Source: Escherichia phage vB_EcoM-Ro157lw | Sequence record: MH051335.1 | Reading direction: 5' to 3' (one strand) | DNA length: 64,000 nucleotides | Shown here: positions 1 through 64,000 of the stretch, piece after piece | How the letters are laid out: each line of letters opens with the position of its first letter | Numbering within the stretch: position 1 is the stretch's first letter | Made by a program: the position numbers and the translations under genes | Notes under the pieces: model-generated | The model's database searches: none | Told to the model about the DNA's origin: nothing | The model's input: only the letters and a program-made list of their open reading frames with translations

Positions 1-50
1 TCCAGATTAGCAGTTGTGATAAAGTATTGTTCATGATAACCTCTTTAATT

Positions 51-71
51 CCCTTCCCATATCGGGAAGGG
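51..71 (+). terminator. GC-rich hairpin CCCTTCCC-ATATC-GGGAAGGG followed by A/T-rich tract; possible intrinsic terminator
   Basis: Perfect 8-bp inverted repeat with 5-nt loop read directly; downstream CAAATATTATTTT. Confidence 0.35.
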
Positions 72-229
72 CAAATATTATTTTACGCGAAAGAATAGGC
101 GCGTGCCACACAGCGAGTCCCAACGGCCCTCACCATCCCATATCGACCCAACACCAGCAGCGATTGGTCCAGCAGAATTGGCGGCATTGGCCCAGGCGAG
201 TCGTTTAAGCTTCCAACTGCACCAACGAT

Positions 230-463
230 TCACAGTTCGCCTCCAGACTTCAAAATTAATCCCGCATAGATTATTGCCAGAGCTAAAGGCGCACCGTCGC
301 CAGCCTCTCTATTCTCTTTGATTTGAAGAGTATCTTTTAGGAATTGAAGCTGAACGTTGAATTCATTTTCAATTCCAAGCACTCCAGCTAATCCTTTTAC
401 AGAATCTGCATATGCCTTGTCTATCACTTCTTTTGGCACCGTTAAGGTTAATTCATTTGCCAT
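230..463 (-). CDS. hypothetical protein (77 aa)
   Basis: ORF with GGAG-containing RBS upstream of ATG at 463; no recognisable motif. Confidence 0.4.
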   Translation of the reverse strand: MANELTLTVPKEVIDKAYADSVKGLAGVLGIENEFNVQLQFLKDTLQIKENREAGDGAPLALAIIYAGLILKSGGEL

Positions 464-674
464 TTTCTTTCCACTCCACAAATGTACTGCTACTTGTTTC
501 TCTATTTAGCAGGTATCTGCCGCGCATTCCACGAAGGCTGAATTCAACCGTCGATGGATTAGATTTTGAAAGCCACATCACTTGACCGTCGAACGGTCCG
601 CCAACGCATGTGTATTTGGCCTTTGGCTCACTCCTTTTGGGCCTCTTTGCCCGCTCTTTGATTGATAGTCTCAT
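453..674 (-). CDS. hypothetical basic protein (73 aa)
   Basis: ORF in six-frame track; Lys/Arg-rich N-terminus; overlaps neighbours by a few nt as in an operon. Confidence 0.35.
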   Translation of the reverse strand: MRLSIKERAKRPKRSEPKAKYTCVGGPFDGQVMWLSKSNPSTVEFSLRGMRGRYLLNRETSSSTFVEWKENGK

Positions 675-889
675 CAGTCTTCACCTTGAGATTCAAGACA
701 AGTAAGAACAAGCCACGTCATCGGAAGAATCAAAACCAGAGAAATAAGTGACCAAATGGACCAACACAAGATGACAGACTTGAATGTGTGAACGTCGCCA
801 AACGCAGCAGTGAAACAAAATCCCATTACGAAAGCAATCGCTGTGGAGTGATTATCAATGGCTTTGATGGCGCGGTCGATGAGTTTCAT
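674..889 (-). CDS. small membrane protein with two predicted transmembrane helices and charged C-terminus; holin-like
   Basis: 71 aa; hydrophobic stretches AIAFVMGFCFTAAFG and VILCWSIWSLISLVLILPMTWLVL; acidic C-terminal tail; size and topology as in class II holins. Confidence 0.4.
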   Translation of the reverse strand: MKLIDRAIKAIDNHSTAIAFVMGFCFTAAFGDVHTFKSVILCWSIWSLISLVLILPMTWLVLTCLESQGED

Positions 890-1037
890 ATTACCTCCGG
901 TTTTGAGTTAATATGATTATAATGCAGAATTTCAGAAAGGCAAACTTTTTGTGAATTTAAATTAAAAAAATGGCCAGAAATAATCTGGCCAAAAAGATCA
1001 CCCTTTATCCACTACTAAGCTGGAATCATAATTTTAC

Positions 1038-1067
1038 TTGATATAGCTGTCTCAAGCAAACTATAAT
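1038..1067 (+). promoter_or_regulatory. sigma70-like promoter candidate (TTGATA-18 nt-TATAAT) upstream of terminase gene
   Basis: Hexamers read directly; -10 abuts ATG 1068, so the true start codon may be the in-frame ATG at 1101. Confidence 0.3.
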
Positions 1068-2528
1068 ATGAATAAAATATTAACACATAATTGGAAAGTC
1101 ATGTACCAGTTGAATCCTGCTTTAAGAGAAGTCTGGAAGACGAAAGCGCGATACAAAGTCATATACGGCGGTCGTGCATCTTCCAAATCGCACGATGCCG
1201 CTGGTTTTGCTATTTATTTGGCGGCAAACTTCAAATTAAAATTCCTTTGCGTTCGACAATTCCAGAACAAGATTTCTGAATCAGTATATACGCTATTAAA
1301 AGATAAAATAGAGATTTCTGATTTTAAAGACGAGTTCAACTTATTAAAGAACTCTATTGAACACAAAAGAACAAAATCTGAATTTTTATTTTACGGTATC
1401 GCACGCAACGTTGACGAAATCAAATCAACAGAAGGTGTTGATGTTCTTTGGCTTGAAGAAGCGCATGCACTGACTGAAGAGCAATGGGACATCATTGAGC
1501 CGACAATTCGTAAGGAAGGGTCCGAAATATGGATCATATTTAACCCTGATGAAGAGGCTGATTTTGTCTACCAGAACTTTGTCATGCGACCGCCGAAGAA
1601 TGCCATCGTTAAGAAGATTAACTGGCAGGACAACCCATTCTTGTCGCAAACAATGCTGGATGTTATAGCTGGCATGTATGAGCGCGACCCGAAAAAGGCA
1701 GAACACGTTTATGGCGGAGTACCGAAGACTGGCGGCGACAAGTCGGTCATCAACCGTGCATTTGTCAAGGCCGCGCTAAACCTCCACAAACACCCTACGC
1801 TGGGGTGGAGCTTGTCAGGGTCTAACCGTATAGGCTTCGACGTGGCGGACGACGGCGACGACTTAAACGCCACAGCGTTTGTCACAGGCAACGTATTACG
1901 TGGCATCAAGACATGGGAAGGTCTGGAAGATGAATTGCTTAAGTCCGCAAGCGGAGTTTGGAAAGACGCATTGACATTCGGCGCATCAATCACCTATGAC
2001 GCCATCGGTGTTGGTGCATTTGCTGGTTCAAAATTTGATGAGCTTAATGAGTATGCAATCCATGAAAATCCAACATTCCCAAGAATCGAATTTAATGCGT
2101 TCAACGCGCAAGGTGCTGTTGATGATCCTGATGACGTTTTCCTTGAGTTACCACACGTTGAAATACTCAATAAAGACCATTTCGCAAACATAAAAGCGCA
2201 AAAATGGACTGAGATTGCCGAACGATTCAGAAAGACATATGAGTATGCGACAGGGCAAGCCGTATATCCGACCGATGAGTTGATTTCCATCGACACAGAC
2301 GGCATCCCAGAACTTGGTATTCCCGCTTGGTCTGCCGAAGAAATTGAGACGTTTCTTTTTGAGATGTCAGCACCGCGCAAAGACACGTCTGTTCTTGGTA
2401 AGTTCAAAGTTGAATCGAAAAAAGATATGGCAAAGCGTGGAGTCAAATCGCCTAACAAAGCGGACGCAGCAATCATGGCATTGATGAAACCAATTGTTGC
2501 AGCATCCGGCTTCTTCTCTAACCTTTAA
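1068..2528 (+). CDS. terL: terminase large subunit (ATPase plus nuclease)
   Basis: Walker A-like GGRASSKS near N-terminus, Walker B-like VLWLEEAH, acidic nuclease-type C-terminal half; first gene of the structural module. Alternative start at 1101. Confidence 0.85.
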   Translation: MNKILTHNWKVMYQLNPALREVWKTKARYKVIYGGRASSKSHDAAGFAIYLAANFKLKFLCVRQFQNKISESVYTLLKDKIEISDFKDEFNLLKNSIEHKRTKSEFLFYGIARNVDEIKSTEGVDVLWLEEAHALTEEQWDIIEPTIRKEGSEIWIIFNPDEEADFVYQNFVMRPPKNAIVKKINWQDNPFLSQTMLDVIAGMYERDPKKAEHVYGGVPKTGGDKSVINRAFVKAALNLHKHPTLGWSLSGSNRIGFDVADDGDDLNATAFVTGNVLRGIKTWEGLEDELLKSASGVWKDALTFGASITYDAIGVGAFAGSKFDELNEYAIHENPTFPRIEFNAFNAQGAVDDPDDVFLELPHVEILNKDHFANIKAQKWTEIAERFRKTYEYATGQAVYPTDELISIDTDGIPELGIPAWSAEEIETFLFEMSAPRKDTSVLGKFKVESKKDMAKRGVKSPNKADAAIMALMKPIVAASGFFSNL

Positions 2529-2531
2529 CAA

Positions 2532-2771
2532 TTAAAGCATTCCGTGCTGAAGGTCGAGCTTTCTTGCGGCAAACGACCTGGCACGGAATCGCTTACCCGC
2601 CCTTACTGCCTGTCGAATTTTCTTTTGCAAACACTTACGGTCAAAATCGTTGCGGTCGACGGCTTCGAGTAAATCGCGACGCAGTGCACCCAGTGTCGAC
2701 TTATCGGAGACTTCGACGCCGAGCGCGGCTGCAACATCTTTCAAAACATCGAGTTCGGTTAAAGTTCTCAT
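2532..2771 (-). CDS. hypothetical protein (79 aa) with SAP/HeH-like N-terminus and basic C-terminus
   Basis: ORF antisense to the structural operon; N-terminal LTELDVLKDVAAALGVEVSDKSTLGALRRDL resembles a helix-extension-helix DNA-binding motif. Confidence 0.35.
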   Translation of the reverse strand: MRTLTELDVLKDVAAALGVEVSDKSTLGALRRDLLEAVDRNDFDRKCLQKKIRQAVRAGKRFRARSFAARKLDLQHGML

Positions 2772-3184
2772 TTAATAATCCCCTTGATGTCTGATTCTGC
2801 CATGAAGATTGGAGTGCCGCCGCCAGGAACAATCGAGCGCGTAACTTTGTCAAACATATCGTTTTCTTCAACTTGAATACGATAAAATTTATTTTTGGAT
2901 GAAGATGGGCACAATCCCATAAATTTGCCGATTCCGCGAACGCATTCATCTTCAAAGTATACTGTTTCACCTTGAATGGAGTCGATATTGTCTACTGGAT
3001 AGACTTTGCGACCCAACAACCACTCATCCAAAGTCGCCTGCAAGACGTTTCGCGCATCTAAAATCCACGGGTCAATAGTAGCACCTTCGTATCGCGCAGC
3101 AGTGGCCTTTGCCAGTTCTTCATATTCGCATACGTTAACGACTTCGCCGTTGTGTAGGACGACAAATACAATTGTTGTGCTCAT
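2768..3184 (-). CDS. hypothetical protein (138 aa)
   Basis: ORF with 4-nt ATGA overlap to the downstream gene; AT-rich promoter region upstream at 3185-3313. Confidence 0.45.
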   Translation of the reverse strand: MSTTIVFVVLHNGEVVNVCEYEELAKATAARYEGATIDPWILDARNVLQATLDEWLLGRKVYPVDNIDSIQGETVYFEDECVRGIGKFMGLCPSSSKNKFYRIQVEENDMFDKVTRSIVPGGGTPIFMAESDIKGIIK

Positions 3185-3279
3185 TTCAATCTCCTTTCGT
3201 TTGGTTAACTAAAATATAACTCAAAATGATACAAAAGCAAAATATTTTATGAACTATTTATGATCACCATACATATCAT

Positions 3280-3308
3280 TTGCTTACAAACACATGAATA
3301 TTTATAAT
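3280..3308 (+). promoter_or_regulatory. sigma70-like promoter candidate (TTGCTT-17 nt-TATAAT) upstream of portal gene
   Basis: Hexamers and spacing read directly in a divergent intergenic region. Confidence 0.35.
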
Positions 3309-3346
3309 ATAGATTGATTCCCTTTCACTGTCAGGTGGCGTTAACA

Positions 3347-5722
3347 ATGAAAATTCTTGGCATAAAACTCTGGGAGAAGACGCAACCAGAAGCCGAACCA
3401 GCGGAGATGCCGCCAGGCGACCCATTGGCACCGTTTGAACGCCTTGAAAGGCGCGGCAGCGGTCAACGCTGGGAAAAGACTGAAAGCAATCGACCGACCT
3501 TTAAAACGGTTGATGACTTCCCTTTATATGAGCCTGATATTAATGGCGATGGTGTTGCAATCATAAAAGGTCGTTCAGTCGATTCCGCAACAGTATCCAA
3601 AAAGGTTATGGATAATGCCTTAAAGAACATCAGTTCAGAAGGGCAAGTCAACCCATACACAGTACCTATTCAACTTCAAAACTGGTATTTGTCACAGTCA
3701 TTCATCGGCTATCAAGCTTGCGCAATTATAGCGCAGCACTGGCTGGTGAACAAGGCTTGTTCCATGGTAGGCCGCGATGCGGTCCGTAAAGGCTGGGAAG
3801 TTAAATCCAGTTCTGAGTCAGAATTGTCAGTACAAGCCAGCGAACGCCTAAAGCAAATTGATAAAGAATTTAATATCAAAGAGCACTTAGTTGAAGCCGA
3901 ACGATTCAAAAATATTTTTGGTATCCGCGTCATCATATTTGATGTGCGTAGCGATGACCCAGAATATTACAGCAAGCCTTTTAACATTGATGGTGTGACA
4001 AAGGGGTCTTATAAGGGAATCATTCAGGTTGACCCTTATTGGATGATGCCATTTTTGACGTCTGAAAACACCGCCGACCCTGCATCACAGCACTTCTATG
4101 ATCCAGAATACTGGGTGATCAGTGGACAACGTTATCATCGAAGTCACCTCATCATCTTGCGCAATGATGAGCCAGCTGATATTCTCAAGCCAACTTATAT
4201 TTACGGCGGCATTCCTCTGACTCAGCAGATTTATGAACGCATCTATGCCGCTGAACGTACCGCTAACGAAGCGCCATTGCTGGCGATGTCCAAGCGTACA
4301 ACCACGCTGCGGACCGACGTTGACAAGGCTATTGCCAATGAGCGGTCTTTTGCAGAACGTCTGATGATGTGGATCAAGTACCGCGACAACTATGCAGTCA
4401 AAGTGCTTGGCCAAAAAGAAGAGATGGACCAGTTTGACATCAACTTGTCAGACTTCGACAGCATCATCATGAACCAGTACCAGCTTGTGGCCGCAATCGC
4501 AAAAGTTCCGTCGACCAAACTGCTTGGGACTTCGCCAAAAGGCTTTAACGCCACTGGTGAATTCGAGATGGTCAGCTATCACGAAGAGTTGGAAACGTGC
4601 CAGCAGCATGACCTGACAAAAATTCTCGACCGCCATTACAAAATCCTTCTCAAATCAGAAGGGGTGGATGTCGATGTTAAGGTTGCATGGGAACCAGTTG
4701 GCTCACTTACTGCTACTCAACTTGCAGAAATCAATGATAAGCGAGCCAACACTGGCAAAACTCTTATTGATGCTGGCGTCATTTCTCCTGATGAAGAGCG
4801 CGACCGCATCAAAGACGACAAAAACAGCGGCTACAACCGTCTGCCGGAAGACGCAGCAGAAGAAACCCCAGGGATGTCTCCAGAGAATATGGCATTGCTT
4901 GGCAAGTCTGCTGGTGAAGTCCTGCAAGGTAAGGCCGATATTGAACAGGCGAAAGCTGATGTCGTTAAGATGGGCGGCCAGTTCTATAGCGAAACAGGTA
5001 TTATGCCAGAGGGTGCCGCGCGTGGTGAGTTGGCGGAAAACCCTGACAAGGCGCCTGTCGAAATCAACATGGACGATACCGATGATGAATCAAGCCATCA
5101 GGTTGATGTCCTAACGCAGTTGAAAGAAGGGCTGGAGGGTATTGCGGATTACTACCTGAAAGAAGGTCAGGATGTGGATTTTGACCCTCAAAAAGATTCA
5201 CGGTCGGTGCAACCGTCTACCCTTCCAAGCGTTAAAGGACACGTCGTCAACTTACGCCACAACGTGGGTAAAATGGACGCAGCATCATTACCTAAGATGA
5301 AGTTGCACGGAATGATTCTTGGCATTGAGAATCCGCGAAACAGCATTCGTAGAGGAAACAGCCTTGACGGTGAATGGGCCGTGAAGATGCCGCACCACTA
5401 CGGATTCATCAAGGGCACCAAGGGCGCAGACGGTGATGAAGTCGACTGCTTTGTGGGTCCAAATCTGAAGTCGCCGAAAGTCTTTATCGTGAACCAAAAC
5501 GATAACTACTCTGGCGAGTTTGATGAACACAAGTGTATGCTTGGATTCGATTCAGCAGAAGAAGCGAAAGAAGCTTATCAAGCATCATTTGGTAACGGTT
5601 GGAACGGATTCGACTCAATCCACGAATTAGATGTGAACTCATTCAAGGAGTGGTTGAAGGGTGATTGCTCTCAAGCATACGGAGCACTCAATAATCCTAC
5701 TAATTCACCGAAGCAAGGTTGA
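3347..5722 (+). CDS. portal protein with C-terminal inorganic-pyrophosphatase-like extension
   Basis: About 790 aa immediately after the terminase; RBS AGGTGG before ATG 3347; C-terminal 130 aa carry the DGDEVDC motif matching the family I pyrophosphatase signature. Confidence 0.75.
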   Translation: MKILGIKLWEKTQPEAEPAEMPPGDPLAPFERLERRGSGQRWEKTESNRPTFKTVDDFPLYEPDINGDGVAIIKGRSVDSATVSKKVMDNALKNISSEGQVNPYTVPIQLQNWYLSQSFIGYQACAIIAQHWLVNKACSMVGRDAVRKGWEVKSSSESELSVQASERLKQIDKEFNIKEHLVEAERFKNIFGIRVIIFDVRSDDPEYYSKPFNIDGVTKGSYKGIIQVDPYWMMPFLTSENTADPASQHFYDPEYWVISGQRYHRSHLIILRNDEPADILKPTYIYGGIPLTQQIYERIYAAERTANEAPLLAMSKRTTTLRTDVDKAIANERSFAERLMMWIKYRDNYAVKVLGQKEEMDQFDINLSDFDSIIMNQYQLVAAIAKVPSTKLLGTSPKGFNATGEFEMVSYHEELETCQQHDLTKILDRHYKILLKSEGVDVDVKVAWEPVGSLTATQLAEINDKRANTGKTLIDAGVISPDEERDRIKDDKNSGYNRLPEDAAEETPGMSPENMALLGKSAGEVLQGKADIEQAKADVVKMGGQFYSETGIMPEGAARGELAENPDKAPVEINMDDTDDESSHQVDVLTQLKEGLEGIADYYLKEGQDVDFDPQKDSRSVQPSTLPSVKGHVVNLRHNVGKMDAASLPKMKLHGMILGIENPRNSIRRGNSLDGEWAVKMPHHYGFIKGTKGADGDEVDCFVGPNLKSPKVFIVNQNDNYSGEFDEHKCMLGFDSAEEAKEAYQASFGNGWNGFDSIHELDVNSFKEWLKGDCSQAYGALNNPTNSPKQG

Positions 5723-5723
5723 T

Positions 5724-6575
5724 ATGGCTTTTAAAGCTTCGAAAAAACGTGAACGCCGCTCACCCGATAGAATCGGGCGCGGCAGTCCGATAATCCCATC
5801 AAACGCTATTGCGATGGCCTACCGTCGTGAGATGAAAGGTCTTTGCTATGCGATGATTGATGACTATCAGGCAGGAATTTCAGAGTGGCTTGAAAAGAAG
5901 CAGGTGCAGAAGTTCTTTGCGCAAGACTCTGCTGATTCAACATTCCAAACTCTTATGAAACGTCTGCAGCTGAAATGGGCAAAGGCGTTTGCTCGTGTTG
6001 GGTCGAAGATTGCCGCTGATTTTATCAAGTCGGTTGAAAAGGGTGCTACTTCTGCTACATTCGCCAGCCTTAAGTCCGCAGGCATAGAAGCGCCAAAGGC
6101 CACATATAACAAATTCGTTGAGAACACTCTTAGAACAAGCGAGACGTTTAACACGACTCTAGTGACTAAGGTCGGCGAGGATATTCACAACAGAGTGTAC
6201 GAAGCAGTCATGCTTTCGCTGACTTCGCCCGACCCAGCCCAGCAAGGCACGTCAGGCATTCAGGCGGCGCTGCGAAACGTAAAACACTTCTCTGCAAAGA
6301 GAGTCGACTTAATCGCTAAAGACCAGACAAGCAAATTGTATTGCGTTCTAAGCGATGAAAGGATGCGCCAGAATGGAGTTGAAGAATTTGAATGGGCGCA
6401 CTCAGGAGCAGGAAAGGAGCCGCGAATCTCTCATGAACACGTCGACGGAATGAGATTTAAACTTGATGACAAGCGCCTATGGGAAGTTGGCGGAGAATTG
6501 AAGTTCAAAAAGGGTGACATCGGTCCTCCTGGATGGGCAATACACTGCAAGTGCAGGAAAATACCAATCATTTGA
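5724..6575 (+). CDS. head morphogenesis protein (SPP1 gp7 / Mu gpF-like minor head protein)
   Basis: Position directly after portal; basic N-terminus; C-terminal ...GWAIHCKCRK typical of this family. Confidence 0.55.
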   Translation: MAFKASKKRERRSPDRIGRGSPIIPSNAIAMAYRREMKGLCYAMIDDYQAGISEWLEKKQVQKFFAQDSADSTFQTLMKRLQLKWAKAFARVGSKIAADFIKSVEKGATSATFASLKSAGIEAPKATYNKFVENTLRTSETFNTTLVTKVGEDIHNRVYEAVMLSLTSPDPAQQGTSGIQAALRNVKHFSAKRVDLIAKDQTSKLYCVLSDERMRQNGVEEFEWAHSGAGKEPRISHEHVDGMRFKLDDKRLWEVGGELKFKKGDIGPPGWAIHCKCRKIPII

Positions 6576-6582
6576 GGTCATT

Positions 6583-7503
6583 ATGACGATACCAATCAGC
6601 ACGTTTCCTATATCTGGACAAACGCCAGTATTACCTGCTGTATATGCGAACGGTTTGGCGATTGTTTCAGAATTTACATCCGATAAAAATTTGATTGTTC
6701 CATTGAGTCCGCCATTGGCATCTGGATACAATTCAGTCGGCCAATTCTTTATGATCGGTAATGATGGCGATTCTACCAGCAAGCCGAATCTGACACTTTC
6801 AGTTCCCAAAATGGACATAACAGACGTGCAGACTGGTTTAACTGCATCTACAATCACCATCGCTTTTGGAGAAGCGGTGATTATAGGCATGGAGTCTGGA
6901 GGGTCCAAGAATGCTGTCGCCGTTAAGGTAGTCAAATCCAGCGGCAACCAATACACGTTACCAGCGGCAACGGCTTCTGTTCTCGGCGGCGTCAAGATAG
7001 GAAGTGGCATAAGTGTTGCAGGTGACGGTACAATTAGTGTTACTCAATACTCGTTACCGATTGCATCAGCATCAACCTTGGGTGGCGTAAAAGTAGGAAC
7101 GACACTATCAATTGATGGTTCTGGCGTCCTTAATGCTGCTGCAAGCACTGTGCAGAACGCAAGCAACAGCGTAAGCAATCCTCCGACAACTCTGGTGAAT
7201 CTGGCAACCTTAAACCTGCCTGCAGGGAAATGGCTTGTGACAGCAAGTCAGTTGACTGTCGCGACAGAAGGAGTTCAAGCGAATACCGGAATTACAGTAA
7301 AATTGTCAACAAGTAATTCAGATATTACGGATGATGCATTCACGATGTCTGCTGGCATTCGGGCTGCAGGTCGTTTCGGCGGCAATATTCCAACAAAGAT
7401 AATTACTCTTGCCGCGCCTGGCAACGTGTATCTAAACTATCAATGCACAGACGCATTGACATCTACCGTTTACGGACAGATCACCGCAATTAAGTTGAAC
7501 TAA
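6583..7503 (+). CDS. virion structural protein with internal S-x-LGGVK-x-G repeats (fibre or decoration-like)
   Basis: Repeats ASVLGGVKIGSGISVAGDGTISV and ASTLGGVKVGTTLSIDGSGVLNA; Gly/Ser/Thr-rich composition. Confidence 0.45.
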   Translation: MTIPISTFPISGQTPVLPAVYANGLAIVSEFTSDKNLIVPLSPPLASGYNSVGQFFMIGNDGDSTSKPNLTLSVPKMDITDVQTGLTASTITIAFGEAVIIGMESGGSKNAVAVKVVKSSGNQYTLPAATASVLGGVKIGSGISVAGDGTISVTQYSLPIASASTLGGVKVGTTLSIDGSGVLNAAASTVQNASNSVSNPPTTLVNLATLNLPAGKWLVTASQLTVATEGVQANTGITVKLSTSNSDITDDAFTMSAGIRAAGRFGGNIPTKIITLAAPGNVYLNYQCTDALTSTVYGQITAIKLN

Positions 7504-7513
7504 AGAGGAAGTT

Positions 7514-7651
7514 ATGCAAAAGATTATTCAGTCACGTTACGTTAAAGTGCGAAATATTAATTGCAACTCTTTGCTTTCTTGGAAATGGGCTGTTTACGAC
7601 TCGATGCTGATTGGCGTTTTAGTTGCTGGAGTGCTTTTTAATATTCACTGA
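7514..7651 (+). CDS. small hydrophobic protein (45 aa)
   Basis: Good RBS AGAGGAAG before ATG; hydrophobic stretch MLIGVLVAGVLF; below the length cutoff of the ORF track. Confidence 0.3.
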   Translation: MQKIIQSRYVKVRNINCNSLLSWKWAVYDSMLIGVLVAGVLFNIH

Positions 7652-7689
7652 ATCGCCTGGCAATGGATTGCCGCAGGATTTTACGCGTA

Positions 7690-7965
7690 TAATGACGTAT
7701 CATCCGTATCAAGTAAGTAGTTGTTTTCAAAAGAATCTTACGGATGATACGGATGATACGCGTTGCCGCGATAATTTATAGGAATTCAAATAAATTAATT
7801 TAAAATTATATATCTAATTTAATTTTATTTTTTTATAAACTCTTATATATGAAAAGTATCCGTATCATCCGTATCATCCGTAGCACACCAGTGATAGCGC
7901 GGCTTATACACCGATACGGATAAAAATACGCCTCATTTTATCCGTATCATCCGTATCACACTAAT
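7690..7965. repeat. iteron-like direct and inverted repeats of ATCCGTATCATCCGTATCA flanking an extremely AT-rich core
   Basis: Copies at 7695-7713, 7741-7760 (inverted), 7857-7884, 7911-7921 and 7937-7960; AT-rich core 7770-7856. Confidence 0.7.
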
Positions 7966-8073
7966 TAAGGCGCGGCTATATCGGTTGTTATACATATTCA
8001 AACCATAATTATTGTTTGCCTAAGTTTTTTTCATTAGATATAATACACAATACTTATTTGAGGGTGGATGCGA

Positions 8074-9486
8074 ATGCAAACGGCACGCGAAATTGACAAA
8101 AATGGATTCTTGACGATTGTGGGTTGTCCCATTTCGTCATTTGGCATTTTTGATTATTCTGCAGGTCAGGTTGGACTTGATGGTGATCCGAATCGCATCG
8201 TAAAAGTTTATCGCCCAGAGTCAGCGGTGAAAGACCCCGAAGCGATAGATTCATTCAAAAATATCCCTTTCATCGACAATCACGAAATGCTTTCTGGATT
8301 CGAAGGTGATGAGGATAACACAGCACCCGAAGAGTATGGCGTTGATGGCGTTCTGACTGGCAATGTTTATTATGACAAGCCATGGATGCGCGGCGACCTT
8401 AAAGTTTTTAGCCGTCGTCTGAAGAAGGCCATCGATTCTGGAAAGGTTGACTTGTCTTTGGGCTATGACTGTGAATTCATCATACAGTCTGGAGAGTTTG
8501 ACGGGCAGCCGTATGAAGTGGTACAGACAACTCTTCGCGGCAACCACATTGCTCTCGTGGACGTTGGTCGAGTACCAGGTGCACGGGTGCTGGATGGTCG
8601 TTGCTTTGACCATCTTTGTTTGACGACTGTAACACCATCCAACGAGGATTTAGACATGCCAAAACCGTTAAAAGGTAAAGCGCGTGATAATGCTGTTGAA
8701 CAGCTGAAATCACTGATCCCTGCGCTCGAACAATTTCTGAATGAAGAGAGCACCGAAGCTGCTCATCAGGACGAAGTTGAAGTGAAAGCAGAAGAGAAGG
8801 ATTCAACCGAAGAACGTGAAGAAGTGATGGTTGATCCAGAAGTCAAAGCAGAAGCTGAAGAGACTCCAGAAGGTGAAGAGAAGTTTGAAGTTGAAACTGA
8901 ATCTCACGCTGGCGGCGAGCTTCCGCAACTGATCAGCCAAATCGAAGCACTTATTGCAAAACTGAAAGGTGGCGCGGTAGGTGATGAAGAAGAAGTTGAA
9001 GCCGAAGTCAAAGACGAAGAAGTTGAAGTCAAGGCTGAAGATGTATCACCTTGCGACAAAGCTGAAGATGTGGTTAGCGGCCTGCAAAACAGCAACGTAA
9101 AGGGGGCTTCGGTCGAAAAAGATGACAAACCGACAAAAGCGGCGAAAGCGTCGCCAGGTCCAGCAAAAGGGGAACACTCAATGGCATCTGATTCAGCAGT
9201 TGCTGCTTTCTACGCTGATTCTGCTCGTAAGAATAGCCTCTACCAGCGCCTGTCTAAAGTTGTTGGTGCCTTTGATCATGCAACTATGGACTCCAAGTCC
9301 GTAGCGAAATATGGCGCTAAAAAGTTAGGCTTGAAGTGCGTTGATGGTGCTGAGTTTGACGTGGTGGATAATTATCTGCGCGGCGTTGAACACGGTCAAA
9401 AACAGCGTGTAGTCGCAAAACAAAAGGCCGCTGCGGATTCTGCAGCAACTGACGAAGCATTTGAAGCTTGGTTGAAAGGGGAATAA
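8074..9486 (+). CDS. scaffolding protein with acidic coiled-coil central region; possible N-terminal prohead-protease-like domain
   Basis: Sits between portal/head morphogenesis and capsid genes; long Glu-rich low-complexity segment; ATG 8074 has better RBS spacing than 8068. Confidence 0.5.
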   Translation: MQTAREIDKNGFLTIVGCPISSFGIFDYSAGQVGLDGDPNRIVKVYRPESAVKDPEAIDSFKNIPFIDNHEMLSGFEGDEDNTAPEEYGVDGVLTGNVYYDKPWMRGDLKVFSRRLKKAIDSGKVDLSLGYDCEFIIQSGEFDGQPYEVVQTTLRGNHIALVDVGRVPGARVLDGRCFDHLCLTTVTPSNEDLDMPKPLKGKARDNAVEQLKSLIPALEQFLNEESTEAAHQDEVEVKAEEKDSTEEREEVMVDPEVKAEAEETPEGEEKFEVETESHAGGELPQLISQIEALIAKLKGGAVGDEEEVEAEVKDEEVEVKAEDVSPCDKAEDVVSGLQNSNVKGASVEKDDKPTKAAKASPGPAKGEHSMASDSAVAAFYADSARKNSLYQRLSKVVGAFDHATMDSKSVAKYGAKKLGLKCVDGAEFDVVDNYLRGVEHGQKQRVVAKQKAAADSAATDEAFEAWLKGE

Positions 9487-9488
9487 AC

Positions 9489-10106
9489 ATGACTTTCCAA
9501 ACTAGTGTAGGCCGTCAATATACAACTGGCTTTCCTGGCGACATCGTTCGCGACGGCCCACAGCGTGGGAAGCCAGGCCGAATTGCCAACGCTAACGAAG
9601 GCGCAAACGTAAACGCCATCAGCCGTGTGTTCGGTTTTAAGACTGACGTATCCTTAATGGGTACTGGTCAAACCAAAACTTTGGGCGCGCAGGACTTTGA
9701 AGTTGAGCTGGGCGGCACTAACTACTACGGCATCCTCGGCAATAGCAAGCGTTACGCGCTGTATGGCAACTCTACTGGTCCTTTGGGTGCCAGCATGGTT
9801 CTGCCTCAATATAGCGAAGGCGAGTTCTATGATATGTGCACGGGCCTCGTAGTTGAAGTATTCAACCCAAGCACCAGTCCGCAGACGCTTAACTATGGCG
9901 ACCTGCTTGCTTATGTACCTAAAGGCATTTCCAGCGGTAACAACCCGAACAACTTGCCTATTGGTGCAATTATCGCCTATACTGGCTCATTGCCAACTGG
10001 CATGGTTGCCATCCCAGGCGGTATTGTGATTGACCCGACGACTATTGCCCTTTCCGGCCCAAGCGTCCAGTCTTCCACTTATACCATTGTACAATTGACT
10101 CGTTAA
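9489..10106 (+). CDS. head structural protein (decoration or minor capsid candidate)
   Basis: Immediately upstream of the major capsid gene; Gly-rich; RBS AAAGGGG. Confidence 0.4.
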   Translation: MTFQTSVGRQYTTGFPGDIVRDGPQRGKPGRIANANEGANVNAISRVFGFKTDVSLMGTGQTKTLGAQDFEVELGGTNYYGILGNSKRYALYGNSTGPLGASMVLPQYSEGEFYDMCTGLVVEVFNPSTSPQTLNYGDLLAYVPKGISSGNNPNNLPIGAIIAYTGSLPTGMVAIPGGIVIDPTTIALSGPSVQSSTYTIVQLTR

Positions 10107-10120
10107 TAGGCAGGTGAATA

Positions 10121-11260
10121 ATGACTCGCATTAGCCAAACACACTCTCGCCTCCCAGCGAGCAAGGTGCGCCCTTTTGATATGCAATCCGTGACCGACGC
10201 GGCTGTTTCCCAGCTTGCGCGTATCGGTATTGTGTTTGATTCCGCGATTGTGCGTGATCAGATTGAGCACTTAAACCGTGCAGGCGCTTTCCGCGTAGGT
10301 GACGCCGCATTTACTGCGCCGCAGACCACGCCATCAATCCCGACCCCGCTGCAGTTCCTGCAACAGTGGCTGCCTGGCTTCGTCAAAATCATGACCGCTG
10401 CCCGTAAAATTGACGAGCTGGTTGGTATTGACACCGTTGGTCAGTGGGAAGATGCAGAAATCGTTCAGGGCATCGTTGAACCAGCTGGCACCGCAGTTGA
10501 ATATGGTGATTTCACCTCTATTCCTCTGGCAAGCTGGAACGTGAACTTTGAACGCCGTTCCATCGTTCGCGGTGAAATGGGCATGGCAGTCGGCATGCTG
10601 GAAGAAGGCCGCGCGTCTGCGATGCGTCTGAACTCTGCAGAGACCAAGCGCCAGCAGGCTGCTGTATCTCTGGAAATCATGCGTAACGCAATCGGCTTCT
10701 ATGGTTGGTATAACGGGAACAACCGCACGTTCGGCTTCCTGAATGATCCAAACCTGCCAGCGGCAATGACTTCAAACACCACTTCCGGCTGGGCTACTGC
10801 GACCTTCCAACAGGTGACTGCAGACATCCGTTTGATGGTTCGTCAAATCCGTGTCAACTCTCAGGACCAGATTGATCCAGAGAAGGTTGATATGACTCTG
10901 GCGCTGCCGACCAACTCTATTGATTGGCTGTCAAACACCACCGACTTCGGTATTTCTGTACGTGACTGGATCACCCAGACTTATCCGAAGATGAAGATCA
11001 AATCCGCACCGGAACTCAACGGCGCACTTGGCAGTGACCCGACTTTCCTGAACGTGGCATATCTGTACGCTGATCACATCGATTCCTCAATTGATGGCTC
11101 AAGCGATGATGGTTCCGTATTCAGTCAGCTGGTCCAGACTAAGTTTATGACTCTGGGCGTTGAGAAACGCGCTAAGAGCTACGTTGAAGACTACGCAAAC
11201 GCAACAGCAGGCGTTCTGCTCAAGCGTCCTTTCGCAGTCGTCCGTATGACTGGTATCTAA
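10121..11260 (+). CDS. major capsid protein
   Basis: 379 aa following scaffold; RBS AGGTGA; strong hairpin directly downstream, typical of highly expressed capsid genes. Confidence 0.7.
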
Positions 11261-11285
11261 TTGCTGTGATTACACAGTAAAACAC

Positions 11286-11315
11286 ATGGGGCGTGGTCGA
11301 AAGGCTTCGCCCCAT
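11286..11315 (+). terminator. stem-loop downstream of capsid gene (ATGGGGCG...CGCCCCAT)
   Basis: 8-bp perfect stem with 14-nt loop; U-tract weak, so may act as an attenuator or RNA stabiliser. Confidence 0.4.
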
Positions 11316-11375
11316 ATCAATAGACCTCAAGGGCTGTAGGGGCTTATCTGAGGCTTATATAAATAGGACTACAAA

Positions 11376-11840
11376 ATGCCAAAATACATCGTTTCAACTA
11401 TGTCTATGTCAGTCAACTACACTTTCTATACGGAAGTGAAAGAAAACCCGAATGCAAAAGCTGGTTCAGGCGCTCTTCCAAATATTCGCAAACAGATTCT
11501 GATCAAGGGCGGTGCTGGTCTTACTTCGGCAACTTCCGGCTTTGGTGAAATGGCAAAAGGCGCTGATGGTGCACCTTTGTGGACTCCTGAAGGAATCGTC
11601 ACCGTTGTAAGCGATGCTGATTTTGAACATTTAAAAGATCATCACGTATTCAAGCAGCACCTTGAAAAAGGTCTGGTTAAAGTGGTTAACCACGACATCG
11701 TTGGCAATCATAAAGCTGTCGCTAAAGAAGTGCGCGGCATGTCAGATGACCCGTTCGCACCTATGACGCGTGAGACGGCTGACAAGCGCATCAAGGTTAA
11801 ATTGAGCGGCGAACAAGAAGATGATTTGTTCCGCGTTTAA
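11376..11840 (+). CDS. hypothetical virion protein (154 aa)
   Basis: ORF in structural operon between capsid and sheath. Confidence 0.45.
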   Translation: MPKYIVSTMSMSVNYTFYTEVKENPNAKAGSGALPNIRKQILIKGGAGLTSATSGFGEMAKGADGAPLWTPEGIVTVVSDADFEHLKDHHVFKQHLEKGLVKVVNHDIVGNHKAVAKEVRGMSDDPFAPMTRETADKRIKVKLSGEQEDDLFRV

Positions 11841-11845
11841 ATAAG

Positions 11846-12310
11846 GTGAATGCCATGTCATTAGATTACGAAAAGTTCAGAATAAAATTTCCACAGTTTG
11901 CTGATCAGGTAAAATTCCCTGACACAATGCTTCAAGTATTCTATGACATGGCATGTGAATTTATTGAATCACAAGACAGTCCTTGTCGTGTTTTAAATGG
12001 CAGTAAATTGGAGCTGGCATTGGAATATATGACGGCTCATCTTTTATGCATAGCCACAGACCAACAGGTGTCTGTGTCTTCTGGTGACGGAGTTGAACAA
12101 GGCGGCTTCGTGACTGGTGCAACAATCGGTGACATCACCGTGAATAAGGTAGCGCCGCCTGCAAGTGATGGTTGGGAATACTGGCTTTCAAGCACTCCTT
12201 ATGGCATGGCGCTTTGGGCGCTTCTGCAAGCACTGGCTGTCGGCGGCTTGTCGTTTGGCGGTCTTCCAGAGCGCGAAGGATTTCGTAAAATTGGTGGGGT
12301 ATTCTGGTGA
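11846..12310 (+). CDS. head-tail joining protein candidate (154 aa)
   Basis: Gene order only; RBS AAGGTGA. Confidence 0.4.
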   Translation: MNAMSLDYEKFRIKFPQFADQVKFPDTMLQVFYDMACEFIESQDSPCRVLNGSKLELALEYMTAHLLCIATDQQVSVSSGDGVEQGGFVTGATIGDITVNKVAPPASDGWEYWLSSTPYGMALWALLQALAVGGLSFGGLPEREGFRKIGGVFW

Positions 12311-12693
12311 GGATTCCTGGCGTGAACTTATATCGAGTTGCGACAAAGGTCATCGGTCGCCAACCGATTCAATATTACATGTACAAGGGGCGCACTCTTG
12401 ATAAAATGCGCAACTACGTTACCACTTATGAAGAACCAATCACGCTACTTGCTTCGGTGCAGGCTGTTCTTCGAAATCAATACGTCGAGCTTGGATTGGA
12501 GCTTCAAAAGAACTATGTCAAAATCTGGGTAGACAAAGACATTGTTGACCTTGACCGCGACGCTTCCGGCGACTATTTTGTGTTTGGTGGGAAAACGTAT
12601 AAAATGGAAGATGAAACGACATGGTTTGACCAAGATGGTTGGACGACTTGCCTTGCCGTGGAAATAAAACAAAGCTTTCCAGTGTCTACTTGA
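12307..12693 (+). CDS. head-tail joining protein candidate (128 aa)
   Basis: Gene order only; overlapping stop/start with neighbours. Confidence 0.4.
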   Translation: MRIPGVNLYRVATKVIGRQPIQYYMYKGRTLDKMRNYVTTYEEPITLLASVQAVLRNQYVELGLELQKNYVKIWVDKDIVDLDRDASGDYFVFGGKTYKMEDETTWFDQDGWTTCLAVEIKQSFPVST

Positions 12694-12694
12694 G

Positions 12695-13276
12695 GTGTAT
12701 ATGACAGATGTCGACCTGATTGACATGCTGGCAACGCGAATTGAAGAAGGTCTGGCGGCGTATAGTCGTGCAGACCTTTCTGCTGTTCCGGTCCAGAAAA
12801 AGTATCAACCGACTCAACAGGGTATTCCGACTGGTGACCAAATTTGGTTTAACCTTTTATTCTCAGTTCCGTTTGGATGGTCCATGAGGAAAAGTGAATT
12901 TGTCAATGATGAGTCTCAATTTGTAAACGGAAAATTCAAAGATATTGAAGATCAAATATACGCTACACGTTTTCAAATCAGCGGCTTATTTCCAGAAGTT
13001 CCTGGCAATCCAGAAAAGCCTACTGCTAATGACGTATTGACTTATTTGGCAAGATTCATAACTCATAAAGCGAATTTGAGGGATTGGTTCAAAAAGCATC
13101 AGGCATCAGTATATCGAATCGACATGAATAATAATGAAAAGTTTTATGATGACATGTCGCAATTTGAATCATTCCCTTCTTTTGATTTGGTAATACTTCA
13201 CAGAAACGCAATTTCAATTGATACTCCTGCTGTTGCAAGAGCTGTTAATAATGATTTGGGTGATATTCCGGTGTAA
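12695..13276 (+). CDS. hypothetical virion protein (193 aa)
   Basis: Gene order only. Confidence 0.4.
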   Translation: MYMTDVDLIDMLATRIEEGLAAYSRADLSAVPVQKKYQPTQQGIPTGDQIWFNLLFSVPFGWSMRKSEFVNDESQFVNGKFKDIEDQIYATRFQISGLFPEVPGNPEKPTANDVLTYLARFITHKANLRDWFKKHQASVYRIDMNNNEKFYDDMSQFESFPSFDLVILHRNAISIDTPAVARAVNNDLGDIPV

Positions 13277-13277
13277 T

Positions 13278-13763
13278 ATGACAAAATCAAAAATGATAGA
13301 AAAACAGATTAAGGCGCTTCAGTCTATGAAGGGTCTTACTGTTGAGGCAGGATGGTTTGATTCTACCAGATACCCTTCAGAAACTGGTGGAGAAGGAATA
13401 CTGGTGTCAGAAGTCGCGCGGCTTAACGAGTTTGGTCACATAGCCGTTTTGAACTTTGGACAAGGCCCAGTCAGGGTAGAAGTGCCACCCAGACCATTCA
13501 TGAGATATGCCTATGAATTATTCGTTAGTGAGCGCAGTGAAATAGAGAATAAAATTGCTAAAAAGATTTTTTCCGGTAAAATAGACGCTAGACAGGCATT
13601 GGGTCAAATTGGGCTTGCGATGGAAGCAAAGATTGTCGAATCAATTAAAAACGGACCGTGGCAACCAAATGCCAGATATACTGTACGTGTGAAGGGATTC
13701 GACAAGCCTTTGATTCACACTAGCCTCATGTGGCAATCTGTCAGCAGCCAAGTCATTAAATAA
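13278..13763 (+). CDS. tail completion / virion morphogenesis protein candidate (161 aa)
   Basis: Gene order just before the sheath; ATG 13278 follows the upstream stop at 13276. Confidence 0.4.
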   Translation: MTKSKMIEKQIKALQSMKGLTVEAGWFDSTRYPSETGGEGILVSEVARLNEFGHIAVLNFGQGPVRVEVPPRPFMRYAYELFVSERSEIENKIAKKIFSGKIDARQALGQIGLAMEAKIVESIKNGPWQPNARYTVRVKGFDKPLIHTSLMWQSVSSQVIK

Positions 13764-13775
13764 GAGGACACCGAC

Positions 13776-15314
13776 GTGATCAGTCAATCTCGTTATATTA
13801 AAATTGTATCAGGGGTCGGAGCAGGCGCGGCTGTTGCAGTTCGCAAACTGTCGCTTCGCGTCATGACTTCTAATACAGTTCTGCCGCCGGGCATTGTAGC
13901 AGAATTTTCAACGGCTGATGCTGTTGGATCATATTTCGGTTATTCTTCCGAAGAATATAAGCGCGCAGCATTATATTTTGGATTCATCAGCAAGCAAATT
14001 AACTCGCCTGATTCAATCAGCTTCTCGCGTATTGTTTCAACTGCGATTCCAGCAATGGTAATCGGTGATACTGAGCCTAAAGTGCTTGCTACGTTTCAAG
14101 CATTCACTGGCGCTATTTTAAGCATCACTTATGATGGCACAGACTACCTGACTGACGCAATTAACCTTTCAGCGGCAACAAGTCTGGCGAATGTGGCTGA
14201 ACTTCTGGAAACGGCAATCAATACTAAATTTGCAGCAGAAGGTGGCACGTCGGTGCCTGCACTTGCTGATGCAGAAGTGTATTGGAACGCTAATACTCAG
14301 CAGTTCACGCTGGAAGCAGCGCCGTCGACCGCTGGCGCAGGCAACCTGTCTATCAACGTCACAGGCCAACCGACCGACCCGTCTCAAGCATTGGGTTGGA
14401 CCACCACTGGCACCGTAACCGTTGCAGGCCAGGGCGTTTCAAGTCCGGTAGAAGCAATCGCAGCATCTGTGGAAATCTCCAACAACTTCGGCTCATTCCT
14501 TTTTGCTGGGGCTGACCGAACTCTGGAAGAAATTACCGCTGTGGCAGCGTGGAATCATTCGCAGAATAATATGTACATGTATTTATTCTCGACTTCGTTC
14601 GCTAATATCGGGTCATACTACACCGCTCTGAAAGGGTACTCAGGCGTTGGCATGATGATTCGCGCCACTAACCTTGCAAACGATTACATCGACCAAGCGC
14701 CTGCTGAAATCCTCGCGGCGACGAACTATAATACTGTGAATGCGACTCAAAACTACATGTATTATCAGTTTGATACTCGCAACGTGACTGTTTCAACTGA
14801 CTCTCGCGCAGATACTGCTGATCAAAATCGTGCTAACTACATCGGTGCAACTCAGCAGGCCGGACAAACCTTGGCATTCTTCCAGCGCGGCGTATTGATG
14901 GGCGGGTCTACCGCAGCAGTTGACATGAATACTTATGCCAACGAGATGTGGCTTAAATCTGCTATCACTTCTCAGCTGTTCAGCATGTTCTTGAATCTTG
15001 GTCGCGTGCCTGCAAACGAAGAAGGTAAAGCGACTGTACAAGCCATGATTCAAGTTGCTGTTGACAATGCGAAGGTTAACGGCACCATCTCTGTTGGCAA
15101 GGCGCTGACTGAGATTCAGAAACAATACATCACGCAAACTTCCGGTGACAACACTGCTTGGCGGCAGGTTGAAACTATCGGTTACTGGCTGACTGTAGAT
15201 TTTGATACTGAAACCACTTCCGATGGGCGCACCGAATACTATGCAACATACACGCTAATCTACTCTAAAGATGATGCTGTGCGTCGCGTTGAAGGTCGTG
15301 ACGTCCTTATCTAA
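13776..15314 (+). CDS. tail sheath protein
   Basis: 512 aa, GTG start with RBS AAGAGGA; followed by a 155-aa tube-like gene, as in contractile-tail modules. Confidence 0.55.
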   Translation: MISQSRYIKIVSGVGAGAAVAVRKLSLRVMTSNTVLPPGIVAEFSTADAVGSYFGYSSEEYKRAALYFGFISKQINSPDSISFSRIVSTAIPAMVIGDTEPKVLATFQAFTGAILSITYDGTDYLTDAINLSAATSLANVAELLETAINTKFAAEGGTSVPALADAEVYWNANTQQFTLEAAPSTAGAGNLSINVTGQPTDPSQALGWTTTGTVTVAGQGVSSPVEAIAASVEISNNFGSFLFAGADRTLEEITAVAAWNHSQNNMYMYLFSTSFANIGSYYTALKGYSGVGMMIRATNLANDYIDQAPAEILAATNYNTVNATQNYMYYQFDTRNVTVSTDSRADTADQNRANYIGATQQAGQTLAFFQRGVLMGGSTAAVDMNTYANEMWLKSAITSQLFSMFLNLGRVPANEEGKATVQAMIQVAVDNAKVNGTISVGKALTEIQKQYITQTSGDNTAWRQVETIGYWLTVDFDTETTSDGRTEYYATYTLIYSKDDAVRRVEGRDVLI

Positions 15315-15320
15315 ATAATT

Positions 15321-15338
15321 GCCGCCGTAACTGGCGGC
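15321..15338 (+). other. short GC hairpin GCCGCC-GTAACT-GGCGGC between sheath and tube genes
   Basis: 6-bp perfect stem read directly; no U-tract. Confidence 0.3.
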
Positions 15339-15361
15339 CATCTCTCTGAGAGGAATCTGTA

Positions 15362-15829
15362 ATGATTAACGTTTCCGGTTTTGGCGCTTCGATTCGTTTA
15401 GTGGCATCAAACACTTTTCCAAATGGTGTAACTCTTTCTGATTTCGCAGATGATGCTGATCCGATTGACGCGCCTGATCTTCAAATCTCTGAAGCCGCAA
15501 TGGGGTTGAACGGTGACCTGGTAGTCTGGAACCGTGCCAACCCTCTTGAAGTAGGCGTCAACATCATCCCTACTTCTGAAAGCGATGTAAACTTAGATGT
15601 TCTGGCAGCGGCTAACCGTGTAGGCAAGCGCAAGAACTCTGCGAAAGACGTGATCACCCTTATTCTGACCTACCCTTCTGGCATGGTCATCACACTGAAC
15701 AAGGGAACTTTGACGACTGGTTCAGTGATTCCTGGCATCCAGTCTCAGGGTCGTGTAAAAACACGTCAATATCGCTTTAAGTTTGAGAACGTAGTCAAAA
15801 CTGGCGTGAGCAACCAAGAGATTTTATAA
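15362..15829 (+). CDS. tail tube protein
   Basis: 155 aa directly after the sheath; paralogous to 16780-17277. Confidence 0.5.
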   Translation: MINVSGFGASIRLVASNTFPNGVTLSDFADDADPIDAPDLQISEAAMGLNGDLVVWNRANPLEVGVNIIPTSESDVNLDVLAAANRVGKRKNSAKDVITLILTYPSGMVITLNKGTLTTGSVIPGIQSQGRVKTRQYRFKFENVVKTGVSNQEIL

Positions 15830-16158
15830 TGTATCAAATACCACTTGACAGCGTACCTAACCAGAATATCAGCTTTAACGTTGACGGTGCTTATTGGCAG
15901 CTGCACATATTCGCCGCAATTGAGCACATGTGCGCAGATGTTTACCGCAATGGCGAATTGTTGATTCAGGGGGTACGTTGTTTTGGTGGTATACCAATGG
16001 TGCCTTATAAATATCTCATGATTGGGTACGGCAACTTTATTTTTGACAGCGTACCCGATTATGAGCATTTTAACTCTGGCGGCTGTAATTTATATTACAT
16101 GTCAGAATCTGAGTTGGCTGAATTCCAGAAAACTGCTGAAGCGGAGTTTGCAATTTGA
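15829..16158 (+). CDS. hypothetical tail protein (109 aa)
   Basis: Gene order; overlapping start/stop. Confidence 0.4.
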   Translation: MYQIPLDSVPNQNISFNVDGAYWQLHIFAAIEHMCADVYRNGELLIQGVRCFGGIPMVPYKYLMIGYGNFIFDSVPDYEHFNSGGCNLYYMSESELAEFQKTAEAEFAI

Positions 16159-16511
16159 CAACTCTAACGATTGAAGTTAATGATAACAATGACCTGTTTC
16201 TGCCTGATGGAAGAAATTTGAATATTCTGTCAGGAGAAAAGGCCATGGTACAAGTTATCAAGGCGGCGCATCAAATGCGACTTGGTGAAGACTTGTACGA
16301 TGTTGAAAACGGAGTCGATTATTTAGGCACTGTTTTCAAATCGCCCGTTGATGAAGACGGTGCGAGAAAGTCGATTGCAGATGCTATTCTGAAGAAAGCA
16401 GACGTTGCCGGAATCGACTCATTGACTGTCACCATCCAAAACGGTATTCTTGGATTCACCGCTGAAGTGGTGACTATTTATGGCGAACGTATAAAGGTGA
16501 GTAATCAATAA
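16155..16511 (+). CDS. hypothetical tail protein (118 aa)
   Basis: Gene order; overlapping start/stop. Confidence 0.4.
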   Translation: MTTLTIEVNDNNDLFLPDGRNLNILSGEKAMVQVIKAAHQMRLGEDLYDVENGVDYLGTVFKSPVDEDGARKSIADAILKKADVAGIDSLTVTIQNGILGFTAEVVTIYGERIKVSNQ

Positions 16512-16777
16512 TGGCACAAGTAATTCATTTTGCTAATGGCGTCATGAAATTTGGCGAAAAATTTGAAGACGCATCGGAATTATTCAAAAAGACTTCAAAC
16601 CCTGTTGCGGAGAAGAAAGAACAGGTTGAAGAGAAGGCAGTAGAATCGAAAGTTGATTTTGATTCAATGAGCGTCTCTGAATTGAAGGCTTATGCAAAGG
16701 AACATGAGATTGACATCAAAGGTCTTTCTTATAAGGATGAAATTCTTGCAGCAGTTAAATCTGCATCTGCGGAGTAA
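16511..16777 (+). CDS. small protein with C-terminal SAP/Rho-N-like helix-extension-helix motif
   Basis: SVSELKAYAKEHEIDIKGLSYKDEILAAV resembles SAP/Rho_N motifs. Confidence 0.4.
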   Translation: MAQVIHFANGVMKFGEKFEDASELFKKTSNPVAEKKEQVEEKAVESKVDFDSMSVSELKAYAKEHEIDIKGLSYKDEILAAVKSASAE

Positions 16778-16779
16778 AC

Positions 16780-17277
16780 ATGGTCAATATTAGTGGATTT
16801 GGCACAAGCATTAGAATTGTCGCTCTCCAATCTTTTCCTGTTGGGCTGAATATCAGTTCTTTGTCTGATGACCAGGATTCGCTAATTATTGAGGAAGTTG
16901 AATCAGTAGGCTATCAACTTACTTATGACGGCGGCATTTGTATTTATGACAAGGCCGCCGTCGTTCGCGTATCCATTGCAGTGATCCCAAACACTGAAGA
17001 CGACATAAACCTAAAGCTTTTGCTTTCCGCTCGTAAAGGCGGATTCAAGTGGCTTCCTATACAGGATGTCACATCAATGCTTATTACATATCCTGATGGC
17101 GGCAGAGTAGCATTTTCGAACGGGACCATAATCAGCGGTCCGCTTGGCGACTCCATTGAGCAATCCGGTCGTCGTAAGACAAACAGATATACATTTGTGT
17201 TTGCCAGCTACGGCGGCGCACAGAGCACATCACAAATTGCAAAAGGCGTGGTGCAGAGCATATTGGGGTCAATTTAA
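16780..17277 (+). CDS. tail tube-like protein, paralog of 15362-15829
   Basis: N-terminus MVNISGFGTSIRIVALQSFPVGL aligns with MINVSGFGASIRLVASNTFPNGV of the upstream tube gene; similar length. Confidence 0.5.
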   Translation: MVNISGFGTSIRIVALQSFPVGLNISSLSDDQDSLIIEEVESVGYQLTYDGGICIYDKAAVVRVSIAVIPNTEDDINLKLLLSARKGGFKWLPIQDVTSMLITYPDGGRVAFSNGTIISGPLGDSIEQSGRRKTNRYTFVFASYGGAQSTSQIAKGVVQSILGSI

Positions 17278-17810
17278 TGGCTATCGATTTATTGTCATAT
17301 AGTCTTTCCAACAGAAGCTTCACAATAAGAAGCTTCAACCTTGGGGAAGTGTCAACGCTTGGTTGGGCGATTGTTAACGTTAAAATAAGACTCCAAGCAA
17401 AGATATTCAAGAACCAAAGGGAGGATGGAAGCTATATTGTCGATGGCAGGGTCAAAATGCCTAGAATATTGACTGTGACTGTAATAGCACAGACAAAAAG
17501 CGCGTCCGAAGCAATCGCAAAGATGCTGCAAAATAGGTCCACTATATACACAATAAATTCTCGTGGGCTAATATTTGAACGTATGGTGCTGCAAAATAAC
17601 AATTTCAGCCAAGATGCTGACAATATAACTTCACAACCCATACAACTGGTCTTCCACGAGATATTAACACAGCAGGATGTGTCTATTCAAACAGCGCAAG
17701 CAGCCGACTCCACTGTCATTGAGCGCGGCATCGCTTATATAAAAGAGACTACTGCCAGCGTCACTGGCGTTGCAACAAAGGTGATGAATGGCATCAAGGG
17801 GATGCTCTGA
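17277..17810 (+). CDS. hypothetical tail protein (177 aa)
   Basis: Gene order. Confidence 0.4.
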   Translation: MAIDLLSYSLSNRSFTIRSFNLGEVSTLGWAIVNVKIRLQAKIFKNQREDGSYIVDGRVKMPRILTVTVIAQTKSASEAIAKMLQNRSTIYTINSRGLIFERMVLQNNNFSQDADNITSQPIQLVFHEILTQQDVSIQTAQAADSTVIERGIAYIKETTASVTGVATKVMNGIKGML

Positions 17811-18370
17811 TGGACTTTGTTTCGATTCTGCTTTCTGGTCAATCTCTGACCATAACGAATGAGTCGACAGGGCTTCCTGTCTGGACAAGGCTTTCTCCAG
17901 TGTCTGCAGAAATAACATCACCAGCAGAAACTACTCAATTTCCACTTGCTGGAACGGCGATGCAGGTGGTGGAAGTATCAAGCACATCCTCAGTAAGTAA
18001 TTTACAGGCGGCAAAAGTAATAATGCCAGCGCACATGGCGCTAAACGTAATTTGCAACGACCAATCGACTATTGAAAACATAATTAATACATTCGACAAT
18101 GATGAAGTCACATTTTCAATAACTTCTCGAAGCATAATTGCAAGCAAAATGTCGATGTCTGATGTCGAAATAACTCAGTCAGAAGAAAACCTGAATGGAG
18201 TCTCAATTGTAATAACATTTGAACAGACGTCATTTAGTATTCAAGGAAGCTTTGACCCTAAACAGTCCGCAGATGAATCGTCAAATGGCGTGGCTATTAA
18301 AGAGCCAGTCAGTTTGACTACAACTGTGAGTTCGTTATATAATAAAATAAAATCAACAGTAGGAATATAA
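17810..18370 (+). CDS. hypothetical tail protein (186 aa)
   Basis: Gene order. Confidence 0.4.
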   Translation: MDFVSILLSGQSLTITNESTGLPVWTRLSPVSAEITSPAETTQFPLAGTAMQVVEVSSTSSVSNLQAAKVIMPAHMALNVICNDQSTIENIINTFDNDEVTFSITSRSIIASKMSMSDVEITQSEENLNGVSIVITFEQTSFSIQGSFDPKQSADESSNGVAIKEPVSLTTTVSSLYNKIKSTVGI

Positions 18371-18371
18371 A

Positions 18372-18788
18372 ATGAAGATCACCAATAAACAAACCGGTCG
18401 TAAAGTAGAAATTAAAATCAGCAAAATGACTGCGATGGAAGGCTGGAACATCCAGCGCCGATTTATCGAATTTGCAATGTCAAAAGACCCTGCATTCCGT
18501 TCAGAATACACAATGGAAGTATTAAGCTTTGCAAAGGTTGAACTTGATGTCGGGCAAGAAATTCCGCTGAGCACTGGCGCACTTATTGACAACCATCTTG
18601 GCGACTGGGAAAACTTGAAATTGGTTTTCGAAGCGGTGTTGATGGAAAACGGAATCAACCCAGAGACTCACGCTGAACGTGAAGGATACTGGGAACAAGC
18701 CGGCGGCGAAATGGCTGCAGCATTTATTGGCGAATCGATGCGATTAATCGCGCCATTCCTCAGCGGCGAGACTCCAAACAAGGGGTAA
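18372..18788 (+). CDS. tail assembly chaperone candidate
   Basis: 138-aa acidic protein immediately upstream of the tape measure gene; positional inference only. Confidence 0.4.
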   Translation: MKITNKQTGRKVEIKISKMTAMEGWNIQRRFIEFAMSKDPAFRSEYTMEVLSFAKVELDVGQEIPLSTGALIDNHLGDWENLKLVFEAVLMENGINPETHAEREGYWEQAGGEMAAAFIGESMRLIAPFLSGETPNKG

Positions 18789-18791
18789 ACT

Positions 18792-20972
18792 GTGTCTGAC
18801 TCATTAGAAAAATTTGTTCTTCAATATACGGTGGACTTGAAAGAGTCCATCAATCGTCTTGAGCAATTGCAAGATAAGGTTGATCAGACAAATAAAAAGG
18901 CAAAGGCCGCTGGTAAGGACTTCACCGGAGCATTCAAAGATGTGTTTGGTGAGCTGAAGCCTCTCACAGCTGAACTGGGGTCCATTGACGGAATCCTTGC
19001 GCGGCTTACTTACCGCTTTGCCGCGCTCGTTCCTGTTGTCGCAGGATTGGCCGTCGTCGTCAAATCCATTGTTGATGTTCGAAAAGAATATGAAGCGCAA
19101 AGGAAGCTGGGATTTGAAGCAGGTCTTTCACCAATTGGCGTGGAGCAATTACAGCGACAATTGAATGAAAGTTCAGGTGGCATTCTTGGTGCGCAGGGGT
19201 CAAGGGATTTGATCAGCAAAGCTTCTAATCTCGCATTCAACGCATACACCAACCCAGATGTGATGAACAAGGACAACTTGTTACTGAACAAGATGGGCAC
19301 TAGTCCTTTCAACAGTAACGGCGGCATCAAAGACACAAACCAGCTTCTTGATGAAATTGGCACAAAGCTGAGAAGTGTGAATGAGCAAACCGCTCGTGCT
19401 ATTGGTGCTCTGGCAGGTTTTACCGCCGATGAAGTCCGTGCGCTTCGTGAGCGAAATCAATCAGTCAAAGAAAGCACCCGTATAAGCGACGAAGAAACCG
19501 CGAAGCTGCAAAGACAGCAGGCCGCTCTTGAAACGATACGAAACAGCATGGGCCAAATTCAAGAAGACTGGCGACGCATTGAACTGGTAATCGGTGAGAA
19601 CGTGATGCCTGCATTCTCGACGCTTGTCAGCAAAACCGCCGATACAGTCGAAGGATTCCAGATGATGTTCCAAAGAATGTCTGATGGATGGTCCGAATTT
19701 GTCGACAATTTCATTGCTGACTTGAAGCACCCGTTTGATAAACAGGCGGCTGTCAACGAGCGCCACGAGCGTGCCGTTGACAGATGGATCACTCAGATGG
19801 CTGACGGCGATGTGAAACGCCAGAGGAATCAGGAGCAAAACGCGGCTGAACAACGTTCTGCGCAAGCACTTTTCACTCGCGATATAAACCTGTTTTCAAG
19901 CGCCGTTTCAACCTTTGCTGGTGTTATTGATGAGCGACAAGCGTGGGCTGCATGGGCTGGTGAGATAGGACGAAGCGCAGGCCAATCCGCAATGCCTGGC
20001 ACGCCAGCACTAAGCACTGGTGCGACCGTAGGCAACAACTTGGGGTCAGGAAATCCGACTGCATATGACTCAATCTATGAGGAAGCCTCCAAGCGTTATG
20101 GAATCCCTGTTGCGATGATGAAGGCCGTCACAGAAGTCGAATCTGGATTCAACCCTAATGCCGTAAGCGGAGCAGGCGCGACCGGACTGATGCAAATAAT
20201 GCCTTCCAACTTCAAGGGACTTGGTATCACAGACGGTAATGACCCAAGACAAAACATTATGGGCGGCGCTCAACTTCTCAAGGAATATTTAACTGCTGCC
20301 AATGGCGATTGGAATCTTGCACTGACTATGTATCACGGCGGATATGACCGCAGCGGATGGGGAAAGAACACCCGTGCATACCCTGGCAAGGTGATGGCCG
20401 CTCTCGAACGACAGGCGAATGGAGAATACGCCACGGGAGCGCCGCAAGGTGCACCAGTTACTCCAGTGCTTAGCGGTAGCGGAGTAGAAGCGCCAAAAGG
20501 CAGCTACGCTCCAGTACAGGGCCAATCCCGCCAAACGGTGCAATACAGACAGTTGCAAGAAGCAATTGCAGGATACCTAAACGTGCCAGTTGAGCAGCTG
20601 ATGCAAGGACAAGTCAACAAAGGTGATATTGACTTTGCTCAAACTTACCTTAAACTTGGAACGCAAAGGGATTATATTAAAAACATGCAGCTGGCTTCAA
20701 CTCCAGGTGTAAGGCCGAACATTCAGGCCGAAGCCATGAAGAATGCTCGTCTCGCGGCATTCCAGCTTGAAGCATTCCAGAAATACGGCGGCGACCTTTC
20801 CGCGAATAGTCGACCTGGTGGGCGTGATATTACTATGGGTCAGAAAAACGTTGTCATCAACGTCAACGGCGCTCAAGACCCAAGAAGCACGGCGATTGAG
20901 ACTAAGCGTGTGCTTGAACAAGATGATATCAACGACATAAACAACCTTACTGCTACACCTTTGAAGTGGTGA
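18792..20972 (+). CDS. tail tape measure protein with soluble lytic transglycosylase (SLT) domain
   Basis: 726 aa, coiled-coil-rich N-terminal half; SLT motifs TEVESGFNPNAVSGAGATGLMQIMPS and GGAQLLKEYL. Confidence 0.8.
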   Translation: MSDSLEKFVLQYTVDLKESINRLEQLQDKVDQTNKKAKAAGKDFTGAFKDVFGELKPLTAELGSIDGILARLTYRFAALVPVVAGLAVVVKSIVDVRKEYEAQRKLGFEAGLSPIGVEQLQRQLNESSGGILGAQGSRDLISKASNLAFNAYTNPDVMNKDNLLLNKMGTSPFNSNGGIKDTNQLLDEIGTKLRSVNEQTARAIGALAGFTADEVRALRERNQSVKESTRISDEETAKLQRQQAALETIRNSMGQIQEDWRRIELVIGENVMPAFSTLVSKTADTVEGFQMMFQRMSDGWSEFVDNFIADLKHPFDKQAAVNERHERAVDRWITQMADGDVKRQRNQEQNAAEQRSAQALFTRDINLFSSAVSTFAGVIDERQAWAAWAGEIGRSAGQSAMPGTPALSTGATVGNNLGSGNPTAYDSIYEEASKRYGIPVAMMKAVTEVESGFNPNAVSGAGATGLMQIMPSNFKGLGITDGNDPRQNIMGGAQLLKEYLTAANGDWNLALTMYHGGYDRSGWGKNTRAYPGKVMAALERQANGEYATGAPQGAPVTPVLSGSGVEAPKGSYAPVQGQSRQTVQYRQLQEAIAGYLNVPVEQLMQGQVNKGDIDFAQTYLKLGTQRDYIKNMQLASTPGVRPNIQAEAMKNARLAAFQLEAFQKYGGDLSANSRPGGRDITMGQKNVVINVNGAQDPRSTAIETKRVLEQDDINDINNLTATPLKW

Positions 20973-20976
20973 TAAT

Positions 20977-21849
20977 TTGAAAAAGAGAATCCTTAAGGTC
21001 ACCTTATCTATGCCGGATGGCACAAGCCAAGTTCTTGATGAAGGATTGATGCTCAGATGCCGAATCAAAAAGGCAGCACTTTCCGTTCAGAATAAGGCCA
21101 CGATTGAAGTCGCAGGATTAACAGGGTACTTGAGAGAGTACCTGCTTTCCAACTTCACGGCATTCAACAAACGTCTGCGTGATCAAGGTCAGTTGGCGGC
21201 GAACTACGTTAATGTGACTATTGAAGCTGGATACAGAGAAGGGAGCGTAATCAGCAGCAACTTGGTATACAAGGGACAGGTGACTACGGTGGAGATAACA
21301 GCGCCGCCGCCGAATATCGTCATCAGAATCACGTGTTATACAAACCAAATAAACAGAACGAAGTTCATAACTCAAGCCGCGCCATCCAACCCGACTTTCA
21401 AAGAGTTTGTGGAATGGTCTGCAAAGCAAATGGACATTGATACTGTTATTTGCGACACGTCGATTAACAATCAGCGCCTTGTAAACCCAGGAAGAACGAC
21501 ATATGTTGCTGCTGCGCTGCTGCTTGAGATCCAGAACTATCAACGCAACTCCATCGCGGCATACATTGATGACGATACGTTAATTGTTAAGGATAAAGAC
21601 AAAATTCTAAATCCAGACCAGATTACGGTCATTGAGGAATTTGTCGGAATACCGATGTGGAACGAGTGGGGTGCAGACTTCACTTGTATGTATAACGCAG
21701 ATTTGAAGCTTGCACAAGGTGTTAAATTCAAATCAGTCTTAAACCCAAGCTTGAACGACACCACATTTGTCATCATGCAACTTGAATATGATTTAGCGAG
21801 TCGTGATGACATATTTACGGTGACGGGCGGCGTTGCACCATCGGCATAA
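20977..21849 (+). CDS. baseplate / distal tail protein candidate (290 aa)
   Basis: Gene order after the tape measure; TTG start with RBS. Confidence 0.4.
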   Translation: MKKRILKVTLSMPDGTSQVLDEGLMLRCRIKKAALSVQNKATIEVAGLTGYLREYLLSNFTAFNKRLRDQGQLAANYVNVTIEAGYREGSVISSNLVYKGQVTTVEITAPPPNIVIRITCYTNQINRTKFITQAAPSNPTFKEFVEWSAKQMDIDTVICDTSINNQRLVNPGRTTYVAAALLLEIQNYQRNSIAAYIDDDTLIVKDKDKILNPDQITVIEEFVGIPMWNEWGADFTCMYNADLKLAQGVKFKSVLNPSLNDTTFVIMQLEYDLASRDDIFTVTGGVAPSA

Positions 21850-21851
21850 AT

Positions 21852-22373
21852 ATGAGAAAGAATAAAATAATCGACTTGTTTGGCGTAACTTATGAAATTC
21901 ATCAATTCAGCGCAATAGATGCATTTGAAATGGTCGATGACATAAGTATATTAACCCCACTTGAATTATTGAGTGAATGTTATGTAATAAAATACGACGG
22001 GTCCAAAGTAAGGCTTAATTCTGAAAAAGTAATTAGTGAAGAAGTGAAAAGTATTCCTAATCACTTGCCGCCTAATCTTGTGTTGAAAGTGTTAATGGAA
22101 GCCGTTAAAAAGCACAACTTTGGATTCCTTAGCGATTGGAAAAGCACCAAAATTCCAAATAGATTCTTGGCGGATGCACCGACAGTAGAGCCTAATTATC
22201 TTGAGCCAATGGTTGCAAGTCTAATAAATAACGGCCTTGCATCTTTAAAGGAGTTGGAAGAATACTATTCACTGCGTGATGCATTTGCTATGTTTGATGG
22301 TTTAATAGCAAAATCACTTAATGAAGCCTACTCAAACGAAGCTGCCATTAAAGAATCAAAGTCAAATCGCTAA
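21852..22373 (+). CDS. hypothetical baseplate-region protein (173 aa)
   Basis: Gene order. Confidence 0.4.
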   Translation: MRKNKIIDLFGVTYEIHQFSAIDAFEMVDDISILTPLELLSECYVIKYDGSKVRLNSEKVISEEVKSIPNHLPPNLVLKVLMEAVKKHNFGFLSDWKSTKIPNRFLADAPTVEPNYLEPMVASLINNGLASLKELEEYYSLRDAFAMFDGLIAKSLNEAYSNEAAIKESKSNR

Positions 22374-22383
22374 AATATTGCTT

Positions 22384-22432
22384 ATAGACTCCTTATAGAT
22401 TATAATTTGTTGATCAGATATAAGGAGTCTAT
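22384..22432 (+). promoter_or_regulatory. 14-bp perfect inverted repeat whose right arm contains the Shine-Dalgarno and start codon of the next gene
   Basis: ATAGACTCCTTATA at 22384-22397 and TATAAGGAGTCTAT at 22419-22432; loop contains TATAAT. Confidence 0.4.
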
Positions 22433-23159
22433 GATGGCAGAAAAGTTAACCCAACTTACAAGCCCCAACCAAACTGACAAATCAAGTATGTTTGCCGCGC
22501 TTCAGGGAATGCTGGACCGTGGCAAGTATACCACTGATGGCATGATTCCTGCGCAAGTAATATCTTATGACCGCAAGAAAAATTTAGCAGTCATAAAACC
22601 TGTTATTCATTTCGTAAGTCTTGATGATAAGCCAGTGGAGCGTCAACCTTTGGTGTCAATTCCGGTACTGGCAATCGGCGGCGGCGGATTCGTGATCAAC
22701 TTCCCTTTGAAGGAAGGCGACTTGGGCTGGATATTCGCTGGCGACCGCGAGTTGTCGACATTCCTTGAAGAATTGAAGCCGACCGCGCCTACCAATGGCC
22801 GTGTAAAAACTTTCGCTGATGGACTGTTCATACCGGATGTATTCCGAAAATACACCATAAGCGGAGAGGATGCAGGGTCAATGGTAATTCAATCCCTCAG
22901 CGGCGCTGTGAGAATTGCACTAAGCGATGACTCAATAAACATAACTGCGTCTTCTGGAGTAAACGTCAAGACCCCGATAACCACTATCGATCAACAACTG
23001 ATAGTAAATGGAAAGGCAACATTCAATGGTGGGATAGAAGGCAAAGAAGGAACGACGGCAACGCTTCCGACTGGCACAACGGTCGGCGGCATTGATGTAT
23101 CCACTCACGGGCATATCGGTAACGGGCCTGGAAACAGAACTGGGAATATGATAGAATGA
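22431..23159 (+). CDS. baseplate hub / spike protein candidate (gpV-like)
   Basis: Gene order; Gly-rich C-terminus with HGHIGNGPGN; RBS AAGGAG. Confidence 0.45.
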   Translation: MMAEKLTQLTSPNQTDKSSMFAALQGMLDRGKYTTDGMIPAQVISYDRKKNLAVIKPVIHFVSLDDKPVERQPLVSIPVLAIGGGGFVINFPLKEGDLGWIFAGDRELSTFLEELKPTAPTNGRVKTFADGLFIPDVFRKYTISGEDAGSMVIQSLSGAVRIALSDDSINITASSGVNVKTPITTIDQQLIVNGKATFNGGIEGKEGTTATLPTGTTVGGIDVSTHGHIGNGPGNRTGNMIE

Positions 23160-24427
23160 GTGCACAATATTCTTACATAGTAAGCACTGGTGTGATCACC
23201 ATTGACACGGCAGATTTATTGGCTGATGTTCAAGGTGAATGGATTGAGTCTTTAGGGGTCGGGCTTGATGTTGATGCTTCGACGCCGCAAGGCACGCTAA
23301 TCGCAACAGAGACGTTGGCAAGAACTTCAGTGATGAAGAATAATGCCGAATTGGGAAGTCTCATCAACCCTAACTACTCATATGGAGTATACCTTGATGC
23401 AATCGCGGCGCTTCTTGGCATCGAGCGCACAAAGAATGTAAGCACAATGTTGAAAGGTGTGACTGCAGAGGGAACGCCGCTGCTGGAAATTCCTGCTGGA
23501 AGTCTTCTTACTGATTCAAATGGTACATACTGGTATGTGCTGGAAGACGTTCAAATCACTTCGACTGGCAAGACAAGCAACATGACTCTTGCGTCAAAAG
23601 ATTATGGCTCATTTACCGTTGCGCCTGATGAAGAGTTTACAGTGGTGCAAGGTTATGACGTCATCGGATGGTCAAGAACGTATTCAACATCAGCAACGAC
23701 GACCGTGCCAGGCACCCAATACATGGGCGACGGAGCATTAAAGGCCGCTCGCGTTAAGCGTCTTTACCAGCAGGGCATCGCATCACTTGGTGCCATCCGC
23801 GCTCGCGCCATGTCTGTCGACGGTGTAGAGTCTGTGATGGTCGTGGAGAATGACACAGGAGCGCCTGGAACGGTGCGCGGCATTACCTTCTCAACGCCTA
23901 ACGGTGTTTGGGTATGCGCAAGCGGAACATTTGACAAGCAAGTGTTTGCGGAGACGATATTCAAGGCGAAGATGGGTGGTCAACCTTGGGACTTTGGCGC
24001 TACTAATCAAGGAAATCCGGTAAACTCGCCTGATGGAATCGAAGTGGTCGATGCAGAATCACAGTTGTCTTATTTCGTCAAATTTAACACTGCAGTGATA
24101 TATGATTTGTATGTTGACATAACCGTTTCAAGAGGAACGGCGACCGCTGATGCAGAGTCCATTATTGCCGCTGTACTAAATTACGGAAATGGCAATTTTA
24201 ACGGTGAGCAGGGATATACAGTAGGCCAATCTCAATCTTCTTTTGAAATTGCTTCGGCAGTATCCTGCGAATATCCAGGACTTTATATCAAAGATTGCAA
24301 AATTGCAGCAGTTAAAAGCGGACAGGCAGCGCCAACTTATCCTTCCGATTATGGCAGCGAGTGGATTGCCAATCCTTGGGACAAGGCCAATACTATGCGC
24401 GGCTTCATCAACGTTAAATTTGTGTGA
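23156..24427 (+). CDS. baseplate wedge protein candidate (gpJ-like)
   Basis: 423 aa, overlapping start with upstream gene; gene order. Confidence 0.45.
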   Translation: MSAQYSYIVSTGVITIDTADLLADVQGEWIESLGVGLDVDASTPQGTLIATETLARTSVMKNNAELGSLINPNYSYGVYLDAIAALLGIERTKNVSTMLKGVTAEGTPLLEIPAGSLLTDSNGTYWYVLEDVQITSTGKTSNMTLASKDYGSFTVAPDEEFTVVQGYDVIGWSRTYSTSATTTVPGTQYMGDGALKAARVKRLYQQGIASLGAIRARAMSVDGVESVMVVENDTGAPGTVRGITFSTPNGVWVCASGTFDKQVFAETIFKAKMGGQPWDFGATNQGNPVNSPDGIEVVDAESQLSYFVKFNTAVIYDLYVDITVSRGTATADAESIIAAVLNYGNGNFNGEQGYTVGQSQSSFEIASAVSCEYPGLYIKDCKIAAVKSGQAAPTYPSDYGSEWIANPWDKANTMRGFINVKFV

Positions 24428-24433
24428 GGAACT

Positions 24434-27172
24434 ATGCAAAAGTTTGACACAAACCTGTTGCAAAACCTTAAGTGGATGCAGAACAACGCGCCAAACATCA
24501 CATCTTTGGTTCAGAAGAAGAGTGATTGGTATGAGCGATATCAAGATCAGTTTTGGATTGACTGGTACAAAAACATATTCAACATTGATACTTGTGATGC
24601 AATGGGCATCTATATTTGGTGCGACATCCTATGCATACCAAGAGACTTTGTTGACTTAAGTAACTATGAGCACAACTGGGCATTCGGGCCAACACGCGAC
24701 AACTTTGAAGGGCCGGACAATATCGGCGGCAACTTCTTTGGTGCTGGCGGAAAGGTTGTGAAAAACATTGAAGAAGCGCGCATCCTTCTGAAGCTTCGTT
24801 ATCTGACGCTTACAAGTGATGGCCGCATCGAAAGCATCAACCGTATGCTTAAGTGGATTTTTAACCGTGGGGAAGCTTGGGATTACTCTTCATCCAGATA
24901 CGCATATGTGACAGACAATACTCAAGGCGCGGTGTCTTCTTCTGAATCAACAAACGGTTCATTCCTTCTGTATGACTGGCAGGGGTCGACTGAGATTCAG
25001 CACGATTATAAACAAATTCTTTTGAGTCACGGCAACAACGCAGGACTTACCATAAGTGGGGTGGCAGGGACTGTTTCGCGAATGGCACACCCAGACTGGT
25101 ATTCATGGGGTAATGGCTCCGGCGCTGGTATTGTCGGCGGTGATACGCGCCAATATGGCGGCCCTGACTATTACGGCCAACTGTGTGGTGATTACCCAGG
25201 AGAGGCCATAGAGAATTTCGCCAACGCAGTACGGGTCATCAAGACCGCTTCCAGCGGCGAGCCTGTGTATTCTTTGGCCAGTAATCCAAGCGCCCAATCT
25301 ATTGCGCTTCCTTCTCAGGCTGGTGTCAATGTTTGCTATAGCTTCTACATAAAAGTGCTTTCTGAAAACGTGGCTTCTGTTTCCGTAACAGAGAACAGTG
25401 ATGCATCGAGTAATGGAAAACTTTTCGACCCAGTGACTGGGCAGTTCAACCTTGACTCTTCTTTGAGTTATTTCATCACAGGCAAGTTCGACGGTGTGAG
25501 AAGGGAATCAAACCGTGGTGGCATCAAGGCAATCGGCGGCGATTGGTACAGAATCTGGATTGTAGAACAAACTGCGAACGCGACAGCTGGGGTAAACACA
25601 AGCTTTTCAATTGAGTTGAAAGCAACTGCCGCTGGATCAACTCAGACTCGCGAATTGCCTGAAGGGTCTGATGCGCTTCTTTTTGGATACTCAATTTGTG
25701 TTTGCGACCCTGTTCAGAATCCTAATGGGCCTGAGCCTTATTTCTATGGGACTCAAAATCCGCCTGCAGATGGCACAGCAATTTTGTCTGTTACGGCAGG
25801 AACGCTCAACAACATTTCTTGCGCAAACGGTCCGTTGACGACAAGAAATGGCGTGGTGGGCGAGTCATTTATGCAGCCTGGGTCATCACTTGCGTACTCT
25901 GGTTCAATCGGCGGCTACCCGTACCCAGGAAACGCCACTCTAATCGCAGAAACAGACGGAATCAGACGCTCATGGAACGTTAGCCGATTGGACGGAGTAC
26001 CGCCGCCGCCGACCGCTGACTATTACATGGAATATGTCATCGGGCCTTATTTCGCCAACAACTTGTCTGATAACTTTAAGACGCTAGTTGGCGACAGGAA
26101 TGAAGGATTCTTGCCAGCCAATGCCGGAATACGTTGGCAGCTTTACCAAGAAGTCGCAGACTTATCCGATATTGATTTGACTGTCAGCAACATAACAGAC
26201 ACGCGAGTAGGATTCGAAACGGAAGGTGTCGCATGGATTAACACTGACGGGATCATCAGAGTTGGCGGCATAAACGAGTGGCCGTTGAACAACTTTAATG
26301 GTGTTATAAGACAGCTTGAATCTCTGAAAGGTGTGAACCAAGTCATCGACGGCGCACTTGTCAACGACTATTCAATCTCAAAAGCTTCAAGAGATGACTT
26401 TGGTCGTGAAATTCCACGCGCGGCAATCACTAACTACTGGCGATACACACAGCCCAATGACGGCACATCTTTTGGCAATATCGTCAAGGACGGAGCTAAC
26501 ACGGTAACGGCGACGCCAATCAGCGGTGTGCCCAACCAGTTCCCATCATTCAAGCTTTCCGCTACAATAGGGACTGTGCCAGCGTCCGGTTATGCACGCG
26601 CTGTACTTGCTACTAAATACACTGGCACCTTGACTGGTCCTTTGTCATTTATCGCAATAGTTAAAAACAACACGGTAAACGGTCAAAAACTTTTCGTAAC
26701 CGTACCGGATGGTATGGGCGGCTATATCCCTAAATTCTACAGCATAGGCGCAGGTGATTTGCAACGTATCGAAATTGACCTTGCTGCTGAGATTGTTGCA
26801 GGAACGACTTGGGATGGTTCGACAGGTGGAATCAGCATTGGTTTGATATCAGGGAAAGACTTGCCGACCGAAGTTGGTACGACTCTTGAACTTGATATTT
26901 TAAGCTTGATGCTTGTTTCTGGTAATACGATGAATGCGCTTGCGATTTCAACAAGCGAAGACTTTACAAAGAAAACTGCAACTTCTATATACATCAAAAA
27001 CCCAGGGTCACTGGCGACTGGAGTTCAATTGATAGCTTCGAATGGGGATGTTGTAGCGACAGTAAACTTTCCAAGAAGTGCTGCTGGCGGTTATGTTTCA
27101 AGCATGAATATAACTGACTTAACTGGTGATTGGGCATCAACCCTTTTATCAAAAATTAAATACATCGTGTAG
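24434..27172 (+). CDS. large tail fibre / baseplate-associated receptor-binding protein
   Basis: 912 aa, Gly/Ser/Thr/Asn-rich; located between baseplate genes and the distal fibre. Confidence 0.5.
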   Translation: MQKFDTNLLQNLKWMQNNAPNITSLVQKKSDWYERYQDQFWIDWYKNIFNIDTCDAMGIYIWCDILCIPRDFVDLSNYEHNWAFGPTRDNFEGPDNIGGNFFGAGGKVVKNIEEARILLKLRYLTLTSDGRIESINRMLKWIFNRGEAWDYSSSRYAYVTDNTQGAVSSSESTNGSFLLYDWQGSTEIQHDYKQILLSHGNNAGLTISGVAGTVSRMAHPDWYSWGNGSGAGIVGGDTRQYGGPDYYGQLCGDYPGEAIENFANAVRVIKTASSGEPVYSLASNPSAQSIALPSQAGVNVCYSFYIKVLSENVASVSVTENSDASSNGKLFDPVTGQFNLDSSLSYFITGKFDGVRRESNRGGIKAIGGDWYRIWIVEQTANATAGVNTSFSIELKATAAGSTQTRELPEGSDALLFGYSICVCDPVQNPNGPEPYFYGTQNPPADGTAILSVTAGTLNNISCANGPLTTRNGVVGESFMQPGSSLAYSGSIGGYPYPGNATLIAETDGIRRSWNVSRLDGVPPPPTADYYMEYVIGPYFANNLSDNFKTLVGDRNEGFLPANAGIRWQLYQEVADLSDIDLTVSNITDTRVGFETEGVAWINTDGIIRVGGINEWPLNNFNGVIRQLESLKGVNQVIDGALVNDYSISKASRDDFGREIPRAAITNYWRYTQPNDGTSFGNIVKDGANTVTATPISGVPNQFPSFKLSATIGTVPASGYARAVLATKYTGTLTGPLSFIAIVKNNTVNGQKLFVTVPDGMGGYIPKFYSIGAGDLQRIEIDLAAEIVAGTTWDGSTGGISIGLISGKDLPTEVGTTLELDILSLMLVSGNTMNALAISTSEDFTKKTATSIYIKNPGSLATGVQLIASNGDVVATVNFPRSAAGGYVSSMNITDLTGDWASTLLSKIKYIV

Positions 27173-27182
27173 AGGAACGGCA

Positions 27183-28970
27183 ATGCCAACACTTATTAAC
27201 AGACCTTTCGCGCAAAGCGGTGATGTATCCGTGGTGCCGGATGCAAGCCCAAGCGGTTATGTAAACTTCCAGCGCGGCTACACCCCTGACTATGCGCTTG
27301 CTCTGGAGGCCGGAAACGTCGCCGCGAAAGCTGTTGAGCGCGAATCGATGAACTGGTTGCTGAATTTGATTACAGACAACCTTATGTTTATTCAAGATCA
27401 TGGTGCTCAACAATATTTCTCTTCTGACTTGAAGCCGGATGGATACCCGAAAAATGCCATTGTTGTCAGCAACTCTGGAACGCCTTCAGCGCCTGAGTGG
27501 CGCATCTTTCAAAGCGTGGTCGACGGCAACACAAGCGCCGTACCAGCTAACGGAGAAACGGAATCTTGGCAGGAATTAACGCTGCCCAGCGAAGCGCGAA
27601 AATACATTCCGATGCCTGCCGGAGGCGATGCGCAAAACCCGTACTTCGTTCGCGGATTGATTTCAAGCTTTGTGGACTTCGATAATATTACGACTTCCAC
27701 AACTATCGTCATTCAATCCGATGCCGTCGCCGCTCTGTGCTCTAACATCCCGAATGCGGTTGGCGCGACGAAGGTTGCAGGTCGCCTTCAGGTTTGCGCT
27801 TGGCAGGTCGATGCGCAAACCTTTGCCTTGCAGCAATATACATCAATGAATGGCTATTTGTTTACCCGCTCTTACACTTCTGGTGCTTGGAGTGCTTGGA
27901 TTCAAAATGCCACTGTTCAAGACGTGCAAATTGGAACGCCGAATCTTGCATCAGGTAAAGGAGCGCAAGACATAATCCTTACCGTCCCAGCAGGTTATTC
28001 ATGGCCTCCGTCAGCAGGTAGTCGCCTGACAATCGTCAATGATGTAACGACTACCGGACCTGTCACCGTGACCATTGGTGTAAACAAAGTTGCCGTTCTT
28101 GGATTCGACGGCGGCGAGTTGCCAGCTGGCGCTATCGTAGGCTTGCTGCCATTCACCATCATTTATGACGGCACTGTTTGGCGTCTCCTTCAGGCGTTTG
28201 GCGCGGCGCAAATCGGCGTTGATGCTACTGAGGCGCAACAGTTTGTTACAAAGCGCCAACTCGATGCTTTGGCTGCGAAATTGATCACTATGGGCGACGT
28301 ATTCGAAGTCGGTGAGACTCGATTCCTCACCAACGGAACAGACCCGAATACTAAACTGGGCGCTTACGGCCAGGTATGGACACGACTTCCTGATAACATG
28401 GTCATCAGAACATCTGGCACGGCGCGAAACGGTCTTGCCACTGGCGGCGCGGACTCTGTTACTCTCACCGCTGCAATGCTTCCTCTCCACAATCACAGCG
28501 TGAACATTACCACGCGACAAAGTGGTCCATGGTCTAATACCACTGGAGATGCTGGAAATCACAACCACACAGGTGATACAAGTCAAAACGGTGCTCACGT
28601 GCATGGAATGGATACGGCAGGCAACCATCACCATGACAGCAGCTGGGGTGAAGCCAATACTAGCGATGCGCGGTACGGCGTTTATGATGGGACACACAAC
28701 AACTTCGGAAGTCGCAAAGGCGGCGACTGGGATAACTACAAATACAACACTTCGACTAACGGCAACCACGTCCATAATATTCAATCTTCTGGATCACACA
28801 CCCATGGGTTGAATATAAATTACGCTGGCAATCACAGCCACAGTTATACCCTTCCCGCTCACACTCATGATGTGGTCGGTAACACTGGCGATGCAGGACA
28901 GTCGGTGCCAACGGCTGTTGCGACTTTGCCGCGATACGTTGTTTTGAATGGCTGGTACAGAAGCGCATAA
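27183..28970 (+). CDS. tail fibre protein with His-rich HxH repeat region near the C-terminus
   Basis: Repeated HNH, HNHT, HVHG, HHHD, HVHN, HTHG, HSHS, HTHD motifs around residues 440-560, like metal-binding HxH fibre tips. Confidence 0.55.
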   Translation: MPTLINRPFAQSGDVSVVPDASPSGYVNFQRGYTPDYALALEAGNVAAKAVERESMNWLLNLITDNLMFIQDHGAQQYFSSDLKPDGYPKNAIVVSNSGTPSAPEWRIFQSVVDGNTSAVPANGETESWQELTLPSEARKYIPMPAGGDAQNPYFVRGLISSFVDFDNITTSTTIVIQSDAVAALCSNIPNAVGATKVAGRLQVCAWQVDAQTFALQQYTSMNGYLFTRSYTSGAWSAWIQNATVQDVQIGTPNLASGKGAQDIILTVPAGYSWPPSAGSRLTIVNDVTTTGPVTVTIGVNKVAVLGFDGGELPAGAIVGLLPFTIIYDGTVWRLLQAFGAAQIGVDATEAQQFVTKRQLDALAAKLITMGDVFEVGETRFLTNGTDPNTKLGAYGQVWTRLPDNMVIRTSGTARNGLATGGADSVTLTAAMLPLHNHSVNITTRQSGPWSNTTGDAGNHNHTGDTSQNGAHVHGMDTAGNHHHDSSWGEANTSDARYGVYDGTHNNFGSRKGGDWDNYKYNTSTNGNHVHNIQSSGSHTHGLNINYAGNHSHSYTLPAHTHDVVGNTGDAGQSVPTAVATLPRYVVLNGWYRSA

Positions 28971-28978
28971 GGTGATTT

Positions 28979-29623
28979 ATGATTAACGCAAACGTAATAT
29001 CTAAAGGGACCGGATGCAGCATGGATGTTGCAGAGAAATGGGTGGACCCTTTCAAGCAGGCTTGTGAGCACTACGGAATCAAAAGCAAGAGTGCCATCGC
29101 GGCATTCCTTGCAAACGTAGGAGTAGAGACAGGCAGCTTGAAAACATTTGTGGAAAATCTCAACTACTCTGCACAGGGTCTTGCCAACACGTGGCCTAGT
29201 CGTTACAGCGTCAACGGTCGCTCTGGAAGTTCCCCGAACTCATTGGCCCTGTCGATTGCCCGTAAACCAATGGAAATCGCCAATAATACATATGCAAACC
29301 GCATGGGAAATGGTTCGGTAGCATCTGGCGACGGCTGGAAGTACCGTGGCCGTGGTGCCATTCAGCTGACTGGCAAGGCGAACTATGCGGAATATACGCG
29401 CCAATCAGGCTATGATGCGTTGAACAATCCTGATATTCTGACTGAACCAAAATACATTGCCGACAGCGCGGCATGGTTCTTTAAGAATAGCGGTTGTATC
29501 CCTCTTGCGGATGCAGGAAATTTTGATTCAACCGTTAAGCGAATTAACGGGGCCGCGCCGAACGCAGCAAACCACGGTGAGTTGCGAAGAAAGCGTTACA
29601 AAGATGCACTAGCAGTTATGTAA
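28979..29623 (+). CDS. endolysin, glycoside hydrolase family 19 (chitinase class I-like)
   Basis: GH19-type motifs including YRGRGAIQLTGKANY and AAFLANVGVETG; no signal peptide. Confidence 0.75.
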   Translation: MINANVISKGTGCSMDVAEKWVDPFKQACEHYGIKSKSAIAAFLANVGVETGSLKTFVENLNYSAQGLANTWPSRYSVNGRSGSSPNSLALSIARKPMEIANNTYANRMGNGSVASGDGWKYRGRGAIQLTGKANYAEYTRQSGYDALNNPDILTEPKYIADSAAWFFKNSGCIPLADAGNFDSTVKRINGAAPNAANHGELRRKRYKDALAVM

Positions 29624-29629
29624 GAAAAA

Positions 29630-29643
29630 GGCCCATATGGGCC
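29630..29643. terminator. bidirectional intrinsic terminator between convergent genes
   Basis: Perfect palindrome GGCCCATATGGGCC flanked by A-run upstream and T-run downstream. Confidence 0.6.
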
Positions 29644-29648
29644 TTTGT

Positions 29649-29879
29649 TTATTTTACGGCTTCAACTTGGACGGGCGGAGCGGAACTTGTATCAATGTCT
29701 GGCAAGTCGAAGTAATACCCCGCCATACCAATCACACCCACAATCGCGGCCCGTGCCACCTTGCTGCTAATTGACTCCCCAATAAGCTTTACCAACAGGG
29801 ATAAGATTTGAGACGTCAAAGCCTTTTTCAGCCTTTTGTTTTCTTCCAAATCTTTCTGCATAACTACCACCCATGTCAA
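29649..29879 (-). CDS. small protein with one C-proximal hydrophobic helix; holin or antiholin candidate
   Basis: 76 aa; AAIVGVIGMAGYYF hydrophobic segment; convergent with the endolysin. Confidence 0.35.
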   Translation of the reverse strand: MTWVVVMQKDLEENKRLKKALTSQILSLLVKLIGESISSKVARAAIVGVIGMAGYYFDLPDIDTSSAPPVQVEAVK

Positions 29880-30418
29880 CGCACTTCCTGTGTCTTAACA
29901 TTACCTGAAGCATCTCTCAAGGGCAGTGGATAGTAGGCCATTTGGTAGTCTGATACGCCTTCAATGTGATAAAACACGATTACGTCTTTGCTGTTGATGA
30001 GCATGTTAACGACATCTGATTTATCTTCTGGAGTGAGTATTAGTGCGCCGCCTGTCCTGCTGTCTACTGCAACAGGGTATGTCTTGTCGACAAGGCCGCT
30101 GTCCAATGTATTATACCTGACAACGATTTCAGGGGCATCAACTTTTGCCATTGACATTCCGAACACAAACGACACTACTTGTCGACCGCGATCATTCATT
30201 ACGCACATCTTTTCTTTGTCAAATCTTTCTTTTATTACGTCGTATTTGTTCCAGCAGAACTCAAAGGATTGCCCATTGTTGAAATATCTTGTCAAAACTT
30301 TTGCACTTCCATTCGGCGGCGTAAACATATTTTCAGCCGATGCAGTCTTGGTGAAGAATATAACTGTCAGCATAGCCATGATGATGATCAAAACAATCTT
30401 TAATTTGTTCGCTTTCAT
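29876..30418 (-). CDS. secreted or membrane-anchored protein (180 aa) with N-terminal signal sequence
   Basis: N-terminus MKANKLKIVLIIIMAMLTVIFFTKTASA (basic n-region, hydrophobic core, ASA cleavage-like site). Confidence 0.5.
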   Translation of the reverse strand: MKANKLKIVLIIIMAMLTVIFFTKTASAENMFTPPNGSAKVLTRYFNNGQSFEFCWNKYDVIKERFDKEKMCVMNDRGRQVVSFVFGMSMAKVDAPEIVVRYNTLDSGLVDKTYPVAVDSRTGGALILTPEDKSDVVNMLINSKDVIVFYHIEGVSDYQMAYYPLPLRDASGNVKTQEVR

Positions 30419-30502
30419 TATAATTCACCTTTTGATTATGAATATTAATAGTATAGGCTCAAGGTTTTGAAAGTAAATACGCCGAAAGTAAATAAAAGAA
30501 AA

Positions 30503-30518
30503 GCCGGAAATTTCCGGC
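30503..30518 (-). terminator. intrinsic terminator downstream of the ligase gene
   Basis: Perfect palindrome GCCGGAAATTTCCGGC followed on the minus strand by TTTTCTTTTATTT. Confidence 0.55.
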
Positions 30519-30593
30519 TTTATGTATACACTGTATATTAAATTCTAGAAAACAGCGCGATAGATTATACGCACCAATTATTTATCCAGTGTG

Positions 30594-31571
30594 TTAAAAA
30601 TACTCCATATCGGTGATATCACGGAAGCACTTATACAAGGCAGAGCGCGGCACGTCAACTATGCCAAAGTTAAAGAATTTATATGTCAGATACTTGTTTC
30701 GATAATTCTCGCGATTCTCCCAAAGCATTTTTCTCTCTGCCATAGGCATTGAACCAGCGGAGACGCGGAAGGGAATCATTTCACCTTTCTCATCAACATA
30801 TTTTGGATTGACAACCACAAATGATCCAAGGTATCCTTTTGCAACTAAGCCTTCAGCCTCTTTCGAACGCTTAGTGCGACCCAGCTCATCAATGAATGCT
30901 TCGTTGTTGTTCTCCATCATCTCAACGAAGTCTATGATCAGTCCTTCTTCATCGGTCCACGGCTTGTCCTTCCACACATCACGTGACTTTGGCGTCGCGC
31001 GGCCATGCTTGTATTTGCCCGTCCAAGACTTGCCATACAAGCCTTCATAGCCAAGCTGGTCTGCTTCGATTTGCATCGCCGCGTACTGTTCCATATTTTC
31101 GATGTTTCGATATTCGAGAGCGCGAAGGAATGGGCGTCGACCATGGTTGATGAGGTGCTGATTGACTTCAGCAACTCTAGCGCGATAGTTTGCATAACGT
31201 TTTTCAAAAGGCAAATCAGGGTCGCTGAAGTCATCAAACACCCACCATGTAAAGTTAGTGATTGCATCAGTGTTCATGCATGCAGTATAGGCCTGTTGCA
31301 TGACGTTCTTGTCGTTCGGATTGCCGTCAATTAGCTCTCCATCAAGGCCGTGAATCAATTCACCCAAAAAGAGGAACTCTTTCTTGATTTGAATGTTGCG
31401 CAACGCCATGCCGGACGTGCCCATTGGCAAATTGTCATATGCCATCGCGCGTATGCCATCGACCTTGAATGACAGTCCGCAAGGCAGCGGCACATCTTCG
31501 CCGCGCTCGATGATTTGTTTACGCTGGCACCCTTTCATTGGTTTTAATGCTTTGATTTCTCCTGCCATCAC
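30594..31571 (-). CDS. ATP-dependent DNA ligase
   Basis: Adenylation motif I KVDGIRA (KxDGxR) with Lys nucleophile; size about 325 aa. Confidence 0.8.
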   Translation of the reverse strand: MMAGEIKALKPMKGCQRKQIIERGEDVPLPCGLSFKVDGIRAMAYDNLPMGTSGMALRNIQIKKEFLFLGELIHGLDGELIDGNPNDKNVMQQAYTACMNTDAITNFTWWVFDDFSDPDLPFEKRYANYRARVAEVNQHLINHGRRPFLRALEYRNIENMEQYAAMQIEADQLGYEGLYGKSWTGKYKHGRATPKSRDVWKDKPWTDEEGLIIDFVEMMENNNEAFIDELGRTKRSKEAEGLVAKGYLGSFVVVNPKYVDEKGEMIPFRVSAGSMPMAERKMLWENRENYRNKYLTYKFFNFGIVDVPRSALYKCFRDITDMEYF

Positions 31572-32161
31572 TCAAACTCCTTATTCATCACTTGTTCCAT
31601 TGCATAGGCGTAAGCCTGATCAGTCGATTTGATAAACGTTCCGTTGTACATCACTCCTTTACGGTCCTTGATGTCTTCATAGGCGGCTTGAGCGCAATCA
31701 GACAGTCGAAGTCCATAATCATGCGCTACGCCGGAAAGATAATCGACTGCGGCCATGATGGTGACATCAATATCCATACTCTGATTTTTAGCAATGGCGT
31801 CACCAAGCCGTCCGAGAGTCTTTGCCAAGCGAAGGATAAACGAGTGAGGGTGGGCACCTTTGTCAGCGCAACCGCCGCCGTTGATGTCTTCGATTTTTGC
31901 ACCATTTTGCGCGGCAAGAATAGTTAACACAACAAGGCAATCGCCGATGTCATCCTTGATTGCGGCTTGTAAATCACAGATGGCCTGCTCTGTATATCCG
32001 ATTTCAGGGTCAAAGAACACAAGGTCATGTAATTGATCAATGTGGTCGGTCAACTCCCCAAACTCGCTAATAAGCTTCGGGTATTGGTCCTTAAGGTCGC
32101 AGCCTTGGATGATGTTACGGTCAGAAGCCCACTGGCGAATGTTTGCATAAATCTGGTTCAT
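31568..32161 (-). CDS. mazG: MazG-like nucleoside triphosphate pyrophosphohydrolase
   Basis: EFGEL and DDIGDCLVVL motifs typical of all-alpha NTP pyrophosphohydrolases. Confidence 0.6.
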   Translation of the reverse strand: MNQIYANIRQWASDRNIIQGCDLKDQYPKLISEFGELTDHIDQLHDLVFFDPEIGYTEQAICDLQAAIKDDIGDCLVVLTILAAQNGAKIEDINGGGCADKGAHPHSFILRLAKTLGRLGDAIAKNQSMDIDVTIMAAVDYLSGVAHDYGLRLSDCAQAAYEDIKDRKGVMYNGTFIKSTDQAYAYAMEQVMNKEFE

Positions 32162-32676
32162 TTATTTTCCTTTGATGCATTGAATTGATCGATTTTAATT
32201 TTAGCCTGATTATAAGTATCAATCAAGCTATTAACCTTCTCTTTTAATCGGTTTGTTTCTGCGGCGAACTGAACAAGAAAACTGACATCTTCTTCTGATA
32301 GTCCACAGTTTCCTTCTGGGATAGAGAGGCGTCCAGTGGTCGCAGAGTCGGGCATACTCCTGAGTAATTCACGGGAGCAGCTGAGTTGCTCGCGCAGCTT
32401 GATATTCCCAGACTTGTAACGAGCAATAGTGTCATCAGCAACCAGTTGCGCTTCCTGGCGACCCTTCTCATATGCCGATGCCGATTCAACCTGTAAAGAT
32501 GCAATTTGCTCTTCGAGTGCATTTATCTTGTCCTTACGCTCATTGAGCGATGTCAGATATTGATTATCCTTGGCCAGTGATGCGTTGGTTTGCTGAAGGT
32601 CTTCAACGTATGATCCAGCGGCGAACGCGCCAACAAGGGCCAGAATCTTCAGAAGCGGCACAATTCTTTCTATCAT
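32158..32676 (-). CDS. i-spanin (Rz-like inner-membrane spanin)
   Basis: N-terminal transmembrane helix IVPLLKILALVGAFAAGSYV, then coiled-coil periplasmic domain; a lipoprotein ORF is embedded in the +1 frame. Confidence 0.5.
   Translation of the reverse strand: MIERIVPLLKILALVGAFAAGSYVEDLQQTNASLAKDNQYLTSLNERKDKINALEEQIASLQVESASAYEKGRQEAQLVADDTIARYKSGNIKLREQLSCSRELLRSMPDSATTGRLSIPEGNCGLSEEDVSFLVQFAAETNRLKEKVNSLIDTYNQAKIKIDQFNASKENK
32244..32435 (-). CDS. o-spanin (Rz1-like outer-membrane lipoprotein) fully embedded in the i-spanin gene
   Basis: 63 aa; signal MTLLLVTSLGISS followed by lipobox Cys; Pro-containing short mature peptide; different frame inside 32158-32676. Confidence 0.4.
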   Translation of the reverse strand: MTLLLVTSLGISSCASNSAAPVNYSGVCPTLRPLDASLSQKETVDYQKKMSVFLFSSPQKQTD

Positions 32677-32733
32677 GATGCACCAGATAAATAAAAGGCC
32701 GCCAATCGGCAGCCTTGTTGATTTGATTGTCGA

Positions 32734-33594
32734 TTAAAACTCTTCTGCGTCGGTCGGAGTTTCATTAACAGGGCCAGCGGCACCGCTTGCTTCTTCCTGC
32801 TTGCTGCGGTCAATGTTAACGTTGCCGCCAACTACATCGTTGTGGAATGCTTTGGCGACTTCATACAGACCTTTGTCCTGCACCAGACCTTCCAGCTCAA
32901 ACTTCAGAACTGACCAGGTGTTGCCATCTTTAGACTGAGACGCAGTACCCATGCGAACGATGTTCATGAAGGTCGGCGGAGTTTTCAGGCCCTGCGGAGT
33001 CTGAACTTTCTTCTGCTGCAGAGCGGTCATCAGCATGCGAGACGGCTTGATCATGGAAGAAGTCAGAGACAGCATTGCGCTACCAAATTCACCAGTTTCT
33101 TCGTTCAACAGGATCACAAAGTGGTTACGTGTATCTGCGTAGTAAGGTGATTTCTTCTCGTGCACCTTGCCGTTTTCGTCTGGCACAAACACCTTACCGT
33201 TGATTTCAACAGCGCGGCCTGCTGCGACTTCTGCATCAACGTGCTCTTTGGTGAATTCACCTTTAAAGCCTTTATCGTCGGACTCGCGACCGCCCCAAAG
33301 GATGAAGGTGCGTTTGAATGCGCAAGGGATGATCTGCACACCTTTCTTGCCGTCATACAATTCACCAGTAACGGTGTTGTACAACATACCAGCTTTTGCG
33401 CCAGGAACGTGTTTTGGATCATCTTCGTCGACCATCGGAGACATCTTTTGCAGTACGACGATAAAAGGAATGGCATAAGCGTCGGCATCGGCACCTTCAA
33501 AGCCAGCGCCAAAATCGGTCATGTCGACAAAATCAGCCATAGCGGACATCTGGGTGTTTTTCACTGCAACTTCGGTAGTTTCTTTCTTAGACAT
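32734..33594 (-). CDS. single-stranded DNA-binding protein candidate (T7 gp2.5-like) with acidic C-terminal tail ending in Phe
   Basis: C-terminus ...ETPTDAEEF; location in replication module. Confidence 0.45.
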   Translation of the reverse strand: MSKKETTEVAVKNTQMSAMADFVDMTDFGAGFEGADADAYAIPFIVVLQKMSPMVDEDDPKHVPGAKAGMLYNTVTGELYDGKKGVQIIPCAFKRTFILWGGRESDDKGFKGEFTKEHVDAEVAAGRAVEINGKVFVPDENGKVHEKKSPYYADTRNHFVILLNEETGEFGSAMLSLTSSMIKPSRMLMTALQQKKVQTPQGLKTPPTFMNIVRMGTASQSKDGNTWSVLKFELEGLVQDKGLYEVAKAFHNDVVGGNVNIDRSKQEEASGAAGPVNETPTDAEEF

Positions 33595-33653
33595 TTGATG
33601 TTTTCCTATAGTATCAAGTTTCGTGGCAACCTGATTTCAAGATAAAGGTTAAA

Positions 33654-34211
33654 TTACTTTTTGCTTTTAGGCAAGGTTATTTTAGCTTCTTTATACTCAA
33701 AAACGCTAATATCTTCACTAACTGGATTACCCGCTTCCAGCTGTTCTTTTACAAATGACTTCAGTGTAGCAGAGTGAACGCCTTGTTTCAACGTGGCTTC
33801 AACACCATCTTCACGCAGCGCGGCAACAATCTCTTGCGCTTGCTCGATTTCTTCGCGACCGAACTCAGCCGTGACGCTGGACTTGATCAAGCCGCCGTAA
33901 CCGTTGTTGACAAGCCAATCGAATACCTTCAATTCATTTTCTTTCTTGATTGAAGCATTGACTTTTGACTCGACCTTGATTTTGGTCTTGTCTTCAAGCT
34001 TGATTTCGGACACGCCAAGCTCATCCATGACGCCAGGAAGCAGAACAGTTTTGATTTCACTGATGCGCTGCTTTTGCATATCAGCTTCATCTTCAAGCTC
34101 TGTCAAAGCTTCTTGGCGCTCTGCCAATTCCGATACTAAGCGCGCAAGGCGCTCTTGGATGCTCTCAGGAGCGACCTGCGGCAAATCATCTTCCCAATTA
34201 ATATTGCTCAT
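33654..34211 (-). CDS. hypothetical coiled-coil protein (185 aa), possible recombination or replication accessory
   Basis: Acidic, predicted long helices; adjacent to SSB-like gene; no diagnostic motif. Confidence 0.4.
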   Translation of the reverse strand: MSNINWEDDLPQVAPESIQERLARLVSELAERQEALTELEDEADMQKQRISEIKTVLLPGVMDELGVSEIKLEDKTKIKVESKVNASIKKENELKVFDWLVNNGYGGLIKSSVTAEFGREEIEQAQEIVAALREDGVEATLKQGVHSATLKSFVKEQLEAGNPVSEDISVFEYKEAKITLPKSKK

Positions 34212-34471
34212 ATTTTACCTTCTTGCATTAGCCCTTCAACACGGGTCATTTGATAACGTTCAGGTTTCCAAGCCGCCAAAGCCTTCTCAGCGCCTTTTAA
34301 GGTTTTATATGCCTTGATGCCAGGCATAATAACGGTATTCACCCCAGCACCGTTGCCATAATCAAACTCTTTTACAACGCGGAACATGCCGTCAATTTCT
34401 TTGACCAAAAGACGTTTGAACGCGATTGCGCCAGTAGCTTCATTTTTGTAACGTTCAAGGATGCGTACCAT
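34208..34471 (-). CDS. hypothetical protein (87 aa)
   Basis: ORF with overlapping stop/start in operon. Confidence 0.4.
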   Translation of the reverse strand: MVRILERYKNEATGAIAFKRLLVKEIDGMFRVVKEFDYGNGAGVNTVIMPGIKAYKTLKGAEKALAAWKPERYQMTRVEGLMQEGKI

Positions 34472-34545
34472 TTTGTATTCCTCTATTTCGTTTCGATGAA
34501 GTAATTATGACTCATCTTCCGTGACAAGTCAAATTATTTTTGATA

Positions 34546-36069
34546 TTAATTCATCTTTTTGCCGTCGAGGATGTGATCAGCAAGCATTGACTTCATACTG
34601 AGTGAACGCTGAATTTCTTCGTCGATGGTATCAACACCAATAAAATCAACATACAACACGCTTGATTTGGTGCCGATGCGGTGATTTCGGTCTTCGGATT
34701 GCTTGCGCAACTCGTTATCGTAGTTGCAAGAATAATAAATTGCCAAGTCGGCGGCGGTAAGCGTGATGCCGATGCCTGCCGCTGCAGCGTGGCAAACCAA
34801 GACTTGCGTTCCGCCGTTCTCGACTGTATTCTTCTGGAAGTCATCAATTAAGAACTCTCGCTGCTCTTTGGACGTTTCACCATTGTATACACCAGTGACC
34901 ACGCCTTCAGACTCAAGCCAGTCCTTAATCTGGTTCATCTCTTCCTTAAAGATGGCCCAAACGATGAATTTGCGCTCTGGGTCGTCTTCCAGCACACCTT
35001 CCACATAATCCTTAAAGGCCGTGAATCGTGGGTTGTCTTCCATGTAGACCATCTCATCATACACCTTAACAAAGCCGGATGTAACCTGCTTCATCTTAGT
35101 GCGAGACGCGATCATCTCAAACTTGACGTTTTCTTCTTCGCCCTTGTATTCCATCAAATAGTTGTACTCATTCTTGAGTTCATCGTAAACATCACGTTGT
35201 TTAGGCGACAACTCGAAGTCGATAAACTTGTACACCTTCTCTGGAAGGTCCGGCAAGTATTCCGCTTTTGTCGCACGAAAATAGTGCGGTTCCATCAGCC
35301 GGATAAGCTTGTCAAGGTTTTTGTACATCGGTCGACCAAACTGGTCTTTGCGCGGCACTTGCGGAATCCCATAACCATTGCCGCCGATTTTCTTGAGGAT
35401 GGCTTGCATCTCTGGGTCGTGCGCTTCAAGTAGCACTGTAAATTCAGAGTTAAAGGCACGGAATGATTTGGTGCCGAGCAATCCTGCTTCAAGGAAGTGG
35501 TATTGCATGTAAATATCCGCAGGCGAGCGCGGCAACGGCGTGCCAGAAAGGATTCGACGGGCCTTTGCCAGCCGTCCCAATTCCACAACCTTGATGGAGC
35601 GTTTGGCTGTGTTATTCTTGATGCGCGTTGATTCGTCGATGATCATCAGGCAGCGGTACTTCTTCAAGACCGACTCGATGTGTTGATAACCGACTGGTGT
35701 GTTGACAGTATCGATGTTGAATGAGAAGATGCGCGCAGGCACTTCGCCTTCGGGGTAGTGATCAGCAAACATCTTCTCCCAAAGCGCCTTGCCCTTTTTA
35801 GTTTTCATCTTATCGTTGCCGCACCAGTAGTGCCCAATCCACTTGATGGAAAGGTGCTCTGGCGCTTCACGACGAATCCAGTTTGAGTGGACCCCGTTTG
35901 GAGCGATGACGACCATGGCGTCGAAAGCGCCAGCGGTGAAGTGCTTTTCAAACTCTGCCAAAGCGGTCCAAGTTTTACCAAGACCCTGTTCCATGAAATA
36001 GGCAAAGTATTTTCTGCGGCCTGCTTTATCAAGCGCCAGAAGCTGGTGGCGCATCCCTTGTGTTTTCAT
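34546..36069 (-). CDS. SNF2-family (SF2) DNA helicase / translocase
   Basis: Motif I GLGKT, motif II DESTRIKN, C-terminal helicase domain; followed by VRR-NUC gene as commonly seen in phages. Confidence 0.75.
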   Translation of the reverse strand: MKTQGMRHQLLALDKAGRRKYFAYFMEQGLGKTWTALAEFEKHFTAGAFDAMVVIAPNGVHSNWIRREAPEHLSIKWIGHYWCGNDKMKTKKGKALWEKMFADHYPEGEVPARIFSFNIDTVNTPVGYQHIESVLKKYRCLMIIDESTRIKNNTAKRSIKVVELGRLAKARRILSGTPLPRSPADIYMQYHFLEAGLLGTKSFRAFNSEFTVLLEAHDPEMQAILKKIGGNGYGIPQVPRKDQFGRPMYKNLDKLIRLMEPHYFRATKAEYLPDLPEKVYKFIDFELSPKQRDVYDELKNEYNYLMEYKGEEENVKFEMIASRTKMKQVTSGFVKVYDEMVYMEDNPRFTAFKDYVEGVLEDDPERKFIVWAIFKEEMNQIKDWLESEGVVTGVYNGETSKEQREFLIDDFQKNTVENGGTQVLVCHAAAAGIGITLTAADLAIYYSCNYDNELRKQSEDRNHRIGTKSSVLYVDFIGVDTIDEEIQRSLSMKSMLADHILDGKKMN

Positions 36070-36488
36070 GACAATTCCTCTAAATACTTGATGATGTGAT
36101 GGATGGACCCGCTCGCGGCGACCATATCCAAAATCTCACCCTTAGTATATTCTTTTAATCGCAATGAAGGGTGAACTAAATAATAAGCCTTTTCAGAATC
36201 TACCTTCAGCAGCACAAATGACGAGAACTTCCAATCATTCCAAGAAGTCAAAAAGCTTTGTTGGCCTTTCTCAAATGCACTTTTAAAAGGAAGAGTGGTG
36301 GCCCTTGCAGGCCACGATTCAAAAAACTTCATTTCAAGCCAAAAGCCGCGCCCTTTCCGGTTGGTGCCGATTACATCCGGCACACCATCACCCGTCATGG
36401 ATTCGATTCTTTGAAGCTTCAGTACTGATTCTGAATGCTTCTTCAAAGGAACGAAAATGTATTTTTGTTCACGGTTATTTGTTGCCAT
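36066..36488 (-). CDS. VRR-NUC domain nuclease (PD-(D/E)xK fold)
   Basis: GVPDVIG...GFWLEMK matches the D...E-x-K catalytic pattern; adjacent to SNF2 helicase. Confidence 0.55.
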   Translation of the reverse strand: MATNNREQKYIFVPLKKHSESVLKLQRIESMTGDGVPDVIGTNRKGRGFWLEMKFFESWPARATTLPFKSAFEKGQQSFLTSWNDWKFSSFVLLKVDSEKAYYLVHPSLRLKEYTKGEILDMVAASGSIHHIIKYLEELS

Positions 36489-37131
36489 CTGGATACACCT
36501 GTTTGATCACGTCGACTATAAACATGTCAATGCCTTCAAGCTTTCGACCTTTCATCAGGAAGAATGCACCGTTCCCGACGTTCTCTGCAATGTATTTCCC
36601 GTATTTCTGGAACTTCTCTGGACGAATCCTGAAGCGCATTGGCGAGTCGGTCGAGTCGTCCTTGCACATAAGGTCGATGAACTGAGTTTCAAGCTTGTTT
36701 CCATACTGATCAAACTCTGCGTAGCGGCCATCGGCCTGAAGACCCTTTTTAAGCTTGCCGTGCTTTGTATAAATGCCGCGCTCAAGACGTTTACGGATGC
36801 GTGTTGCTTCGTTCTCGTCAGCCAGCACTTTCTTGGTCAACTTGCCGATTACTATTGCACGCTCGTCATCGCCGACTTCCTTCATCTGACGTATTGAAGC
36901 ACCGGAAGTAACGCCAATCAGATAGGGGTCATTATACGCCCAGCCAAACTTGGTGTGCATCTCTGTAAGGTCGCCGTATTTGACTTCAGCATTGGCCAAT
37001 GCATCCTTTTGTTTTTGCGTTAAGGTTCCGGCTTCACGTGCTTCGATGTACTTCATCGCTTTCACCATTCCGTACCCTTTAGCGTTCATGATGCCGCCAA
37101 TTAGCTTTCCGTTAGCGATTGGCCAATGCAT
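36475..37131 (-). CDS. dnaE: DNA polymerase III alpha-like protein, C-terminal fragment (separated from the N-terminal ORF by a frameshifting 127-bp duplication)
   Basis: First 45 residues duplicate the last 45 residues of the upstream ORF 37112-39499; removing one copy of the duplication fuses both ORFs in frame. Confidence 0.6.
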   Translation of the reverse strand: MHWPIANGKLIGGIMNAKGYGMVKAMKYIEAREAGTLTQKQKDALANAEVKYGDLTEMHTKFGWAYNDPYLIGVTSGASIRQMKEVGDDERAIVIGKLTKKVLADENEATRIRKRLERGIYTKHGKLKKGLQADGRYAEFDQYGNKLETQFIDLMCKDDSTDSPMRFRIRPEKFQKYGKYIAENVGNGAFFLMKGRKLEGIDMFIVDVIKQVYPDGNK

Positions 37132-37246
37132 CCTTTTGTTTTTGCGTTAAGGTTCCGGCTTCACGTGCTTCGATGTACTTCATCGCTTTCACCATTCCGT
37201 ACCCTTTAGCGTTCATGATGCCGCCAATTAGCTTTCCGTTAGCGAT
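36991..37246. repeat. perfect tandem duplication, unit 127 bp (two copies, 36991-37117 and 37118-37244, identity extends 2 nt further)
   Basis: seq[i] equals seq[i+127] across the whole span, read directly; lies inside the polymerase coding region. Confidence 0.9.
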
Positions 37247-39499
37247 GGTCCAGTTCATTGAAGAGTGATCAGGGTCGATTGGCACATAATCCACGCCTTC
37301 CTTTGCAAGTTCACGTAATATCGCAATCGTCTGGTCTTCGTCCTTGGCAGCGCGTAAGCAAGCAGCGGCAAATTCCAACGGATAGTGTCGTTTAAGCCAC
37401 AAGGTCCAGTAGGTCACGACCGCGTATGATACGGAGTGTGACTTGTTAAATCCCCATGACCCGAACGTCGCCATTGCTTGCCAAAGCTTTCTTGCATCAG
37501 CTTCCGGTACGCCGTTATTTATTGCGCCTGCAACGAAGTCTTCGCCAAGCTTGTTAAAGTATTCCTCACCCTTACGGCCTGACATCGCCTTACGTACAGC
37601 GGATGTCTTCGCCCAGTCAAATGAACCAATCTCTTTAACCACGGCCATGATTTGCTCTTGGTAAAGAAACACGCCGTAAGTCTCTTTTAAGTACGGCTCA
37701 AGCTGCGGCACGTCGTACTCAATCGGCGCACGTCCTGCCGCGCGTTCGATGTATTTCTGGGCCATACCGGATGACAACGGGCCAGGTCGGCCAAGTGCTG
37801 TCAGGTTATCGATTTTGTTAAAGTTATCAACGTGCACAAAGTTGGTTACTGAGCGTACAGCGTCGCCTTCGAACTGGAAGATTCCTGACATCTTATTTTC
37901 GTTAAGGATGTCAAGGACGCTTTGATCATTGAGCTTGATTCCGTACAGTGTTTCAGCATCTATCACGCCAGTATCAGAAATGATGCCGAGGGTACGAAGG
38001 CCCAATGCATCAAGCTTCAAAAGGTTAAGGTATTCGCTGTCAGGCTTATCAATTTGTGCAATCCCTTCCGCCGTTACCGTACAGTAATCAGAGATTGGAT
38101 CATTACACACGATGATTCCCGCTGCGTGAACGCCAGTGTGGGAAGGGTGAATTTCAAGGTCACCCATGCATCGCGCGGCATCAGGATATTTAGCCACAAA
38201 CTCTTGGCCCGTGGTCGTTGTTGCAAAGGTGTCCTCCAGGCCGTGGCCATAACGGGCGTCACCGGATGAGTATTCAAGCAATGCGTTTTTAATGTTGGCC
38301 GTTTCGTGATATCCAATGTTGAATTTCTTACCAACCTGAGCCATTACTGAGTTGGCCTTAAGCGTGTTGATGTTGCCAAGCTTTGCAACGTTCATTTCGC
38401 CGTATTTTTCTTTAAGGTAATCAAACACCATATAGCGTTTGGTATCCTCAAAGTCAATATCAATATCAGGAAGGTCTGCGCGGCTTACGTCAATGAATCG
38501 GGCAAACAGTAGCTTATACGGGATTGGGTCAACTTCCGTGATGCCGAGGCAATAACAAACCAGTGAACCAGCCGATGAGCCGCGAGCGGGTCCGACGAGC
38601 ATTTTTGTTTTTGCGAATCGTACAAGGTCCGCTACCACCAGAAAGTATGAGTCGAAATCTTTCAGCTGAATCTGGTGAATCTCTTCGTTGAATCGGTCCT
38701 CATATTCCTGAGTCCATTCTTTGATGTGGCCTGCCTTAAGGCGGTACTCCATCCCCTCACGAGCAAGCTTTACCATGTCACCAGCAAGGTGGATAATCGG
38801 TGCCTTGCGCAGCTTCAGGTCAAGTCCCACGATTCCGTTTGCAATGTCAACTGCATTGGCCGTTGCTTGATTCAACTCATCTTCGGTCAATATTCCTTTA
38901 AGCTGTTTGCGCAAGTCTTCCGCGTCAACGATACAGTGCGGCTTGACCGTGTCGCGCACTTCCCAAGCATAAGCAAAGTCAACGTGCTCAGGTGAAGGCA
39001 TGTGGTTGTATCCGGTTAAAACCAGCGGCCTTCCGTTGCTGCGGTGAGCCAATACCTGGCGCTTGGCCAAAAGGAACGATGATGGGTTGACGTCTATATA
39101 ATCGTAGTCCTCTGGCCGCAGCAACTCCACGGCCCCGCCACAGAATTTAACGACGCCATCGAGCGCCCCGAACTCTGCACGGGTCAGTCCGCCGCGCTGT
39201 GTTGCAAGCGTGGTCGCGTTGTAAAAGGATTTCAGGTCAAGCGCCAATATCCAAGCCTTCGGTTTGAATCCCTTTTTCGGGTCCGCATCAGGGTCGATGA
39301 TTGGAATTTCCATGCCGAACATAGGCTTAATATCATTTTTCTGGCACTCCTTTTCCCATCGAACGTGACCCCATGTATTGTTATCAACTAATGCCGCGAC
39401 TTCGCAGCCCAACTCTTTGAGCCGTGCTATAATTTCAGGATGCCGTCCATATACTTCTTTGAACGTGTAACCGCTGCGAACTCTCAATTGTGGAAACAT
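37112..39499 (-). CDS. dnaE: DNA polymerase III alpha-like replicative polymerase (PHP plus polymerase core), N-terminal 795 aa
   Basis: N-terminal PHP-like domain and large polymerase core; TAATG overlap with the upstream exonuclease gene. Confidence 0.75.
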   Translation of the reverse strand: MFPQLRVRSGYTFKEVYGRHPEIIARLKELGCEVAALVDNNTWGHVRWEKECQKNDIKPMFGMEIPIIDPDADPKKGFKPKAWILALDLKSFYNATTLATQRGGLTRAEFGALDGVVKFCGGAVELLRPEDYDYIDVNPSSFLLAKRQVLAHRSNGRPLVLTGYNHMPSPEHVDFAYAWEVRDTVKPHCIVDAEDLRKQLKGILTEDELNQATANAVDIANGIVGLDLKLRKAPIIHLAGDMVKLAREGMEYRLKAGHIKEWTQEYEDRFNEEIHQIQLKDFDSYFLVVADLVRFAKTKMLVGPARGSSAGSLVCYCLGITEVDPIPYKLLFARFIDVSRADLPDIDIDFEDTKRYMVFDYLKEKYGEMNVAKLGNINTLKANSVMAQVGKKFNIGYHETANIKNALLEYSSGDARYGHGLEDTFATTTTGQEFVAKYPDAARCMGDLEIHPSHTGVHAAGIIVCNDPISDYCTVTAEGIAQIDKPDSEYLNLLKLDALGLRTLGIISDTGVIDAETLYGIKLNDQSVLDILNENKMSGIFQFEGDAVRSVTNFVHVDNFNKIDNLTALGRPGPLSSGMAQKYIERAAGRAPIEYDVPQLEPYLKETYGVFLYQEQIMAVVKEIGSFDWAKTSAVRKAMSGRKGEEYFNKLGEDFVAGAINNGVPEADARKLWQAMATFGSWGFNKSHSVSYAVVTYWTLWLKRHYPLEFAAACLRAAKDEDQTIAILRELAKEGVDYVPIDPDHSSMNWTIANGKLIGGIMNAKGYGMVKAMKYIEAREAGTLTQKQKDALANR

Positions 39500-40041
39500 T
39501 ATTTACTCCAGATGTCATATACGCCAATTTGTTGGCAGACTTTGTGCAGTAATATTACGTCGTCTAATGCACGGTGCTTCTGTTCATATTTTCCGAAATA
39601 TAATTCATACAGCTCTTGAAGCTTAACTCTTCGGCCAAAAATAGGCAAGGTTTGCTCGACTGTACAAATGTTTATTTCTGGAAAATTAACATCACCAAGT
39701 GTAAGACCTTCGCGCTGTAATGCATAATCAAGGATGTTCTTATCGAATGCATGGTTGTGCGCGATAGTGGCATCAGTCTTCTTGAAGATGTCTTTTAGTT
39801 GCGGAACGAAATGAATAAAGGGTGGATTGCACTCAAGGTCTTCATTGGTTAATCCGGTAATCTTTGTGATGATTTCTTCAATCACAATTTCAGGATTAAT
39901 TATGAACTCGAACGTTTCAAGAATCTCTTTGCCGTCCGTCAACAGGCCTGCAAATTCAATAGGGCGCGGCTGCATCCCAAGCGGTGCTTTCGGGTGCACG
40001 GTTAATCCGGTTGTTTCGAAGTCATAAGGGAGAAATAACAC
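39499..40041 (-). CDS. dnaQ: DnaQ-like 3'-5' proofreading exonuclease (DEDDh)
   Basis: Exo I DFETTGL, Exo II HNHAFD, Exo III HRALDD. Confidence 0.75.
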   Translation of the reverse strand: MLFLPYDFETTGLTVHPKAPLGMQPRPIEFAGLLTDGKEILETFEFIINPEIVIEEIITKITGLTNEDLECNPPFIHFVPQLKDIFKKTDATIAHNHAFDKNILDYALQREGLTLGDVNFPEINICTVEQTLPIFGRRVKLQELYELYFGKYEQKHRALDDVILLHKVCQQIGVYDIWSK

Positions 40042-40094
40042 ATTGGCCTCCTACAAAAGGCCGCCCATTAGGACGGCCACAGATTCAAGATTCG

Positions 40095-40646
40095 TTATGC
40101 AGTGTACGGAGTACCATCTTGATTCAACCGCACGATGAACTTAAGGTCGACGCCGATGATTTCACGCGTATCAAAGATCACATAGTTGTAACGACGCTGA
40201 CCAGCAATATTTGGGTTGGTGTGAGAGTCAGTTACAACTTCCTGCGCAACCTGAATGCCTTCTTCTTTAAAGAACTTGCGCCATTCAGCGAGTTCAGCGG
40301 CAGTCACGTGCATACCAAGATGGCTAACCTGATTGTCGTGTGCATCAATATATTCGATGTTTTCGTTAATCCAGTTGCGACCTTTCGTGTAGTCAAGAAT
40401 TTCAAGTTCAAGAGGCTTACCAGCGCCGCCATCGGTGCCGTTGCCAGCTTGATAGTTGAAGCGCAAGTCAGCTTCGTTGGTGCAATCGCCGCGCTGACCT
40501 TTAAAGTCATCAGCTTCAAATACGCGACCAGTAGCAACAACATGATCATGGAACCATTCTGTCAGGCCGATTTTAGCCAGAAAATCCTGTGCGCGCTGAG
40601 CATCTGGAATTGACAGGGCGATTTGTTCAATTTTAAAGTGTGGCAT
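40095..40646 (-). CDS. VOC-family (glyoxalase/bleomycin-resistance/dioxygenase fold) protein
   Basis: Two beta-alpha-beta modules with IEQIALSIPD and SHLGMHV metal-site-like patterns; motif-level only. Confidence 0.4.
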   Translation of the reverse strand: MPHFKIEQIALSIPDAQRAQDFLAKIGLTEWFHDHVVATGRVFEADDFKGQRGDCTNEADLRFNYQAGNGTDGGAGKPLELEILDYTKGRNWINENIEYIDAHDNQVSHLGMHVTAAELAEWRKFFKEEGIQVAQEVVTDSHTNPNIAGQRRYNYVIFDTREIIGVDLKFIVRLNQDGTPYTA

Positions 40647-40666
40647 TTTGTTTCCTTAATTAAATA

Positions 40667-40837
40667 TTATTGATTAATTACTGTGTTGCCTTCGATGGAA
40701 TAAGTCTCAATGGAACCGACGCGCTCGTGGTTAATCTTTGCGTTTTCGATTCTTATTACTTCAAATCCAACGCCTTCTTGATCAATCTTCACTTCTGCCA
40801 CGTCGCCAATCACTTCTACAACAACTTTGATAGTCAT
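40667..40837 (-). CDS. small hypothetical protein (56 aa)
   Basis: Translated by hand: MTIKVVVEVIGDVAEVKIDQEGVGFEVIRIENAKINHERVGSIETYSIEGNTVINQ; fills the gap between VOC and SDR genes. Confidence 0.3.
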   Translation of the reverse strand: MTIKVVVEVIGDVAEVKIDQEGVGFEVIRIENAKINHERVGSIETYSIEGNTVINQ

Positions 40838-40840
40838 GAT

Positions 40841-41524
40841 TTATTTCCCAAATGGAATATCAGTACCAGACATAAAGCGCCATGCGCCCGTAATTAAGAT
40901 ATGGCGAATGAAGTCAGCAATTACTTGCGGCTCAGTCTCCAATCCGTTCATCAATGCCTTTTTCTGGTATTCAGCGGCATACTCAGGAGTCCAGCCGCGA
41001 GTCGCGCAAACAGCATCTTCAATCTGTTTGGACATGCCAGTACCACGTAGCTTGTTAGGACTAATAGAGAATACCGTGATCCCGTATTTAGGCGTAAGCT
41101 CGTGAGCCATCTGCTTGCTAATCATAAGCGCAGCAGCCTTGGATGCATTATAACACAAGCTGGACGTCATAGGAATATGCGCAGCATTAGAAACGATATT
41201 GATCACAAAACCTTTGTTGTCGATAAGACTTTTCAGCGCGGCCTGAGTCGTGTTGACGAAAGAGAAGGCGTTGGTGTGCATAACGCGATTGAACTCTTCG
41301 TAGTTAACATCTTCGAACCAGTTGTTGGAGTTGACGCCAGCGCAGTTGATCAAGCCTTCTACGTCGTATTGAGAGAGAAGCTCTTTCATCTGTTTCGCGT
41401 TACGGATGTCATAGCCGTTCTCCAAATCAATACCGACAACTTCATGACCGTAAGCGCCAAGGGTGTCAAAAATGGATTTACCAAGACCGGAATTGCAGCC
41501 AGTTACAACAATTACTTTTTTCAT
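40841..41524 (-). CDS. short-chain dehydrogenase/reductase (SDR)
   Basis: Cofactor motif VTGCNSGLGK (TGxxxGxG) and catalytic YNASK (YxxxK). Confidence 0.7.
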   Translation of the reverse strand: MKKVIVVTGCNSGLGKSIFDTLGAYGHEVVGIDLENGYDIRNAKQMKELLSQYDVEGLINCAGVNSNNWFEDVNYEEFNRVMHTNAFSFVNTTQAALKSLIDNKGFVINIVSNAAHIPMTSSLCYNASKAAALMISKQMAHELTPKYGITVFSISPNKLRGTGMSKQIEDAVCATRGWTPEYAAEYQKKALMNGLETEPQVIADFIRHILITGAWRFMSGTDIPFGK

Positions 41525-41589
41525 TTATTTATCCTTTTTGGACTTCGTTTCGATGAGATAAATATAACTCATCGAAACGCACAAGTAAA

Positions 41590-42462
41590 CTATTTATTGA
41601 AATTAATATTATGGGTGTTAACAAGACGTTCACACATGGCGCTGTAAACACCATCATCGTGTATAGAGTCTTCGTGCTTCAGGCCGCTGATTGCGAAGCG
41701 TGTAAGCTTGACAATCTTAAGCTCGAACAGATGCCACATGTGGTAGTCTTCCGGCGTTTTCAACGTCACGCCATTAGGGAAAAGCACTTGCATAACCTGA
41801 CCTACCATCACAGCGTTATCGCCATAGACAGCGTTGCGCTCACGGAAGGTTGCTGCCATTGCATCAAGAATATCGGCGGCAGTTGCCGGAGATTGTTCAA
41901 CTTCCACAGCCTTAGTCTCTTCTTGCCCTGTTGCGCTTGGATCAATTGCTAATTGTTGCACCACTTCACCTGCCTTGCAAAGATTAAATGTAAAAGCGAT
42001 TTTATTTTGAGCAACGGAATTATAATACAATGCTTCATCTTGCATCCGCGCGAGTACGTCTTGTCGGTCGTCGAATACATTGATGATTCGATAATCGCCG
42101 TGCCGCAATGCGTGCGATAGCCATGCAGATTTCATAATAGTTGATGGACGTTTGTCGCCATAGTCTCTCATCTTGATTGTAAATTCATCAAAAGGAAAAA
42201 CATTATCCAGACGTTCAAAAGTCACTTGTCTGTATTTTTCTGGCCTTGCAGTCCAATATTCAACCGCCTCACCGCGAAGAGATGCCGACTCTACTGCTGA
42301 TGCAATGTGAGGATAGAACTGATCATAACCAATACCGCTGTGATAGTCATCATAGTCTGACGACGGACCTGCCACCTTTATGCGGTCTAAGCGCCAACGG
42401 TCATCAAACAGCGTTCCGTCAAGGTCGAATACATTTAAGATTTCGCTGTTTTTAATGCTCAT
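41590..42462 (-). CDS. HAD-family phosphatase domain fused to a C-terminal domain of unknown function
   Basis: Motif I FDLDGTL (DxDGT), later NVFDDRQD; C-terminal 140 aa alpha-helical with acidic patches. Confidence 0.5.
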   Translation of the reverse strand: MSIKNSEILNVFDLDGTLFDDRWRLDRIKVAGPSSDYDDYHSGIGYDQFYPHIASAVESASLRGEAVEYWTARPEKYRQVTFERLDNVFPFDEFTIKMRDYGDKRPSTIMKSAWLSHALRHGDYRIINVFDDRQDVLARMQDEALYYNSVAQNKIAFTFNLCKAGEVVQQLAIDPSATGQEETKAVEVEQSPATAADILDAMAATFRERNAVYGDNAVMVGQVMQVLFPNGVTLKTPEDYHMWHLFELKIVKLTRFAISGLKHEDSIHDDGVYSAMCERLVNTHNINFNK

Positions 42463-43289
42463 CCTTTTGATACTCCATCTTTAGCAACTGGATTGTTGGT
42501 GATTGGCATCGCACTCCAAAACTGGATGCGCAACTCTTCTTGCTGTGCCGTGGTATCCATCCAATCACGATACCAAGGGCAATGGGCTTTGCCATGACGA
42601 GGAAACGCGCATTTACCCATACCGATGCATTGCGGCTGTAATAATGGATTTGCCCACGGGTGCACCTTGAGGACTTCCGCAACCATTGCGCGGAATACTT
42701 CTTGATACTCGCCTTGAGTGCGCGTGCACAAGCGGTTTGACGCCATCTGCTGCAGCGTGCGCAAGTTGAACTTTGCCATGATATGCGTTTGCATATTAGA
42801 AGGCAACACGGCACGTGCATCTTGAATCTCTGCGCCAGCCGCGCGAAGCTCTTGATACAAAGCATCGATAGTCGCCATCGCATCATCCCACTTCTCTGCT
42901 AAGTATTGCTTTTGAAGTAAAGATTGGTGCTCTTCATCAGTCCCAAACGCTTCACATTGATCAATCAACTCTGGATTTTGGTGTGAGAATGCCTTCGGAC
43001 GAATCGCATCAAATGCAGACGACTCCTGAGCGCGGCTGGTACGTTCTTGATATGCGCCTGTGCGTGTGCGCACCATCTGATGGGTCATGTTCTTTGAAAC
43101 ATCGGTGATGTCAAAGATATAGTCCACAAAGTCAAAAGGCGACTTGATTGTATCAAGCATGTAGCGCCAGTGCTCTTGCTTCTCTGATTCCGTCATCTCA
43201 GAGACAGGCTTGCCAGTCATGCGCGTGTTCTTTGTTTCCAGCAAAAGGTCAAGTGCATCTTGGGTGTATCGAATTAATTTAACTTTCAT
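42459..43289 (-). CDS. thyX: flavin-dependent thymidylate synthase ThyX-like, with Cys-rich C-terminal extension
   Basis: RTRTGAYQERTSR aligns with ThyX motif RHRxxxYxQxSxR; VLPSNMQTH...PW matches the conserved ThyX C-terminal block; extra CIGMGKCAFPRHGKAHCPW tail. Confidence 0.65.
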   Translation of the reverse strand: MKVKLIRYTQDALDLLLETKNTRMTGKPVSEMTESEKQEHWRYMLDTIKSPFDFVDYIFDITDVSKNMTHQMVRTRTGAYQERTSRAQESSAFDAIRPKAFSHQNPELIDQCEAFGTDEEHQSLLQKQYLAEKWDDAMATIDALYQELRAAGAEIQDARAVLPSNMQTHIMAKFNLRTLQQMASNRLCTRTQGEYQEVFRAMVAEVLKVHPWANPLLQPQCIGMGKCAFPRHGKAHCPWYRDWMDTTAQQEELRIQFWSAMPITNNPVAKDGVSKG

Positions 43290-43302
43290 TTTAATTATCC
43301 TA

Positions 43303-43749
43303 TTAACGGTAGTTCACTAGTTGCTGATCACCAGAGAAGGTGCAATGATAAACAAATTGTGCATTATAAAGCAACTGAAAACTTTTCTTTGGTTCACTAT
43401 TAGCACTCATCGATGTGAATACTTCTGCACCGGAACGGTTTTCACCGATTAAGTTGACAAAGCCGCCAGTTGTGCGAGGTTGAACGAAAGTGAAACGTTG
43501 CATCCACGGAGTCCGGTTGACACCTTTTCCGGTGAATCCTTGAATCTGAATATTCAGACCTTCTTGCTCATTCACACCGATGTAAGTGGTAATCTTCGCA
43601 CCAGTCGTTGCTGCGGTCTTACCGTCCATCGCTTCGCAATCATAAACAGCGATTGAATCGGAAGTACGGATGGCAGCTTCAGTCGCTTCCATATACATGG
43701 TGCCGAGAATAGCAGTTGCGGCAAGCGCGATTCCAGTGATTCGTTTCAT
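43303..43749 (-). CDS. secreted protein (148 aa) with N-terminal signal peptide
   Basis: MKRITGIALAATAILGTMYMEATEA signal-like N-terminus. Confidence 0.45.
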   Translation of the reverse strand: MKRITGIALAATAILGTMYMEATEAAIRTSDSIAVYDCEAMDGKTAATTGAKITTYIGVNEQEGLNIQIQGFTGKGVNRTPWMQRFTFVQPRTTGGFVNLIGENRSGAEVFTSMSANSEPKKSFQLLYNAQFVYHCTFSGDQQLVNYR

Positions 43750-43814
43750 TTTCGTTTCCTCTATGAGTTCTGCTTCAATGATTAAAGTATACGCCCATTG
43801 AAGCAGAAAGCAAA

Positions 43815-44810
43815 TTATTTATTAGCAATATAAGCAAATTTTTGATAGTTATTTGCTTTGATGAGTTTTTCAACTTCAACAAGATCATGAGCGACGTCAT
43901 CAAGCAAAATGTTTCGCCAGGTAGCAAATCGACCGACACTAAACACGTTCAAATCCATAGTCAGCTGCAGGAGTAAGGCGTGTCGCAAGTCTTTCGGAAT
44001 GTCGACAATCTTTCCATATTTCTGGTCGACCTTTTCAACTTCTTCAAGAGCGATGTCACTCCATGAGAGGCCAAATGCCGTCAGCACCTCGTCGACTTCT
44101 GCGCGCAGCTTGATGTCACGGTAACGAGTGATGCCGCCAGCGGCTTCAACTGCAGCTTCACTTACGCTGACCAAAGGAATTGTTTCAATGATAAGCGTGT
44201 CACCAGTAATTGATGCGCGGTAAGTTCTGACGGAGTAGTCAGGGAAGTAAATTGTCTGATACAAATCACACTTACGTTTAATCTTAAAGCGGTAAACACG
44301 AATGTTTGCTTTATCAAATGAGAAATCAAGCTTTTGATCAATCCCAGCCAGCTTCATCATGACTGGCAGCGGCGACGTGTTGATGATTGGCGTCTCGCTA
44401 TAGCCGCAAAGAGTATCAACCGGAGTATTAAAGAATATGCGGTCACCCAGTTTGTCGACAAGCTGATCATAAAAGTCATCAGGCGCAATATAACGCGTTG
44501 CAGTCTTAAGATTCATGATTGAACGGCTGCCAAACTGATTGGTGACCTTCATGGAATACATATTGGCAAGGTTGATTGGGCAATGGTCGTGGTAGTAGTT
44601 GCCGCGAAAATACACAGCCTTGTCAACTGTCACTGCCTTAAAAGGGATTCCGGTAATACGGCTTACTTCTTCGCCACGGAAGCGTAGCAGCGCCTTGTGC
44701 TGTTGCGCTCGCTCCCCTGCTTCGTACACAACAGAGTTCGGGAAGTGACACGCTGTGATAAGTCCTGCCAATCCGCCGCCGATAATCATTACAGGTTGTT
44801 TCATGTTCAT
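43815..44810 (-). CDS. FAD/NAD(P)-binding Rossmann-fold oxidoreductase
   Basis: N-terminal dinucleotide-binding motif VMIIGGGLAGL; family not assignable by eye. Confidence 0.5.
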   Translation of the reverse strand: MNMKQPVMIIGGGLAGLITACHFPNSVVYEAGERAQQHKALLRFRGEEVSRITGIPFKAVTVDKAVYFRGNYYHDHCPINLANMYSMKVTNQFGSRSIMNLKTATRYIAPDDFYDQLVDKLGDRIFFNTPVDTLCGYSETPIINTSPLPVMMKLAGIDQKLDFSFDKANIRVYRFKIKRKCDLYQTIYFPDYSVRTYRASITGDTLIIETIPLVSVSEAAVEAAGGITRYRDIKLRAEVDEVLTAFGLSWSDIALEEVEKVDQKYGKIVDIPKDLRHALLLQLTMDLNVFSVGRFATWRNILLDDVAHDLVEVEKLIKANNYQKFAYIANK

Positions 44811-44942
44811 TTGTCCTTTGTGGGTGATATGAGAAGTATAATAGCTAAATTATTTTACAGCAACAAGTCATTTTATTTAGTACAGATGAAAAAAGACCCA
44901 CAACAAGTGTGGGTCAATTACCGCTGCATAACCGTCCTAAGG

Positions 44943-45782
44943 TTATTCCGCTTGATCACCGTCTTCGGCATCTTCGTTGGATTCAACATCGACAAACTCG
45001 ATGTGGCCCATCTCTTCCAGCTTGCTCAGGTAGGAGCGAACGGAAGCGCCAAACAGTTGATCTTTAACTTTTTCGCCCAGCTCATCGATAGACTGCGCCA
45101 CGCCAACTTCGCCTTCTTTGATCGCCGCCAGAACGCGTCCACGGGTGGAATGCTCTTGCGGCTGGCTCAGGCCATTGCCAGTGTAGATGAAGTGGGTTGC
45201 TTTTGCGCGACGCTGACCGTTTGCCTTTTTAGCAGCCTTACGTTCTGCGATGGCTTTGCGACGTTCTTCAGCTTCTTTCTTACGCTGTTCTTTCTGCTTT
45301 TCTGCAGCTTCTTTAGCCGCAATCTTAGCAGCTTCACGCTCTGCCTTGCGTTTCGCTTTAGCTTCTTCTTTGGCCTTCTCTTTTTCGGCCTTCGCTGCAG
45401 CACGGGCTTGATCACGCTCTGCTTTCTTAGCAGCAGCTTGTTCAGCTTTCAGGCGCTTGGCTTCTTCTTTGGCCTTTGCCTTTTCGATTTCTTTTGCTGC
45501 TTTAGCGGCTTCACGCTCTGCTTTCTTAGCAGCTGCTTTTTCTGCACGCTCTTTGGCTTTCTTCGCTGCTTCTTCAGCACGTTTCTGTGCTTTCTCATCA
45601 GCGGCCTGCTTGCGTTTCAGTGCAGCTTCTTCACGCTTGGCTTGTTTTTCCTGCTCACGCTTCTGGCGTTTTTCTTCGGCTTCTTTCTTTTTAGCCAGGC
45701 GTTTTTCTTCAGCCACGCGACGACGTTCTGCTGCAGCTGCTTGTTTTTCTTCTTTAGATAATACTTTGATTGCTTCGGCCAT
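44943..45782 (-). CDS. Lys/Ala/Glu-rich low-complexity protein with small globular C-terminal domain
   Basis: About 200 residues of KxAExxAK-type repeats, then about 80 non-repetitive C-terminal residues. Confidence 0.5.
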   Translation of the reverse strand: MAEAIKVLSKEEKQAAAAERRRVAEEKRLAKKKEAEEKRQKREQEKQAKREEAALKRKQAADEKAQKRAEEAAKKAKERAEKAAAKKAEREAAKAAKEIEKAKAKEEAKRLKAEQAAAKKAERDQARAAAKAEKEKAKEEAKAKRKAEREAAKIAAKEAAEKQKEQRKKEAEERRKAIAERKAAKKANGQRRAKATHFIYTGNGLSQPQEHSTRGRVLAAIKEGEVGVAQSIDELGEKVKDQLFGASVRSYLSKLEEMGHIEFVDVESNEDAEDGDQAE

Positions 45783-45941
45783 ATTCACAGTCCTTAAATA
45801 AATTAGTTTATTTTATATTCCCCGTTTGGGATAACTTAATTATGCCTTCAGTCGCCGCCAGTAGCAACTAAAAACTCTGGCGGCAATGCCACTTTAATTA
45901 AACTGATTTTCAGTTTTATTTTTCGTAAATTTACGTCAACA

Positions 45942-47126
45942 TTAACGCGCTTTCAAATCACGGTACACAGTCAGATTCTTCTTAGCGCGGGTAATAGCTG
46001 TATACATCATCTTGGCATACGGAACGCCGCGCAAGATTTCTTCCAGCACGCACACATTGTCCCACTCGCTGCCTTGAGATTTGTGCACCGTTATGACATA
46101 GCCATAGTCCATTCCTCCAACAGCGCGTTGGGCCTCTTTGCGCACTTCCTGATCAGTAGAGAAGGAAAGAGGATTTATCTTAACCTTTATATCTTTGCCA
46201 TCGGTAAGCGAGCGCAAATTTACATACATTATTTCATTGGACTCATCTTCATCCCTTTCAAAGTCCGGTACTGGCTCATAACTAATAACAATCCCTTGCT
46301 CGCCATTACAGAATCCTGGACCGTGTTGGTTGAATGTACAAATAACTTTCTCGCCGATTCCTGGCATTGGCGTTATACGTCCGCTCACTTGTCGCAATAA
46401 TGAATTCCATTTATCTTTAGTGCTATTATATGAGCAAATAATTTGATCATCTTCGCCCATGAATTTCTTCAGTGCGGTAACGCGCGGCGATTCAGCCAAC
46501 ACCTTTACGTCATCGTATTCACGCGGAGGAAGTCGGTTGCCCTGTCGCACGAAGAAGGAAGCGCGGATTATGTTGGACTCTTTTCCCTGCCGCATGATTT
46601 CGGTTAACAGTACGTCAACGGCATCTTCAGTAAAGTAGGCGGCGGCTTTTACCGGAGGGACTTGCCCAATGTCGCCTAATGCCAGCACAGGGATGCGGTG
46701 ATCAAGAAGGCGCTCTGTGTCCCACTCGCCAACCATTGAAGCTTCATCAAGGACTACAAGATGCGGCTTTTCGTCCAGCTTTGACTTTCTCGAAAATATT
46801 GGCTCATTGTCGTCATTTACGCCGCGAACGTTATAGATGAACTGGTGAAGGGTCTTCGCGCCACGACACCCTTTCTGCTTCAATCGGCTGGCGGCCTTTC
46901 CGGTCGGCGCAATATAAATGGCACCGTACTCACCGACACAACGGCGCACAATCTCACGCGCAATAGAGGTTTTACCTGTTCCTGCATAGCCAGCGATGAA
47001 AAACACGCGCTTCGTCGTTTTACCGTCCTGCAATCGCTTGTACCATGCAACGGCCTTTTCGATGGCATCAATCTGTTGCGCGTTAAACTGAATCGCTGGC
47101 TCATTATTAAATTCTGGAATGTTCAT
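45942..47126 (-). CDS. SF1 DNA helicase (Dda/RecD-like)
   Basis: Walker A AGYAGTGKT, Walker B VLDEASM, VITVHKSQGSEWDNV and YTAITRAK motifs. Confidence 0.75.
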   Translation of the reverse strand: MNIPEFNNEPAIQFNAQQIDAIEKAVAWYKRLQDGKTTKRVFFIAGYAGTGKTSIAREIVRRCVGEYGAIYIAPTGKAASRLKQKGCRGAKTLHQFIYNVRGVNDDNEPIFSRKSKLDEKPHLVVLDEASMVGEWDTERLLDHRIPVLALGDIGQVPPVKAAAYFTEDAVDVLLTEIMRQGKESNIIRASFFVRQGNRLPPREYDDVKVLAESPRVTALKKFMGEDDQIICSYNSTKDKWNSLLRQVSGRITPMPGIGEKVICTFNQHGPGFCNGEQGIVISYEPVPDFERDEDESNEIMYVNLRSLTDGKDIKVKINPLSFSTDQEVRKEAQRAVGGMDYGYVITVHKSQGSEWDNVCVLEEILRGVPYAKMMYTAITRAKKNLTVYRDLKAR

Positions 47127-47452
47127 TATAACTCCACTACGCTTTCAAGGTCCAGATATACTGGAATAAAATGGCAATCTTCTTTTCGTTCAAACATCTC
47201 ACCGTCAACGTGACTGAAGAAAACAGTCGTGTTTGGTATCTTCCACCCTTGCTCGTCTCGCACCAGGTACGCCATGGATTCAACAGGGATGTAAAGCGAT
47301 ACCGGATTTGCGGCAAAGATGAATTTGATTCTGTCTGGTTGACCCAGGAATCGCATAATTGTAAGACTTGAATTCAGTCTTGTATTAAGGAAGGACTCAA
47401 CGATGCCGACGTGTGTTGCACGTTCGCGTTGCTTCGTATCTTTTTCGTTCAT
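47126..47452 (-). CDS. hypothetical protein (108 aa)
   Basis: First gene of the minus-strand operon; promoter region upstream. Confidence 0.4.
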   Translation of the reverse strand: MNEKDTKQRERATHVGIVESFLNTRLNSSLTIMRFLGQPDRIKFIFAANPVSLYIPVESMAYLVRDEQGWKIPNTTVFFSHVDGEMFERKEDCHFIPVYLDLESVVEL

Positions 47453-47555
47453 TTCAGGCGACCTTTGTTAGTGCGGAAATATTTTTTGATAGTATAATTG
47501 CAGATATAGTATAAAGCAAAGTAAATCGAAATTGTGAACTAAATGGTAAATATTG

Positions 47556-47583
47556 TTGACTTTGCATCACTCAATATTATACT
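47556..47583 (+). promoter_or_regulatory. sigma70-like promoter (TTGACT-16 nt-TATACT) for the plus-strand early operon
   Basis: Near-consensus hexamers read directly; RBS GGAAAGAAAG then ATG 47613. Confidence 0.45.
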
Positions 47584-47612
47584 GCAGGTATTGATCACCG
47601 AAGGAAAGAAAG

Positions 47613-48695
47613 ATGGCTAGTTTAAGAGAAGAAGCAAAAATAATCGAAGAGTTTTTGACGGAACTCCAAAGAGGCATTCCAGAAGATGAACGCGTCATGA
47701 CCGTGTTTGCGCCTGAAGCAACGGTGCAGACCGACGAGCGCGGCAAAAAGATTAACAGCAGCTTCTGGCCTAAGCCTTGGAAGCTTGGCAAGCCGCTGAT
47801 GCAACATCAGAACGGTTACGCCTGCATAAGTTCAATGCGTAAGTCTCCCAACCCAAAGACAGGCGAGATGCGATACTGGCGCACGGAATCGGCTTTCGGT
47901 CATGGCATGGCGATGATGGTCGACGACATCGGACACGGTAAAGGGTCAAAGGGCGATTTAGATTTGGAGTTCTTTTTCGAGCGCCTAAAACCAACCGTCA
48001 TCGTCGAGACTTCGCCGAACAACCATCAGCTGTGGTACTTCTTTAAAGAACCGATTGACCATCTTATTCAGTTCAAAGCATTCCTTGGGTCTTTCGTAAA
48101 CATGGTACTCAAGAAGGGCGGCGACAACACGATTAAAGACGTGACGCGCGTGGGCCGTGTTCCTGGGTGCATCAACAACAAGCGTGTGACTCACGACGGC
48201 CCCTATAAATATGTCGATGAGAACGGCGACCCGTTCCGCTGCCGACTTGTCCATGCAGACTATTCCTTGCGCTACACAATCGAAGAGATTTGCCAAGCCT
48301 TCGGTTTCCACGTCGTTATGCCGCAAAAGCGTGAAATTCAAATCGACGTTGACGAATACAAATATGACGCTGTTTGGTATAAGATAGCCCAGCAAATCCT
48401 TGCGCGCAATAAGATGGGCGAAGGGTCAGATGGCGATGTGGTTGAAAACATGTCAGGTAAATGTCGCATCATCTGTCCTTGGGGTGAAGAGCACACCAAC
48501 GGCGACCCATACGGCGCTTATTTTCGCGGCCCAATCCCTGGCGCTGAACATGAATTCGTTTTCGGTTGCGCTCACGACTGTCACCGGAAAGGGGAAGGCA
48601 AGAAAGGATGGACCGCTTTTGTTGAAGCAGTAGTCATGCCTTATATTGAGAATCAACTTGATATGATAAATCGTCGCGCAGGTGGCATAAAATAG
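47613..48695 (+). CDS. putative primase-polymerase (AEP-like) with C-terminal Cys/His zinc-binding cluster
   Basis: Acidic MMVDDIGHG segment, C-terminal CRIICPWGEEH...FGCAHDCH cluster, paired downstream with VirE/D5-like NTPase. Confidence 0.45.
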   Translation: MASLREEAKIIEEFLTELQRGIPEDERVMTVFAPEATVQTDERGKKINSSFWPKPWKLGKPLMQHQNGYACISSMRKSPNPKTGEMRYWRTESAFGHGMAMMVDDIGHGKGSKGDLDLEFFFERLKPTVIVETSPNNHQLWYFFKEPIDHLIQFKAFLGSFVNMVLKKGGDNTIKDVTRVGRVPGCINNKRVTHDGPYKYVDENGDPFRCRLVHADYSLRYTIEEICQAFGFHVVMPQKREIQIDVDEYKYDAVWYKIAQQILARNKMGEGSDGDVVENMSGKCRIICPWGEEHTNGDPYGAYFRGPIPGAEHEFVFGCAHDCHRKGEGKKGWTAFVEAVVMPYIENQLDMINRRAGGIK

Positions 48696-48753
48696 TTTGC
48701 TTTTATTTTTCTAGCAACTATAATCATTTTATGAACTGAAGCAGAGGTTATTT

Positions 48754-48900
48754 ATGCAAAGCGAAGAATTGAACATCGAGCTTGAAGGTCTGTTAAATTC
48801 GTTAGAACCTAAGCACGTAGAGCTTCCCACCCTTGAAGGTGTCATGGCTCACCACCAATCGGCTGCGGCCAAACAATACTCTGAATTTGTTAAGGAATAA
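48754..48900 (+). CDS. small hypothetical protein (48 aa)
   Basis: ATG with RBS GAGGT; below ORF-track cutoff. Confidence 0.3.
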   Translation: MQSEELNIELEGLLNSLEPKHVELPTLEGVMAHHQSAAAKQYSEFVKE

Positions 48901-48902
48901 AA

Positions 48903-49193
48903 ATGAACGAACCAAAAATGATGACCACTGAAGAAGCGCAAAAACTTCGCGTGGAGAACGAGCTGAAGCTTGTCAATGAAATTCTTCCTCTGTTTAAAGG
49001 CTATGCGGTTGAAGAAGTTGTTGGCGCAATCCTTAATGTTTCGACTCACGTGGCGATGAATCTGAATGCAGAGCGTTTCAATACTTTGCTGACGATTAAC
49101 AACTTCACTGTCAGTGCAACGTTTACCGTTGAGCCAGTGAATTTTGAAGAAGCTGCAGCCGCGATTCAACAACGGCGAGATCAAGAGGTGTAG
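48903..49193 (+). CDS. hypothetical protein (96 aa)
   Basis: ORF in early operon. Confidence 0.4.
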   Translation: MNEPKMMTTEEAQKLRVENELKLVNEILPLFKGYAVEEVVGAILNVSTHVAMNLNAERFNTLLTINNFTVSATFTVEPVNFEEAAAAIQQRRDQEV

Positions 49194-49194
49194 C

Positions 49195-49458
49195 ATGGGT
49201 GCTTTCCGCAACGAGTTTGTTTGGAACGTCACAAGCAGTCTTTCGACTTGTCCTAACTGTGCAAGCGATGTGATCAAGGTGCGGCAGCATCGCAATGCAG
49301 AGGAAGGTGCCTGGGAGGACGGCGACCTTGTAGAGTGCCAGTGTTGCTCTCACGAAGGCGTGGTGGAGCTTTACGCCGGAGAAGGTTGTCCACCAGCAGA
49401 ACGTACAGCACGCGTTGAATGGGATGCGACAGACTCCATCGGTGATCCTCAACAGTAA
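49195..49458 (+). CDS. small zinc-ribbon-like protein (two CxxC pairs)
   Basis: CPNC ... CQCC spacing; RBS AAGAGGTG. Confidence 0.4.
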   Translation: MGAFRNEFVWNVTSSLSTCPNCASDVIKVRQHRNAEEGAWEDGDLVECQCCSHEGVVELYAGEGCPPAERTARVEWDATDSIGDPQQ

Positions 49459-49470
49459 ATTTAGGTATAG

Positions 49471-49581
49471 ATGCATATGAAAGCCGTAAAGAAATACACA
49501 TTAATCATTTCCCTTGTTATCATCCTGGGGCTATTATATGTATTGGATATGGCATATTATTTGGCAGGGGTGAGTAAATGA
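49471..49581 (+). CDS. small hydrophobic peptide (36 aa)
   Basis: Single hydrophobic helix LIISLVIILGLLYVL; overlaps next start (ATGA). Confidence 0.25.
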   Translation: MHMKAVKKYTLIISLVIILGLLYVLDMAYYLAGVSK

Positions 49582-49868
49582 ATATTGTAATTCTTTATGG
49601 TGAGAATATCAGCGATGACGACATCGAAGTTGCCGTTGATGTTTACGGTATCGATGAGGTGAAACGTGTTGAAGAAATTAATGGCTCAAATCTTAATGAG
49701 ATTGCCAAAGAAGCTGGTTGCCCTTCGGAAGAGATTCTGGTGGTTACTAACGATGACCTGTCTTCTATGGATTGTTTGCGCCGCATCTTCACCGATTGCC
49801 AATACCTTCATTCTGTTCAGTCAGTAAACAAATTGAGAAAGGCATACGCTGACCAATTTCCTTGCTGA
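49578..49868 (+). CDS. hypothetical acidic protein (96 aa)
   Basis: ORF in early operon. Confidence 0.4.
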   Translation: MNIVILYGENISDDDIEVAVDVYGIDEVKRVEEINGSNLNEIAKEAGCPSEEILVVTNDDLSSMDCLRRIFTDCQYLHSVQSVNKLRKAYADQFPC

Positions 49869-49919
49869 TAGTTCACCAGTTATATTGCTTTAAACTGAGT
49901 TTTACTATATTAATATACA

Positions 49920-49944
49920 ACGCCAGATTTCTGGCGTTTATTTA
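49920..49944 (+). terminator. intrinsic terminator (ACGCCAG-ATTT-CTGGCGT then TTTATTT)
   Basis: 7-bp stem, 4-nt loop and U-tract read directly. Confidence 0.5.
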
Positions 49945-50004
49945 CCGCACCCTGAAAGGATATATCCATGCAACAATATAACAAAGCCGTATCAGGAGGA
50001 TTAA

Positions 50005-51675
50005 ATGTCAATTGAACATGACAATCTTCCAGAGGATACAGGTGATGAATTTGGTGCAATCTTTGACGAAATTCAAGACGCTGGTGTTTCAGAAGAGATG
50101 CAAGCGGCAGAGCAGCAAGGCACCAGAGCTAAAATCAGCCTCCAGCATAAGGCTGTTGAGAAAGATGCAGAGCGCATGGAGTGCTACGGTGAAGAAGACT
50201 TGGTTGAAAGAGCACGTTTGCTCGCCTCACTTCAGGTAATCAAGTTCCCTCACTACAAACCGACGAAAGATGATTTTGTTCTTCAGGCGGACCGGACGAG
50301 TGACATGAACCGTTATGCGGTTTTCGACGCGTTGTTTGATAAGGGAAGCGGCATTGTCCCATTCCCTCACAAAGATACTTTTCGTGGACGCTTAGTCGAC
50401 CATCGCGGCGAAACATTCACCGACCGGACGTTGGAAGTCACAGAGATAGTTGCCGCTGTAGACGCAGCAGGTCTGTCCAACCCAAACTCACGTCAGGTCG
50501 CTCAATCCTATAAGGAATGGGCTATGCGTTATCAGCGCGACGACCTGATGGACTTCTTCTACAAGAAGCTGCCTGAATGGGACGGTACTGCGCGCATTGA
50601 AAAATACCTTATCGAGCTATTCCGACCGTTCGATACAGAGTTAAACCGACAAATCGGTGTGTATTTTTGGCTATCGCTCTATAACCGCCTGACCAATCCT
50701 GGCTGTCAAGCGCCAATCTCCATTGCGCTCATCGGCGGCCAGAACGCAGGGAAGAGTTATTTTAGTAAGCTGCTTTGCGAAGCTATTATGAACGACCGCC
50801 ACGCAACACCGATTCCGTTGAACTTGGCCGCGCAGAACTTCAACCCGTTCTTGCGAGCTATTACGGGTCGCTCAATTATCGCGAACGTTGGTGAGATGAC
50901 AGGCTTTAAAAAGGCCGACATCGAAAACATGAAAGCATTCCTGACTAAGACGGAAGATGACCTGGACTTCAAATTTGAAGATACGCAGGTTAAACCACGC
51001 CAGTGGATTGCTATCATGGACGGCAACGAATACGCAGGCATGCAGCGTGACGATACGGGCAACCGTCGTGTGTATCCTATCTTTGTTGGCCAACTCGCCG
51101 ACAAGGACGGGCAACCGAACTGGTCGAAAGACTTCCAAGCTGACCTTTCCACTTTGAAAGAAGACGTTTGGCAACTGATGGCTGAGTGTGCTGCGTGGAT
51201 GGAGAAGCACGGCGAAGCAGGTTACAACGCGTTTGTCGGTGAAACATCTCGCATGCTTACTGAGTTCAGCAAGAACGAAATGGAACGCGCTCGCGGCGTT
51301 ATCCGTGATGAGATGGTCGACAACGACCTTGTTGAAGTCGTCATCACCGCGCCTTATGACCGACATCACAGCGGACGCTGGCACATCACCAGTGGTGCAA
51401 TCGCTATGGGATTCAGAGCTAAGTGCGGCAAGTCGCCTTTCTCACGTACCCTTGCGCCGCACATGTCGAAGCTTGGATTTGAGCCTGCAACCTATCGCAA
51501 CCAGCGTGGCTACTTTACGCCGCTGATTAAGAATGAAGCAGGGGAATACATTTCTGACTTGATGACTATCTTAGCGTATCTTATCCGCGACGAGTCTGAC
51601 CCTGAAGATATTGAATTCTTGAAGAAGGTTATTGAACGCAAACGTTCTTTAGGAAGAGATAAGGATGAATTCTGA
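50005..51675 (+). CDS. VirE/D5-like P-loop NTPase (primase-associated helicase)
   Basis: Walker A LIGGQNAGKS; 556 aa; shortly downstream of the primase-polymerase candidate. Confidence 0.6.
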   Translation: MSIEHDNLPEDTGDEFGAIFDEIQDAGVSEEMQAAEQQGTRAKISLQHKAVEKDAERMECYGEEDLVERARLLASLQVIKFPHYKPTKDDFVLQADRTSDMNRYAVFDALFDKGSGIVPFPHKDTFRGRLVDHRGETFTDRTLEVTEIVAAVDAAGLSNPNSRQVAQSYKEWAMRYQRDDLMDFFYKKLPEWDGTARIEKYLIELFRPFDTELNRQIGVYFWLSLYNRLTNPGCQAPISIALIGGQNAGKSYFSKLLCEAIMNDRHATPIPLNLAAQNFNPFLRAITGRSIIANVGEMTGFKKADIENMKAFLTKTEDDLDFKFEDTQVKPRQWIAIMDGNEYAGMQRDDTGNRRVYPIFVGQLADKDGQPNWSKDFQADLSTLKEDVWQLMAECAAWMEKHGEAGYNAFVGETSRMLTEFSKNEMERARGVIRDEMVDNDLVEVVITAPYDRHHSGRWHITSGAIAMGFRAKCGKSPFSRTLAPHMSKLGFEPATYRNQRGYFTPLIKNEAGEYISDLMTILAYLIRDESDPEDIEFLKKVIERKRSLGRDKDEF

Positions 51676-52322
51676 TGAATAAAGCAATCAACATCGCTAA
51701 ATTCTTTCAACATCTTGGTGAACTGAACAAAGAGAGTGACGTTCACGGAGAAGAAATGAACCGGATGATTTCAACCGTGTTGCGTGGTTTTGGTTACGAT
51801 AAGGACTCCATCAACTGTAAGCGCACGAAGCTTGTCGATGAGACATACCTTTACTATGTTGAATTGCGCGTAGGCAAAGATTTGATGATCATCGACCCAA
51901 AACTGGAAGGGGCGCACTGCTTTGGTGCTCACCCTCGTGCGAGTGAATTCAAGGGTCGCGGTCGCAACCGACTCCAGAAGCTTGATGATGCAGGCGACCT
52001 GAACATCTCGATGTTCCTCAAAGAGTTCCTTGCTCTGCCGAAGGTTGCATCTTCAACGGGCCGTGATGACCTGTGCAAGATTGGATTCAGAACTAAAGAT
52101 TTGCGCAATGCGCTACGCAAGAAGGGATTTGTGCCTTCTTATGATAACGTCGCCGCGCTGATGGCTTCCATGGAGGAAGCTGAAGCAATGGACAAGGTGC
52201 GCGGCTATTTCCTGAATACAGGCTACACAATGTATGAGTGGCACACCAAAGGATTGACGGTCGCCGACTTCATCTATTCATTAGAGCAGAAGTATGTACG
52301 CAATATGCAGGCCACAGGATAA
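51675..52322 (+). CDS. hypothetical protein (215 aa)
   Basis: ORF with overlapping start. Confidence 0.45.
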   Translation: MNKAINIAKFFQHLGELNKESDVHGEEMNRMISTVLRGFGYDKDSINCKRTKLVDETYLYYVELRVGKDLMIIDPKLEGAHCFGAHPRASEFKGRGRNRLQKLDDAGDLNISMFLKEFLALPKVASSTGRDDLCKIGFRTKDLRNALRKKGFVPSYDNVAALMASMEEAEAMDKVRGYFLNTGYTMYEWHTKGLTVADFIYSLEQKYVRNMQATG

Positions 52323-52361
52323 TTATCATCAAAATATTTGCTTTTCTGACGAGGTGATATT

Positions 52362-52586
52362 ATGATTAATTTAGACAGGATTGAGTTAGCACTTAGTACC
52401 TTAATCAAATATTACCAGTTTGCTTTTAAGGCTAGTTTGTTTGGCTTGTTCAATCCTCATCAAGCAGCAAAGGCGCGAAGCAATGCAAACCGTCTTCGCT
52501 GTGCTGGTATAGTCATCCACGACCGGATATTGACAGAGGGTAGATTCAGCCATGAATACACAAGGGAGAATAACAAAGCAACGTAG
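52362..52586 (+). CDS. hypothetical protein (74 aa)
   Basis: RBS GAGGTG before ATG. Confidence 0.35.
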   Translation: MINLDRIELALSTLIKYYQFAFKASLFGLFNPHQAAKARSNANRLRCAGIVIHDRILTEGRFSHEYTRENNKAT

Positions 52587-52757
52587 AGCTTTACAAGTTC
52601 TCATCCACTACCTGACACGCCTTTATCCAACGGCGCACGAGCAGAATCCATCAACGGGTCACCTGTTTAAGCGCCGTAACCTTTCGTTGAAAACATTCGC
52701 TTTAATCCAATACGACCGCTACCTGGACGGGCGCTACTGCGGCCCGAAGGACTCACT

Positions 52758-53036
52758 ATGATTACTACATACAAAGTGTTCTTTGTCAAGTGCACGTCAT
52801 CGATTGATGACCAGTTTACTGCTGGAAAGAATTATCCCGTGATTTCTGAGTCAAGAATAGATATAATCTTGAACGATCATGAAATCTATGAGCCGATGCC
52901 AGCGACTGCGTTTGATGTTATCGGTCACGTTCGGATTAAGACGAATGTTGAAACGATGCATGACCCGTTGTTCAAGAAGCAAATTAAGAATGCCATGCAG
53001 GACTTTTGCGCGGCTATGTTTAAATACTATAAGTGA
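52758..53036 (+). CDS. hypothetical protein (92 aa)
   Basis: ORF in early operon. Confidence 0.4.
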   Translation: MITTYKVFFVKCTSSIDDQFTAGKNYPVISESRIDIILNDHEIYEPMPATAFDVIGHVRIKTNVETMHDPLFKKQIKNAMQDFCAAMFKYYK

Positions 53037-53043
53037 GTTGAAG

Positions 53044-53265
53044 ATGAGAAAGAAAACTCTTAAGGCTGGGGACCGCATCCGTTGGATGTCAGGACAGAAT
53101 ATGCGCGCAGGCACCATCCTTGAGCTGGATCAATACCTTACTGATTCGCGTGGTCGCAATCACTATCGCGTTCGAATCGATACGGTAAAAGAAGATGACA
53201 AGTCAATTGTTGGTGAAGTGGTCATCGTTACTCCACATCAAATTAAGGCGGCTTGTGAAGCATGA
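53044..53265 (+). CDS. hypothetical protein (73 aa)
   Basis: ATG 53044 directly after the upstream stop. Confidence 0.4.
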   Translation: MRKKTLKAGDRIRWMSGQNMRAGTILELDQYLTDSRGRNHYRVRIDTVKEDDKSIVGEVVIVTPHQIKAACEA

Positions 53266-53525
53266 ACAGCAAATTCGGAATCAAAGATAAATGCCAATTA
53301 CTTTTTGAAATGAGAGTTGCTGAGAAAGAGCGTTTAGATTTTGAAGCAGAATTGAGAGAAGAGGAAGAGATGAATAAATTTCAGTTCAACGATAAAAAGA
53401 TCAGTAAAGCAGACGCAATCAAGCAGCTTCGCCGCGTACTTGAAGCCAGCGGCCATACGAAAGAGCGTGCACGCGTCCTGGCCAAAGAACATTATAAACG
53501 TTTTGTGTCACAAATCAGAGGTTAA
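53262..53525 (+). CDS. hypothetical protein (87 aa)
   Basis: Overlapping stop/start. Confidence 0.4.
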   Translation: MNSKFGIKDKCQLLFEMRVAEKERLDFEAELREEEEMNKFQFNDKKISKADAIKQLRRVLEASGHTKERARVLAKEHYKRFVSQIRG

Positions 53526-53527
53526 TT

Positions 53528-54019
53528 ATGATCATCCATCGCCCTTTAATGTTAAACAGAGAAGAGTGTGAAGAAATTTTACACGCATTGAGACGTGCAG
53601 AGGCAGATGTCAACATTCGTGTAAAGGTAAGAAACTTTATCATGAATGAGTTTAAAAGTGATGATGTTGGCTATGCCATCGATGAATTACTGAAGCGAAA
53701 CGTCAAGGGTGCAACAAGACCTATTCACCATCAATCACGTTGCGTAAGAGTTCCTATTCAAACTTATGTTGATAAAAAGCCGCGCCTTAAGCCAATTGAC
53801 ATATTTGACATCAAGAACGGCGACTCAATCATAAGCAAGGACGCGGAAGAGGGCGCAATTCCTATTAATGGCCGGGTGATTTACGTGTCGCACGATGCTG
53901 ACCAGACTTTAATTCAATGGGTAAGGTTTGATAAAACTGCCGGCGGCAAGTATCGCTACTATGGCGATGAGCGATTCACCACTAAATTCTATAAGGTACT
54001 CGATCATGGCTCATGTTAA
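53528..54019 (+). CDS. hypothetical protein (163 aa)
   Basis: ORF in early operon. Confidence 0.45.
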   Translation: MIIHRPLMLNREECEEILHALRRAEADVNIRVKVRNFIMNEFKSDDVGYAIDELLKRNVKGATRPIHHQSRCVRVPIQTYVDKKPRLKPIDIFDIKNGDSIISKDAEEGAIPINGRVIYVSHDADQTLIQWVRFDKTAGGKYRYYGDERFTTKFYKVLDHGSC

Positions 54020-54353
54020 AGATGAAACGCTGTATGGCGCAGAGATTAAGAAGCGCGTGCGTGAGATGGCTGAAGGCGGTACGTTGATACCGTCGCGAGT
54101 CCGTTGCGACCACGTGATTGGCGTATCCGGTACGAAGGAGATGGGTGTGTTGGTAAAAGACATTCGCGTTGGGGATGTCATGGTCATCGACCGACAAGCG
54201 CGAGTCGTTATCCAGGTGCAACCGAACGATGATGAAGGATGTGTCCTATTGAAGCTGAAGAAGCTTTCATCCAGCCCAGCAAAAGCCGTCATCAAGAAGG
54301 TCTGGCCCGAAGGATTACGCAAACTCATTCGTCGACCCGTGGAAAATGTATAA
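54006..54353 (+). CDS. hypothetical protein (115 aa)
   Basis: ATG 54006 in frame of ORF 53928-54353. Confidence 0.4.
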   Translation: MAHVKDETLYGAEIKKRVREMAEGGTLIPSRVRCDHVIGVSGTKEMGVLVKDIRVGDVMVIDRQARVVIQVQPNDDEGCVLLKLKKLSSSPAKAVIKKVWPEGLRKLIRRPVENV

Positions 54354-54589
54354 TGGAAGATTATATCAATGCGATGTACATGGCATTCTATGTCGTGCAG
54401 CTTCCCAATGGCGCGGTATTTTATGGCGAGTACACCTTTGACGTTCAATATGACGTCTCAGAGCGTACAGTGTTAACAAGGGAGTTGATTGCGGACCTTA
54501 AGGACGACATCAAGCGCGTCGCGCGGCAGCAGTTCAATTTGGATGACACCGTAATTGTTCGCATCACCGGAATAACAGAGGTGCAGTGA
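54353..54589 (+). CDS. hypothetical protein (78 aa)
   Basis: TAATG stop/start overlap. Confidence 0.4.
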   Translation: MEDYINAMYMAFYVVQLPNGAVFYGEYTFDVQYDVSERTVLTRELIADLKDDIKRVARQQFNLDDTVIVRITGITEVQ

Positions 54590-54918
54590 TGACCCGTGAT
54601 CAGATACTCGCCGCGCATGAGCGTGAAAAGGTTAAAGATATTTGTAAAAGGCACAGATTATTTGCTGACTCTTACGTCTTCTTAAAGTCCTGCATCAAGC
54701 AAAACGCAAGGATGGATAACACCGTATTGACATTCAACCTTTTGTCTAACGGAGCAAAGCTTGATGCGATATGCGGATGCAGAATTGCCAGCAATAACTT
54801 CGCCCAAAGAGAGAGGAAAGATGCATTCATCTACCGATTCTCTTACCGGATTGGAGACACAAAGATAACAAGGACAAGGCACGAGATAGAGATTGACCTA
54901 CTCCACTATGTAAAATGA
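54586..54918 (+). CDS. hypothetical protein (110 aa)
   Basis: Overlapping start. Confidence 0.4.
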   Translation: MMTRDQILAAHEREKVKDICKRHRLFADSYVFLKSCIKQNARMDNTVLTFNLLSNGAKLDAICGCRIASNNFAQRERKDAFIYRFSYRIGDTKITRTRHEIEIDLLHYVK

Positions 54919-54921
54919 ATA

Positions 54922-54951
54922 TCAAAAAGGTGAGCTAAATGCTTGCCTTTT
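54922..54951 (+). repeat. 30-bp element TCAAAAAGGTGAGCTAAATGCTTGCCTTTT, copy 1
   Basis: Identical 30-mer recurs at 56462-56491; contains AAGGTGA plus ATG. Confidence 0.7.
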
Positions 54952-55003
54952 CTTTTATCAATACTTATACTCTTTTCATCAAGACTGACAAGCGAGGTGA
55001 ATT

Positions 55004-55321
55004 ATGATTTACTTAGGCATCGACAAGGAACAAGACGAGCGGTTAGGAAGCGTGTTAAACTTAGACTTGAACACAGCTGTACACACCAAGCCTTGGCCAG
55101 AGGCGCACCCCGACGTAGTTGTACCCGTTGCACCTTGGGCGCGTTACGTTGCCATTGACGATAACGGCCTTGTCCATTGTTATTCAGAAAGGCCAACGTA
55201 TTTCGAGCTTCACCGCGAATGGCTGATGACTGGATGGGCAAAGGTGCGCTGCTGCGGCGAAGTCGGTCTGGAAGGATGGGGATTCAAGGCTAGTGAATCG
55301 TGTGTCGAGGTGCAATTATGA
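55004..55321 (+). CDS. hypothetical protein (105 aa)
   Basis: RBS GAGGTG. Confidence 0.4.
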   Translation: MIYLGIDKEQDERLGSVLNLDLNTAVHTKPWPEAHPDVVVPVAPWARYVAIDDNGLVHCYSERPTYFELHREWLMTGWAKVRCCGEVGLEGWGFKASESCVEVQL

Positions 55322-55536
55322 ATGCCGCGCTGGGTAAGTTGTCTTTTAACAAGCGCAATGAGTTGCGCATGGTGTCTCGTTTTCAGTTTTTATTAAATGC
55401 TATGTCAAGCGTTGCCATAACAATGCTTCGCGCCGATTGCCCTGCTGAAAAGCGTGAGACTTTATTTGAACGTCATAAACAATTACAAAAGGCTGCGTTT
55501 AAGCTGCAGCAATACGCTATGGAGTATGCAAAATGA
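55318..55536 (+). CDS. hypothetical protein (72 aa)
   Basis: Overlapping stop/start. Confidence 0.4.
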   Translation: MNAALGKLSFNKRNELRMVSRFQFLLNAMSSVAITMLRADCPAEKRETLFERHKQLQKAAFKLQQYAMEYAK

Positions 55537-55817
55537 AGGTGCAACGCTGCCCACATTGCTTGTTAACTATGCGACTTCCTGTTGAAGAATATTTACATCA
55601 CGTTAATGTTTGTGAAGCTAATCCTGAAAATTCGACGCGTTACTATTATCACTATCACGCAGAAGCGGAAGATGGATCAGGCGCAACAGGAATCGTTACC
55701 ACGAAAGAAATGGTTATCACCAAAAAGGCGTATGAAAGCCTGCTGGATACAATAAAGGAAGTATCTGGAAAAGAAATAATCTGCATCAAATCTTTGTCTT
55801 TCTTACACGAGGTGTAA
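55533..55817 (+). CDS. small zinc-finger-like protein (CPHC...H...C)
   Basis: N-terminus MKVQRCPHCLLTMRLPVEEYLHHVNVCEANPEN; paralog of the next gene. Confidence 0.45.
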   Translation: MKVQRCPHCLLTMRLPVEEYLHHVNVCEANPENSTRYYYHYHAEAEDGSGATGIVTTKEMVITKKAYESLLDTIKEVSGKEIICIKSLSFLHEV

Positions 55818-55818
55818 A

Positions 55819-56202
55819 ATGAGAATGAAACGTTGTCCGTATTGCCACGATGTGATGCATCTTCCGCATGAAGAGTTCGTGCAGCACATGGCTAATTGCG
55901 ATAAGAATCCTAATAGCGAGAGTCAGCTTGAAGAAAGAATGTTCTTGGTGTCATTCAAGTATTCAGCTTACGATACACAGCCTGCTTATGGTGCACAAAG
56001 TGCTGCTTACAGACCGATGACATTGAGAAGTGACATTGACTCGATGCAGCTTGCGGCCTGGATTAACGTTAAGGAAGGCATCACATGGCACTTTATCGCG
56101 CGCATCCAATCCCAGATTCTACAAATCAAGCGCGAATACAACCGTGACATCACTGAAGTGAAGGTGCTTTCCATTACGCCGATGAATAAGGAGTTGCCGT
56201 GA
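55819..56202 (+). CDS. small zinc-finger-like protein (CPYC...H...C), tandem paralog
   Basis: N-terminus MRMKRCPYCHDVMHLPHEEFVQHMANCDKNPNS aligns residue-by-residue with the previous ORF. Confidence 0.45.
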   Translation: MRMKRCPYCHDVMHLPHEEFVQHMANCDKNPNSESQLEERMFLVSFKYSAYDTQPAYGAQSAAYRPMTLRSDIDSMQLAAWINVKEGITWHFIARIQSQILQIKREYNRDITEVKVLSITPMNKELP

Positions 56203-56513
56203 ACAAGGGTCCGATGACTAAGCTGGCCGTTGCCGCGCGGAAGCTTCGACAAGCCGTTAATGGGTCGCGGCCCGTGGTGTTAACACTCGACGATGCAAAG
56301 GCACTGGTAGAGCTACTCGACGAGCACAACCGACGCAAGAATCTGGAGAACACATTACGCTGGCGCGTCACCCCCAGCAGGGCGGGAGAGCGAGAAGAAA
56401 GCTTACTTGCGACGCAAACTAAGGTCGGTCGGCCTCCACGAAGAGGCGAAGAAGATTTGATTCAAAAAGGTGAGCTAAATGCTTGCCTTTTTATTTGCCT
56501 GTATTATACTTAG
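56199..56513 (+). CDS. hypothetical protein (104 aa); 3' end runs through the 30-bp repeat
   Basis: ORF in six-frame track; true stop uncertain. Confidence 0.3.
   Translation: MNKGPMTKLAVAARKLRQAVNGSRPVVLTLDDAKALVELLDEHNRRKNLENTLRWRVTPSRAGEREESLLATQTKVGRPPRRGEEDLIQKGELNACLFICLYYT
56462..56491 (+). repeat. 30-bp element TCAAAAAGGTGAGCTAAATGCTTGCCTTTT, copy 2
   Basis: Identical to 54922-54951. Confidence 0.7.
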
Positions 56514-56538
56514 TTCATCAAGCAAAGGAGATTTGATT

Positions 56539-56844
56539 ATGAGTACCGAAGCAATGAAGAAAAAGGTTTTGAACGCTTTGCAAGAAGCCGTGAATTGTGG
56601 TGCTATTAAAGCCTTCAAGGAGACTCAAGAAGGCGGTGAGCCAGTATTCTTCTTCAAGAATAAAAAGGACGGCGTTGCAGCAATCATGCTGTTAAAGAAT
56701 AGTGCTGACACATTTATCCTTTGCGTCGGAGGGTATGACCTTATCGTTAATGATGTATTTATCAATTGTGCCGACGGCCTTGACCCTATGTTGACATTTG
56801 AGCGTCGCGCCATCCGTGTTGCGACATTTGGAGGGAAGTTATGA
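56539..56844 (+). CDS. hypothetical protein (101 aa)
   Basis: Strong RBS AAAGGAG before ATG 56539; N-terminal region related to N-terminus of 57301-57804. Confidence 0.4.
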   Translation: MSTEAMKKKVLNALQEAVNCGAIKAFKETQEGGEPVFFFKNKKDGVAAIMLLKNSADTFILCVGGYDLIVNDVFINCADGLDPMLTFERRAIRVATFGGKL

Positions 56845-57134
56845 GACTAAGCCTAGCGCAAATTCAAACATTGTACCGAATGGAAGACGGCACGCCATAC
56901 ATGCTGCGCGGCGACCGCAAGAAGGCTTATGAAAAGCGGCCATCACTGTTCCACGACATCAATGCGCCATCAATCCCTGTCTTATTCCGGTTGGGCCTTG
57001 TTGATTGGGCGGTGCCAGGAGAGAAAGACCCGACGCGCTATTCATCCGTGGTGATGACAAAAGCAGGTCGCGCGGCATTAAAAGAAATTAAAGAGAATAT
57101 GACTGGAGGTAAATATTATGACATCCAACCTTAA
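56841..57134 (+). CDS. hypothetical protein (97 aa)
   Basis: Overlapping stop/start. Confidence 0.4.
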   Translation: MRLSLAQIQTLYRMEDGTPYMLRGDRKKAYEKRPSLFHDINAPSIPVLFRLGLVDWAVPGEKDPTRYSSVVMTKAGRAALKEIKENMTGGKYYDIQP

Positions 57135-57282
57135 AGCCCGTTTATTATTCACCAAGCCGCATGTGCCGTATAAGATTAGCAAGCGCACCTGGCTTAACAT
57201 TTACAACCGCAGCGGCGACCGTTGTTTGTACAAGGCAAAGCGGCGCAAGAAGGTATATTCTTACACGACATCCATCAAATAA
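57118..57282 (+). CDS. small basic protein (54 aa)
   Basis: RBS GGAGG before ATG 57118; Lys/Arg-rich. Confidence 0.3.
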   Translation: MTSNLKARLLFTKPHVPYKISKRTWLNIYNRSGDRCLYKAKRRKKVYSYTTSIK

Positions 57283-57300
57283 GACTAGGAGAAGACAACA

Positions 57301-57804
57301 ATGAAAATCGAACAACTCGAAGCAGTATTGGAAATGGCCGTAAAGGCAGGCGCAATCAAAAGCTATCGCCGCGAGAAGTCTGAGGGTGTTGCGCACTTTT
57401 GTCGCAACTTCTATATCGTCGGCAACCTTAACGACCACTACACCATCGAGTGGTATATCAATATCATGACACTTAAGTCGCGCACCATGGAGCTTTGGTG
57501 CGATGACATCTGCTTATCTAAAACCAATCCATCCTACGACGTTGCATTGGCATTCTATTACGGAAGCCGTCAGCCTGTCGCCCACATAGGCGAGAAGCAT
57601 GAGCATCTTAAGGCACGACCAGAGGAATCAATGGAAGGCTGGATTGAATGGGCTGGAGGAAAGAATCCGGTGCCTGGTAAGAAGGTCATGCTGATGTGGA
57701 GGAATGAAGCAAAGTCGTCGTATTCGTCCAATTCAGAGGGATGGCTATGGCAGCACAACGGAAGCGTTTATGACATCATTGCATATCGCGTCGTGGAGGA
57801 ATAA
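57301..57804 (+). CDS. hypothetical protein (167 aa) sharing C-terminal domain with 59007-59432
   Basis: C-terminus ...W..WAGGKNP..G..V...DIIAYRVVEE aligns with ...WFGGDNPAAGEMV...DIIAYRVVKEG. Confidence 0.45.
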   Translation: MKIEQLEAVLEMAVKAGAIKSYRREKSEGVAHFCRNFYIVGNLNDHYTIEWYINIMTLKSRTMELWCDDICLSKTNPSYDVALAFYYGSRQPVAHIGEKHEHLKARPEESMEGWIEWAGGKNPVPGKKVMLMWRNEAKSSYSSNSEGWLWQHNGSVYDIIAYRVVEE

Positions 57805-58145
57805 TGGAAGAGCAAGAAGGCCGTGAGCTAACTTTCGACGAGCAAATGAAAGAGCTTCAGCGCACATCGCCGCTGCGCGGTAAGGTTATTGACATCGAGG
57901 CGAGCGACTCCAATCTCACCCAGTGGCGTCTCAAATGCATCAGCACAAGCAAGGATATGTTAAGCTTCAAAGTCGGTCAGACTTATTTGCTTTATGAGGC
58001 AAAAGGACTTATTATTGATGGAAGGCAAATTGTCTTCACGGTCGTCAACGGGATGCGTTGGTTCGTGAAGCGTGATGTCGAGGGTCGTGACATGTTTGTC
58101 GCAGGCTTTCCAGAAGCAAGATTCCAATTGGAGAAGGTTAAATGA
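57804..58145 (+). CDS. hypothetical protein (113 aa)
   Basis: Overlapping start. Confidence 0.4.
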   Translation: MEEQEGRELTFDEQMKELQRTSPLRGKVIDIEASDSNLTQWRLKCISTSKDMLSFKVGQTYLLYEAKGLIIDGRQIVFTVVNGMRWFVKRDVEGRDMFVAGFPEARFQLEKVK

Positions 58146-58460
58146 AAACTCTTCACTTGCATGCGCAATCGCTTGCATCTAAGTTTGGATTCATGGACGG
58201 TGACATCGTGTCACTTTTCTGTGAAGAAATAATATTGAATCAGAATTAAAAGATAAGGACTCGCACGACGTTTTAATCAAATTAGTAAGGAAGCACCTTT
58301 TGCCTTTGGTGAGTCATGTTAAGGTATTTGAAATATTAACGATGCACAACCCGATACGCTGTGAAGATGACTTCATTGATGAGATGCGTCACAGCGATGT
58401 TCAAGTTGAAGTGGGCCTTGAAGAAGTGTTACAGTGCATTAAAGAAACGGAGAAATTCGA

Positions 58461-58793
58461 ATGAAATTGAAATGGTACGTGGACCCTGAGCCAACAGGCC
58501 AATACAGGTCATTCCAACGTCGCGGCTGGCCGACTTGTTACAGCGGCAATCCCGATAAAGAAGATTGCGAGCTTCTCGCGCAAATCGTAAGCCTCGACCA
58601 TCACGGCTATGAAGGCCACTACGCGAGAGCAACCAACCTTCGGCTCAAGGTGCGCATCCATTTCAAGGTCGCAGGCGAGGACCGCACCGGACTCTCCAAG
58701 GAAGAGTTCAGCAGCATCGCCGAAGCAAAGGCATGGCTCAAGGCATTCTATAAGAACAACCCTAAATTCTATCCAACTAAGGATGCATCATGA
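58461..58793 (+). CDS. hypothetical protein (110 aa)
   Basis: ORF in early operon. Confidence 0.4.
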   Translation: MKLKWYVDPEPTGQYRSFQRRGWPTCYSGNPDKEDCELLAQIVSLDHHGYEGHYARATNLRLKVRIHFKVAGEDRTGLSKEEFSSIAEAKAWLKAFYKNNPKFYPTKDAS

Positions 58794-59023
58794 CCGATAA
58801 ACAATACGCAGTCGGGCAGCGTGACATCGAGCAACTCGACGAGGGCGGCTATTATACGCGCCACATCTTTGCCATGACGCATGAAGGACTTTACAGCAAG
58901 TCGGACATCGCCGCTGAACTGGCCCACCGTGACTTGCAAATTGACATGTTGCGTATCGCTCTTGAAAAGCAAACGCAAATCGCTATTGAAATTTTGGAGA
59001 AGTTAAATGATACAACGTTATGA
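58790..59023 (+). CDS. hypothetical protein (77 aa)
   Basis: Overlapping start. Confidence 0.4.
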   Translation: MTDKQYAVGQRDIEQLDEGGYYTRHIFAMTHEGLYSKSDIAAELAHRDLQIDMLRIALEKQTQIAIEILEKLNDTTL

Positions 59024-59432
59024 CCTGACATACGATGTGGCGACAGAAGATTTCGACATCACTCCTGTTCCAGAAAGTCACGAAGGACGTTTTGTTGCAT
59101 ATGAGGACTATGCCGCGCTGGAAGCGAAATGCAGTGAAGCGCAACGCGAGTTGGTTGCATTACGCTCACAGGTCCGTGATGCGTCGGCGCTCGTTAAGCA
59201 GTTGCATGACGTTGTTGCTACTATAGGCGTGGATGTTGATGCGCCGAAGGAGGAAGCGTGGACCGTGTGGTTTGGTGGCGATAATCCGGCGGCTGGGGAA
59301 ATGGTTGAATACAAGCTGCGCAATGGAGGAGATAAAGTGCTGTCAAGAATCTCCGACCATCTTCACTGGGGTCATATAGGCGCGTTAAAGGGCAGCGACA
59401 TCATTGCTTATCGGGTCGTTAAGGAGGGGTGA
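59007..59432 (+). CDS. hypothetical protein (141 aa), C-terminal domain paralogous to 57301-57804
   Basis: Shared C-terminal block ending DIIAYRVV. Confidence 0.45.
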   Translation: MIQRYDLTYDVATEDFDITPVPESHEGRFVAYEDYAALEAKCSEAQRELVALRSQVRDASALVKQLHDVVATIGVDVDAPKEEAWTVWFGGDNPAAGEMVEYKLRNGGDKVLSRISDHLHWGHIGALKGSDIIAYRVVKEG

Positions 59433-59968
59433 TGGGTGGCTTTTGGCGTAAATCAAAATACTCTAAAGAGTTGCATTACTTTCTTAAGGGTGAAGGCATA
59501 AGCATTTGCGGAAGATATAAAATGGATGGCAATTCAAATTTGCAAAGTGACAAGAAGACTCACTGGCTGCTCAAGGAAGAGTGCCATGTTTGCCGCGAAA
59601 GGCTAGACAAGAAAACGAAAATGGTCGACTACATAAAGGAGCTTCAAAGCAGGTGCAAAAGTCCGCAGGAGTTCGCCATTGCTCTTTGGGATGATCACCC
59701 TGAATTAAGAAAGGAATGGTTAAAGACTGACGCAATCAACTCTATATTTAAAATGAAATACAGGACCACTGCAAGATATAAAATGGATAGCAAAATAATT
59801 CAGAAGGTATTTTCTTATTGGAGGGATACAGTTGATATCGTGAAAATAAAGAAATACCAAAAGGAAGTGCTGCTGGAATTGGAAAGGATTGGCTATAAAG
59901 TCACCAATAAAATGATAGAGGGAGAGATAAAAAGACGGGCTGACAAAGGATTTATGCCTAAATTATAG
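59429..59968 (+). CDS. hypothetical protein (179 aa) with Cys/His pairs near the N-terminus
   Basis: CGRYK...CHVCRERL; Lys-rich. Confidence 0.4.
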   Translation: MMGGFWRKSKYSKELHYFLKGEGISICGRYKMDGNSNLQSDKKTHWLLKEECHVCRERLDKKTKMVDYIKELQSRCKSPQEFAIALWDDHPELRKEWLKTDAINSIFKMKYRTTARYKMDSKIIQKVFSYWRDTVDIVKIKKYQKEVLLELERIGYKVTNKMIEGEIKRRADKGFMPKL

Positions 59969-60240
59969 TGGATAAAAGAACAATTGTTTACGTGTTTTGA
60001 ATAATGGGATGTGTACAATGGGTCGCTTTACGCGGCCTTTTGTTGTTTTGGTCGTGTTTCTTGATGGAATAATTATGAGGCGATGTTTTATTTATTAATT
60101 GTGCGGAAATATTTAGAAATATATATAAACAGGATTGTTAATATTTTAATAGCGTATGACTATTGGTCCGTGGTGTTTGTTAGGAATTATCTATGGATTG
60201 AAATTTTAGTGTCGTGAAACGTGGTGTTTGAACACATTTG

Positions 60241-60600
60241 ATACGCGTAAAATACGGCTAAAAATTAAGCGTATCATGGCTGCAGGCCGCGCCGTTCCTG
60301 GATTCATCCTTTCCAAATTGGTACACCCTTACGTCATGATACGTCATGGTTTTTTATCCGTATCAGTGTACAGCCCTTGCCGCGCCTGGCTTGTACATTA
60401 ATCTTACGGATGATACGGATAAAACTGGGCATCGTTATATATATAATTTGAAAAATTAATTAACTCCATTTTGAATTAATTTAAATTAATTTTTTCTACA
60501 TCCTCATACTTATGTTAATTTATATATTTAACGTATTATCCGTAAGATATAAGTAAAAACAAAGACTTGCGGCAATACGGATGATACGTCATGATACGCT
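60241..60600. repeat. second iteron-like region: ATCCGTATCA-family repeats flanking an AT-rich core
   Basis: TTATCCGTATCAG, CTTACGGATGATACGGATAAAA, TTATCCGTAAG, ATACGGATGATACGTCATGATACG read directly; AT-rich core 60431-60520. Confidence 0.7.
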
Positions 60601-60826
60601 TCAACCAGCCAGCAGCGGCTAAGTCATTGATTTGCATAACACGCGGCGAAAGGGATGGATTTCTTTTATACGTATCAAACAGTACACCAAGCACCACGGT
60701 CCGCTATTCATTAAGCATTGTGATTTATGTACGTTTACAGCCAATTTGAACATCAATCTGCACTTGAATATAATGTTCAATCATTGTATAATTCACACTA
60801 TTAATTTGCACTATGGGATTTGCACT

Positions 60827-61300
60827 ATGAGTCAAGATTATGTAGCAATGCCTGAAGACTTTGAAGACCCGCGATTTGCAGAGCATAATCAGGCATTATT
60901 CGATGAGTTCATTGACCTTGTTATTCAGGGCCATGACATGCGCGCAGCTTTTGCACTAGTATTTGGCATGGAGGTTGCGACCGATAACTACACTGGCCAG
61001 CGAATCCTCTGCACGCAACGCAATCCGTACTACAAGATGCGCTACAAAAAGCGTATGGAAGAGATGCCATTGAAGGAATTGTGGAGCGTAAAGAGTTCCA
61101 TCCACAATTTAGTGAAGCTTGTGCGTGATCCAGAAGTCGCGGCATCAGCCAAGCTTAATGCCATTCGTGAACTGAATATCATCTACGGCATTACGATGAT
61201 TGATGAAAACGGCAATAGTAAAATGGGCCGTTCCATGGATGATTTCTACAAGGATTTTGGAGAGGCGGCCAAAGAGGGTGAGCAATTCTCCCGCCACTAG
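60827..61300 (+). CDS. hypothetical protein (157 aa); start codon lies inside an ATTTGCACTATG motif
   Basis: ATG 60827 in frame of ORF 60632-61300; no conventional RBS spacing. Confidence 0.4.
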   Translation: MSQDYVAMPEDFEDPRFAEHNQALFDEFIDLVIQGHDMRAAFALVFGMEVATDNYTGQRILCTQRNPYYKMRYKKRMEEMPLKELWSVKSSIHNLVKLVRDPEVAASAKLNAIRELNIIYGITMIDENGNSKMGRSMDDFYKDFGEAAKEGEQFSRH

Positions 61301-61319
61301 CCAATTTGCACTATAAAAC

Positions 61320-61353
61320 GGCCCTAGAACACATTTTCTCCACTTCTAGGGCC
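61320..61353 (+). other. stem-loop GGCCCTAGA...TCTAGGGCC (9-bp stem, 16-nt loop)
   Basis: Perfect inverted repeat directly after the stop at 61300; no U-tract. Confidence 0.3.
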
Positions 61354-61728
61354 ATCGGTAATACGACGGGGAAGGCTGCAACCATAAACGCGTTAGAAAG
61401 TGTATTATTATAAGTCATCTTTTAGTCACTTTACGTAACAATTTACGACCTTCAGCCGTCCAGTCGAACGACTCCACCAGCAGATTTGCACTATAACCTA
61501 AGACGATGCGCCCTTTCTCGTTATCAACCCGCCAACAAGTCTCGAATAGCATTCGATTTGCACTATTAACTATCGCCGCAGCGCGCGTTGGGTAAGCGCA
61601 ATTTGCACTATGGTCGTAAAGGGATAAGGTGCGACCACTTCCGATGGACAACGTAGCGATGAGAATAAGCGTATTCATAAGCCACCAATTTGCACTATGA
61701 AAAGCGACCCCGAAGGGCCGCCATTCGA

Positions 61729-62355
61729 TTAGATGATCTGGAAGGTGTAGGACTTGTTGCCGAACTCAAAGTTTAAGCGCCCAGCTTCCTTGAGCTTCAT
61801 ACGGAAGCGAATGTGCTTGCTATCCGGTAAGCCCAGCGCGGCGAACGCTACGCGGACTGATTTGAACTCGCCTACACCCTCGACCATAACGGCGTTACGC
61901 GTGAGACGCTTTTGCGCCACTTCCTTGTTATCCCAACTTTTTGCAATACCTTCGCTATTCGAACGGCGATGGGAAGGACTGGCAATTTTATCCGCGCCAA
62001 CCGGAGTATCATTCAGGCCGCTCTTGACGAATGCTTCATACTCTTCGTCGGTCATCGCGTCGAGTTCTTCCTGAGTCGGCTCGGCCTTTTTAACGACCGC
62101 ACGCGCCTTATGCGTTTTTACATCGCTGGACACTTCCTCGCACGGCTTCGCGTCTGGAATGGGCGATTCGTTGGACGGCTCATCGAGCGCGTTTAAGGAC
62201 TCGATTAACGCGATGACGCGAGTCTCAGCGGTGCGACGGTCCGCAAACTTCTTAATCGGTTTTGAGCCGGAGTTAGCGTTATAGAACGCAACGAGGTCGG
62301 CGGTCTTAGTTGCGATAACGTCGCCGCTAGTAGAGAAACGATTCAAGCTAACCAT
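61729..62355 (-). CDS. hypothetical protein (208 aa)
   Basis: RBS AGGAG upstream on the minus strand; divergent from the downstream plus-strand genes. Confidence 0.45.
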   Translation of the reverse strand: MVSLNRFSTSGDVIATKTADLVAFYNANSGSKPIKKFADRRTAETRVIALIESLNALDEPSNESPIPDAKPCEEVSSDVKTHKARAVVKKAEPTQEELDAMTDEEYEAFVKSGLNDTPVGADKIASPSHRRSNSEGIAKSWDNKEVAQKRLTRNAVMVEGVGEFKSVRVAFAALGLPDSKHIRFRMKLKEAGRLNFEFGNKSYTFQII

Positions 62356-62496
62356 AATAAACTCCTAGTTTGGGAGCGGCGTTAACGACCTATTCGCTAA
62401 CTCATCCCGTCCCGATATGAGTACATTATAATATAGTGTAGAAAAAAGTAAAGCACTTTTTCGATAAAAATGCGATAAATTATTTTATCTTTTTTC

Positions 62497-62524
62497 TTTA
62501 CTTCTTCGTACACTCGCGTATACT
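62497..62524 (+). promoter_or_regulatory. sigma70-like promoter (TTTACT-16 nt-TATACT), copy 1 of a duplicated promoter-leader module
   Basis: Shares TTCGTACACT spacer core and downstream TTTATATCGAGA with the copy at 62894-62922. Confidence 0.4.
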
Positions 62525-62579
62525 TGTTTATATCGAGACGGGCGATGGCCTTCCTTCTACTAGCATCGGGAGCTTTATT

Positions 62580-62882
62580 ATGACTACTTTAATCTCTTCC
62601 ATCCTTACTTACGACGAAGACCGTTTAACCGTTCGCTCTCTTATCGCCGCCGTTAACGCGGAACTAGAATCCAGCGCCATTAAGGTCCGCGCGGTCGCCT
62701 TCGTCGGCCTCTCCTTCGACGAAATTAAATACGCCGAACGTAGCGCCATCCGCTTCGCGAAGACCGACGACGAAGCCGTCACCCTTATCGAGACGGTTAC
62801 GCCGCGCGACGAAGCGTTAATTATCGTCGAGTATATCGACGTAGAAGGCGATAATGCTTATAAATATTTTATCGCAAAATAA
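62580..62882 (+). CDS. hypothetical protein (100 aa)
   Basis: RBS GGGAG; CG-dinucleotide-rich codon usage distinct from the upstream genome. Confidence 0.45.
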   Translation: MTTLISSILTYDEDRLTVRSLIAAVNAELESSAIKVRAVAFVGLSFDEIKYAERSAIRFAKTDDEAVTLIETVTPRDEALIIVEYIDVEGDNAYKYFIAK

Positions 62883-62893
62883 CGAAAAAGTGC

Positions 62894-62922
62894 TTTACTT
62901 ATTCGTACACTAAGACTATAAT
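62894..62922 (+). promoter_or_regulatory. sigma70-like promoter (TTTACT-17 nt-TATAAT), copy 2
   Basis: Hexamers read directly; same flanking sequence as copy 1. Confidence 0.4.
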
Positions 62923-62989
62923 GTTTTATATCGAGAGGGGATGAGGTAGCGAATAGGTCGCTACCCTCCCGACTAACTAGGAGAATATT

Positions 62990-63280
62990 ATGATTACTTT
63001 ATCCGCTATCCGTTCCGCTCGCGTCGAAACTTCCGAAAACTCTAACGTATTTGGCGAAACCTTAGAGAGCGTTTATCTCTCTAACGTAGACGCGATTATC
63101 GAGTCTATTTATGAGCCGATCAACTTTCTCGACCTTTACAAGTATCGCGACGAGGACATCGTATCCTACCGCGTAACGATTAACGGCTTCGTCTATACGA
63201 TTACCGAAATCGGCGGCGAATATATCGCTGTACCGCAACTCGGCGGCGAAGTAACTTACTTTAAAATCGTAAGCCTTTAA
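62990..63280 (+). CDS. hypothetical protein (96 aa)
   Basis: RBS AGGAG; same leader architecture as 62580-62882. Confidence 0.45.
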   Translation: MITLSAIRSARVETSENSNVFGETLESVYLSNVDAIIESIYEPINFLDLYKYRDEDIVSYRVTINGFVYTITEIGGEYIAVPQLGGEVTYFKIVSL

Positions 63281-63291
63281 GGAGAAGAAAG

Positions 63292-63501
63292 ATGACTAAT
63301 ATGAATAACTCTCTTAACGCGCGCGCCCATCGCACCGCCGTAATCGATATGTTTCGCGAGCTTAAGGAATTATGCGATAATATGAACGCGATGTTATCCA
63401 TCGGCGGCTGGGGATACGAAGAAGAAGTTAAATACGCGGTTATGCGTCGCCGTCGCGATAACGTCCTTGGGCAAATTAAACGCGCCGGATTATTCCTTTA
63501 A
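63292..63501 (+). CDS. hypothetical protein (69 aa)
   Basis: RBS AAGGAG; terminator follows. Confidence 0.4.
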   Translation: MTNMNNSLNARAHRTAVIDMFRELKELCDNMNAMLSIGGWGYEEEVKYAVMRRRRDNVLGQIKRAGLFL

Positions 63502-63527
63502 TTATAATCACCCACCGTTACTAATAG

Positions 63528-63550
63528 GCCGCGCTTAGTCGCGGCTTTTC
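63528..63550 (+). terminator. intrinsic terminator (GCCGCG-CTTAGT-CGCGGC then TTTTCTTCG)
   Basis: 6-bp GC stem plus U-rich tract read directly. Confidence 0.5.
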
Positions 63551-63671
63551 TTCGTCCCTATCTCGATGCGCTTCTCCTCGAAAACTCCTTTATCCTTCCC
63601 TTCTTCGTCGCATAATCTTCGTCGAGATGCGCCTTAGTTCGCATAACAGGTATTACGTTAAATGGAGAACA

Positions 63672-63745
63672 TCGCGTAAGTCGTTGTTTTATATAGACAC
63701 CTATATCGGAACGTTAAGGCGGGTCGCGTAAGTCGTTGTTTTATA
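63672..63745 (+). repeat. two direct copies of TCGCGTAAGTCGTTGTTTTATA spaced 52 bp apart in a non-coding stretch
   Basis: Copies at 63672-63693 and 63724-63745; a further direct repeat AATCATTCGCTTTC occurs at 63871 and 63916. Confidence 0.6.
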
Positions 63746-64000
63746 AAGGCGCAAAACTTTCCCTTCGTTCCGAACTAAAACGAGAAATATGCCGACCCTT
63801 CGCCCGAAAATAGTACGCATGCGAAATTACCGACATCTAGAATAATCCCCACCGATATTATTCTGCGCGCAATCATTCGCTTTCGAACTATTATGCTTCA
63901 TATTATTATGCGTCGAATCATTCGCTTTCTAATTGTAACGCTGGAAACTGTAACGGCGATTGATTATTGCGTTCGTGTGGTTTTTAGGGCATGGGTCTTT

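What the first reader, a model, noticed from the sequence alone, without database searches (positions are those of the whole stretch)
44943..45782. Lys/Ala/Glu-rich repeat protein with a globular C-terminal domain
About 200 residues of near-periodic KxAExxAK repeats, encoded by a visibly repetitive DNA tract, precede an 80-residue non-repetitive C-terminus. Such highly charged helical repeats occur in histone-H1-like and TolA-like proteins and in some internal virion proteins. The location in the replication module suggests a DNA-coating or nucleoid-remodelling role.
Basis: partly seen in the sequence, partly recalled or inferred. Interest (0 to 1): 0.5.

Follow-up and report, generated by a model that had tools for sequence, protein, structure and literature searches.

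The report
Charge-striped rod protein with winged-helix head
A conserved, probably very highly expressed phage protein of unknown function is predicted to be one 26-nm alpha-helix with an unbroken stripe of positive charge, joined to a small winged-helix (DNA-binding-type) domain and an acidic tail; it is mislabelled "TolA" in databases and most likely binds nucleic acid.

Summary
The ORF is real: minus strand, 44943..45782, 279 aa, in a Wifcevirus (E. coli myophage) genome. All 28 database relatives carry it as exactly 840 nt, so there is no repeat-number variation and no assembly artefact. Published mass spectrometry found the orthologue in CsCl-purified virions.

The "KxAExxAK repeat" description is imprecise. 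That motif occurs once and the DNA tandem repeats are weak. The true periodicity is a signed-charge period of 3.67 residues (11/3, z about 17), in phase over about 16 turns of the 11-residue repeat. It places a K/R(+Ala) stripe along one face of a single predicted helix (residues 10-186).

The same signal appears in 25 of 29 family members whose helices cannot be aligned. E. coli TolA lacks it.

The C-terminus folds as a winged helix with invariant basic residues, followed by an acidic tail. The gene has its own promoter-like site and a strong terminator. It has the highest optimal-codon fraction of 50 window ORFs and dN/dS 0.028 (helix 0.008).

TolA membership is rejected. Histone H1 is only an analogy. 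My best reading (about 0.4) is an abundant nucleic-acid-binding architectural protein that is partly carried in virions. Function is untested.

The parts
45839..45867 (-). sigma-70-like promoter candidate (TTGCTA, 17-nt spacer, CATAAT) about 55 nt upstream of the ATG. An 8-bp perfect stem (GCCGCCAG/CTGGCGGC, 45883..45854) overlaps its -35 element.
   Evidence: Consensus scan (9 of 12 matches; 2 sites found against 1.3 expected, so weak on its own); sequence read.
45791..45795 (-). Ribosome-binding site AAGGA, 8 nt before the ATG at 45782.
   Evidence: The Mansfield record annotates an RBS at the equivalent place.
44943..45782 (-). Coding sequence of 279 aa plus stop (31.1 kDa, pI 9.6). Member of PHROG 4765 (unknown function).
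   Evidence: It is 840 nt and ungapped in 28 Wifcevirus records. dN/dS is 0.028. Orthologue peptides were seen by MS.
45225..45755 (-). Residues 10-186: one continuous predicted alpha-helix (about 26 nm). It has an 11/3 charge periodicity and a K/R(+Ala) stripe on hendecad positions 10, 3, 7 and 0. Acidic residues flank the stripe.
   Evidence: AF2 pLDDT 79-97. Fourier z = 18 at 98 degrees. Phase stays within 282-323 degrees over the whole length, and the stripe holds 43 K/R and 2 acidic residues out of 65. dN/dS is 0.008.
45358..45545 (.). The only detectable internal DNA duplication: 45358..45446 against 45457..45545, offset 99 nt (three hendecads), 77% identity.
   Evidence: TRF also reports a 33-bp (one hendecad) x1.9 array at 45532..45595.
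44991..45224 (-). Residues 187-264: conserved basic arm (GxRRxKATH) followed by a winged-helix domain with topology beta-alpha-beta-alpha-alpha-beta. Invariant or near-invariant residues are R191, R192, T196, Q209, S212, R214, G227, R249, K254 and L255.
44946..44990 (-). Residues 265-279: disordered acidic tail (DVESNEDAEDGDQAE, net -7). An acidic tail is present in almost all homologues (net -2 to -16).
   Evidence: pLDDT below 50. Charges. The intact C-terminal peptide was seen by MS with 162 PSMs. dN/dS is 0.33.
44885..44915 (-). Intrinsic terminator (GACCCACAC-TTGTT-GTGGGTC followed by TTTTTT), 28 nt after the stop codon.
   Evidence: A terminator is annotated at the same place in Mansfield, WFH, LBL3, phiKTN6, XcP1 and MTx.

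Best explanation
The gene encodes a probably abundant nucleic-acid-binding architectural protein of the PB1-like myophage group (Wifcevirus, Pbunavirus and relatives).

Shown. (1) The protein is predicted as a single helix of about 26 nm, then a winged-helix domain, then an acidic disordered tail. (2) The helix carries a phase-coherent 11/3 charge pattern that puts an almost acid-free K/R stripe along one face. (3) That pattern, not the sequence, is what the family conserves. (4) The gene is under purifying selection as strong as that on the helicase and primase. (5) It has the codon usage of the most highly expressed genes in the window. (6) The orthologue is present in CsCl-purified virion preparations.

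Inferred. The winged-helix head and its RRxK arm anchor the protein on DNA through the invariant basic residues (R191, R192, R214, R249, K254). The basic stripe of the rod then lies against phosphate backbones: along one duplex, bridging neighbouring duplexes, or along single-stranded nucleic acid. The opposite acidic/Ala face and the acidic tail would limit aggregation, allow side-by-side electrostatic pairing, or recruit partners. Because the protein is abundant and DNA-bound late in infection, part of it is packaged with the genome, or co-purifies with it.

For: Conserved basic residues sit on the arm, at the start of helix 1 and on helix 3 of a domain whose net charge is about 0.

Stripe: z = 18 at 98 degrees. 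The stripe positions hold 43 K/R and 2 acidic residues out of 65, and Arg is tightly focused there (resultant 0.67).

Family-wide: the peak lies at 97-99 degrees in 25 of 29 members, z 6-23. The basic sector holds 0-10% acidic residues in most members.

Constraint: dN/dS is 0.008 for the helix and 0.028 overall. For comparison, the helicase gives 0.026 and the primase 0.014. No length variation in 28 genomes.

Expression: the gene has its own promoter-like site and a strong, conserved terminator. Fop is 0.75, the highest of 50 ORFs, and all 25 Arg codons are CGT or CGC.

MS: 422 PSMs, area 3.1e9, rank 5 of 33 by score, above portal, major capsid and sheath proteins.

Context: a replication/nucleotide-metabolism arm with no recognisable SSB or histone-like gene. 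The gene sits next to a Dda-like helicase in seven genera.
Against: No DNA-binding assay exists. Winged-helix domains can also bind proteins or RNA; RPA32C, Scc1 and the MetAP2/Ebp1 insert are among the hits.

The helix is half acidic, and most homologues are near-neutral or net negative overall, which is not what a simple DNA-coating polycation looks like.

The virion MS preparation also contained abundant glyoxalase-like and other non-structural proteins. The Pbunavirus SCUT-S1 virion proteome did not list the homologue. The E217 paper built 19 gene products de novo, and neither that paper nor the Pa193 paper mentions this protein in the text I searched; their gene-product tables were not seen.

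Fop is partly inflated by the K/E/A/R-dominated composition. The promoter call is only a 9/12 consensus match.
Confidence: 0.4

Rival explanations
1. A non-virion replication or recombination accessory factor that works with the neighbouring Dda-like helicase. It would act as an adaptor or loader: the winged helix binds DNA or a partner, and the acidic tail recruits the helicase or polymerase in the way the tails of T4 gp32, T7 gp2.5 or SSB do. Its presence in virion preparations would then be carry-over of an abundant late-infection protein.
For: The gene lies immediately downstream of the Dda-like helicase in Wifcevirus, Pbunavirus, Carpasinavirus, Myosmarvirus, Burkholderia WTB, Pantoea PA1 and Vibrio JSF39. 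The acidic C-terminal tail is conserved. No SSB is recognisable in the arm. Other non-structural proteins are abundant in the same MS sample. The homologue is absent from the SCUT-S1 virion MS.
Against: The gene has its own promoter-like site and terminator and is not obviously co-transcribed with the helicase. Fop is 0.75 against 0.48 for the helicase, which suggests stoichiometric rather than catalytic amounts. The helicase itself is only a trace in the same MS run (5 PSMs against 422). The synteny may simply reflect the collinearity of this phage group. A divergent member (P0008) has no helicase neighbour.
Confidence: 0.25
2. A true internal or ejected virion protein whose main job is not DNA coating. 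Examples would be a rod-like strut or spacer inside the capsid, or a protein injected with the DNA to protect the genome ends or counter host defences.
For: High MS rank in CsCl-purified particles of vB_Eco4M-7 and detection in ECML-117. Not mentioned in the text I searched of the E217 and Pa193 cryo-EM papers, as expected for an asymmetric internal component. Length is strictly constant within the genus. Wifcevirus phages show considerable resistance to restriction.
Against: The gene lies in the replication arm, on the opposite strand from and far away from the morphogenesis genes. It is not listed in the Pbunavirus SCUT-S1 proteome. The "structural protein" labels in Pbunavirus records trace back to a similarity-based note in LBL3, "putative cell wall associated hydrolase". 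Helix length varies between genera, about 85-190 residues, which argues against a ruler. Restriction resistance could equally come from the neighbouring nucleotide-modification genes.
Confidence: 0.15
3. A protein-binding or RNA-binding hub. In this reading the winged helix recognises a host or phage protein, or RNA, and the rod acts as a passive spacer or as an electrostatic self-assembly module. The function would be host take-over or regulation rather than DNA architecture.
For: Several of the best fold hits are protein- or RNA-binding winged helices: RPA32C, Scc1, ScpB, the MetAP2/Ebp1/Arx1 insert and the McbB peptide-recognition element. The basic and acidic faces are about 176 degrees apart, which could zip helices side by side. 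Distant relatives replace the rod with an unrelated N-terminal domain, PHROG 4730.
Against: Five invariant basic residues cluster on the canonical DNA-contacting elements of the fold. High abundance is not typical of regulators.
Confidence: 0.12
4. A TolA homologue: an envelope-spanning rod of the Tol-Pal type, as several GenBank records annotate it.
For: K/A/E-rich helical composition. "TolA protein" labels appear in the FEC19, ECML-117, vB_Eco4M-7, Epa21 and BcepF1 records.
Against: BLASTP against E. coli TolA gives E = 0.22. TolA matches PF06519 at 2e-38, while the phage protein matches no Pfam or NCBIfam family. There is no hydrophobic segment; the highest Kyte-Doolittle 19-mer average is 0.61. 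TolA domain II has no 98-degree charge signal (z = -0.1).
Confidence: 0.01

Closest known systems
Linker histone H1/H5 (winged-helix globular domain plus charged low-complexity tail)
   Same: Both combine a small winged-helix globule with a long charged low-complexity arm. Both are abundant, and a stoichiometric DNA-architectural role is plausible here.
   Different: No sequence or profile match was found. Linker-histone domains are only marginal fold hits (Foldseek E = 2.3 and 8.5). The arm here is N-terminal, is predicted as one folded helix, and contains 21% acidic residues arranged in stripes. It is not a disordered K/A/P polycation. Many homologues are net negative.
E. coli TolA domain II (the current database label)
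   Same: K/A/E-rich composition and a long alpha-helical rod followed by a small C-terminal globule.
   Different: The phage protein has no membrane anchor, no TolA C-terminal domain and no significant similarity to TolA. TolA's charge period is 7.2 residues, not 3.67. The gene sits in a cytoplasmic replication-module context.
Abundant phage-encoded histone-like proteins (phi29 p6, SPO1 TF1; from my own knowledge)
   Same: Small, very abundant DNA-binding proteins encoded among early or replication genes, acting stoichiometrically on the phage genome.
   Different: The folds are unrelated: p6 has its own fold and TF1 is HU-like. Neither has a long rod. DNA binding is experimentally established for those proteins and not for this one.
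11-residue (11/3) repeat helices: right-handed hendecad coiled coils, group-3 LEA proteins, apolipoprotein/alpha-synuclein 11-mers (from my own knowledge)
   Same: The same 3.67-residue periodicity, which gives a nearly straight stripe along the helix.
   Different: In those proteins the stripe is hydrophobic (a core or a lipid-binding face). Here it is K/R(+Ala) with only about 5% I/L/V/M. There is no 11-mer sequence consensus, and the window protein has no LEA match in Pfam.
Single alpha-helix (ER/K) domains such as those of myosin X or caldesmon (from my own knowledge)
   Same: A very long, highly charged helix predicted to stand alone, with few hydrophobic residues.
   Different: ER/K helices spread opposite charges around the helix, with i to i+4 ion pairs and an approximately 8-residue block period. 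Here like charges are segregated onto faces and Ala is 30%.
[not shown]
   Same: A winged-helix DNA-binding head attached to an extended helix.
   Different: In those proteins the helix is short (30-50 residues), C-terminal and forms a hydrophobic dimer interface. Here it is 177 residues long, N-terminal and charge-striped.

Membership tests
TolA (Tol-Pal system) | N-terminal transmembrane anchor | tested here: not met
   The highest Kyte-Doolittle 19-residue average is 0.61, and it lies inside the winged helix. The N-terminus is MAEAIKVLSKEEK.
TolA (Tol-Pal system) | TolA C-terminal domain (Pfam PF06519) | tested here: not met
   E. coli TolA matches PF06519 at 2e-38. The phage protein matches no Pfam family at E <= 0.1 and no TolA model in NCBIfam.
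TolA (Tol-Pal system) | Detectable sequence similarity to TolA | tested here: not met
   BLASTP with composition adjustment: best E = 0.22, 18.9 bits.
Linker histone H1/H5 | Linker_histone globular-domain profile match | tested here: not met
   No Pfam hit for the window protein or for seven family members. Foldseek hits to H1 globular domains have E = 2.3 and 8.5.
Linker histone H1/H5 | Disordered, strongly polycationic K/A/P-rich tail | tested here: not met
   The arm is predicted as one helix with pLDDT 79-97. It contains 40 acidic residues in 177. In homologues its net charge is only 0 to +15.
Winged-helix (wHTH) fold superfamily | Helix1-strand-helix2-helix3-strand topology with a beta wing | tested here: met
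   [not shown]
Winged-helix (wHTH) fold superfamily | Nucleic-acid binding through helix 3 and the wing | not testable with these tools
   The only support is indirect: invariant R249 and K254 on helix 3, R214 at the start of helix 1, and R191/R192 in the arm.
Hendecad (11/3) coiled coil | 3.67-residue periodicity | tested here: met
   Peak at 98 degrees with z = 18. There is no signal at 103 degrees, the heptad angle.
Hendecad (11/3) coiled coil | Hydrophobic core at positions a/d/e/h | tested here: not met
   The periodic stripe is K/R plus Ala. I/L/V/M make up 7 of 177 residues.
Single alpha-helix (ER/K) domain | Opposite charges interleaved around the helix (i to i+4 pairs), with no charged face | tested here: not met
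   Charges are segregated: the K/R mean angle is 306 degrees and the E/D mean angle is 130 degrees. Like charges recur at lags 7, 11 and 18. Some K-to-E i+4 pairs exist (z = 3.1).
PHROG 4765 (phage protein family, unknown function) | Profile match over the whole protein | tested here: met
   E = 6.6e-84 over residues 1-279. Distant relatives match through the C-terminal domain only.
Virion (structural or internal) proteins of PB1-like phages | Reproducible presence in purified particles | tested here: inconclusive
   Literature only. Strong in vB_Eco4M-7 and weak in ECML-117. Not listed for SCUT-S1. The Pa193 supplement was not available. Contaminating enzymes were present in the positive sample.

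The most novel reading that the evidence does not exclude
The protein is the structural unit of a phage "chromatin". Many copies would coat the phage genome, with the winged-helix head anchoring each copy. The 26-nm basic-striped rods would lie along or between duplexes and zip to each other through their opposite acidic faces. The coat would travel inside the capsid, enter the cell with the DNA and shield it from host nucleases and defence systems. The phage's own SNF2-type translocase (34546..36069) would strip or slide the coat for replication and transcription; a 2025 paper likens the Pbunavirus homologue of that translocase to the Ino80/CHD1L remodelers. The conserved 11/3 charge-striped helix would then be a previously undescribed nucleic-acid-binding or self-assembly module.
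Probability: 0.1. Interest if true: 0.85.

Novelty: new variant of a known kind. Interest (0 to 1): 0.5.

Why it matters
The family is restricted: 45 cluster representatives among 1.84 billion proteins. Yet the domain was found in 356 phage records, 293 of them Pseudomonas phages, most of those inspected being Pbunavirus, a group among those most used in Pseudomonas phage therapy. It is also in the fast-replicating Wifcevirus phages. It is uncharacterised and is currently mislabelled as "TolA" or "structural protein".

It appears to be one of the most highly expressed proteins of these phages and is as constrained as their replication enzymes.

What evolution conserves in the rod is not sequence but a physical pattern: a straight, acid-free basic stripe about 26 nm long. 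That is an unusual design and a directly testable one. If the stripe binds nucleic acid, it would add a new type of architectural DNA-binding module. It might also help to explain genome protection, packaging or the very rapid replication reported for these phages.

Tried and rejected
1. Tandem DNA repeats. TRF and self-BLAST find only weak, degenerate duplications. Rejected as the defining feature.

2. The KxAExxAK motif occurs once.

3. Assembly artefact or repeat-number polymorphism. Rejected: 28 of 28 genomes carry exactly 840 nt in one ungapped piece.

4. TolA homology. Rejected.

5. Pfam, NCBIfam and PDB sequence searches on the protein, on the domain and on a seven-member alignment gave nothing significant.

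6. The word-indexed protein search returned only fragments, apparently because full-length low-complexity proteins are poorly indexed. The exhaustive HMMER search was needed.

7. Foldseek against PDB gave no hit below E = 0.3. BFVD returned only family members. The afdb50 library was unavailable.

8. Tracing the "structural protein" label in Pbunavirus. It goes back to a similarity-based note in LBL3. I did not trace it to any proteomics. Ceyssens 2009 is not held, and the Pa193 and FoX6 supplements are not held.

9. Heptad coiled coil. There is no 103-degree signal, and no heptad register is enriched in hydrophobic residues.

10. The plus-strand antisense ORF 44697..45761. It is a codon-composition artefact: F/L/S/C/A-rich, with an extra stop in Mansfield.

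11. The 14-1 transcriptome paper gave no gene-specific information in its main text.
Full report
WHERE WE ARE. The window is a Wifcevirus genome (E. coli/Shigella myophage of about 68 kb). A 3.2-kb stretch around the finding matches 28 phage records at 94-98% identity. The finding is an ORF on the minus strand, 44943..45782, with an ATG at 45782 and an AAGGA ribosome-binding site 8 nt upstream. It lies in the leftward replication/nucleotide-metabolism arm. Its upstream neighbour is a Dda-like SF1B helicase (45942..47126). Its downstream neighbour is a protein that the Mansfield record calls UDP-galactopyranose-mutase-like (43815..44810).

CHECK OF THE OBSERVATION. The composition claim holds. 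Residues 1-195 are 92% K/R/A/E/Q with net charge +29, and residues 196-279 are ordinary sequence with net charge -11.

The repeat claim holds only loosely:
- The motif K.AE..AK occurs once.
- TRF finds only a 15-bp x2 array and a 33-bp x1.9 array.
- Self-BLAST finds a single 92-bp pair, offset by 99 nt, at 77% identity.

The artefact worry is settled. In all 28 relatives the ORF is exactly 840 nt and aligns as one ungapped piece at 94.3-99.6% identity. There is therefore neither repeat-number variation nor a collapsed assembly.

Expression is settled by published proteomics (see below). The longer plus-strand ORF 44697..45761 is a by-product of GCN/AAR/GAR codons read backwards.

THE REAL PERIODICITY. 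A Fourier analysis of the signed charge along residues 10-186 shows a sharp peak at 98 degrees per residue. That is a period of 3.67 residues, or 11/3. The z-score is 18 against 500 composition-preserving shuffles, and none of the shuffles reaches the observed maximum.

Folding the sequence in rows of 11 shows about 16 hendecads in an unbroken register, with the phase staying within 282-323 degrees throughout. Hendecad positions 10, 3, 7 and 0 together hold 43 K/R, 18 Ala and only 2 acidic residues out of 65. Arg is focused at the stripe centre (resultant 0.67). Acidic residues sit on the flanks and on the far side, with the E/D mean angle 176 degrees away from the K/R mean angle.

The few DNA duplications have units of 33 and 99 nt, that is one and three hendecads. 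The rod therefore seems to have grown in register.

STRUCTURE. AlphaFold2 on the C-terminal 94 residues with 8 homologues gives mean pLDDT 80.5, about 90 in the core. The topology is beta-alpha-beta-alpha-alpha-beta. The full-length model with a 26-sequence alignment has mean pLDDT 86 and shows three parts:
- one continuous helix, residues 10-186 (177 residues x 1.5 A, about 26 nm);
- a short linker and a globular domain, residues 197-264;
- a disordered tail, residues 265-279.

The invariant or near-invariant residues across the family are R191, R192, T196, Q209, S212, R214, G227, R249, K254 and L255. Five of these are basic. They lie on the N-terminal arm, at the start of helix 1 and on helix 3, the usual recognition helix. 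The domain as a whole has a net charge of about zero.

THE FAMILY. tblastn with the C-terminal domain finds 356 phage records. They include Pbunavirus (PB1, 14-1, LBL3, F8, phiKTN6, E79 and others), Serratia MTx, Pantoea PA1/Kyle, Burkholderia WTB, Xanthomonas XcP1 and Vibrio JSF39. The BFVD fold search adds Burkholderia BcepF1.

An exhaustive HMMER search of 1.84 billion cluster representatives finds only 45, so this is a small, phage-restricted family. It corresponds to PHROG 4765, of unknown function.

The core members share one architecture: a K/A/E/R-rich N-terminal region, the motif GxRRP(K/R)ATH, the winged helix and an acidic tail. Some homologues have His-rich N-termini. More distant members replace the rod with an unrelated N-terminal domain, PHROG 4730.

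The rods cannot be aligned between genera and differ in length (about 85-190 residues). Even so, 25 of 29 members peak at 97-99 degrees with z 6-23. The basic sector is almost free of acidic residues in most of them. What is conserved is the charge pattern, not the sequence.

The rod is a polyampholyte. Its net charge is 0 to +15 in homologues and +26 in the window protein, the highest. Tails carry -2 to -16, so many homologues are net negative overall.

SELECTION AND EXPRESSION. Among seven Wifcevirus orthologues, dN/dS is 0.008 for the rod (382 synonymous against 12 non-synonymous pairwise differences). It is 0.049 for the winged helix, 0.33 for the tail and 0.028 overall. In the window-versus-Mansfield comparison the gene scores 0.021. 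The helicase scores 0.026 and the primase 0.014 in the same comparison. This low-complexity tract is therefore under very strong purifying selection.

A sigma-70-like site lies at 45867..45839. It is a weak call, with 9 of 12 consensus matches. A strong intrinsic terminator lies at 44915..44895. A terminator is annotated at the same position in six other phages.

The fraction of E. coli-optimal codons is 0.75, the highest of 50 window ORFs. The major capsid protein scores 0.71 and the helicase 0.48. All 25 Arg codons are CGT or CGC. The K/E/A/R-dominated composition inflates this measure somewhat.

PROTEOMICS FROM THE LITERATURE. Necel et al. 2020 (PMC7048862) analysed CsCl-purified vB_Eco4M-7 and ECML-117.
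- The orthologue vB_Eco4M-7_83 ("TolA protein") scored 1197.6 with 7 peptides, 422 PSMs and area 3.1e9. It ranked fifth of 33 proteins, ahead of portal (559 PSMs), major capsid (333) and sheath (358).
- Almost all peptides come from the winged helix and tail, including the intact C-terminal peptide (162 PSMs). This is expected, because trypsin shreds the rod.
- In ECML-117 it was detected weakly: 2 peptides, score 3.2.

There are three caveats:
- The same sample contained abundant glyoxalase-like protein (207 PSMs) and two unknowns from the replication arm. These, like the target, have high codon adaptation.
- A Pbunavirus virion proteome (SCUT-S1) did not list the homologue, although it did list trace helicases.
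- The E217 paper built 19 gene products de novo. Neither that paper nor the Pa193 paper mentions this protein in the text I searched, and their gene-product tables were not seen.

The "structural protein" labels in Pbunavirus records go back to an LBL3 note, "putative cell wall associated hydrolase", which is based on similarity. The protein is therefore certainly made and probably abundant. Specific packaging is likely but unproven.

WHAT IT IS NOT. It is not TolA:
- BLASTP gives E = 0.22.
- There is no PF06519 match, whereas E. coli TolA matches at 2e-38.
- There is no hydrophobic anchor.
- TolA domain II has a 7.2-residue charge period and z = -0.1 at 98 degrees.

It is not a linker histone in the family sense. 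There is no profile match and only marginal fold hits. The arm is a folded polyampholyte helix rather than a disordered polycation. It is not a canonical coiled coil (no hydrophobic core). It is not an ER/K single alpha-helix either, because its charges are segregated onto faces rather than interleaved.

MOST LIKELY MECHANISM. Shown: the architecture, the stripe and its conservation, the constraint, the expression signals and the presence in virion preparations.

Inferred: the winged-helix head with its RRxK arm binds nucleic acid. The rod presents a straight, acid-free basic stripe about 26 nm long, roughly the length of 77 bp of B-DNA. It would lie against phosphate backbones along one duplex, across neighbouring duplexes, or along single strands. 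The acidic/Ala face and the acidic tail would prevent non-specific aggregation, allow side-by-side electrostatic pairing, or recruit partners. Being abundant and DNA-bound, the protein ends up in or with the packaged genome. I put this at about 0.4.

The main rival (0.25) is a non-virion accessory factor of the Dda-like helicase or replisome. The supports are the conserved adjacency in seven genera, the SSB-like acidic tail, and the absence of a recognisable SSB in the arm. A dedicated internal or ejected virion protein (0.15) and a protein- or RNA-binding hub (0.12) remain open.

NOVELTY AND INTEREST. I found nothing about this protein in the papers I searched, and the most detailed Pbunavirus gene-by-gene discussion skips it. 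That same paper notes that the phage's SNF2-type "helicase" resembles the Ino80/CHD1L chromatin remodelers. This makes a phage chromatin-like system an attractive speculation, but nothing more (probability about 0.1).

I classify the finding as a new variant of a known kind: a winged-helix protein, probably architectural and nucleic-acid-binding, with an unusual, conserved charge-striped hendecad rod. Interest is 0.5. The design is striking and easy to test, and it occurs in therapeutically used phages, but its function is still inferred.

Noticed in passing
window 34546..36069 (-): SNF2/HepA-type "DNA helicase" (PHROG 62). A 2025 paper on the Pbunavirus Banzai says the predicted structure of its homologue resembles the eukaryotic chromatin remodelers Ino80 and CHD1L rather than unwinding helicases.
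   Followed up: partly
window 40095..44810 (-) and 31568..32161 (-): A cluster of nucleotide-metabolism-like genes: glyoxalase-like, FabG-like SDR, HAD/PNK-like phosphatase, ThyX, a UDP-galactopyranose-mutase-like flavoprotein, and a MazG pyrophosphatase further on. It could be a DNA base-modification pathway. BASEL reports considerable restriction resistance for Wifcevirus.
   Followed up: no
window 32734..33594 (-), 33654..34211 (-), 40095..40646 (-): Three proteins from the replication arm (two of unknown function and the glyoxalase-like one) are also abundant in the CsCl-purified virion MS of vB_Eco4M-7. Two of them have among the highest optimal-codon fractions in the window (0.72 and 0.66). 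The third scores 0.52.
   Followed up: partly
window 43303..43749 (-): A 148-aa ORF with a signal-peptide-like N-terminus (MKRITGIALAATAILGTMYMEATEAA) in the middle of the replication arm. It has no Pfam, PHROG or NCBIfam match.
   Followed up: no
window 36475..39499 (-): The Pol III alpha-like polymerase appears as two overlapping ORFs (37112..39499, 795 aa, and 36475..37131, 218 aa). Both match the same PHROG 405 profile end to end, so this may be a frameshift, a split gene or a sequencing error.
   Followed up: no
window 45854..45883 (-): A perfect 8-bp stem (GCCGCCAG ... CTGGCGGC) with a 15-nt loop that contains the -35 hexamer of the promoter-like site upstream of the gene. It could be a helicase terminator remnant or a regulatory element.
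   Followed up: no
homologues WTB (L007 3395..4276), P0010, P0013, P0015, P0020, P0026: A subset of family members (the Burkholderia type and metagenomic ones) begin with a His-rich stretch such as MSHSHHDHHHEH or MSHGHHNHG. The Wifcevirus protein lacks it. It may be a metal-binding or anchoring tip of the rod.
   Followed up: no
P0034, P0036, P0038-P0044, P0046 (metagenomic): Distant relatives keep the winged-helix domain but replace the charged rod with a conserved N-terminal domain of about 60 aa (…ETYNALTGKSIKKFE.RAIAERRV…, PHROG 4730, unknown function) and a linker.
   Followed up: partly
window 44697..45761 (+): A 354-aa antisense ORF, longer than the real gene, made of F/L/S/C/A codons. 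It is a trap for gene callers in this kind of low-complexity tract.
   Followed up: yes
window 29876..52322: No recognisable single-strand DNA-binding protein was found among the replication-arm ORFs scanned against PHROGs.
   Followed up: partly

What the first reader, a model, noticed from the sequence alone, without database searches (positions are those of the whole stretch)
54922..56491. Identical 30-bp element carrying an RBS and start codon recurs twice in the early region
TCAAAAAGGTGAGCTAAATGCTTGCCTTTT occurs at 54922 and 56462. Each encodes the start of a short hydrophobic peptide (MLAF...), the first a 22-codon ORF and the second in frame with the ORF at 56479. It may be a leader-peptide or attenuation element or a recombination hotspot at module boundaries.
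Basis: seen in the sequence. Interest (0 to 1): 0.4.

Follow-up and report, generated by a model that had tools for sequence, protein, structure and literature searches.

The report
Repeated terminator–promoter cassette in Wifcevirus phage
The repeated 30-mer is the hairpin core of a roughly 90-base regulatory cassette (a transcription stop signal, then probably a restart promoter and the next gene's ribosome-binding site) present twice in every known Wifcevirus phage; it is not a leader peptide, but small genes have repeatedly been swapped in and out at its edges.

Summary
In detail: TCAAAAAGGTGAGCTAAATGCTTGCCTTTT is exact at 54922 and 56462, with none expected by chance. The window is a Wifcevirus E. 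coli myophage, and all 28 Wifcevirus records carry exactly two copies at the same two positions.

The 30-mer is A-tract + 7-bp stem + 5-nt loop + T-tract, the form of a Rho-independent terminator. Both sites are already annotated as terminators in phages WFC and WFH. The 3' arm also contains TTGCCT, followed 17/16 nt later by TATACT, then an invariant TTCATCAAG, then the SD and ATG of the next gene.

Across 18 genomes, the blocks the terminator+promoter+RBS model predicts to be functional vary in 1 of 75 columns. Linkers vary in 21 of 66, and flanking genes in 27-43% of columns.

The loop-ATG "MLAF" ORF is not conserved. It ranges from 18 to 72 aa, shifts frame, and carries mostly non-synonymous changes, so the leader-peptide reading is rejected.

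The module-boundary idea is supported. Five of 12 clean gene indels in about 7.5 kb sit at the two cassettes and are flanked by direct repeats of cassette sub-segments. In WFC the hairpin's 5' arm serves as the real SD of an inserted gene.

This is analogous to the PeSL cassettes of T4-type phages. It is an ordinary kind of element in a new lineage, and no transcript data exist.

The parts
54913..55006 (+). Cassette 1 as a whole: upstream stop codon to downstream start codon
   Evidence: 94.6-98.9% identical over 92 nt in all 28 Wifcevirus records, against 85-93% for the surrounding 4.5 kb
54916..54918 (+). TGA stop of upstream gene 54586..54918, 10 nt before the stem
   Evidence: the same TGA ends the alternative upstream gene in WFC
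54924..54956 (+). Terminator 1: A-tract 54924-28, 5' arm GGTGAGC 54929-35, loop TAAAT 54936-40, 3' arm GCTTGCC 54941-47, T-tract TTTTCTTTT 54948-56
   Evidence: RNA fold -14.2 kcal/mol, z -4.6; flagged by the terminator scan; the homologous site is annotated as a terminator, -10.10, in WFC and WFH; stem invariant in 18/18 genomes
54943..54948 (+). Predicted -35 hexamer TTGCCT, inside the 3' arm and start of the T-tract
   Evidence: invariant
54966..54971 (+). Predicted -10 hexamer TATACT, 17-nt spacer
   Evidence: invariant in 18/18, no indel in the spacer
54975..54983 (+). Invariant TTCATCAAG; predicted transcription start at A 54978, 7 nt after the -10
   Evidence: 0/18 variable columns over both copies; the start site itself is inferred
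54994..55006 (+). SD GAGGTGA and ATG (55004) of downstream gene 55004..55321
   Evidence: start annotated in relatives
54939..55007 (+). Loop-ATG mini-ORF (22 codons), judged non-functional
56458..56541 (+). Cassette 2 as a whole: normal stop position of the upstream gene (TGA 56458-60) to downstream ATG
56464..56496 (+). Terminator 2: A-tract 56464-68, 5' arm 56469-75, loop 56476-80, 3' arm 56481-87, T-tract TTTTTATTT 56488-96
   Evidence: RNA fold -14.7 kcal/mol, z -3.2; annotated as a terminator in WFC/WFH; stem intact in 17/18 genomes, loop varies in 5
56483..56488 (+). Predicted -35 hexamer TTGCCT
56505..56510 (+). Predicted -10 hexamer TATACT, 16-nt spacer
56514..56522 (+). Invariant TTCATCAAG; predicted transcription start at A 56517
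   Evidence: the start site itself is inferred
56525..56541 (+). SD AAGGAG and ATG (56539) of downstream gene 56539..56844
   Evidence: homologous starts annotated in FEC19 and Bas99
55004..56460 (+). Block of five small ORFan genes bracketed by the two cassettes; its length varies from 1.25 to 2.7 kb among relatives

Best explanation
Each copy is a compact regulatory cassette sitting between two genes of a long rightward array of small genes of unknown function. Read 5' to 3', it has four parts. (1) The stop codon of the upstream gene. (2) A Rho-independent terminator: A-tract, 7-bp stem with two G.U pairs, 5-nt loop, U-tract. It stops or attenuates transcription arriving from upstream. (3) A host sigma-70-type promoter whose -35 (TTGCCT) is built into the descending arm and T-tract, with -10 TATACT 16-17 nt later. 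It is predicted to restart transcription at the A of the invariant TTCATCAAG. (4) A short 5'UTR with the Shine-Dalgarno and ATG of the next gene. The two cassettes make the ~1.5-kb five-gene block between them its own transcription unit. The 30-mer is identical at both sites because it is the part under double constraint, as terminator stem and as -35 region. The 'RBS + ATG' in the hairpin is not used to make a conserved peptide here. The cassette sub-segments also act as short homologies at which gene modules are inserted or deleted, and the terminator-promoter core survives every such event. What is shown: sequence, predicted structure, conservation pattern, and junction anatomy. What is inferred: actual termination, promoter activity, start sites, and the recombination mechanism.
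For: The hairpin is stable and strand-specific: -14.2/-14.7 kcal/mol on +, z -4.6/-3.2, and weaker on - because the G.U pairs become A.C. It is followed by 8 U in 9 nt, lies 8-10 nt after a stop codon, and is co-oriented with the genes. Independent ARNold annotation calls both sites terminators in WFC and WFH. Near-identical hairpins occupy post-stop intergenic positions in two unrelated phages. TTGCCT-N17/16-TATACT matches the most conserved sigma-70 positions, TTG and TAnnnT. Across 18 genomes and 36 copies, the a-priori functional blocks vary in 1/75 columns against 21/66 for linkers (Fisher p=4e-7). TTCATCAAG varies in 0/18, and flanking coding DNA in 27-43%. Substitutions fall in the loop, spacer, discriminator, UTR and SD-ATG spacer. 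All five independent 1-nt indels lie downstream of the predicted start, and none lies in the -35/-10 spacer (p~0.007). The distance from TATACT to -35 is fixed, while the distance to the SD differs between copies. All 28 Wifcevirus records have exactly two copies. On recombination, five of 12 clean indel loci sit at the two cassettes (p~1e-3 against ~27 gene boundaries). Their direct repeats are 21/21 (WFC), 19/20 (kaset), 22/24 (Bas101), ~14/18 (CWP003) and 11/17 (RCIP0319).
Against: No transcript 5'/3'-end data exist for any Wifcevirus in the held literature. The stem never varies, so there is no covariation support. The stem is weak: the ARNold -10.10 value is the lowest of the WFC terminators seen in the parts of the record examined, so termination may be only partial. 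A 9/12 promoter match is common by chance, with 35 found against 23 expected in 14 kb, so the promoter call rests on the conservation pattern. There are only two copies, and no genome shows deletion of the block between them. Short-homology indels also occur at non-cassette gene boundaries. The enrichment test assumes independent events and equally permissive boundaries.
Confidence: 0.65

Rival explanations
1. Terminator only. The hairpin stops or attenuates transcription, and the conserved TATACT and TTCATCAAG downstream serve something other than a promoter, such as an mRNA processing or stability site or a translation-related 5'UTR element for read-through transcripts.
For: Terminator evidence as above. 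Promoter-like 9/12 matches are frequent by chance. Other intergenic terminators in this phage are followed directly by an SD and start codon with no promoter.
Against: The invariant hexamers keep a fixed 16-17-nt spacing to TTGCCT in 36/36 copies. Their distance to the SD differs between copies (10 vs 2 nt), and the UTR tolerates indels. Variation falls exactly where a sigma-70 promoter tolerates it: spacer and discriminator. The other terminators lack the extra ~50 conserved nt.
Confidence: 0.2
2. Leader peptide or translation-coupled attenuator. The SD in the 5' arm and the loop ATG drive translation of a short hydrophobic peptide (MLAF...) whose translation controls termination or couples to the downstream gene.
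For: AAGGTGA-N5-ATG is a well-formed RBS. At copy 1 in the window the mini-ORF stop overlaps the next ATG (TTATGA). At copy 2 it is in frame with the next gene in 14/18 genomes. The same AAGGTGA is a true SD in WFC.
Against: ORF length and frame are not conserved: 18-72 aa, three independent frameshifts at copy 1, two at copy 2, and a CGA->TGA truncation in 8 genomes. ATG becomes GTG in 3 genomes. About 9 changes are non-synonymous and 2 synonymous, including radical ones. The invariant N-terminal codons are invariant at all three positions, which indicates a DNA-level rather than a protein-level constraint. The SD is sequestered in the stem. If the predicted promoter fires, the ATG is upstream of the transcript start. 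No alternative structure is found.
Confidence: 0.03
3. Sequence-specific recognition site. The identical 30-mer is bound as RNA or DNA by a phage or host factor (an antiterminator, a repressor overlapping -35, or a nuclease) that times read-through or promoter use. On this view the exact sequence is kept, not just the structure.
For: The stem, including both G.U pairs, is unchanged in 35/36 copies, although single transitions could make Watson-Crick pairs. The loop is invariant at copy 1. Two identical sites per genome recalls paired sites such as lambda nutL/nutR (my own knowledge).
Against: The 3'-arm positions are already explained by the -35 TTG. Only four 5'-arm columns are 'free', and zero changes there is not significant (~0.2 at the linker rate). 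The loop varies in 5 genomes at copy 2. No candidate binding protein was identified, and the neighbouring genes have no recognisable domains.
Confidence: 0.08
4. Functionless repeat: a recent duplication or gene conversion tract, or a chance repeat.
For: The 30-nt identity is exact within one genome.
Against: Zero matches are expected by chance. Both copies are present in all 28 records, with copy-specific flanks conserved genus-wide, so the duplication is old. The core is far more conserved than the neighbouring genes. Loop variants at copy 2 are not mirrored at copy 1, so there is no ongoing homogenisation.
Confidence: 0.02

Closest known systems
PeSL (promoter-early stem-loop) cassettes of T4-type phages (Arbiol et al. 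2010, PMC2839356; Comeau et al. 2014, PMC4122927)
   Same: Both are composite intergenic elements ordered as upstream stop codon, stem-loop terminator/attenuator that may overlap the -35, sigma-70-like -35/-10, then SD and ATG of the next gene. Both have stems containing G-T pairs. The nt-1/KVP40 PeSL stems have the form A3-4 G3-loop-C3 T3-4, close to A5GG..CCT4-5 here. Both flank ORFans in a variable region. In both, indels between related phages have crossovers inside sub-segments of the element: loop, -10 to SD, SD to ATG.
   Different: There are only two copies per genome here, against dozens in T4-type phages. The phage lineage is unrelated (Wifcevirus, PB1-related myoviruses) and there is no sequence homology. 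The promoter is a moderate match rather than a consensus-strength one. Mini-circles and promoter/terminator activity were demonstrated for PeSLs and not here. Many indels in this region use plain SD-ATG homologies away from the cassettes.
Ordinary Rho-independent (intrinsic) terminators, as predicted by ARNold
   Same: It has a hairpin plus U-tract after a stop codon, on the coding strand, and is already annotated as such in GenBank MK373777 and MK373776.
   Different: The 3' arm doubles as a -35, and a conserved ~50-nt promoter/UTR module follows. Other terminators of the same phage lack that module. The same hairpin sequence is used twice.
Leader-peptide attenuators (trp/his-type)
   Same: There is a short ORF with an SD next to a terminator hairpin.
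   Different: The ORF starts inside the terminator loop rather than upstream of it. No antiterminator alternative exists, there are no regulatory codons, and the ORF is not conserved.

Membership tests
Intrinsic (Rho-independent) terminator | Stable G+C-containing stem (about 5-14 bp) with a short loop in the transcript | tested here: met
   7-bp stem (4 G-C, 2 G.U, 1 A-U) extended by A-U pairs, 5-nt loop; -14.2/-14.7 kcal/mol, z -4.6/-3.2; ARNold -10.10
Intrinsic (Rho-independent) terminator | U-rich tract immediately 3' of the stem | tested here: met
   TTTTCTTTT and TTTTTATTT, 8 of 9 T each
Intrinsic (Rho-independent) terminator | Located after a stop codon, co-oriented with the genes | tested here: met
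   Stops at 54916-18 and at 56458-60 (in relatives), 8-10 nt before the stem; all neighbouring genes are on +
Intrinsic (Rho-independent) terminator | Base-pairing maintained by compensatory change | tested here: inconclusive
   The stem is invariant in 35/36 copies, with one disruptive change in SP13. No divergent homologues were found in IMG/VR or metagenomes
Intrinsic (Rho-independent) terminator | Transcript 3' ends at the U-tract in vivo or in vitro | not testable with these tools
   No Wifcevirus transcriptome in the held literature
Sigma-70 promoter | -35 and -10 hexamers with 16-18-nt spacing, key positions TTG and TAnnnT | tested here: met
   TTGCCT-N17-TATACT and TTGCCT-N16-TATACT; hexamers and spacing invariant in 36/36
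Sigma-70 promoter | Initiation by host RNA polymerase at a defined start site | not testable with these tools
   Start predicted at 54978 and 56517 by the 7-nt rule only
PeSL cassette (T4-type phages) | Composite of a sigma-70-like promoter and stem-loop, bounded by the upstream stop and the downstream SD+ATG | tested here: met
   Searches compared with the definition in PMC2839356
PeSL cassette (T4-type phages) | Many copies per genome, clustered in hyperplastic ORFan regions | tested here: not met
   Exactly two copies per genome in 28 records, although they do lie in an ORFan array
PeSL cassette (T4-type phages) | Indels or replacements between related phages with crossovers inside the motif | tested here: met
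   Five indel loci with direct repeats made of cassette sub-segments
PeSL cassette (T4-type phages) | Mini-circle formation by recombination between neighbouring cassettes | not testable with these tools
   Needs inverse PCR on infected cells. No genome lacks the block between the two copies
PeSL cassette (T4-type phages) | Occurrence in T4-like myoviruses / homology to described PeSL sequences | tested here: not met
   The host genome is a Wifcevirus. The element matches only Wifcevirus records, plus six weak 38-nt hairpin hits in jumbo phages of 351-384 kb; the one inspected is an Asteriusvirus
Leader-peptide attenuator | Conserved short ORF whose translation is sensed | tested here: not met
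   Length 18-72 aa, frameshifts, ATG->GTG, mostly non-synonymous change
Leader-peptide attenuator | Mutually exclusive antiterminator and terminator structures | tested here: not met
   The hairpin dominates in four different upstream contexts, no shared alternative is seen, and upstream DNA is replaced in some genomes
Rfam RNA families | Match to a curated covariance model | tested here: not met
   Only MicX at E=0.75, 17.6 bits against a gathering score of 75

The most novel reading that the evidence does not exclude
The cassette is a non-T4 counterpart of PeSLs that works as a 'plug-in socket' for promoterless ORFans. Because the hairpin's 5' arm is itself a good Shine-Dalgarno and the 3' end is an SD-ATG module, a gene carried on a small circle with a partial cassette copy can integrate on either side by 17-24-nt homology. 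It is then expressed at once from the correct operon, and the terminator-promoter core is regenerated. If so, cassette-mediated ORFan capture would be a general route of accessory-gene turnover beyond T4-like phages.
Probability: 0.2. Interest if true: 0.5.

Novelty: new member of a known kind. Interest (0 to 1): 0.25.

Why it matters
The result replaces a speculative leader-peptide reading with a concrete, testable transcription map for a poorly studied phage genus that is used against E. coli O157 and is reported to replicate unusually fast. The map is two internal terminator-promoter junctions that split the long ORFan array into units. It also gives sequence-level evidence, in a lineage unrelated to T4, that small accessory genes are gained and lost at short homologies built from regulatory signals, while the regulatory core itself is preserved. 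That helps anyone engineering these phages, because the cassette edges are natural and tolerated insertion points. It also modestly broadens the PeSL concept. It is not a new kind of element.

Tried and rejected
- **Rfam scan of 54500-56900:** only a noise hit.
- **E. coli complete genomes:** no match to the cassette, so it is not borrowed from the host.
- **Search for further or partial copies in the window:** none. The one extra TTGCCT-N18-TATACT at 9954 lies inside the structural-gene region and has no hairpin.
- **Covariation test of the stem:** impossible, because the stem is invariant.
- **Gene conversion between the two copies:** rejected, because copy-2 loop variants are not mirrored at copy 1 and copy-specific flanks are conserved across the genus.
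- **Antiterminator or riboswitch-like alternative folds:** not found.
- **Function of the bracketed genes:** only two PHROGs of unknown function and one sub-threshold DUF hit.
- **ORF 56199..56513 reading through hairpin 2:** I first considered this a possible translation-termination coupling device. It is explained by a single extra C in a C-run unique to this window.
- **Weak 38-nt jumbo-phage matches and the IMG/VR L010 match:** these are look-alike terminators, not evidence of homology.
- **Insertion of the MSYDERFG gene after copy 2:** it uses only a 7-nt microhomology in WFC but a 19/20 repeat in kaset.
Full report
**Observation.** The 30-mer TCAAAAAGGTGAGCTAAATGCTTGCCTTTT is present exactly at 54922-54951 and 56462-56491 on the + strand. 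No further match appears even with 3 mismatches, and none occurs in 100 shuffles. Similarity does not stop at 30 bp. The two sites align over about 90 nt, from the stop codon of the upstream gene to the start codon of the downstream gene.

**What the window is.** The region is 85-93% identical to Wifcevirus E. coli/Shigella myophages such as FEC19, ECML-117, WFC, Mansfield and BASEL Bas98-101. A 92-nt query spanning copy 1 finds all 28 Wifcevirus records, each with exactly two places, at 94.6-98.9% identity. That is higher than the surrounding DNA. It finds nothing in 5,426 complete E. coli genomes and no Rfam family. The elements lie in a long rightward array of small genes downstream of the primase/P-loop ATPase gene. 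The five genes between them and their neighbours have no recognisable function.

**Anatomy.**
- The 30-mer is an A-tract (AAAAA), a 7-bp stem GGTGAGC/GCTTGCC with two G.U pairs, a 5-nt loop TAAAT, and the start of a T-tract (TTTTCTTTT or TTTTTATTT).
- As RNA on the + strand it folds at -14.2 and -14.7 kcal/mol (z -4.6 and -3.2). On the - strand the G.U pairs become A.C mismatches and the fold is weaker.
- It begins 8-10 nt after the upstream stop codon.
- Both homologous sites are already annotated "putative transcriptional terminator, -10.10" in WFC, and as terminators in WFH. Those calls were made with ARNold. The value is the weakest among the WFC terminators seen in the parts of that record I examined, so partial termination is plausible.
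- Near-identical hairpins sit after stop codons in two unrelated phages. One is an Asteriusvirus jumbo phage, where it lies between convergent genes and has a perfect GGAGAGC/GCTCTCC stem. The other is a 90-kb IMG/VR contig.
- Downstream, the descending arm contains TTGCCT. It is followed 17 nt (copy 1) or 16 nt (copy 2) later by TATACT. Then comes TTCATCAAG, whose A lies 7 nt after the -10. Then comes the SD and ATG of the next gene.

**Conservation test.** I compared 18 genomes (the window plus 17 relatives), giving 36 copies.
- The stem is intact in 35 of 36 copies. SP13 copy 2 carries one disruptive change.
- TATACT and TTCATCAAG are invariant in 36 of 36 copies.
- Substitutions fall in the loop (TAAGT in three genomes, TATAT in two, all at copy 2), the -35/-10 spacer, the discriminator, the 5'UTR and the SD-ATG spacer.
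- The blocks predicted a priori by a terminator+promoter+RBS model are variable in 1 of 75 columns, against 21 of 66 linker columns (Fisher p = 4e-7). The result stays at 5e-6 if TTCATCAAG is counted as linker. Flanking coding DNA is variable in 27-43% of columns.
- All five independent 1-nt indels lie downstream of the predicted start, and none lies in the spacer (p about 0.007).
- The conserved geometry is therefore with the -35. The distance to the SD differs between the copies (10 vs 2 nt).
- Other intergenic terminators of this phage run straight into the next gene's SD and start codon, and lack this extra module.
- Because the stem never varies, and no divergent homologues exist in IMG/VR or the metagenome set, there is no covariation evidence.

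**The mini-ORF.**
- At copy 1 the loop-ATG ORF is 18, 21, 22, 26, 36, 41 or 72 aa, depending on a CGA->TGA change and three independent frameshifts.
- At copy 2 it is in frame with the downstream gene in 14 genomes and out of frame (18 aa) in 4. The loop ATG is GTG in three genomes.
- Changes within it are about 9 non-synonymous, including A->D and F->S in the hydrophobic stretch, against 2 synonymous.
- The invariant first ~15 codons are invariant at all three codon positions, which points to a DNA-level constraint.
- The SD lies in the stem. If the predicted promoter fires, the ATG is upstream of the transcript.
- Folding with 100 nt of upstream sequence, in four different upstream contexts, always gives the terminator hairpin and no shared competitor.
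- The leader-peptide/attenuator reading is therefore rejected.
- The apparent read-through of hairpin 2 by ORF 56199..56513 is due to one extra C in a C-run (56371-56375). Mansfield, FEC19 and WFC lack it. Their gene stops at the TGA/TAA aligned to 56458-56460.

**Module boundaries.** Alternative genes abut all four cassette edges, and reading the junctions shows how they formed.
- In WFC, Bas100 and SP13 an extra 195-nt gene is flanked by a perfect 21-nt direct repeat, AAATGAATATCAAAAAGGTGA. The left copy is a half-cassette whose AAGGTGA is the SD of the inserted gene (AAGGTGAtttATG). The right copy continues into the full hairpin.
- In RCIP0319 a three-gene block starts at GGTGAGgTAAAT-ATG, which is the 5' arm plus loop reused as SD and spacer. 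It ends at the intact cassette 2.
- In Bas101 and kaset, extra genes after cassette 2 are flanked by 22/24 and 19/20 repeats of the UTR-SD-ATG segment. In CWP003 an extra gene after cassette 1 is flanked by a ~14/18 repeat of its SD-ATG segment.
- Relative to the window, I count 12 clean, direct-repeat-flanked indel loci in about 7.5 kb, and 5 of them sit at the two cassettes. The rough binomial p is about 1e-3 against ~27 gene boundaries.
- The other seven use similar SD-spacer-ATG homologies or paralogous gene 5' ends. Short-homology module exchange is therefore a property of the whole array, and the cassettes are its favoured and cleanest sites.
- In every case the terminator-promoter core is left intact. 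No genome has lost the block between the two copies.

**Mechanism.** The best-supported reading is a composite terminator-promoter-RBS cassette that is present twice. It partitions the ORFan array into transcription units, and its sub-segments serve as recombination homologies. The 30-nt identity between copies reflects old paralogy plus double constraint, as stem and as -35. It does not reflect recent duplication or gene conversion, for two reasons: copy-specific flanks are conserved genus-wide, and copy-2 loop variants are not mirrored at copy 1. One inference is not shown: because the stop codon lies only 8-10 nt from the stem, a ribosome terminating on the upstream gene could hinder hairpin formation. 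That would make termination sensitive to translation.

**Comparison with known systems.** The closest described system is the PeSL (promoter-early stem-loop) cassette of T4-type phages. A PeSL has an upstream stop codon, a stem-loop terminator/attenuator that may overlap the -35 and may contain G-T pairs, a sigma-70-like promoter, and the SD and ATG of the next gene. PeSLs flank ORFans, and crossovers have been mapped in the loop, between the -10 and SD, and between the SD and ATG. Some have A3-4G3-loop-C3T3-4 stems (PMC2839356 and PMC4122927). The present element works like a PeSL, but it fails two membership features: many copies per genome, and T4-like lineage or homology. It is therefore an analogue and not a member. 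As a plain intrinsic terminator it is already annotated in GenBank. I found no description of the composite cassette or its junction role in the held Wifcevirus literature.

**Verdict.** The element is a new member of a known kind. Interest is low to moderate, because all functional statements rest on sequence, predicted structure and comparative evidence, with no transcript data.

Noticed in passing
window 36991-37244 (- strand genes 36475..37131 and 37112..39499): An exact 127-nt tandem duplication (two 100% identical copies) is absent from phage WFC. Because 127 is not a multiple of 3, it splits the DnaE-like DNA polymerase III alpha gene, which is a single 2904-nt CDS in WFC, into two ORFs. 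It is either an assembly artefact or a real disruptive duplication.
   Followed up: partly
window 56371-56375: One extra C in a C-run relative to Mansfield, FEC19 and WFC shifts the frame of gene 56199... The ORF then runs past its normal TGA (56458-60), through hairpin 2, to TAG 56511-13. This is a likely sequencing error or a strain-specific frameshift.
   Followed up: yes
window 55533..55817 and 55819..56202: These adjacent genes are paralogues sharing an N-terminal CxxC...H...C motif (MKVQRCPHC / MRMKRCPYC). The first is missing in 11 relatives, and the deletion junction lies in the 26-33-nt homology of the two 5' ends. There is only a sub-threshold DUF7501 hit.
   Followed up: partly
window 58148-58448: A 301-nt segment is absent from 13 relatives and flanked by the repeat GGAGAAnnnnnAATGAAA. 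It contains a terminator-like hairpin at 58199-58215 and only short ORFs.
   Followed up: no
L015 about 605-640 (Asteriusvirus vB_EcoM_JNE01) and L010 357-381, - strand (90-kb IMG/VR contig): Unrelated phages carry nearly the same terminator hairpin after stop codons: AAAAAAGGAGAGC-ttaat-GCTCTCCTTTTCTTTT, and GGTGAGC-gtaat-GCTTGCCTTTTT. This is either convergence on a common terminator design or horizontal spread; it is undecided.
   Followed up: partly
L032 and L034 (metagenome contigs): Two of the unrelated hits to the anchor pattern have TTGCCT or TTGACC exactly at -35, then N17, TATACT, N4, TCATCAAG, followed by an SD and ATG. They look like genuine bacterial promoters with the same start-site context. 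This suggests the TTCATCAAG-type initiation region is not phage-specific.
   Followed up: no
window about 60000-64000: After the last gene of the rightward array there is a strong terminator (60020-60038). A gene-poor stretch follows, dense in near-consensus sigma-70 promoters (for example 60746, 60764, 62894) and short direct repeats (63672-63748, 63855-63942). By comparison with WFC and Mansfield, which have ~3.7-kb terminal repeats, this is probably the terminal-repeat/true early region.
   Followed up: no

What the first reader, a model, noticed from the sequence alone, without database searches (positions are those of the whole stretch)
55533..59432. Tandem zinc-finger paralogs and domain shuffling among small early proteins
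ORFs 55533-55817 and 55819-56202 share an N-terminal C-P-[HY]-C...H...C motif. ORF 57301-57804 shares its N-terminal segment with 56539-56844 and its C-terminal block (W..W.GG.NP..G...DIIAYRVV) with 59007-59432. This mosaic pattern is typical of fast-evolving host-takeover or anti-defence genes.
Basis: seen in the sequence. Interest (0 to 1): 0.5.

Follow-up and report, generated by a model that had tools for sequence, protein, structure and literature searches.

The report
Shuffled protein modules in phage accessory genes
A run of small genes of unknown function in an E. coli phage really does swap protein modules, including a common but unnamed 57-residue domain with a hypervariable centre, but what these genes do is still untested.

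Summary
The window is a Wifcevirus-type E. coli myophage. Two of the three claimed similarities are real. ORFs 55533 and 55819 share a 35-residue N-terminal C2HC zinc finger (profile E=5.6e-11) but nothing else. ORFs 57301 and 59007 share a 57-residue C-terminal block (E=5e-11). The third claim (57301 N-terminus vs 56539) is only suggestive (BLASTP E=2.3; profile P=0.004).

The C-terminal block is an autonomous small beta domain (AlphaFold pLDDT 89.5). It has no Pfam, NCBIfam or PDB counterpart, yet 11,901 cluster representatives carry it. It occurs alone, in tandem arrays, or fused to nucleotide-hydrolase, SaV-like or winged-helix modules, mostly in phages and in prophage early operons.

Within Wifcevirus its frame is conserved while its central ~29 residues form about 11 divergent cassettes (mean identity 0.47, against 0.90 for the attached N-domain). 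These cassettes move between phages and between the two loci. One relative carries a 57301/59007 hybrid gene made by a ~1.6-kb deletion with its crossover inside the conserved frame. There is no DGR signature.

The "early", "host-takeover" and "anti-defence" labels are plausible but untested.

The parts
54922..54971 (+). Terminator hairpin plus TTGCCT-17-TATACT promoter-like cassette, copy 1. It marks the start of the transcription block that holds the zinc-finger genes.
   Evidence: 35-nt direct repeat, 94% identical to 56462-56496. Terminator-like and promoter-like scan hits. Sequence read. Terminators are annotated at the same positions in WFH and WFC.
55533..55817 (+). Short zinc-finger protein, 94 aa. 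The C2HC finger module is aa 1-35 (55533-55637). The remainder is unrelated to the neighbouring gene.
   Evidence: Present in only 5 of 13 compared Wifcevirus genomes, and in about 12 of 28 phage records.
55819..56202 (+). Long zinc-finger protein, 127 aa. The C2HC finger is aa 1-35 (55819-55923), followed by a predicted beta-beta-alpha-beta unit.
   Evidence: AlphaFold2: finger is beta-beta-alpha with pLDDT 82-89, whole model pLDDT 69. Present in all 28 Wifcevirus records and nowhere else in the phage collection. No PDB match.
56462..56510 (+). Terminator plus promoter-like cassette, copy 2. It marks the start of the block holding 56539 to 58145.
   Evidence: Its translation (MLAFLFACIILSSSSKG..) produced a spurious 'similarity' between whichever genes follow it in different phages.
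56539..56844 (+). 101-aa protein of unknown function. The true start is 56539, not the upstream TTG/ATG at 56479.
   Evidence: Its relation to the 57301 N-domain is only suggestive.
57301..57612 (+). N-domain of the 57301 protein (aa 1-104), equal to the complete phrog_21861.
   Evidence: PHROG E=5.1e-52 over profile positions 1-104 of 104. Stand-alone 108-aa forms occur in AV128 and Mansfield. Mean aa identity 0.90 and pN/pS 0.19 across the genus.
57634..57804 (+). C-block copy 1 (aa 112-167 of the 57301 protein, plus stop codon). The hypervariable centre is aa 129-157 (57685-57771).
57804..58793 (+). Genes lying between the two C-blocks: 57804-58145 (113 aa), the frameshifted f52 homolog at 58142-58464, and 58461-58793 (110 aa). 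Together with 58790 they are deleted in the natural hybrid phage.
58790..59023 (+). 77-aa module protein. It recurs as the C-terminal part of a 163-166-aa protein (f45) and as the N-terminal part of a 130-aa protein (f84) in relatives.
59007..59252 (+). N-module (aa 1-35) and coiled coil (aa 36-80) of the 59007 protein, plus two linker residues. Both parts are exchangeable.
   Evidence: The N-module is shared at 52-65% identity with ~44-kb siphophages (Kagunavirus Shashou, XY1, NTEC3, Pectobacterium phages). Alternative N-terminal and coiled-coil types occur in all combinations within the genus.
59253..59432 (+). C-block copy 2 (aa 83-141 of the 59007 protein, plus stop codon).
   Evidence: The 3' frame DNA is 86% identical to copy 1 over 29 nt (repeat D9).

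Best explanation
SHOWN. The region is part of a ~10-kb rightward array of about 30 small accessory genes. The array lies between the primase/helicase gene (50005-51675) and the terminal-repeat region of a Wifcevirus genome, and a repeated terminator-promoter cassette cuts it into blocks. Genes in the array are assembled from exchangeable modules.

(a) A 35-residue C2HC beta-beta-alpha zinc finger heads two adjacent genes whose other parts are unrelated.

(b) A 57-residue acidic beta-rich domain (the 'C-block': [DE]GW[IT].W.GG.NP.PG..V...[RL].G...W.H...DI[IV]AYRV[VI]) ends two genes about 1.6 kb apart. This domain belongs to a very large unannotated phage and prophage family. It occurs alone, in tandem arrays of 2-8 copies, or fused to other modules.

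(c) In Wifcevirus the frame of the C-block is under purifying selection, while the central ~29 residues exist as about 11 old, highly diverged cassettes. Homologous recombination at the conserved frame DNA moves these cassettes between phages and between the two loci, and can delete everything in between.

INFERRED. The C-block is a protein-recognition module: a constant scaffold carrying a variable binding surface. It would tether whatever it is fused to onto a variable partner, either a host factor or a host defence component. In this window the fused parts are the phrog_21861 domain in 57301 and a dimerising coiled coil plus a small N-module in 59007. The cassette polymorphism would then be maintained by diversifying or balancing selection from that partner. 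The zinc-finger proteins are likewise small binding or regulatory factors. Expression from sigma70-like promoters soon after infection is likely but not shown.
For: Genome identity and array layout. Repeated terminator/promoter cassette. Zinc-finger module. C-block homology.

Autonomous domain: stand-alone proteins of 57-70 aa, a confident AlphaFold2 model with pLDDT 89.5 and pTM 0.74, and 35 structural matches among predicted viral proteins.

Family size and tandem copies: 11,901 representatives at E<=1e-3, and the top 150 hold 2-8 copies each.

Fusion partners: DUF3310/SaV-like, DUF6378, dGTP_diPhyd_N, HD, winged helix, coiled coil, Zn-ribbon.

Variable centre inside a conserved frame: aa identity 0.47 against 0.84-0.90, pS 0.62 against 0.29-0.37, pN/pS 0.57 against 0.19-0.24.

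Exchange between loci and deletion-fusion, with the crossover mapped inside the frame.

Acidic character, which favours protein binding over nucleic-acid binding: median net charge -3.5, median pI 5.0.

Early-operon context in prophages, next to NinX, near Lar, and downstream of a CI-like repressor.

Literature: Wifceviruses resist nearly all tested defence systems with no known mechanism. DUF3310 partners are early, host-toxic proteins.
Against: There is no direct functional evidence for any of these proteins, and no binding partner is known. pN/pS in the variable centre is below 1 (0.57) and synonymous sites are near saturation, so positive selection is not demonstrated. The pattern could equally reflect relaxed constraint combined with recombination among old alleles. 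Natural loss of the C-block from 57301 (AV128, Mansfield) and the natural deletion of 3-4 genes show these parts are dispensable, at least on some hosts. Expression timing is unknown. The zinc-finger model is of moderate quality (pLDDT 69) and zinc binding is assumed from the ligand pattern alone.
Confidence: 0.5

Rival explanations
1. The C-block is a nucleotide- or nucleic-acid-associated regulatory domain that works in phage nucleotide metabolism or replication, not a protein-recognition or counter-defence module. It would sense or bind nucleotides or DNA and modulate the enzymes it is fused to.
For: Among the top 150 family members the recurrent partners are nucleotide-metabolism modules: DUF3310 in 7, dGTP_diPhyd_N in 6, DUF6378 in 6, dATP-dGTP_PPHyd in 1 and HD in 1. 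A few have winged-helix domains. DUF3310 has been linked to the T7 gp1.7 nucleotide kinase. In the window the array lies directly downstream of the primase/helicase gene.
Confidence: 0.2
2. The mosaicism is a largely neutral by-product of frequent recombination among dispensable accessory genes. The C-block would be a generic folding, stability or oligomerisation tail, and its central variability would reflect relaxed constraint rather than any specificity.
For: The C-block and neighbouring genes are lost naturally. One gene in the block is frameshifted in this window. pN/pS in the centre is 0.57, not above 1. Gene content of the array varies throughout the genus.
Against: The frame residues are nearly invariant across about 12,000 clusters from distant bacteria and phages, and the cassettes remain intact ORFs of fixed length class. 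The variable centres fall into discrete types that persist across phages and are not a continuum of decay. Tandem multiplication of up to 8 copies suggests avidity or multivalent binding rather than a passive tail.
Confidence: 0.25
3. The variable centre is produced by a diversity-generating retroelement or another targeted hypermutation process, with one C-block copy serving as template for the other.
For: Two copies of the same domain lie 1.6 kb apart in direct orientation, with conserved ends and variable centres.
Against: The two copies are only 56% identical at the DNA level, and mismatches are not biased to adenines (24 A, 22 G, 20 T, 15 C). Synonymous divergence is as high as non-synonymous divergence would predict for old alleles. 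Identical cassettes recur in different phages. I did not scan the window for a reverse transcriptase.
Confidence: 0.01
4. The similarities are chance matches between short, compositionally biased ORFs.
For: The third claimed pair (57301-N vs 56539) is indeed not significant.
Against: The other two pairs have E values between 1e-8 and 1e-23 by BLASTP and by profile comparison. They are supported by thousands of homologs and by a confident common fold.
Confidence: 0.01

Closest known systems
Mosaic accessory ('moron', nin- or ea-type) gene arrays of tailed phages
   Same: Runs of small non-essential genes with variable content between close relatives. They are bounded by their own terminators and promoters and are assembled from modules shared with unrelated phages. 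Stand-alone C-block genes lie in exactly such prophage regions, next to NinX, near Lar, and downstream of a CI-like repressor.
   Different: Here the exchange unit is smaller than a gene. It is a ~29-residue cassette inside a conserved 57-residue domain, and two copies in one genome recombine with each other.
Receptor-binding-domain cassette exchange in phage tail fibres
   Same: A conserved frame flanks highly diverged, horizontally exchanged specificity segments. The BASEL study describes this for the Wifcevirus tail fibres themselves.
   Different: The C-block proteins are small, acidic and non-structural by position in the genome. No virion role is indicated.
SaV / DUF3310 early proteins (lactococcal phage SaV, T7 gp1.7-related)
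   Same: Some C-block family members are fused to DUF3310/SaV-like domains. SaV is an early, host-toxic protein that triggers the AbiV defence, and DUF3310 genes are cytotoxic early-region genes in mycobacteriophage screens.
   Different: The window's proteins contain no DUF3310. The link is through shared architecture in other proteins only.
DGR variable proteins
   Same: A constant scaffold with a hypervariable patch.
   Different: No adenine-specific mutation pattern and no near-identical template repeat. The variation is discrete old alleles.
Classical C2HC beta-beta-alpha zinc fingers, e.g. the UBZ4/NEMO-type CCHC pattern (recalled from memory, used as a lead only)
   Same: Ligand pattern C-x2-C-x13-H-x3-C and a predicted beta-beta-alpha topology.
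   Different: No Pfam zinc-finger family is matched. The only hit is a weak one to DUF7501, E=0.007, below its cut-off. There is no PDB match.

Membership tests
C2HC beta-beta-alpha zinc finger (generic class) | Four metal ligands (Cys, Cys, His, Cys) at conserved spacing | tested here: met
   C6, C9, H23 and C27 are invariant in 30 sequences of both paralog families.
C2HC beta-beta-alpha zinc finger (generic class) | Beta-hairpin followed by a helix that carries the His and Cys ligands | tested here: met
   The AlphaFold2 model has strands at residues 4-5 and 12-13 and a helix at 17-26, with pLDDT 82-89 in that segment. This is a prediction only.
C2HC beta-beta-alpha zinc finger (generic class) | Zinc is actually bound | not testable with these tools
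   Needs metal analysis of purified protein.
Any curated zinc-finger family (Pfam) | Match above the family gathering score | tested here: not met
   The only hit is DUF7501 at 17 bits against a cut-off of 27, E=0.007, for 55819. There is no hit for 55533.
PHROG phrog_21861 (unknown function) | Full-length match to the profile | tested here: met
   57301 aa 1-104 matches profile positions 1-104 of 104, E=5.1e-52.
PHROGs that contain the C-block (phrog_9174, 26870, 16943, 11995) | Significant match of the C-block to part of the profile | tested here: met
   E values from 2.3e-13 to 1.7e-5 for 57301, and from 3.4e-10 to 5e-4 for 59007, at different profile positions.
Pfam or NCBIfam family covering the C-block | Any model matching the domain | tested here: not met
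   No family matched the window proteins, the 106 aligned members, the domain itself in the top 150 representatives, or NCBIfam.
DUF3310 / SaV-like | Presence of the DUF3310 domain | tested here: not met
   Absent from the window proteins. Present only in some other C-block-bearing proteins.
Diversity-generating retroelement target | Template and variable repeats nearly identical except at adenines | tested here: not met
   56% DNA identity between copies, with mismatches spread over all four bases.
Early (pre-replicative) phage genes | Transcription in the first minutes of infection | not testable with these tools
   I found no transcriptome for Wifcevirus. There are only promoter-like consensus matches.
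Known anti-defence proteins | Homology to a characterised anti-defence family | not testable with these tools
   No anti-defence library is available. The PHROG annotations are all 'unknown function'. PADLOC, which covers defence systems rather than counter-defence, gives no hit.

The most novel reading that the evidence does not exclude
The C-block is a general-purpose, evolvable binding scaffold of phages. It would be a constant 57-residue beta frame presenting a swappable ~29-residue specificity cassette. Phages would use it alone, in multivalent tandem arrays, or fused to effectors, to recognise and neutralise variable host defence or host-takeover targets. The cassette repertoire of Wifceviruses would then contribute to their unexplained resistance to nearly all tested defence systems.
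Probability: 0.15. Interest if true: 0.75.

Novelty: new member of a known kind. Interest (0 to 1): 0.4.

Why it matters
Mosaic accessory genes are a familiar feature of phages, so the phenomenon itself is ordinary. Three things add value.

First, a domain family with about 12,000 representative clusters, a confident predicted fold and no Pfam, NCBIfam or PDB counterpart deserves a name and a structure.

Second, its conserved frame, variable cassette, and documented recombination within a gene, between loci, and as a natural deletion-fusion give an unusually clean example of sub-gene module exchange outside tail fibres.

Third, Wifceviruses replicate extremely fast and resist almost all tested E. 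coli defence systems by unknown means (PMC11990801). That makes these variable small proteins rational first candidates for deletion, cassette-swap and pull-down experiments on the BASEL strains.

Tried and rejected
1. An apparent N-terminal similarity between families f25/f81 and the 56479 ORF came from translating the shared untranslated leader of the terminator-promoter cassette. I rejected it as an ORF-extension artefact.

2. ORF 62990-63280 as a third C-block copy (BLASTP E=0.06): rejected. The HMM gives E=0.23 over 11 columns.

3. P0082 as a hybrid of the two zinc-finger paralogs: rejected. It is 53% and 44% identical to the two, so it is simply a third finger variant.

4. DGR-type hypermutation: rejected.

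5. Sub-threshold PDB sequence hits of the C-block profile to YdiL and Aca2 (E=0.28 and 0.5): rejected. They match only a W..W..G..P string inside helical HTH proteins, whereas the C-block is predicted to be all-beta.

7. The fold search of the zinc-finger model gave only noise, E>=1.1.

8. The AFDB50 Foldseek library was unavailable.

9. Ead/Ea22-like and DUF551 families, recalled from memory as possible relatives: no Pfam hit.

10. The first two large-database searches returned only Wifcevirus orthologs because of the word-index limit. Distant relatives appeared only after I built a diverse domain alignment.


Full report
IDENTITY AND CONTEXT. The window is a Wifcevirus-type E. coli myophage. 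Nucleotides 55000-60000 match 28 phage records, all of them Wifcevirus, with FEC19 the best at 93% identity over 82% of the query. In every relative all genes in this stretch are annotated 'hypothetical protein'. The finding lies inside a rightward array of about 30 small ORFs. The array runs from the primase/P-loop ATPase gene (50005-51675) to about 60.0 kb, and is followed by the region that corresponds to the ~3.7-kb terminal repeat reported for WFC and WFH. A 35-nt cassette recurs at 54922 and 56462 at 94% identity. It is a terminator hairpin followed by a TTGCCT-16/17-TATACT promoter-like element, and it divides the array into blocks. WFH and WFC have terminators annotated at the same places. 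All five ORFs named in the finding exist and have Shine-Dalgarno motifs.

CHECK OF THE OBSERVATION. Pair 1 (55533/55819): BLASTP E=4e-10 over 36 residues, E~6e-8 against all ~100 window ORFs, and family-profile HHalign probability 97%, E=5.6e-11. The homology stops at residue 35, and the remaining 59 and 92 residues are not detectably related. The invariant residues give the pattern C-P-x-C-x13-H-x3-C. AlphaFold2 predicts a beta-beta-alpha finger with pLDDT 82-89, followed in the long protein by a less confident beta-beta-alpha-beta unit; the whole model has pLDDT 69. Pair 2 (57301/59007 C-termini): E=5e-11, and up to 54% identity with E=1.9e-23 between orthologs in other phages. Pair 3 (57301 N-terminus vs 56539): BLASTP E=2.3. 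The profile-profile comparison gives P=0.0036, probability 9%, and 67 colinear columns. This is above all 200 column shuffles but is equalled by 1 of 17 unrelated control families. Pair 3 is therefore suggestive, not established. Two of the three claims are confirmed.

THE ZINC-FINGER GENES. The long protein is present in all 28 Wifcevirus records and in no other phage in the collection. The short one is present in only 5 of the 13 genomes I compared in detail. No curated zinc-finger family is matched; the only hit is DUF7501, below its threshold. There is no PDB relative by sequence or by fold. The accurate description is a shared finger module on two otherwise unrelated adjacent genes, one of which is optional.

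SHUFFLING WITHIN THE GENUS. I compared 13 genomes.

(i) AV128 and Mansfield carry the 57301 N-domain alone, as a 108-aa protein 97% identical to the fused form.

(ii) The 59007 family combines at least three N-terminal types, two coiled-coil types and many C-block variants, in different combinations.

(iii) The 77-aa 58790 protein recurs as part of 163-166-aa and 130-aa proteins.

(iv) The C-block has a near-constant frame around about 11 discrete central cassette types.

The quantitative picture for the 57301 family is as follows. The N-domain has aa identity 0.90 and pN/pS 0.19. The frames have identity 0.84-0.89 and pN/pS about 0.23. The centre has identity 0.47 (minimum 0.17), pS 0.62 and pN/pS 0.57. 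High synonymous divergence together with discrete recurring types points to old alleles moved by recombination, not to recent in-place mutation. The two copies in the window are 56% identical at the DNA level with no adenine bias among mismatches, which excludes a DGR-like mechanism.

DIRECT EVIDENCE OF RECOMBINATION BETWEEN THE TWO COPIES. P0021 has a 57301-type N-domain (93% identical) but a 59007-type cassette. Its centre is 93-97% identical to 59007-locus cassettes and 25% identical to the window's 57301 centre, and it keeps the locus-specific KEG tail. In its genome the hybrid gene is followed directly by the homolog of the gene that follows 59007. Homologs of 57804, f52, 58461 and 58790 are absent. 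The DNA alignment places the crossover inside the conserved 5' frame, at ..GGCTGGATTGAATGG | ..GGCGGCGAGAATCCGG... This is a ~1.6-kb deletion-fusion between direct-repeat C-blocks. It is seen in two independent samples, an NCBI assembly contig of 66,358 bp and a Logan run. Separately, the 59007-locus cassettes of WFH and Mansfield are closer to 57301-locus cassettes (67% and 60%) than to any other 59007-locus cassette (43% and 40%), even though both loci are intact in those phages. That indicates older exchange between the loci.

INTERPRETATION. Shown: module shuffling at the domain and sub-domain level, a conserved scaffold with a variable centre, and dispensability of several parts. Inferred: the C-block is a protein-recognition module whose cassette sets its specificity and which tethers whatever it is fused to. 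The zinc-finger proteins are small binding or regulatory factors. The array is probably transcribed by host RNA polymerase early in infection. Three literature points make a role in host takeover or counter-defence plausible. SaV/DUF3310 partners are early and host-toxic. [quoted passage not shown] And they replicate exceptionally fast. None of this tests these particular genes. The main rivals are a role in nucleotide or replication regulation, suggested by the fusion partners, and largely neutral mosaicism of dispensable genes.

NOVELTY AND SCORE. Mosaic accessory genes are a known kind of thing, and this is a new and well-documented member. The extra element is a very large domain family without annotation or structural precedent, with a cassette-exchange behaviour normally associated with tail fibres. 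Interest is moderate at 0.4. It would rise substantially if cassette-specific targets were found.

Noticed in passing
window 36991-37244 (- strand genes 37112-39499 and 36475-37131): A perfect 127-nt tandem duplication (36991-37117 = 37118-37244, 100% identical). It repeats 47 residues and, because 127 is not a multiple of 3, splits what is probably one long gene into two ORFs. The length equals the largest SPAdes k-mer, so it may be an untrimmed circular-contig overlap left inside a rotated assembly rather than biology.
   Followed up: partly
window 58142-58464: The homolog of FEC19's 107-aa gene (family f52) has a 1-nt deletion after about 58226 (GAAGAAAACAAT becomes GAAG-AAATAAT). This splits it into a 35-aa and a 54-aa ORF. 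It is either a pseudogene or a sequencing error.
   Followed up: yes
window 54922-54956 and 56462-56496: A repeated terminator-hairpin plus promoter-like cassette (94% identical) partitions the small-gene array. Its translation creates false N-terminal similarity between whichever ORFs follow it in different phages.
   Followed up: yes
window 60808-61702: Five to six copies of a GATTTGCACTAT(A/G)A motif, spaced about 70-490 nt apart, in the region that corresponds to the terminal repeat of WFC and WFH. They could be operator or iteron-like sites, or phage-specific promoter elements.
   Followed up: no
window 62496-62542 and 62893-62940; also 63672-63748 and 63855-63942: Duplicated strong sigma70-like promoter units (TTTACT-17-TATAAT followed by TATATCGAGA.GGG) lie upstream of ORFs 62580 and 62990. 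There are two further pairs of closely spaced direct repeats near the window end. These are likely the true immediate-early promoters near the genome terminus.
   Followed up: no
window 15362-15829 vs 16780-17277; 17277-17810 vs 17810-18370: Two pairs of paralogous structural-module proteins (33% identity over 143 aa, E=2e-30; and 27% over 118 aa, E=2e-6) turned up in the all-against-all comparison.
   Followed up: no
window 59007-59111; locus L018 (Kagunavirus Shashou) 3113-3576: The N-terminal 'M[IV]QRY[DE]...G.[FY]V.YEDY..LEA' module of the 59007 protein is shared at 52-65% identity with ~44-kb siphophages of E. coli, Enterobacter and Pectobacterium. It occurs twice in tandem in Shashou (gp66 and gp67). 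It is another travelling module of unknown function.
   Followed up: partly
window 58787-58825 vs 51013-51051: The first 39 nt of the 58790 gene (MTDKQYAVGQRD) are 77% identical to an internal segment of the primase/helicase gene (MDGNEYAGMQRD). This may be chance, or a small piece of captured sequence.
   Followed up: no
window 56199-56513: This ORF shares its first 60 residues (98% identity) with the 86-aa family f16 of the relatives, then diverges and reads through into the terminator cassette. It is a C-terminal replacement or frameshift variant.
   Followed up: no
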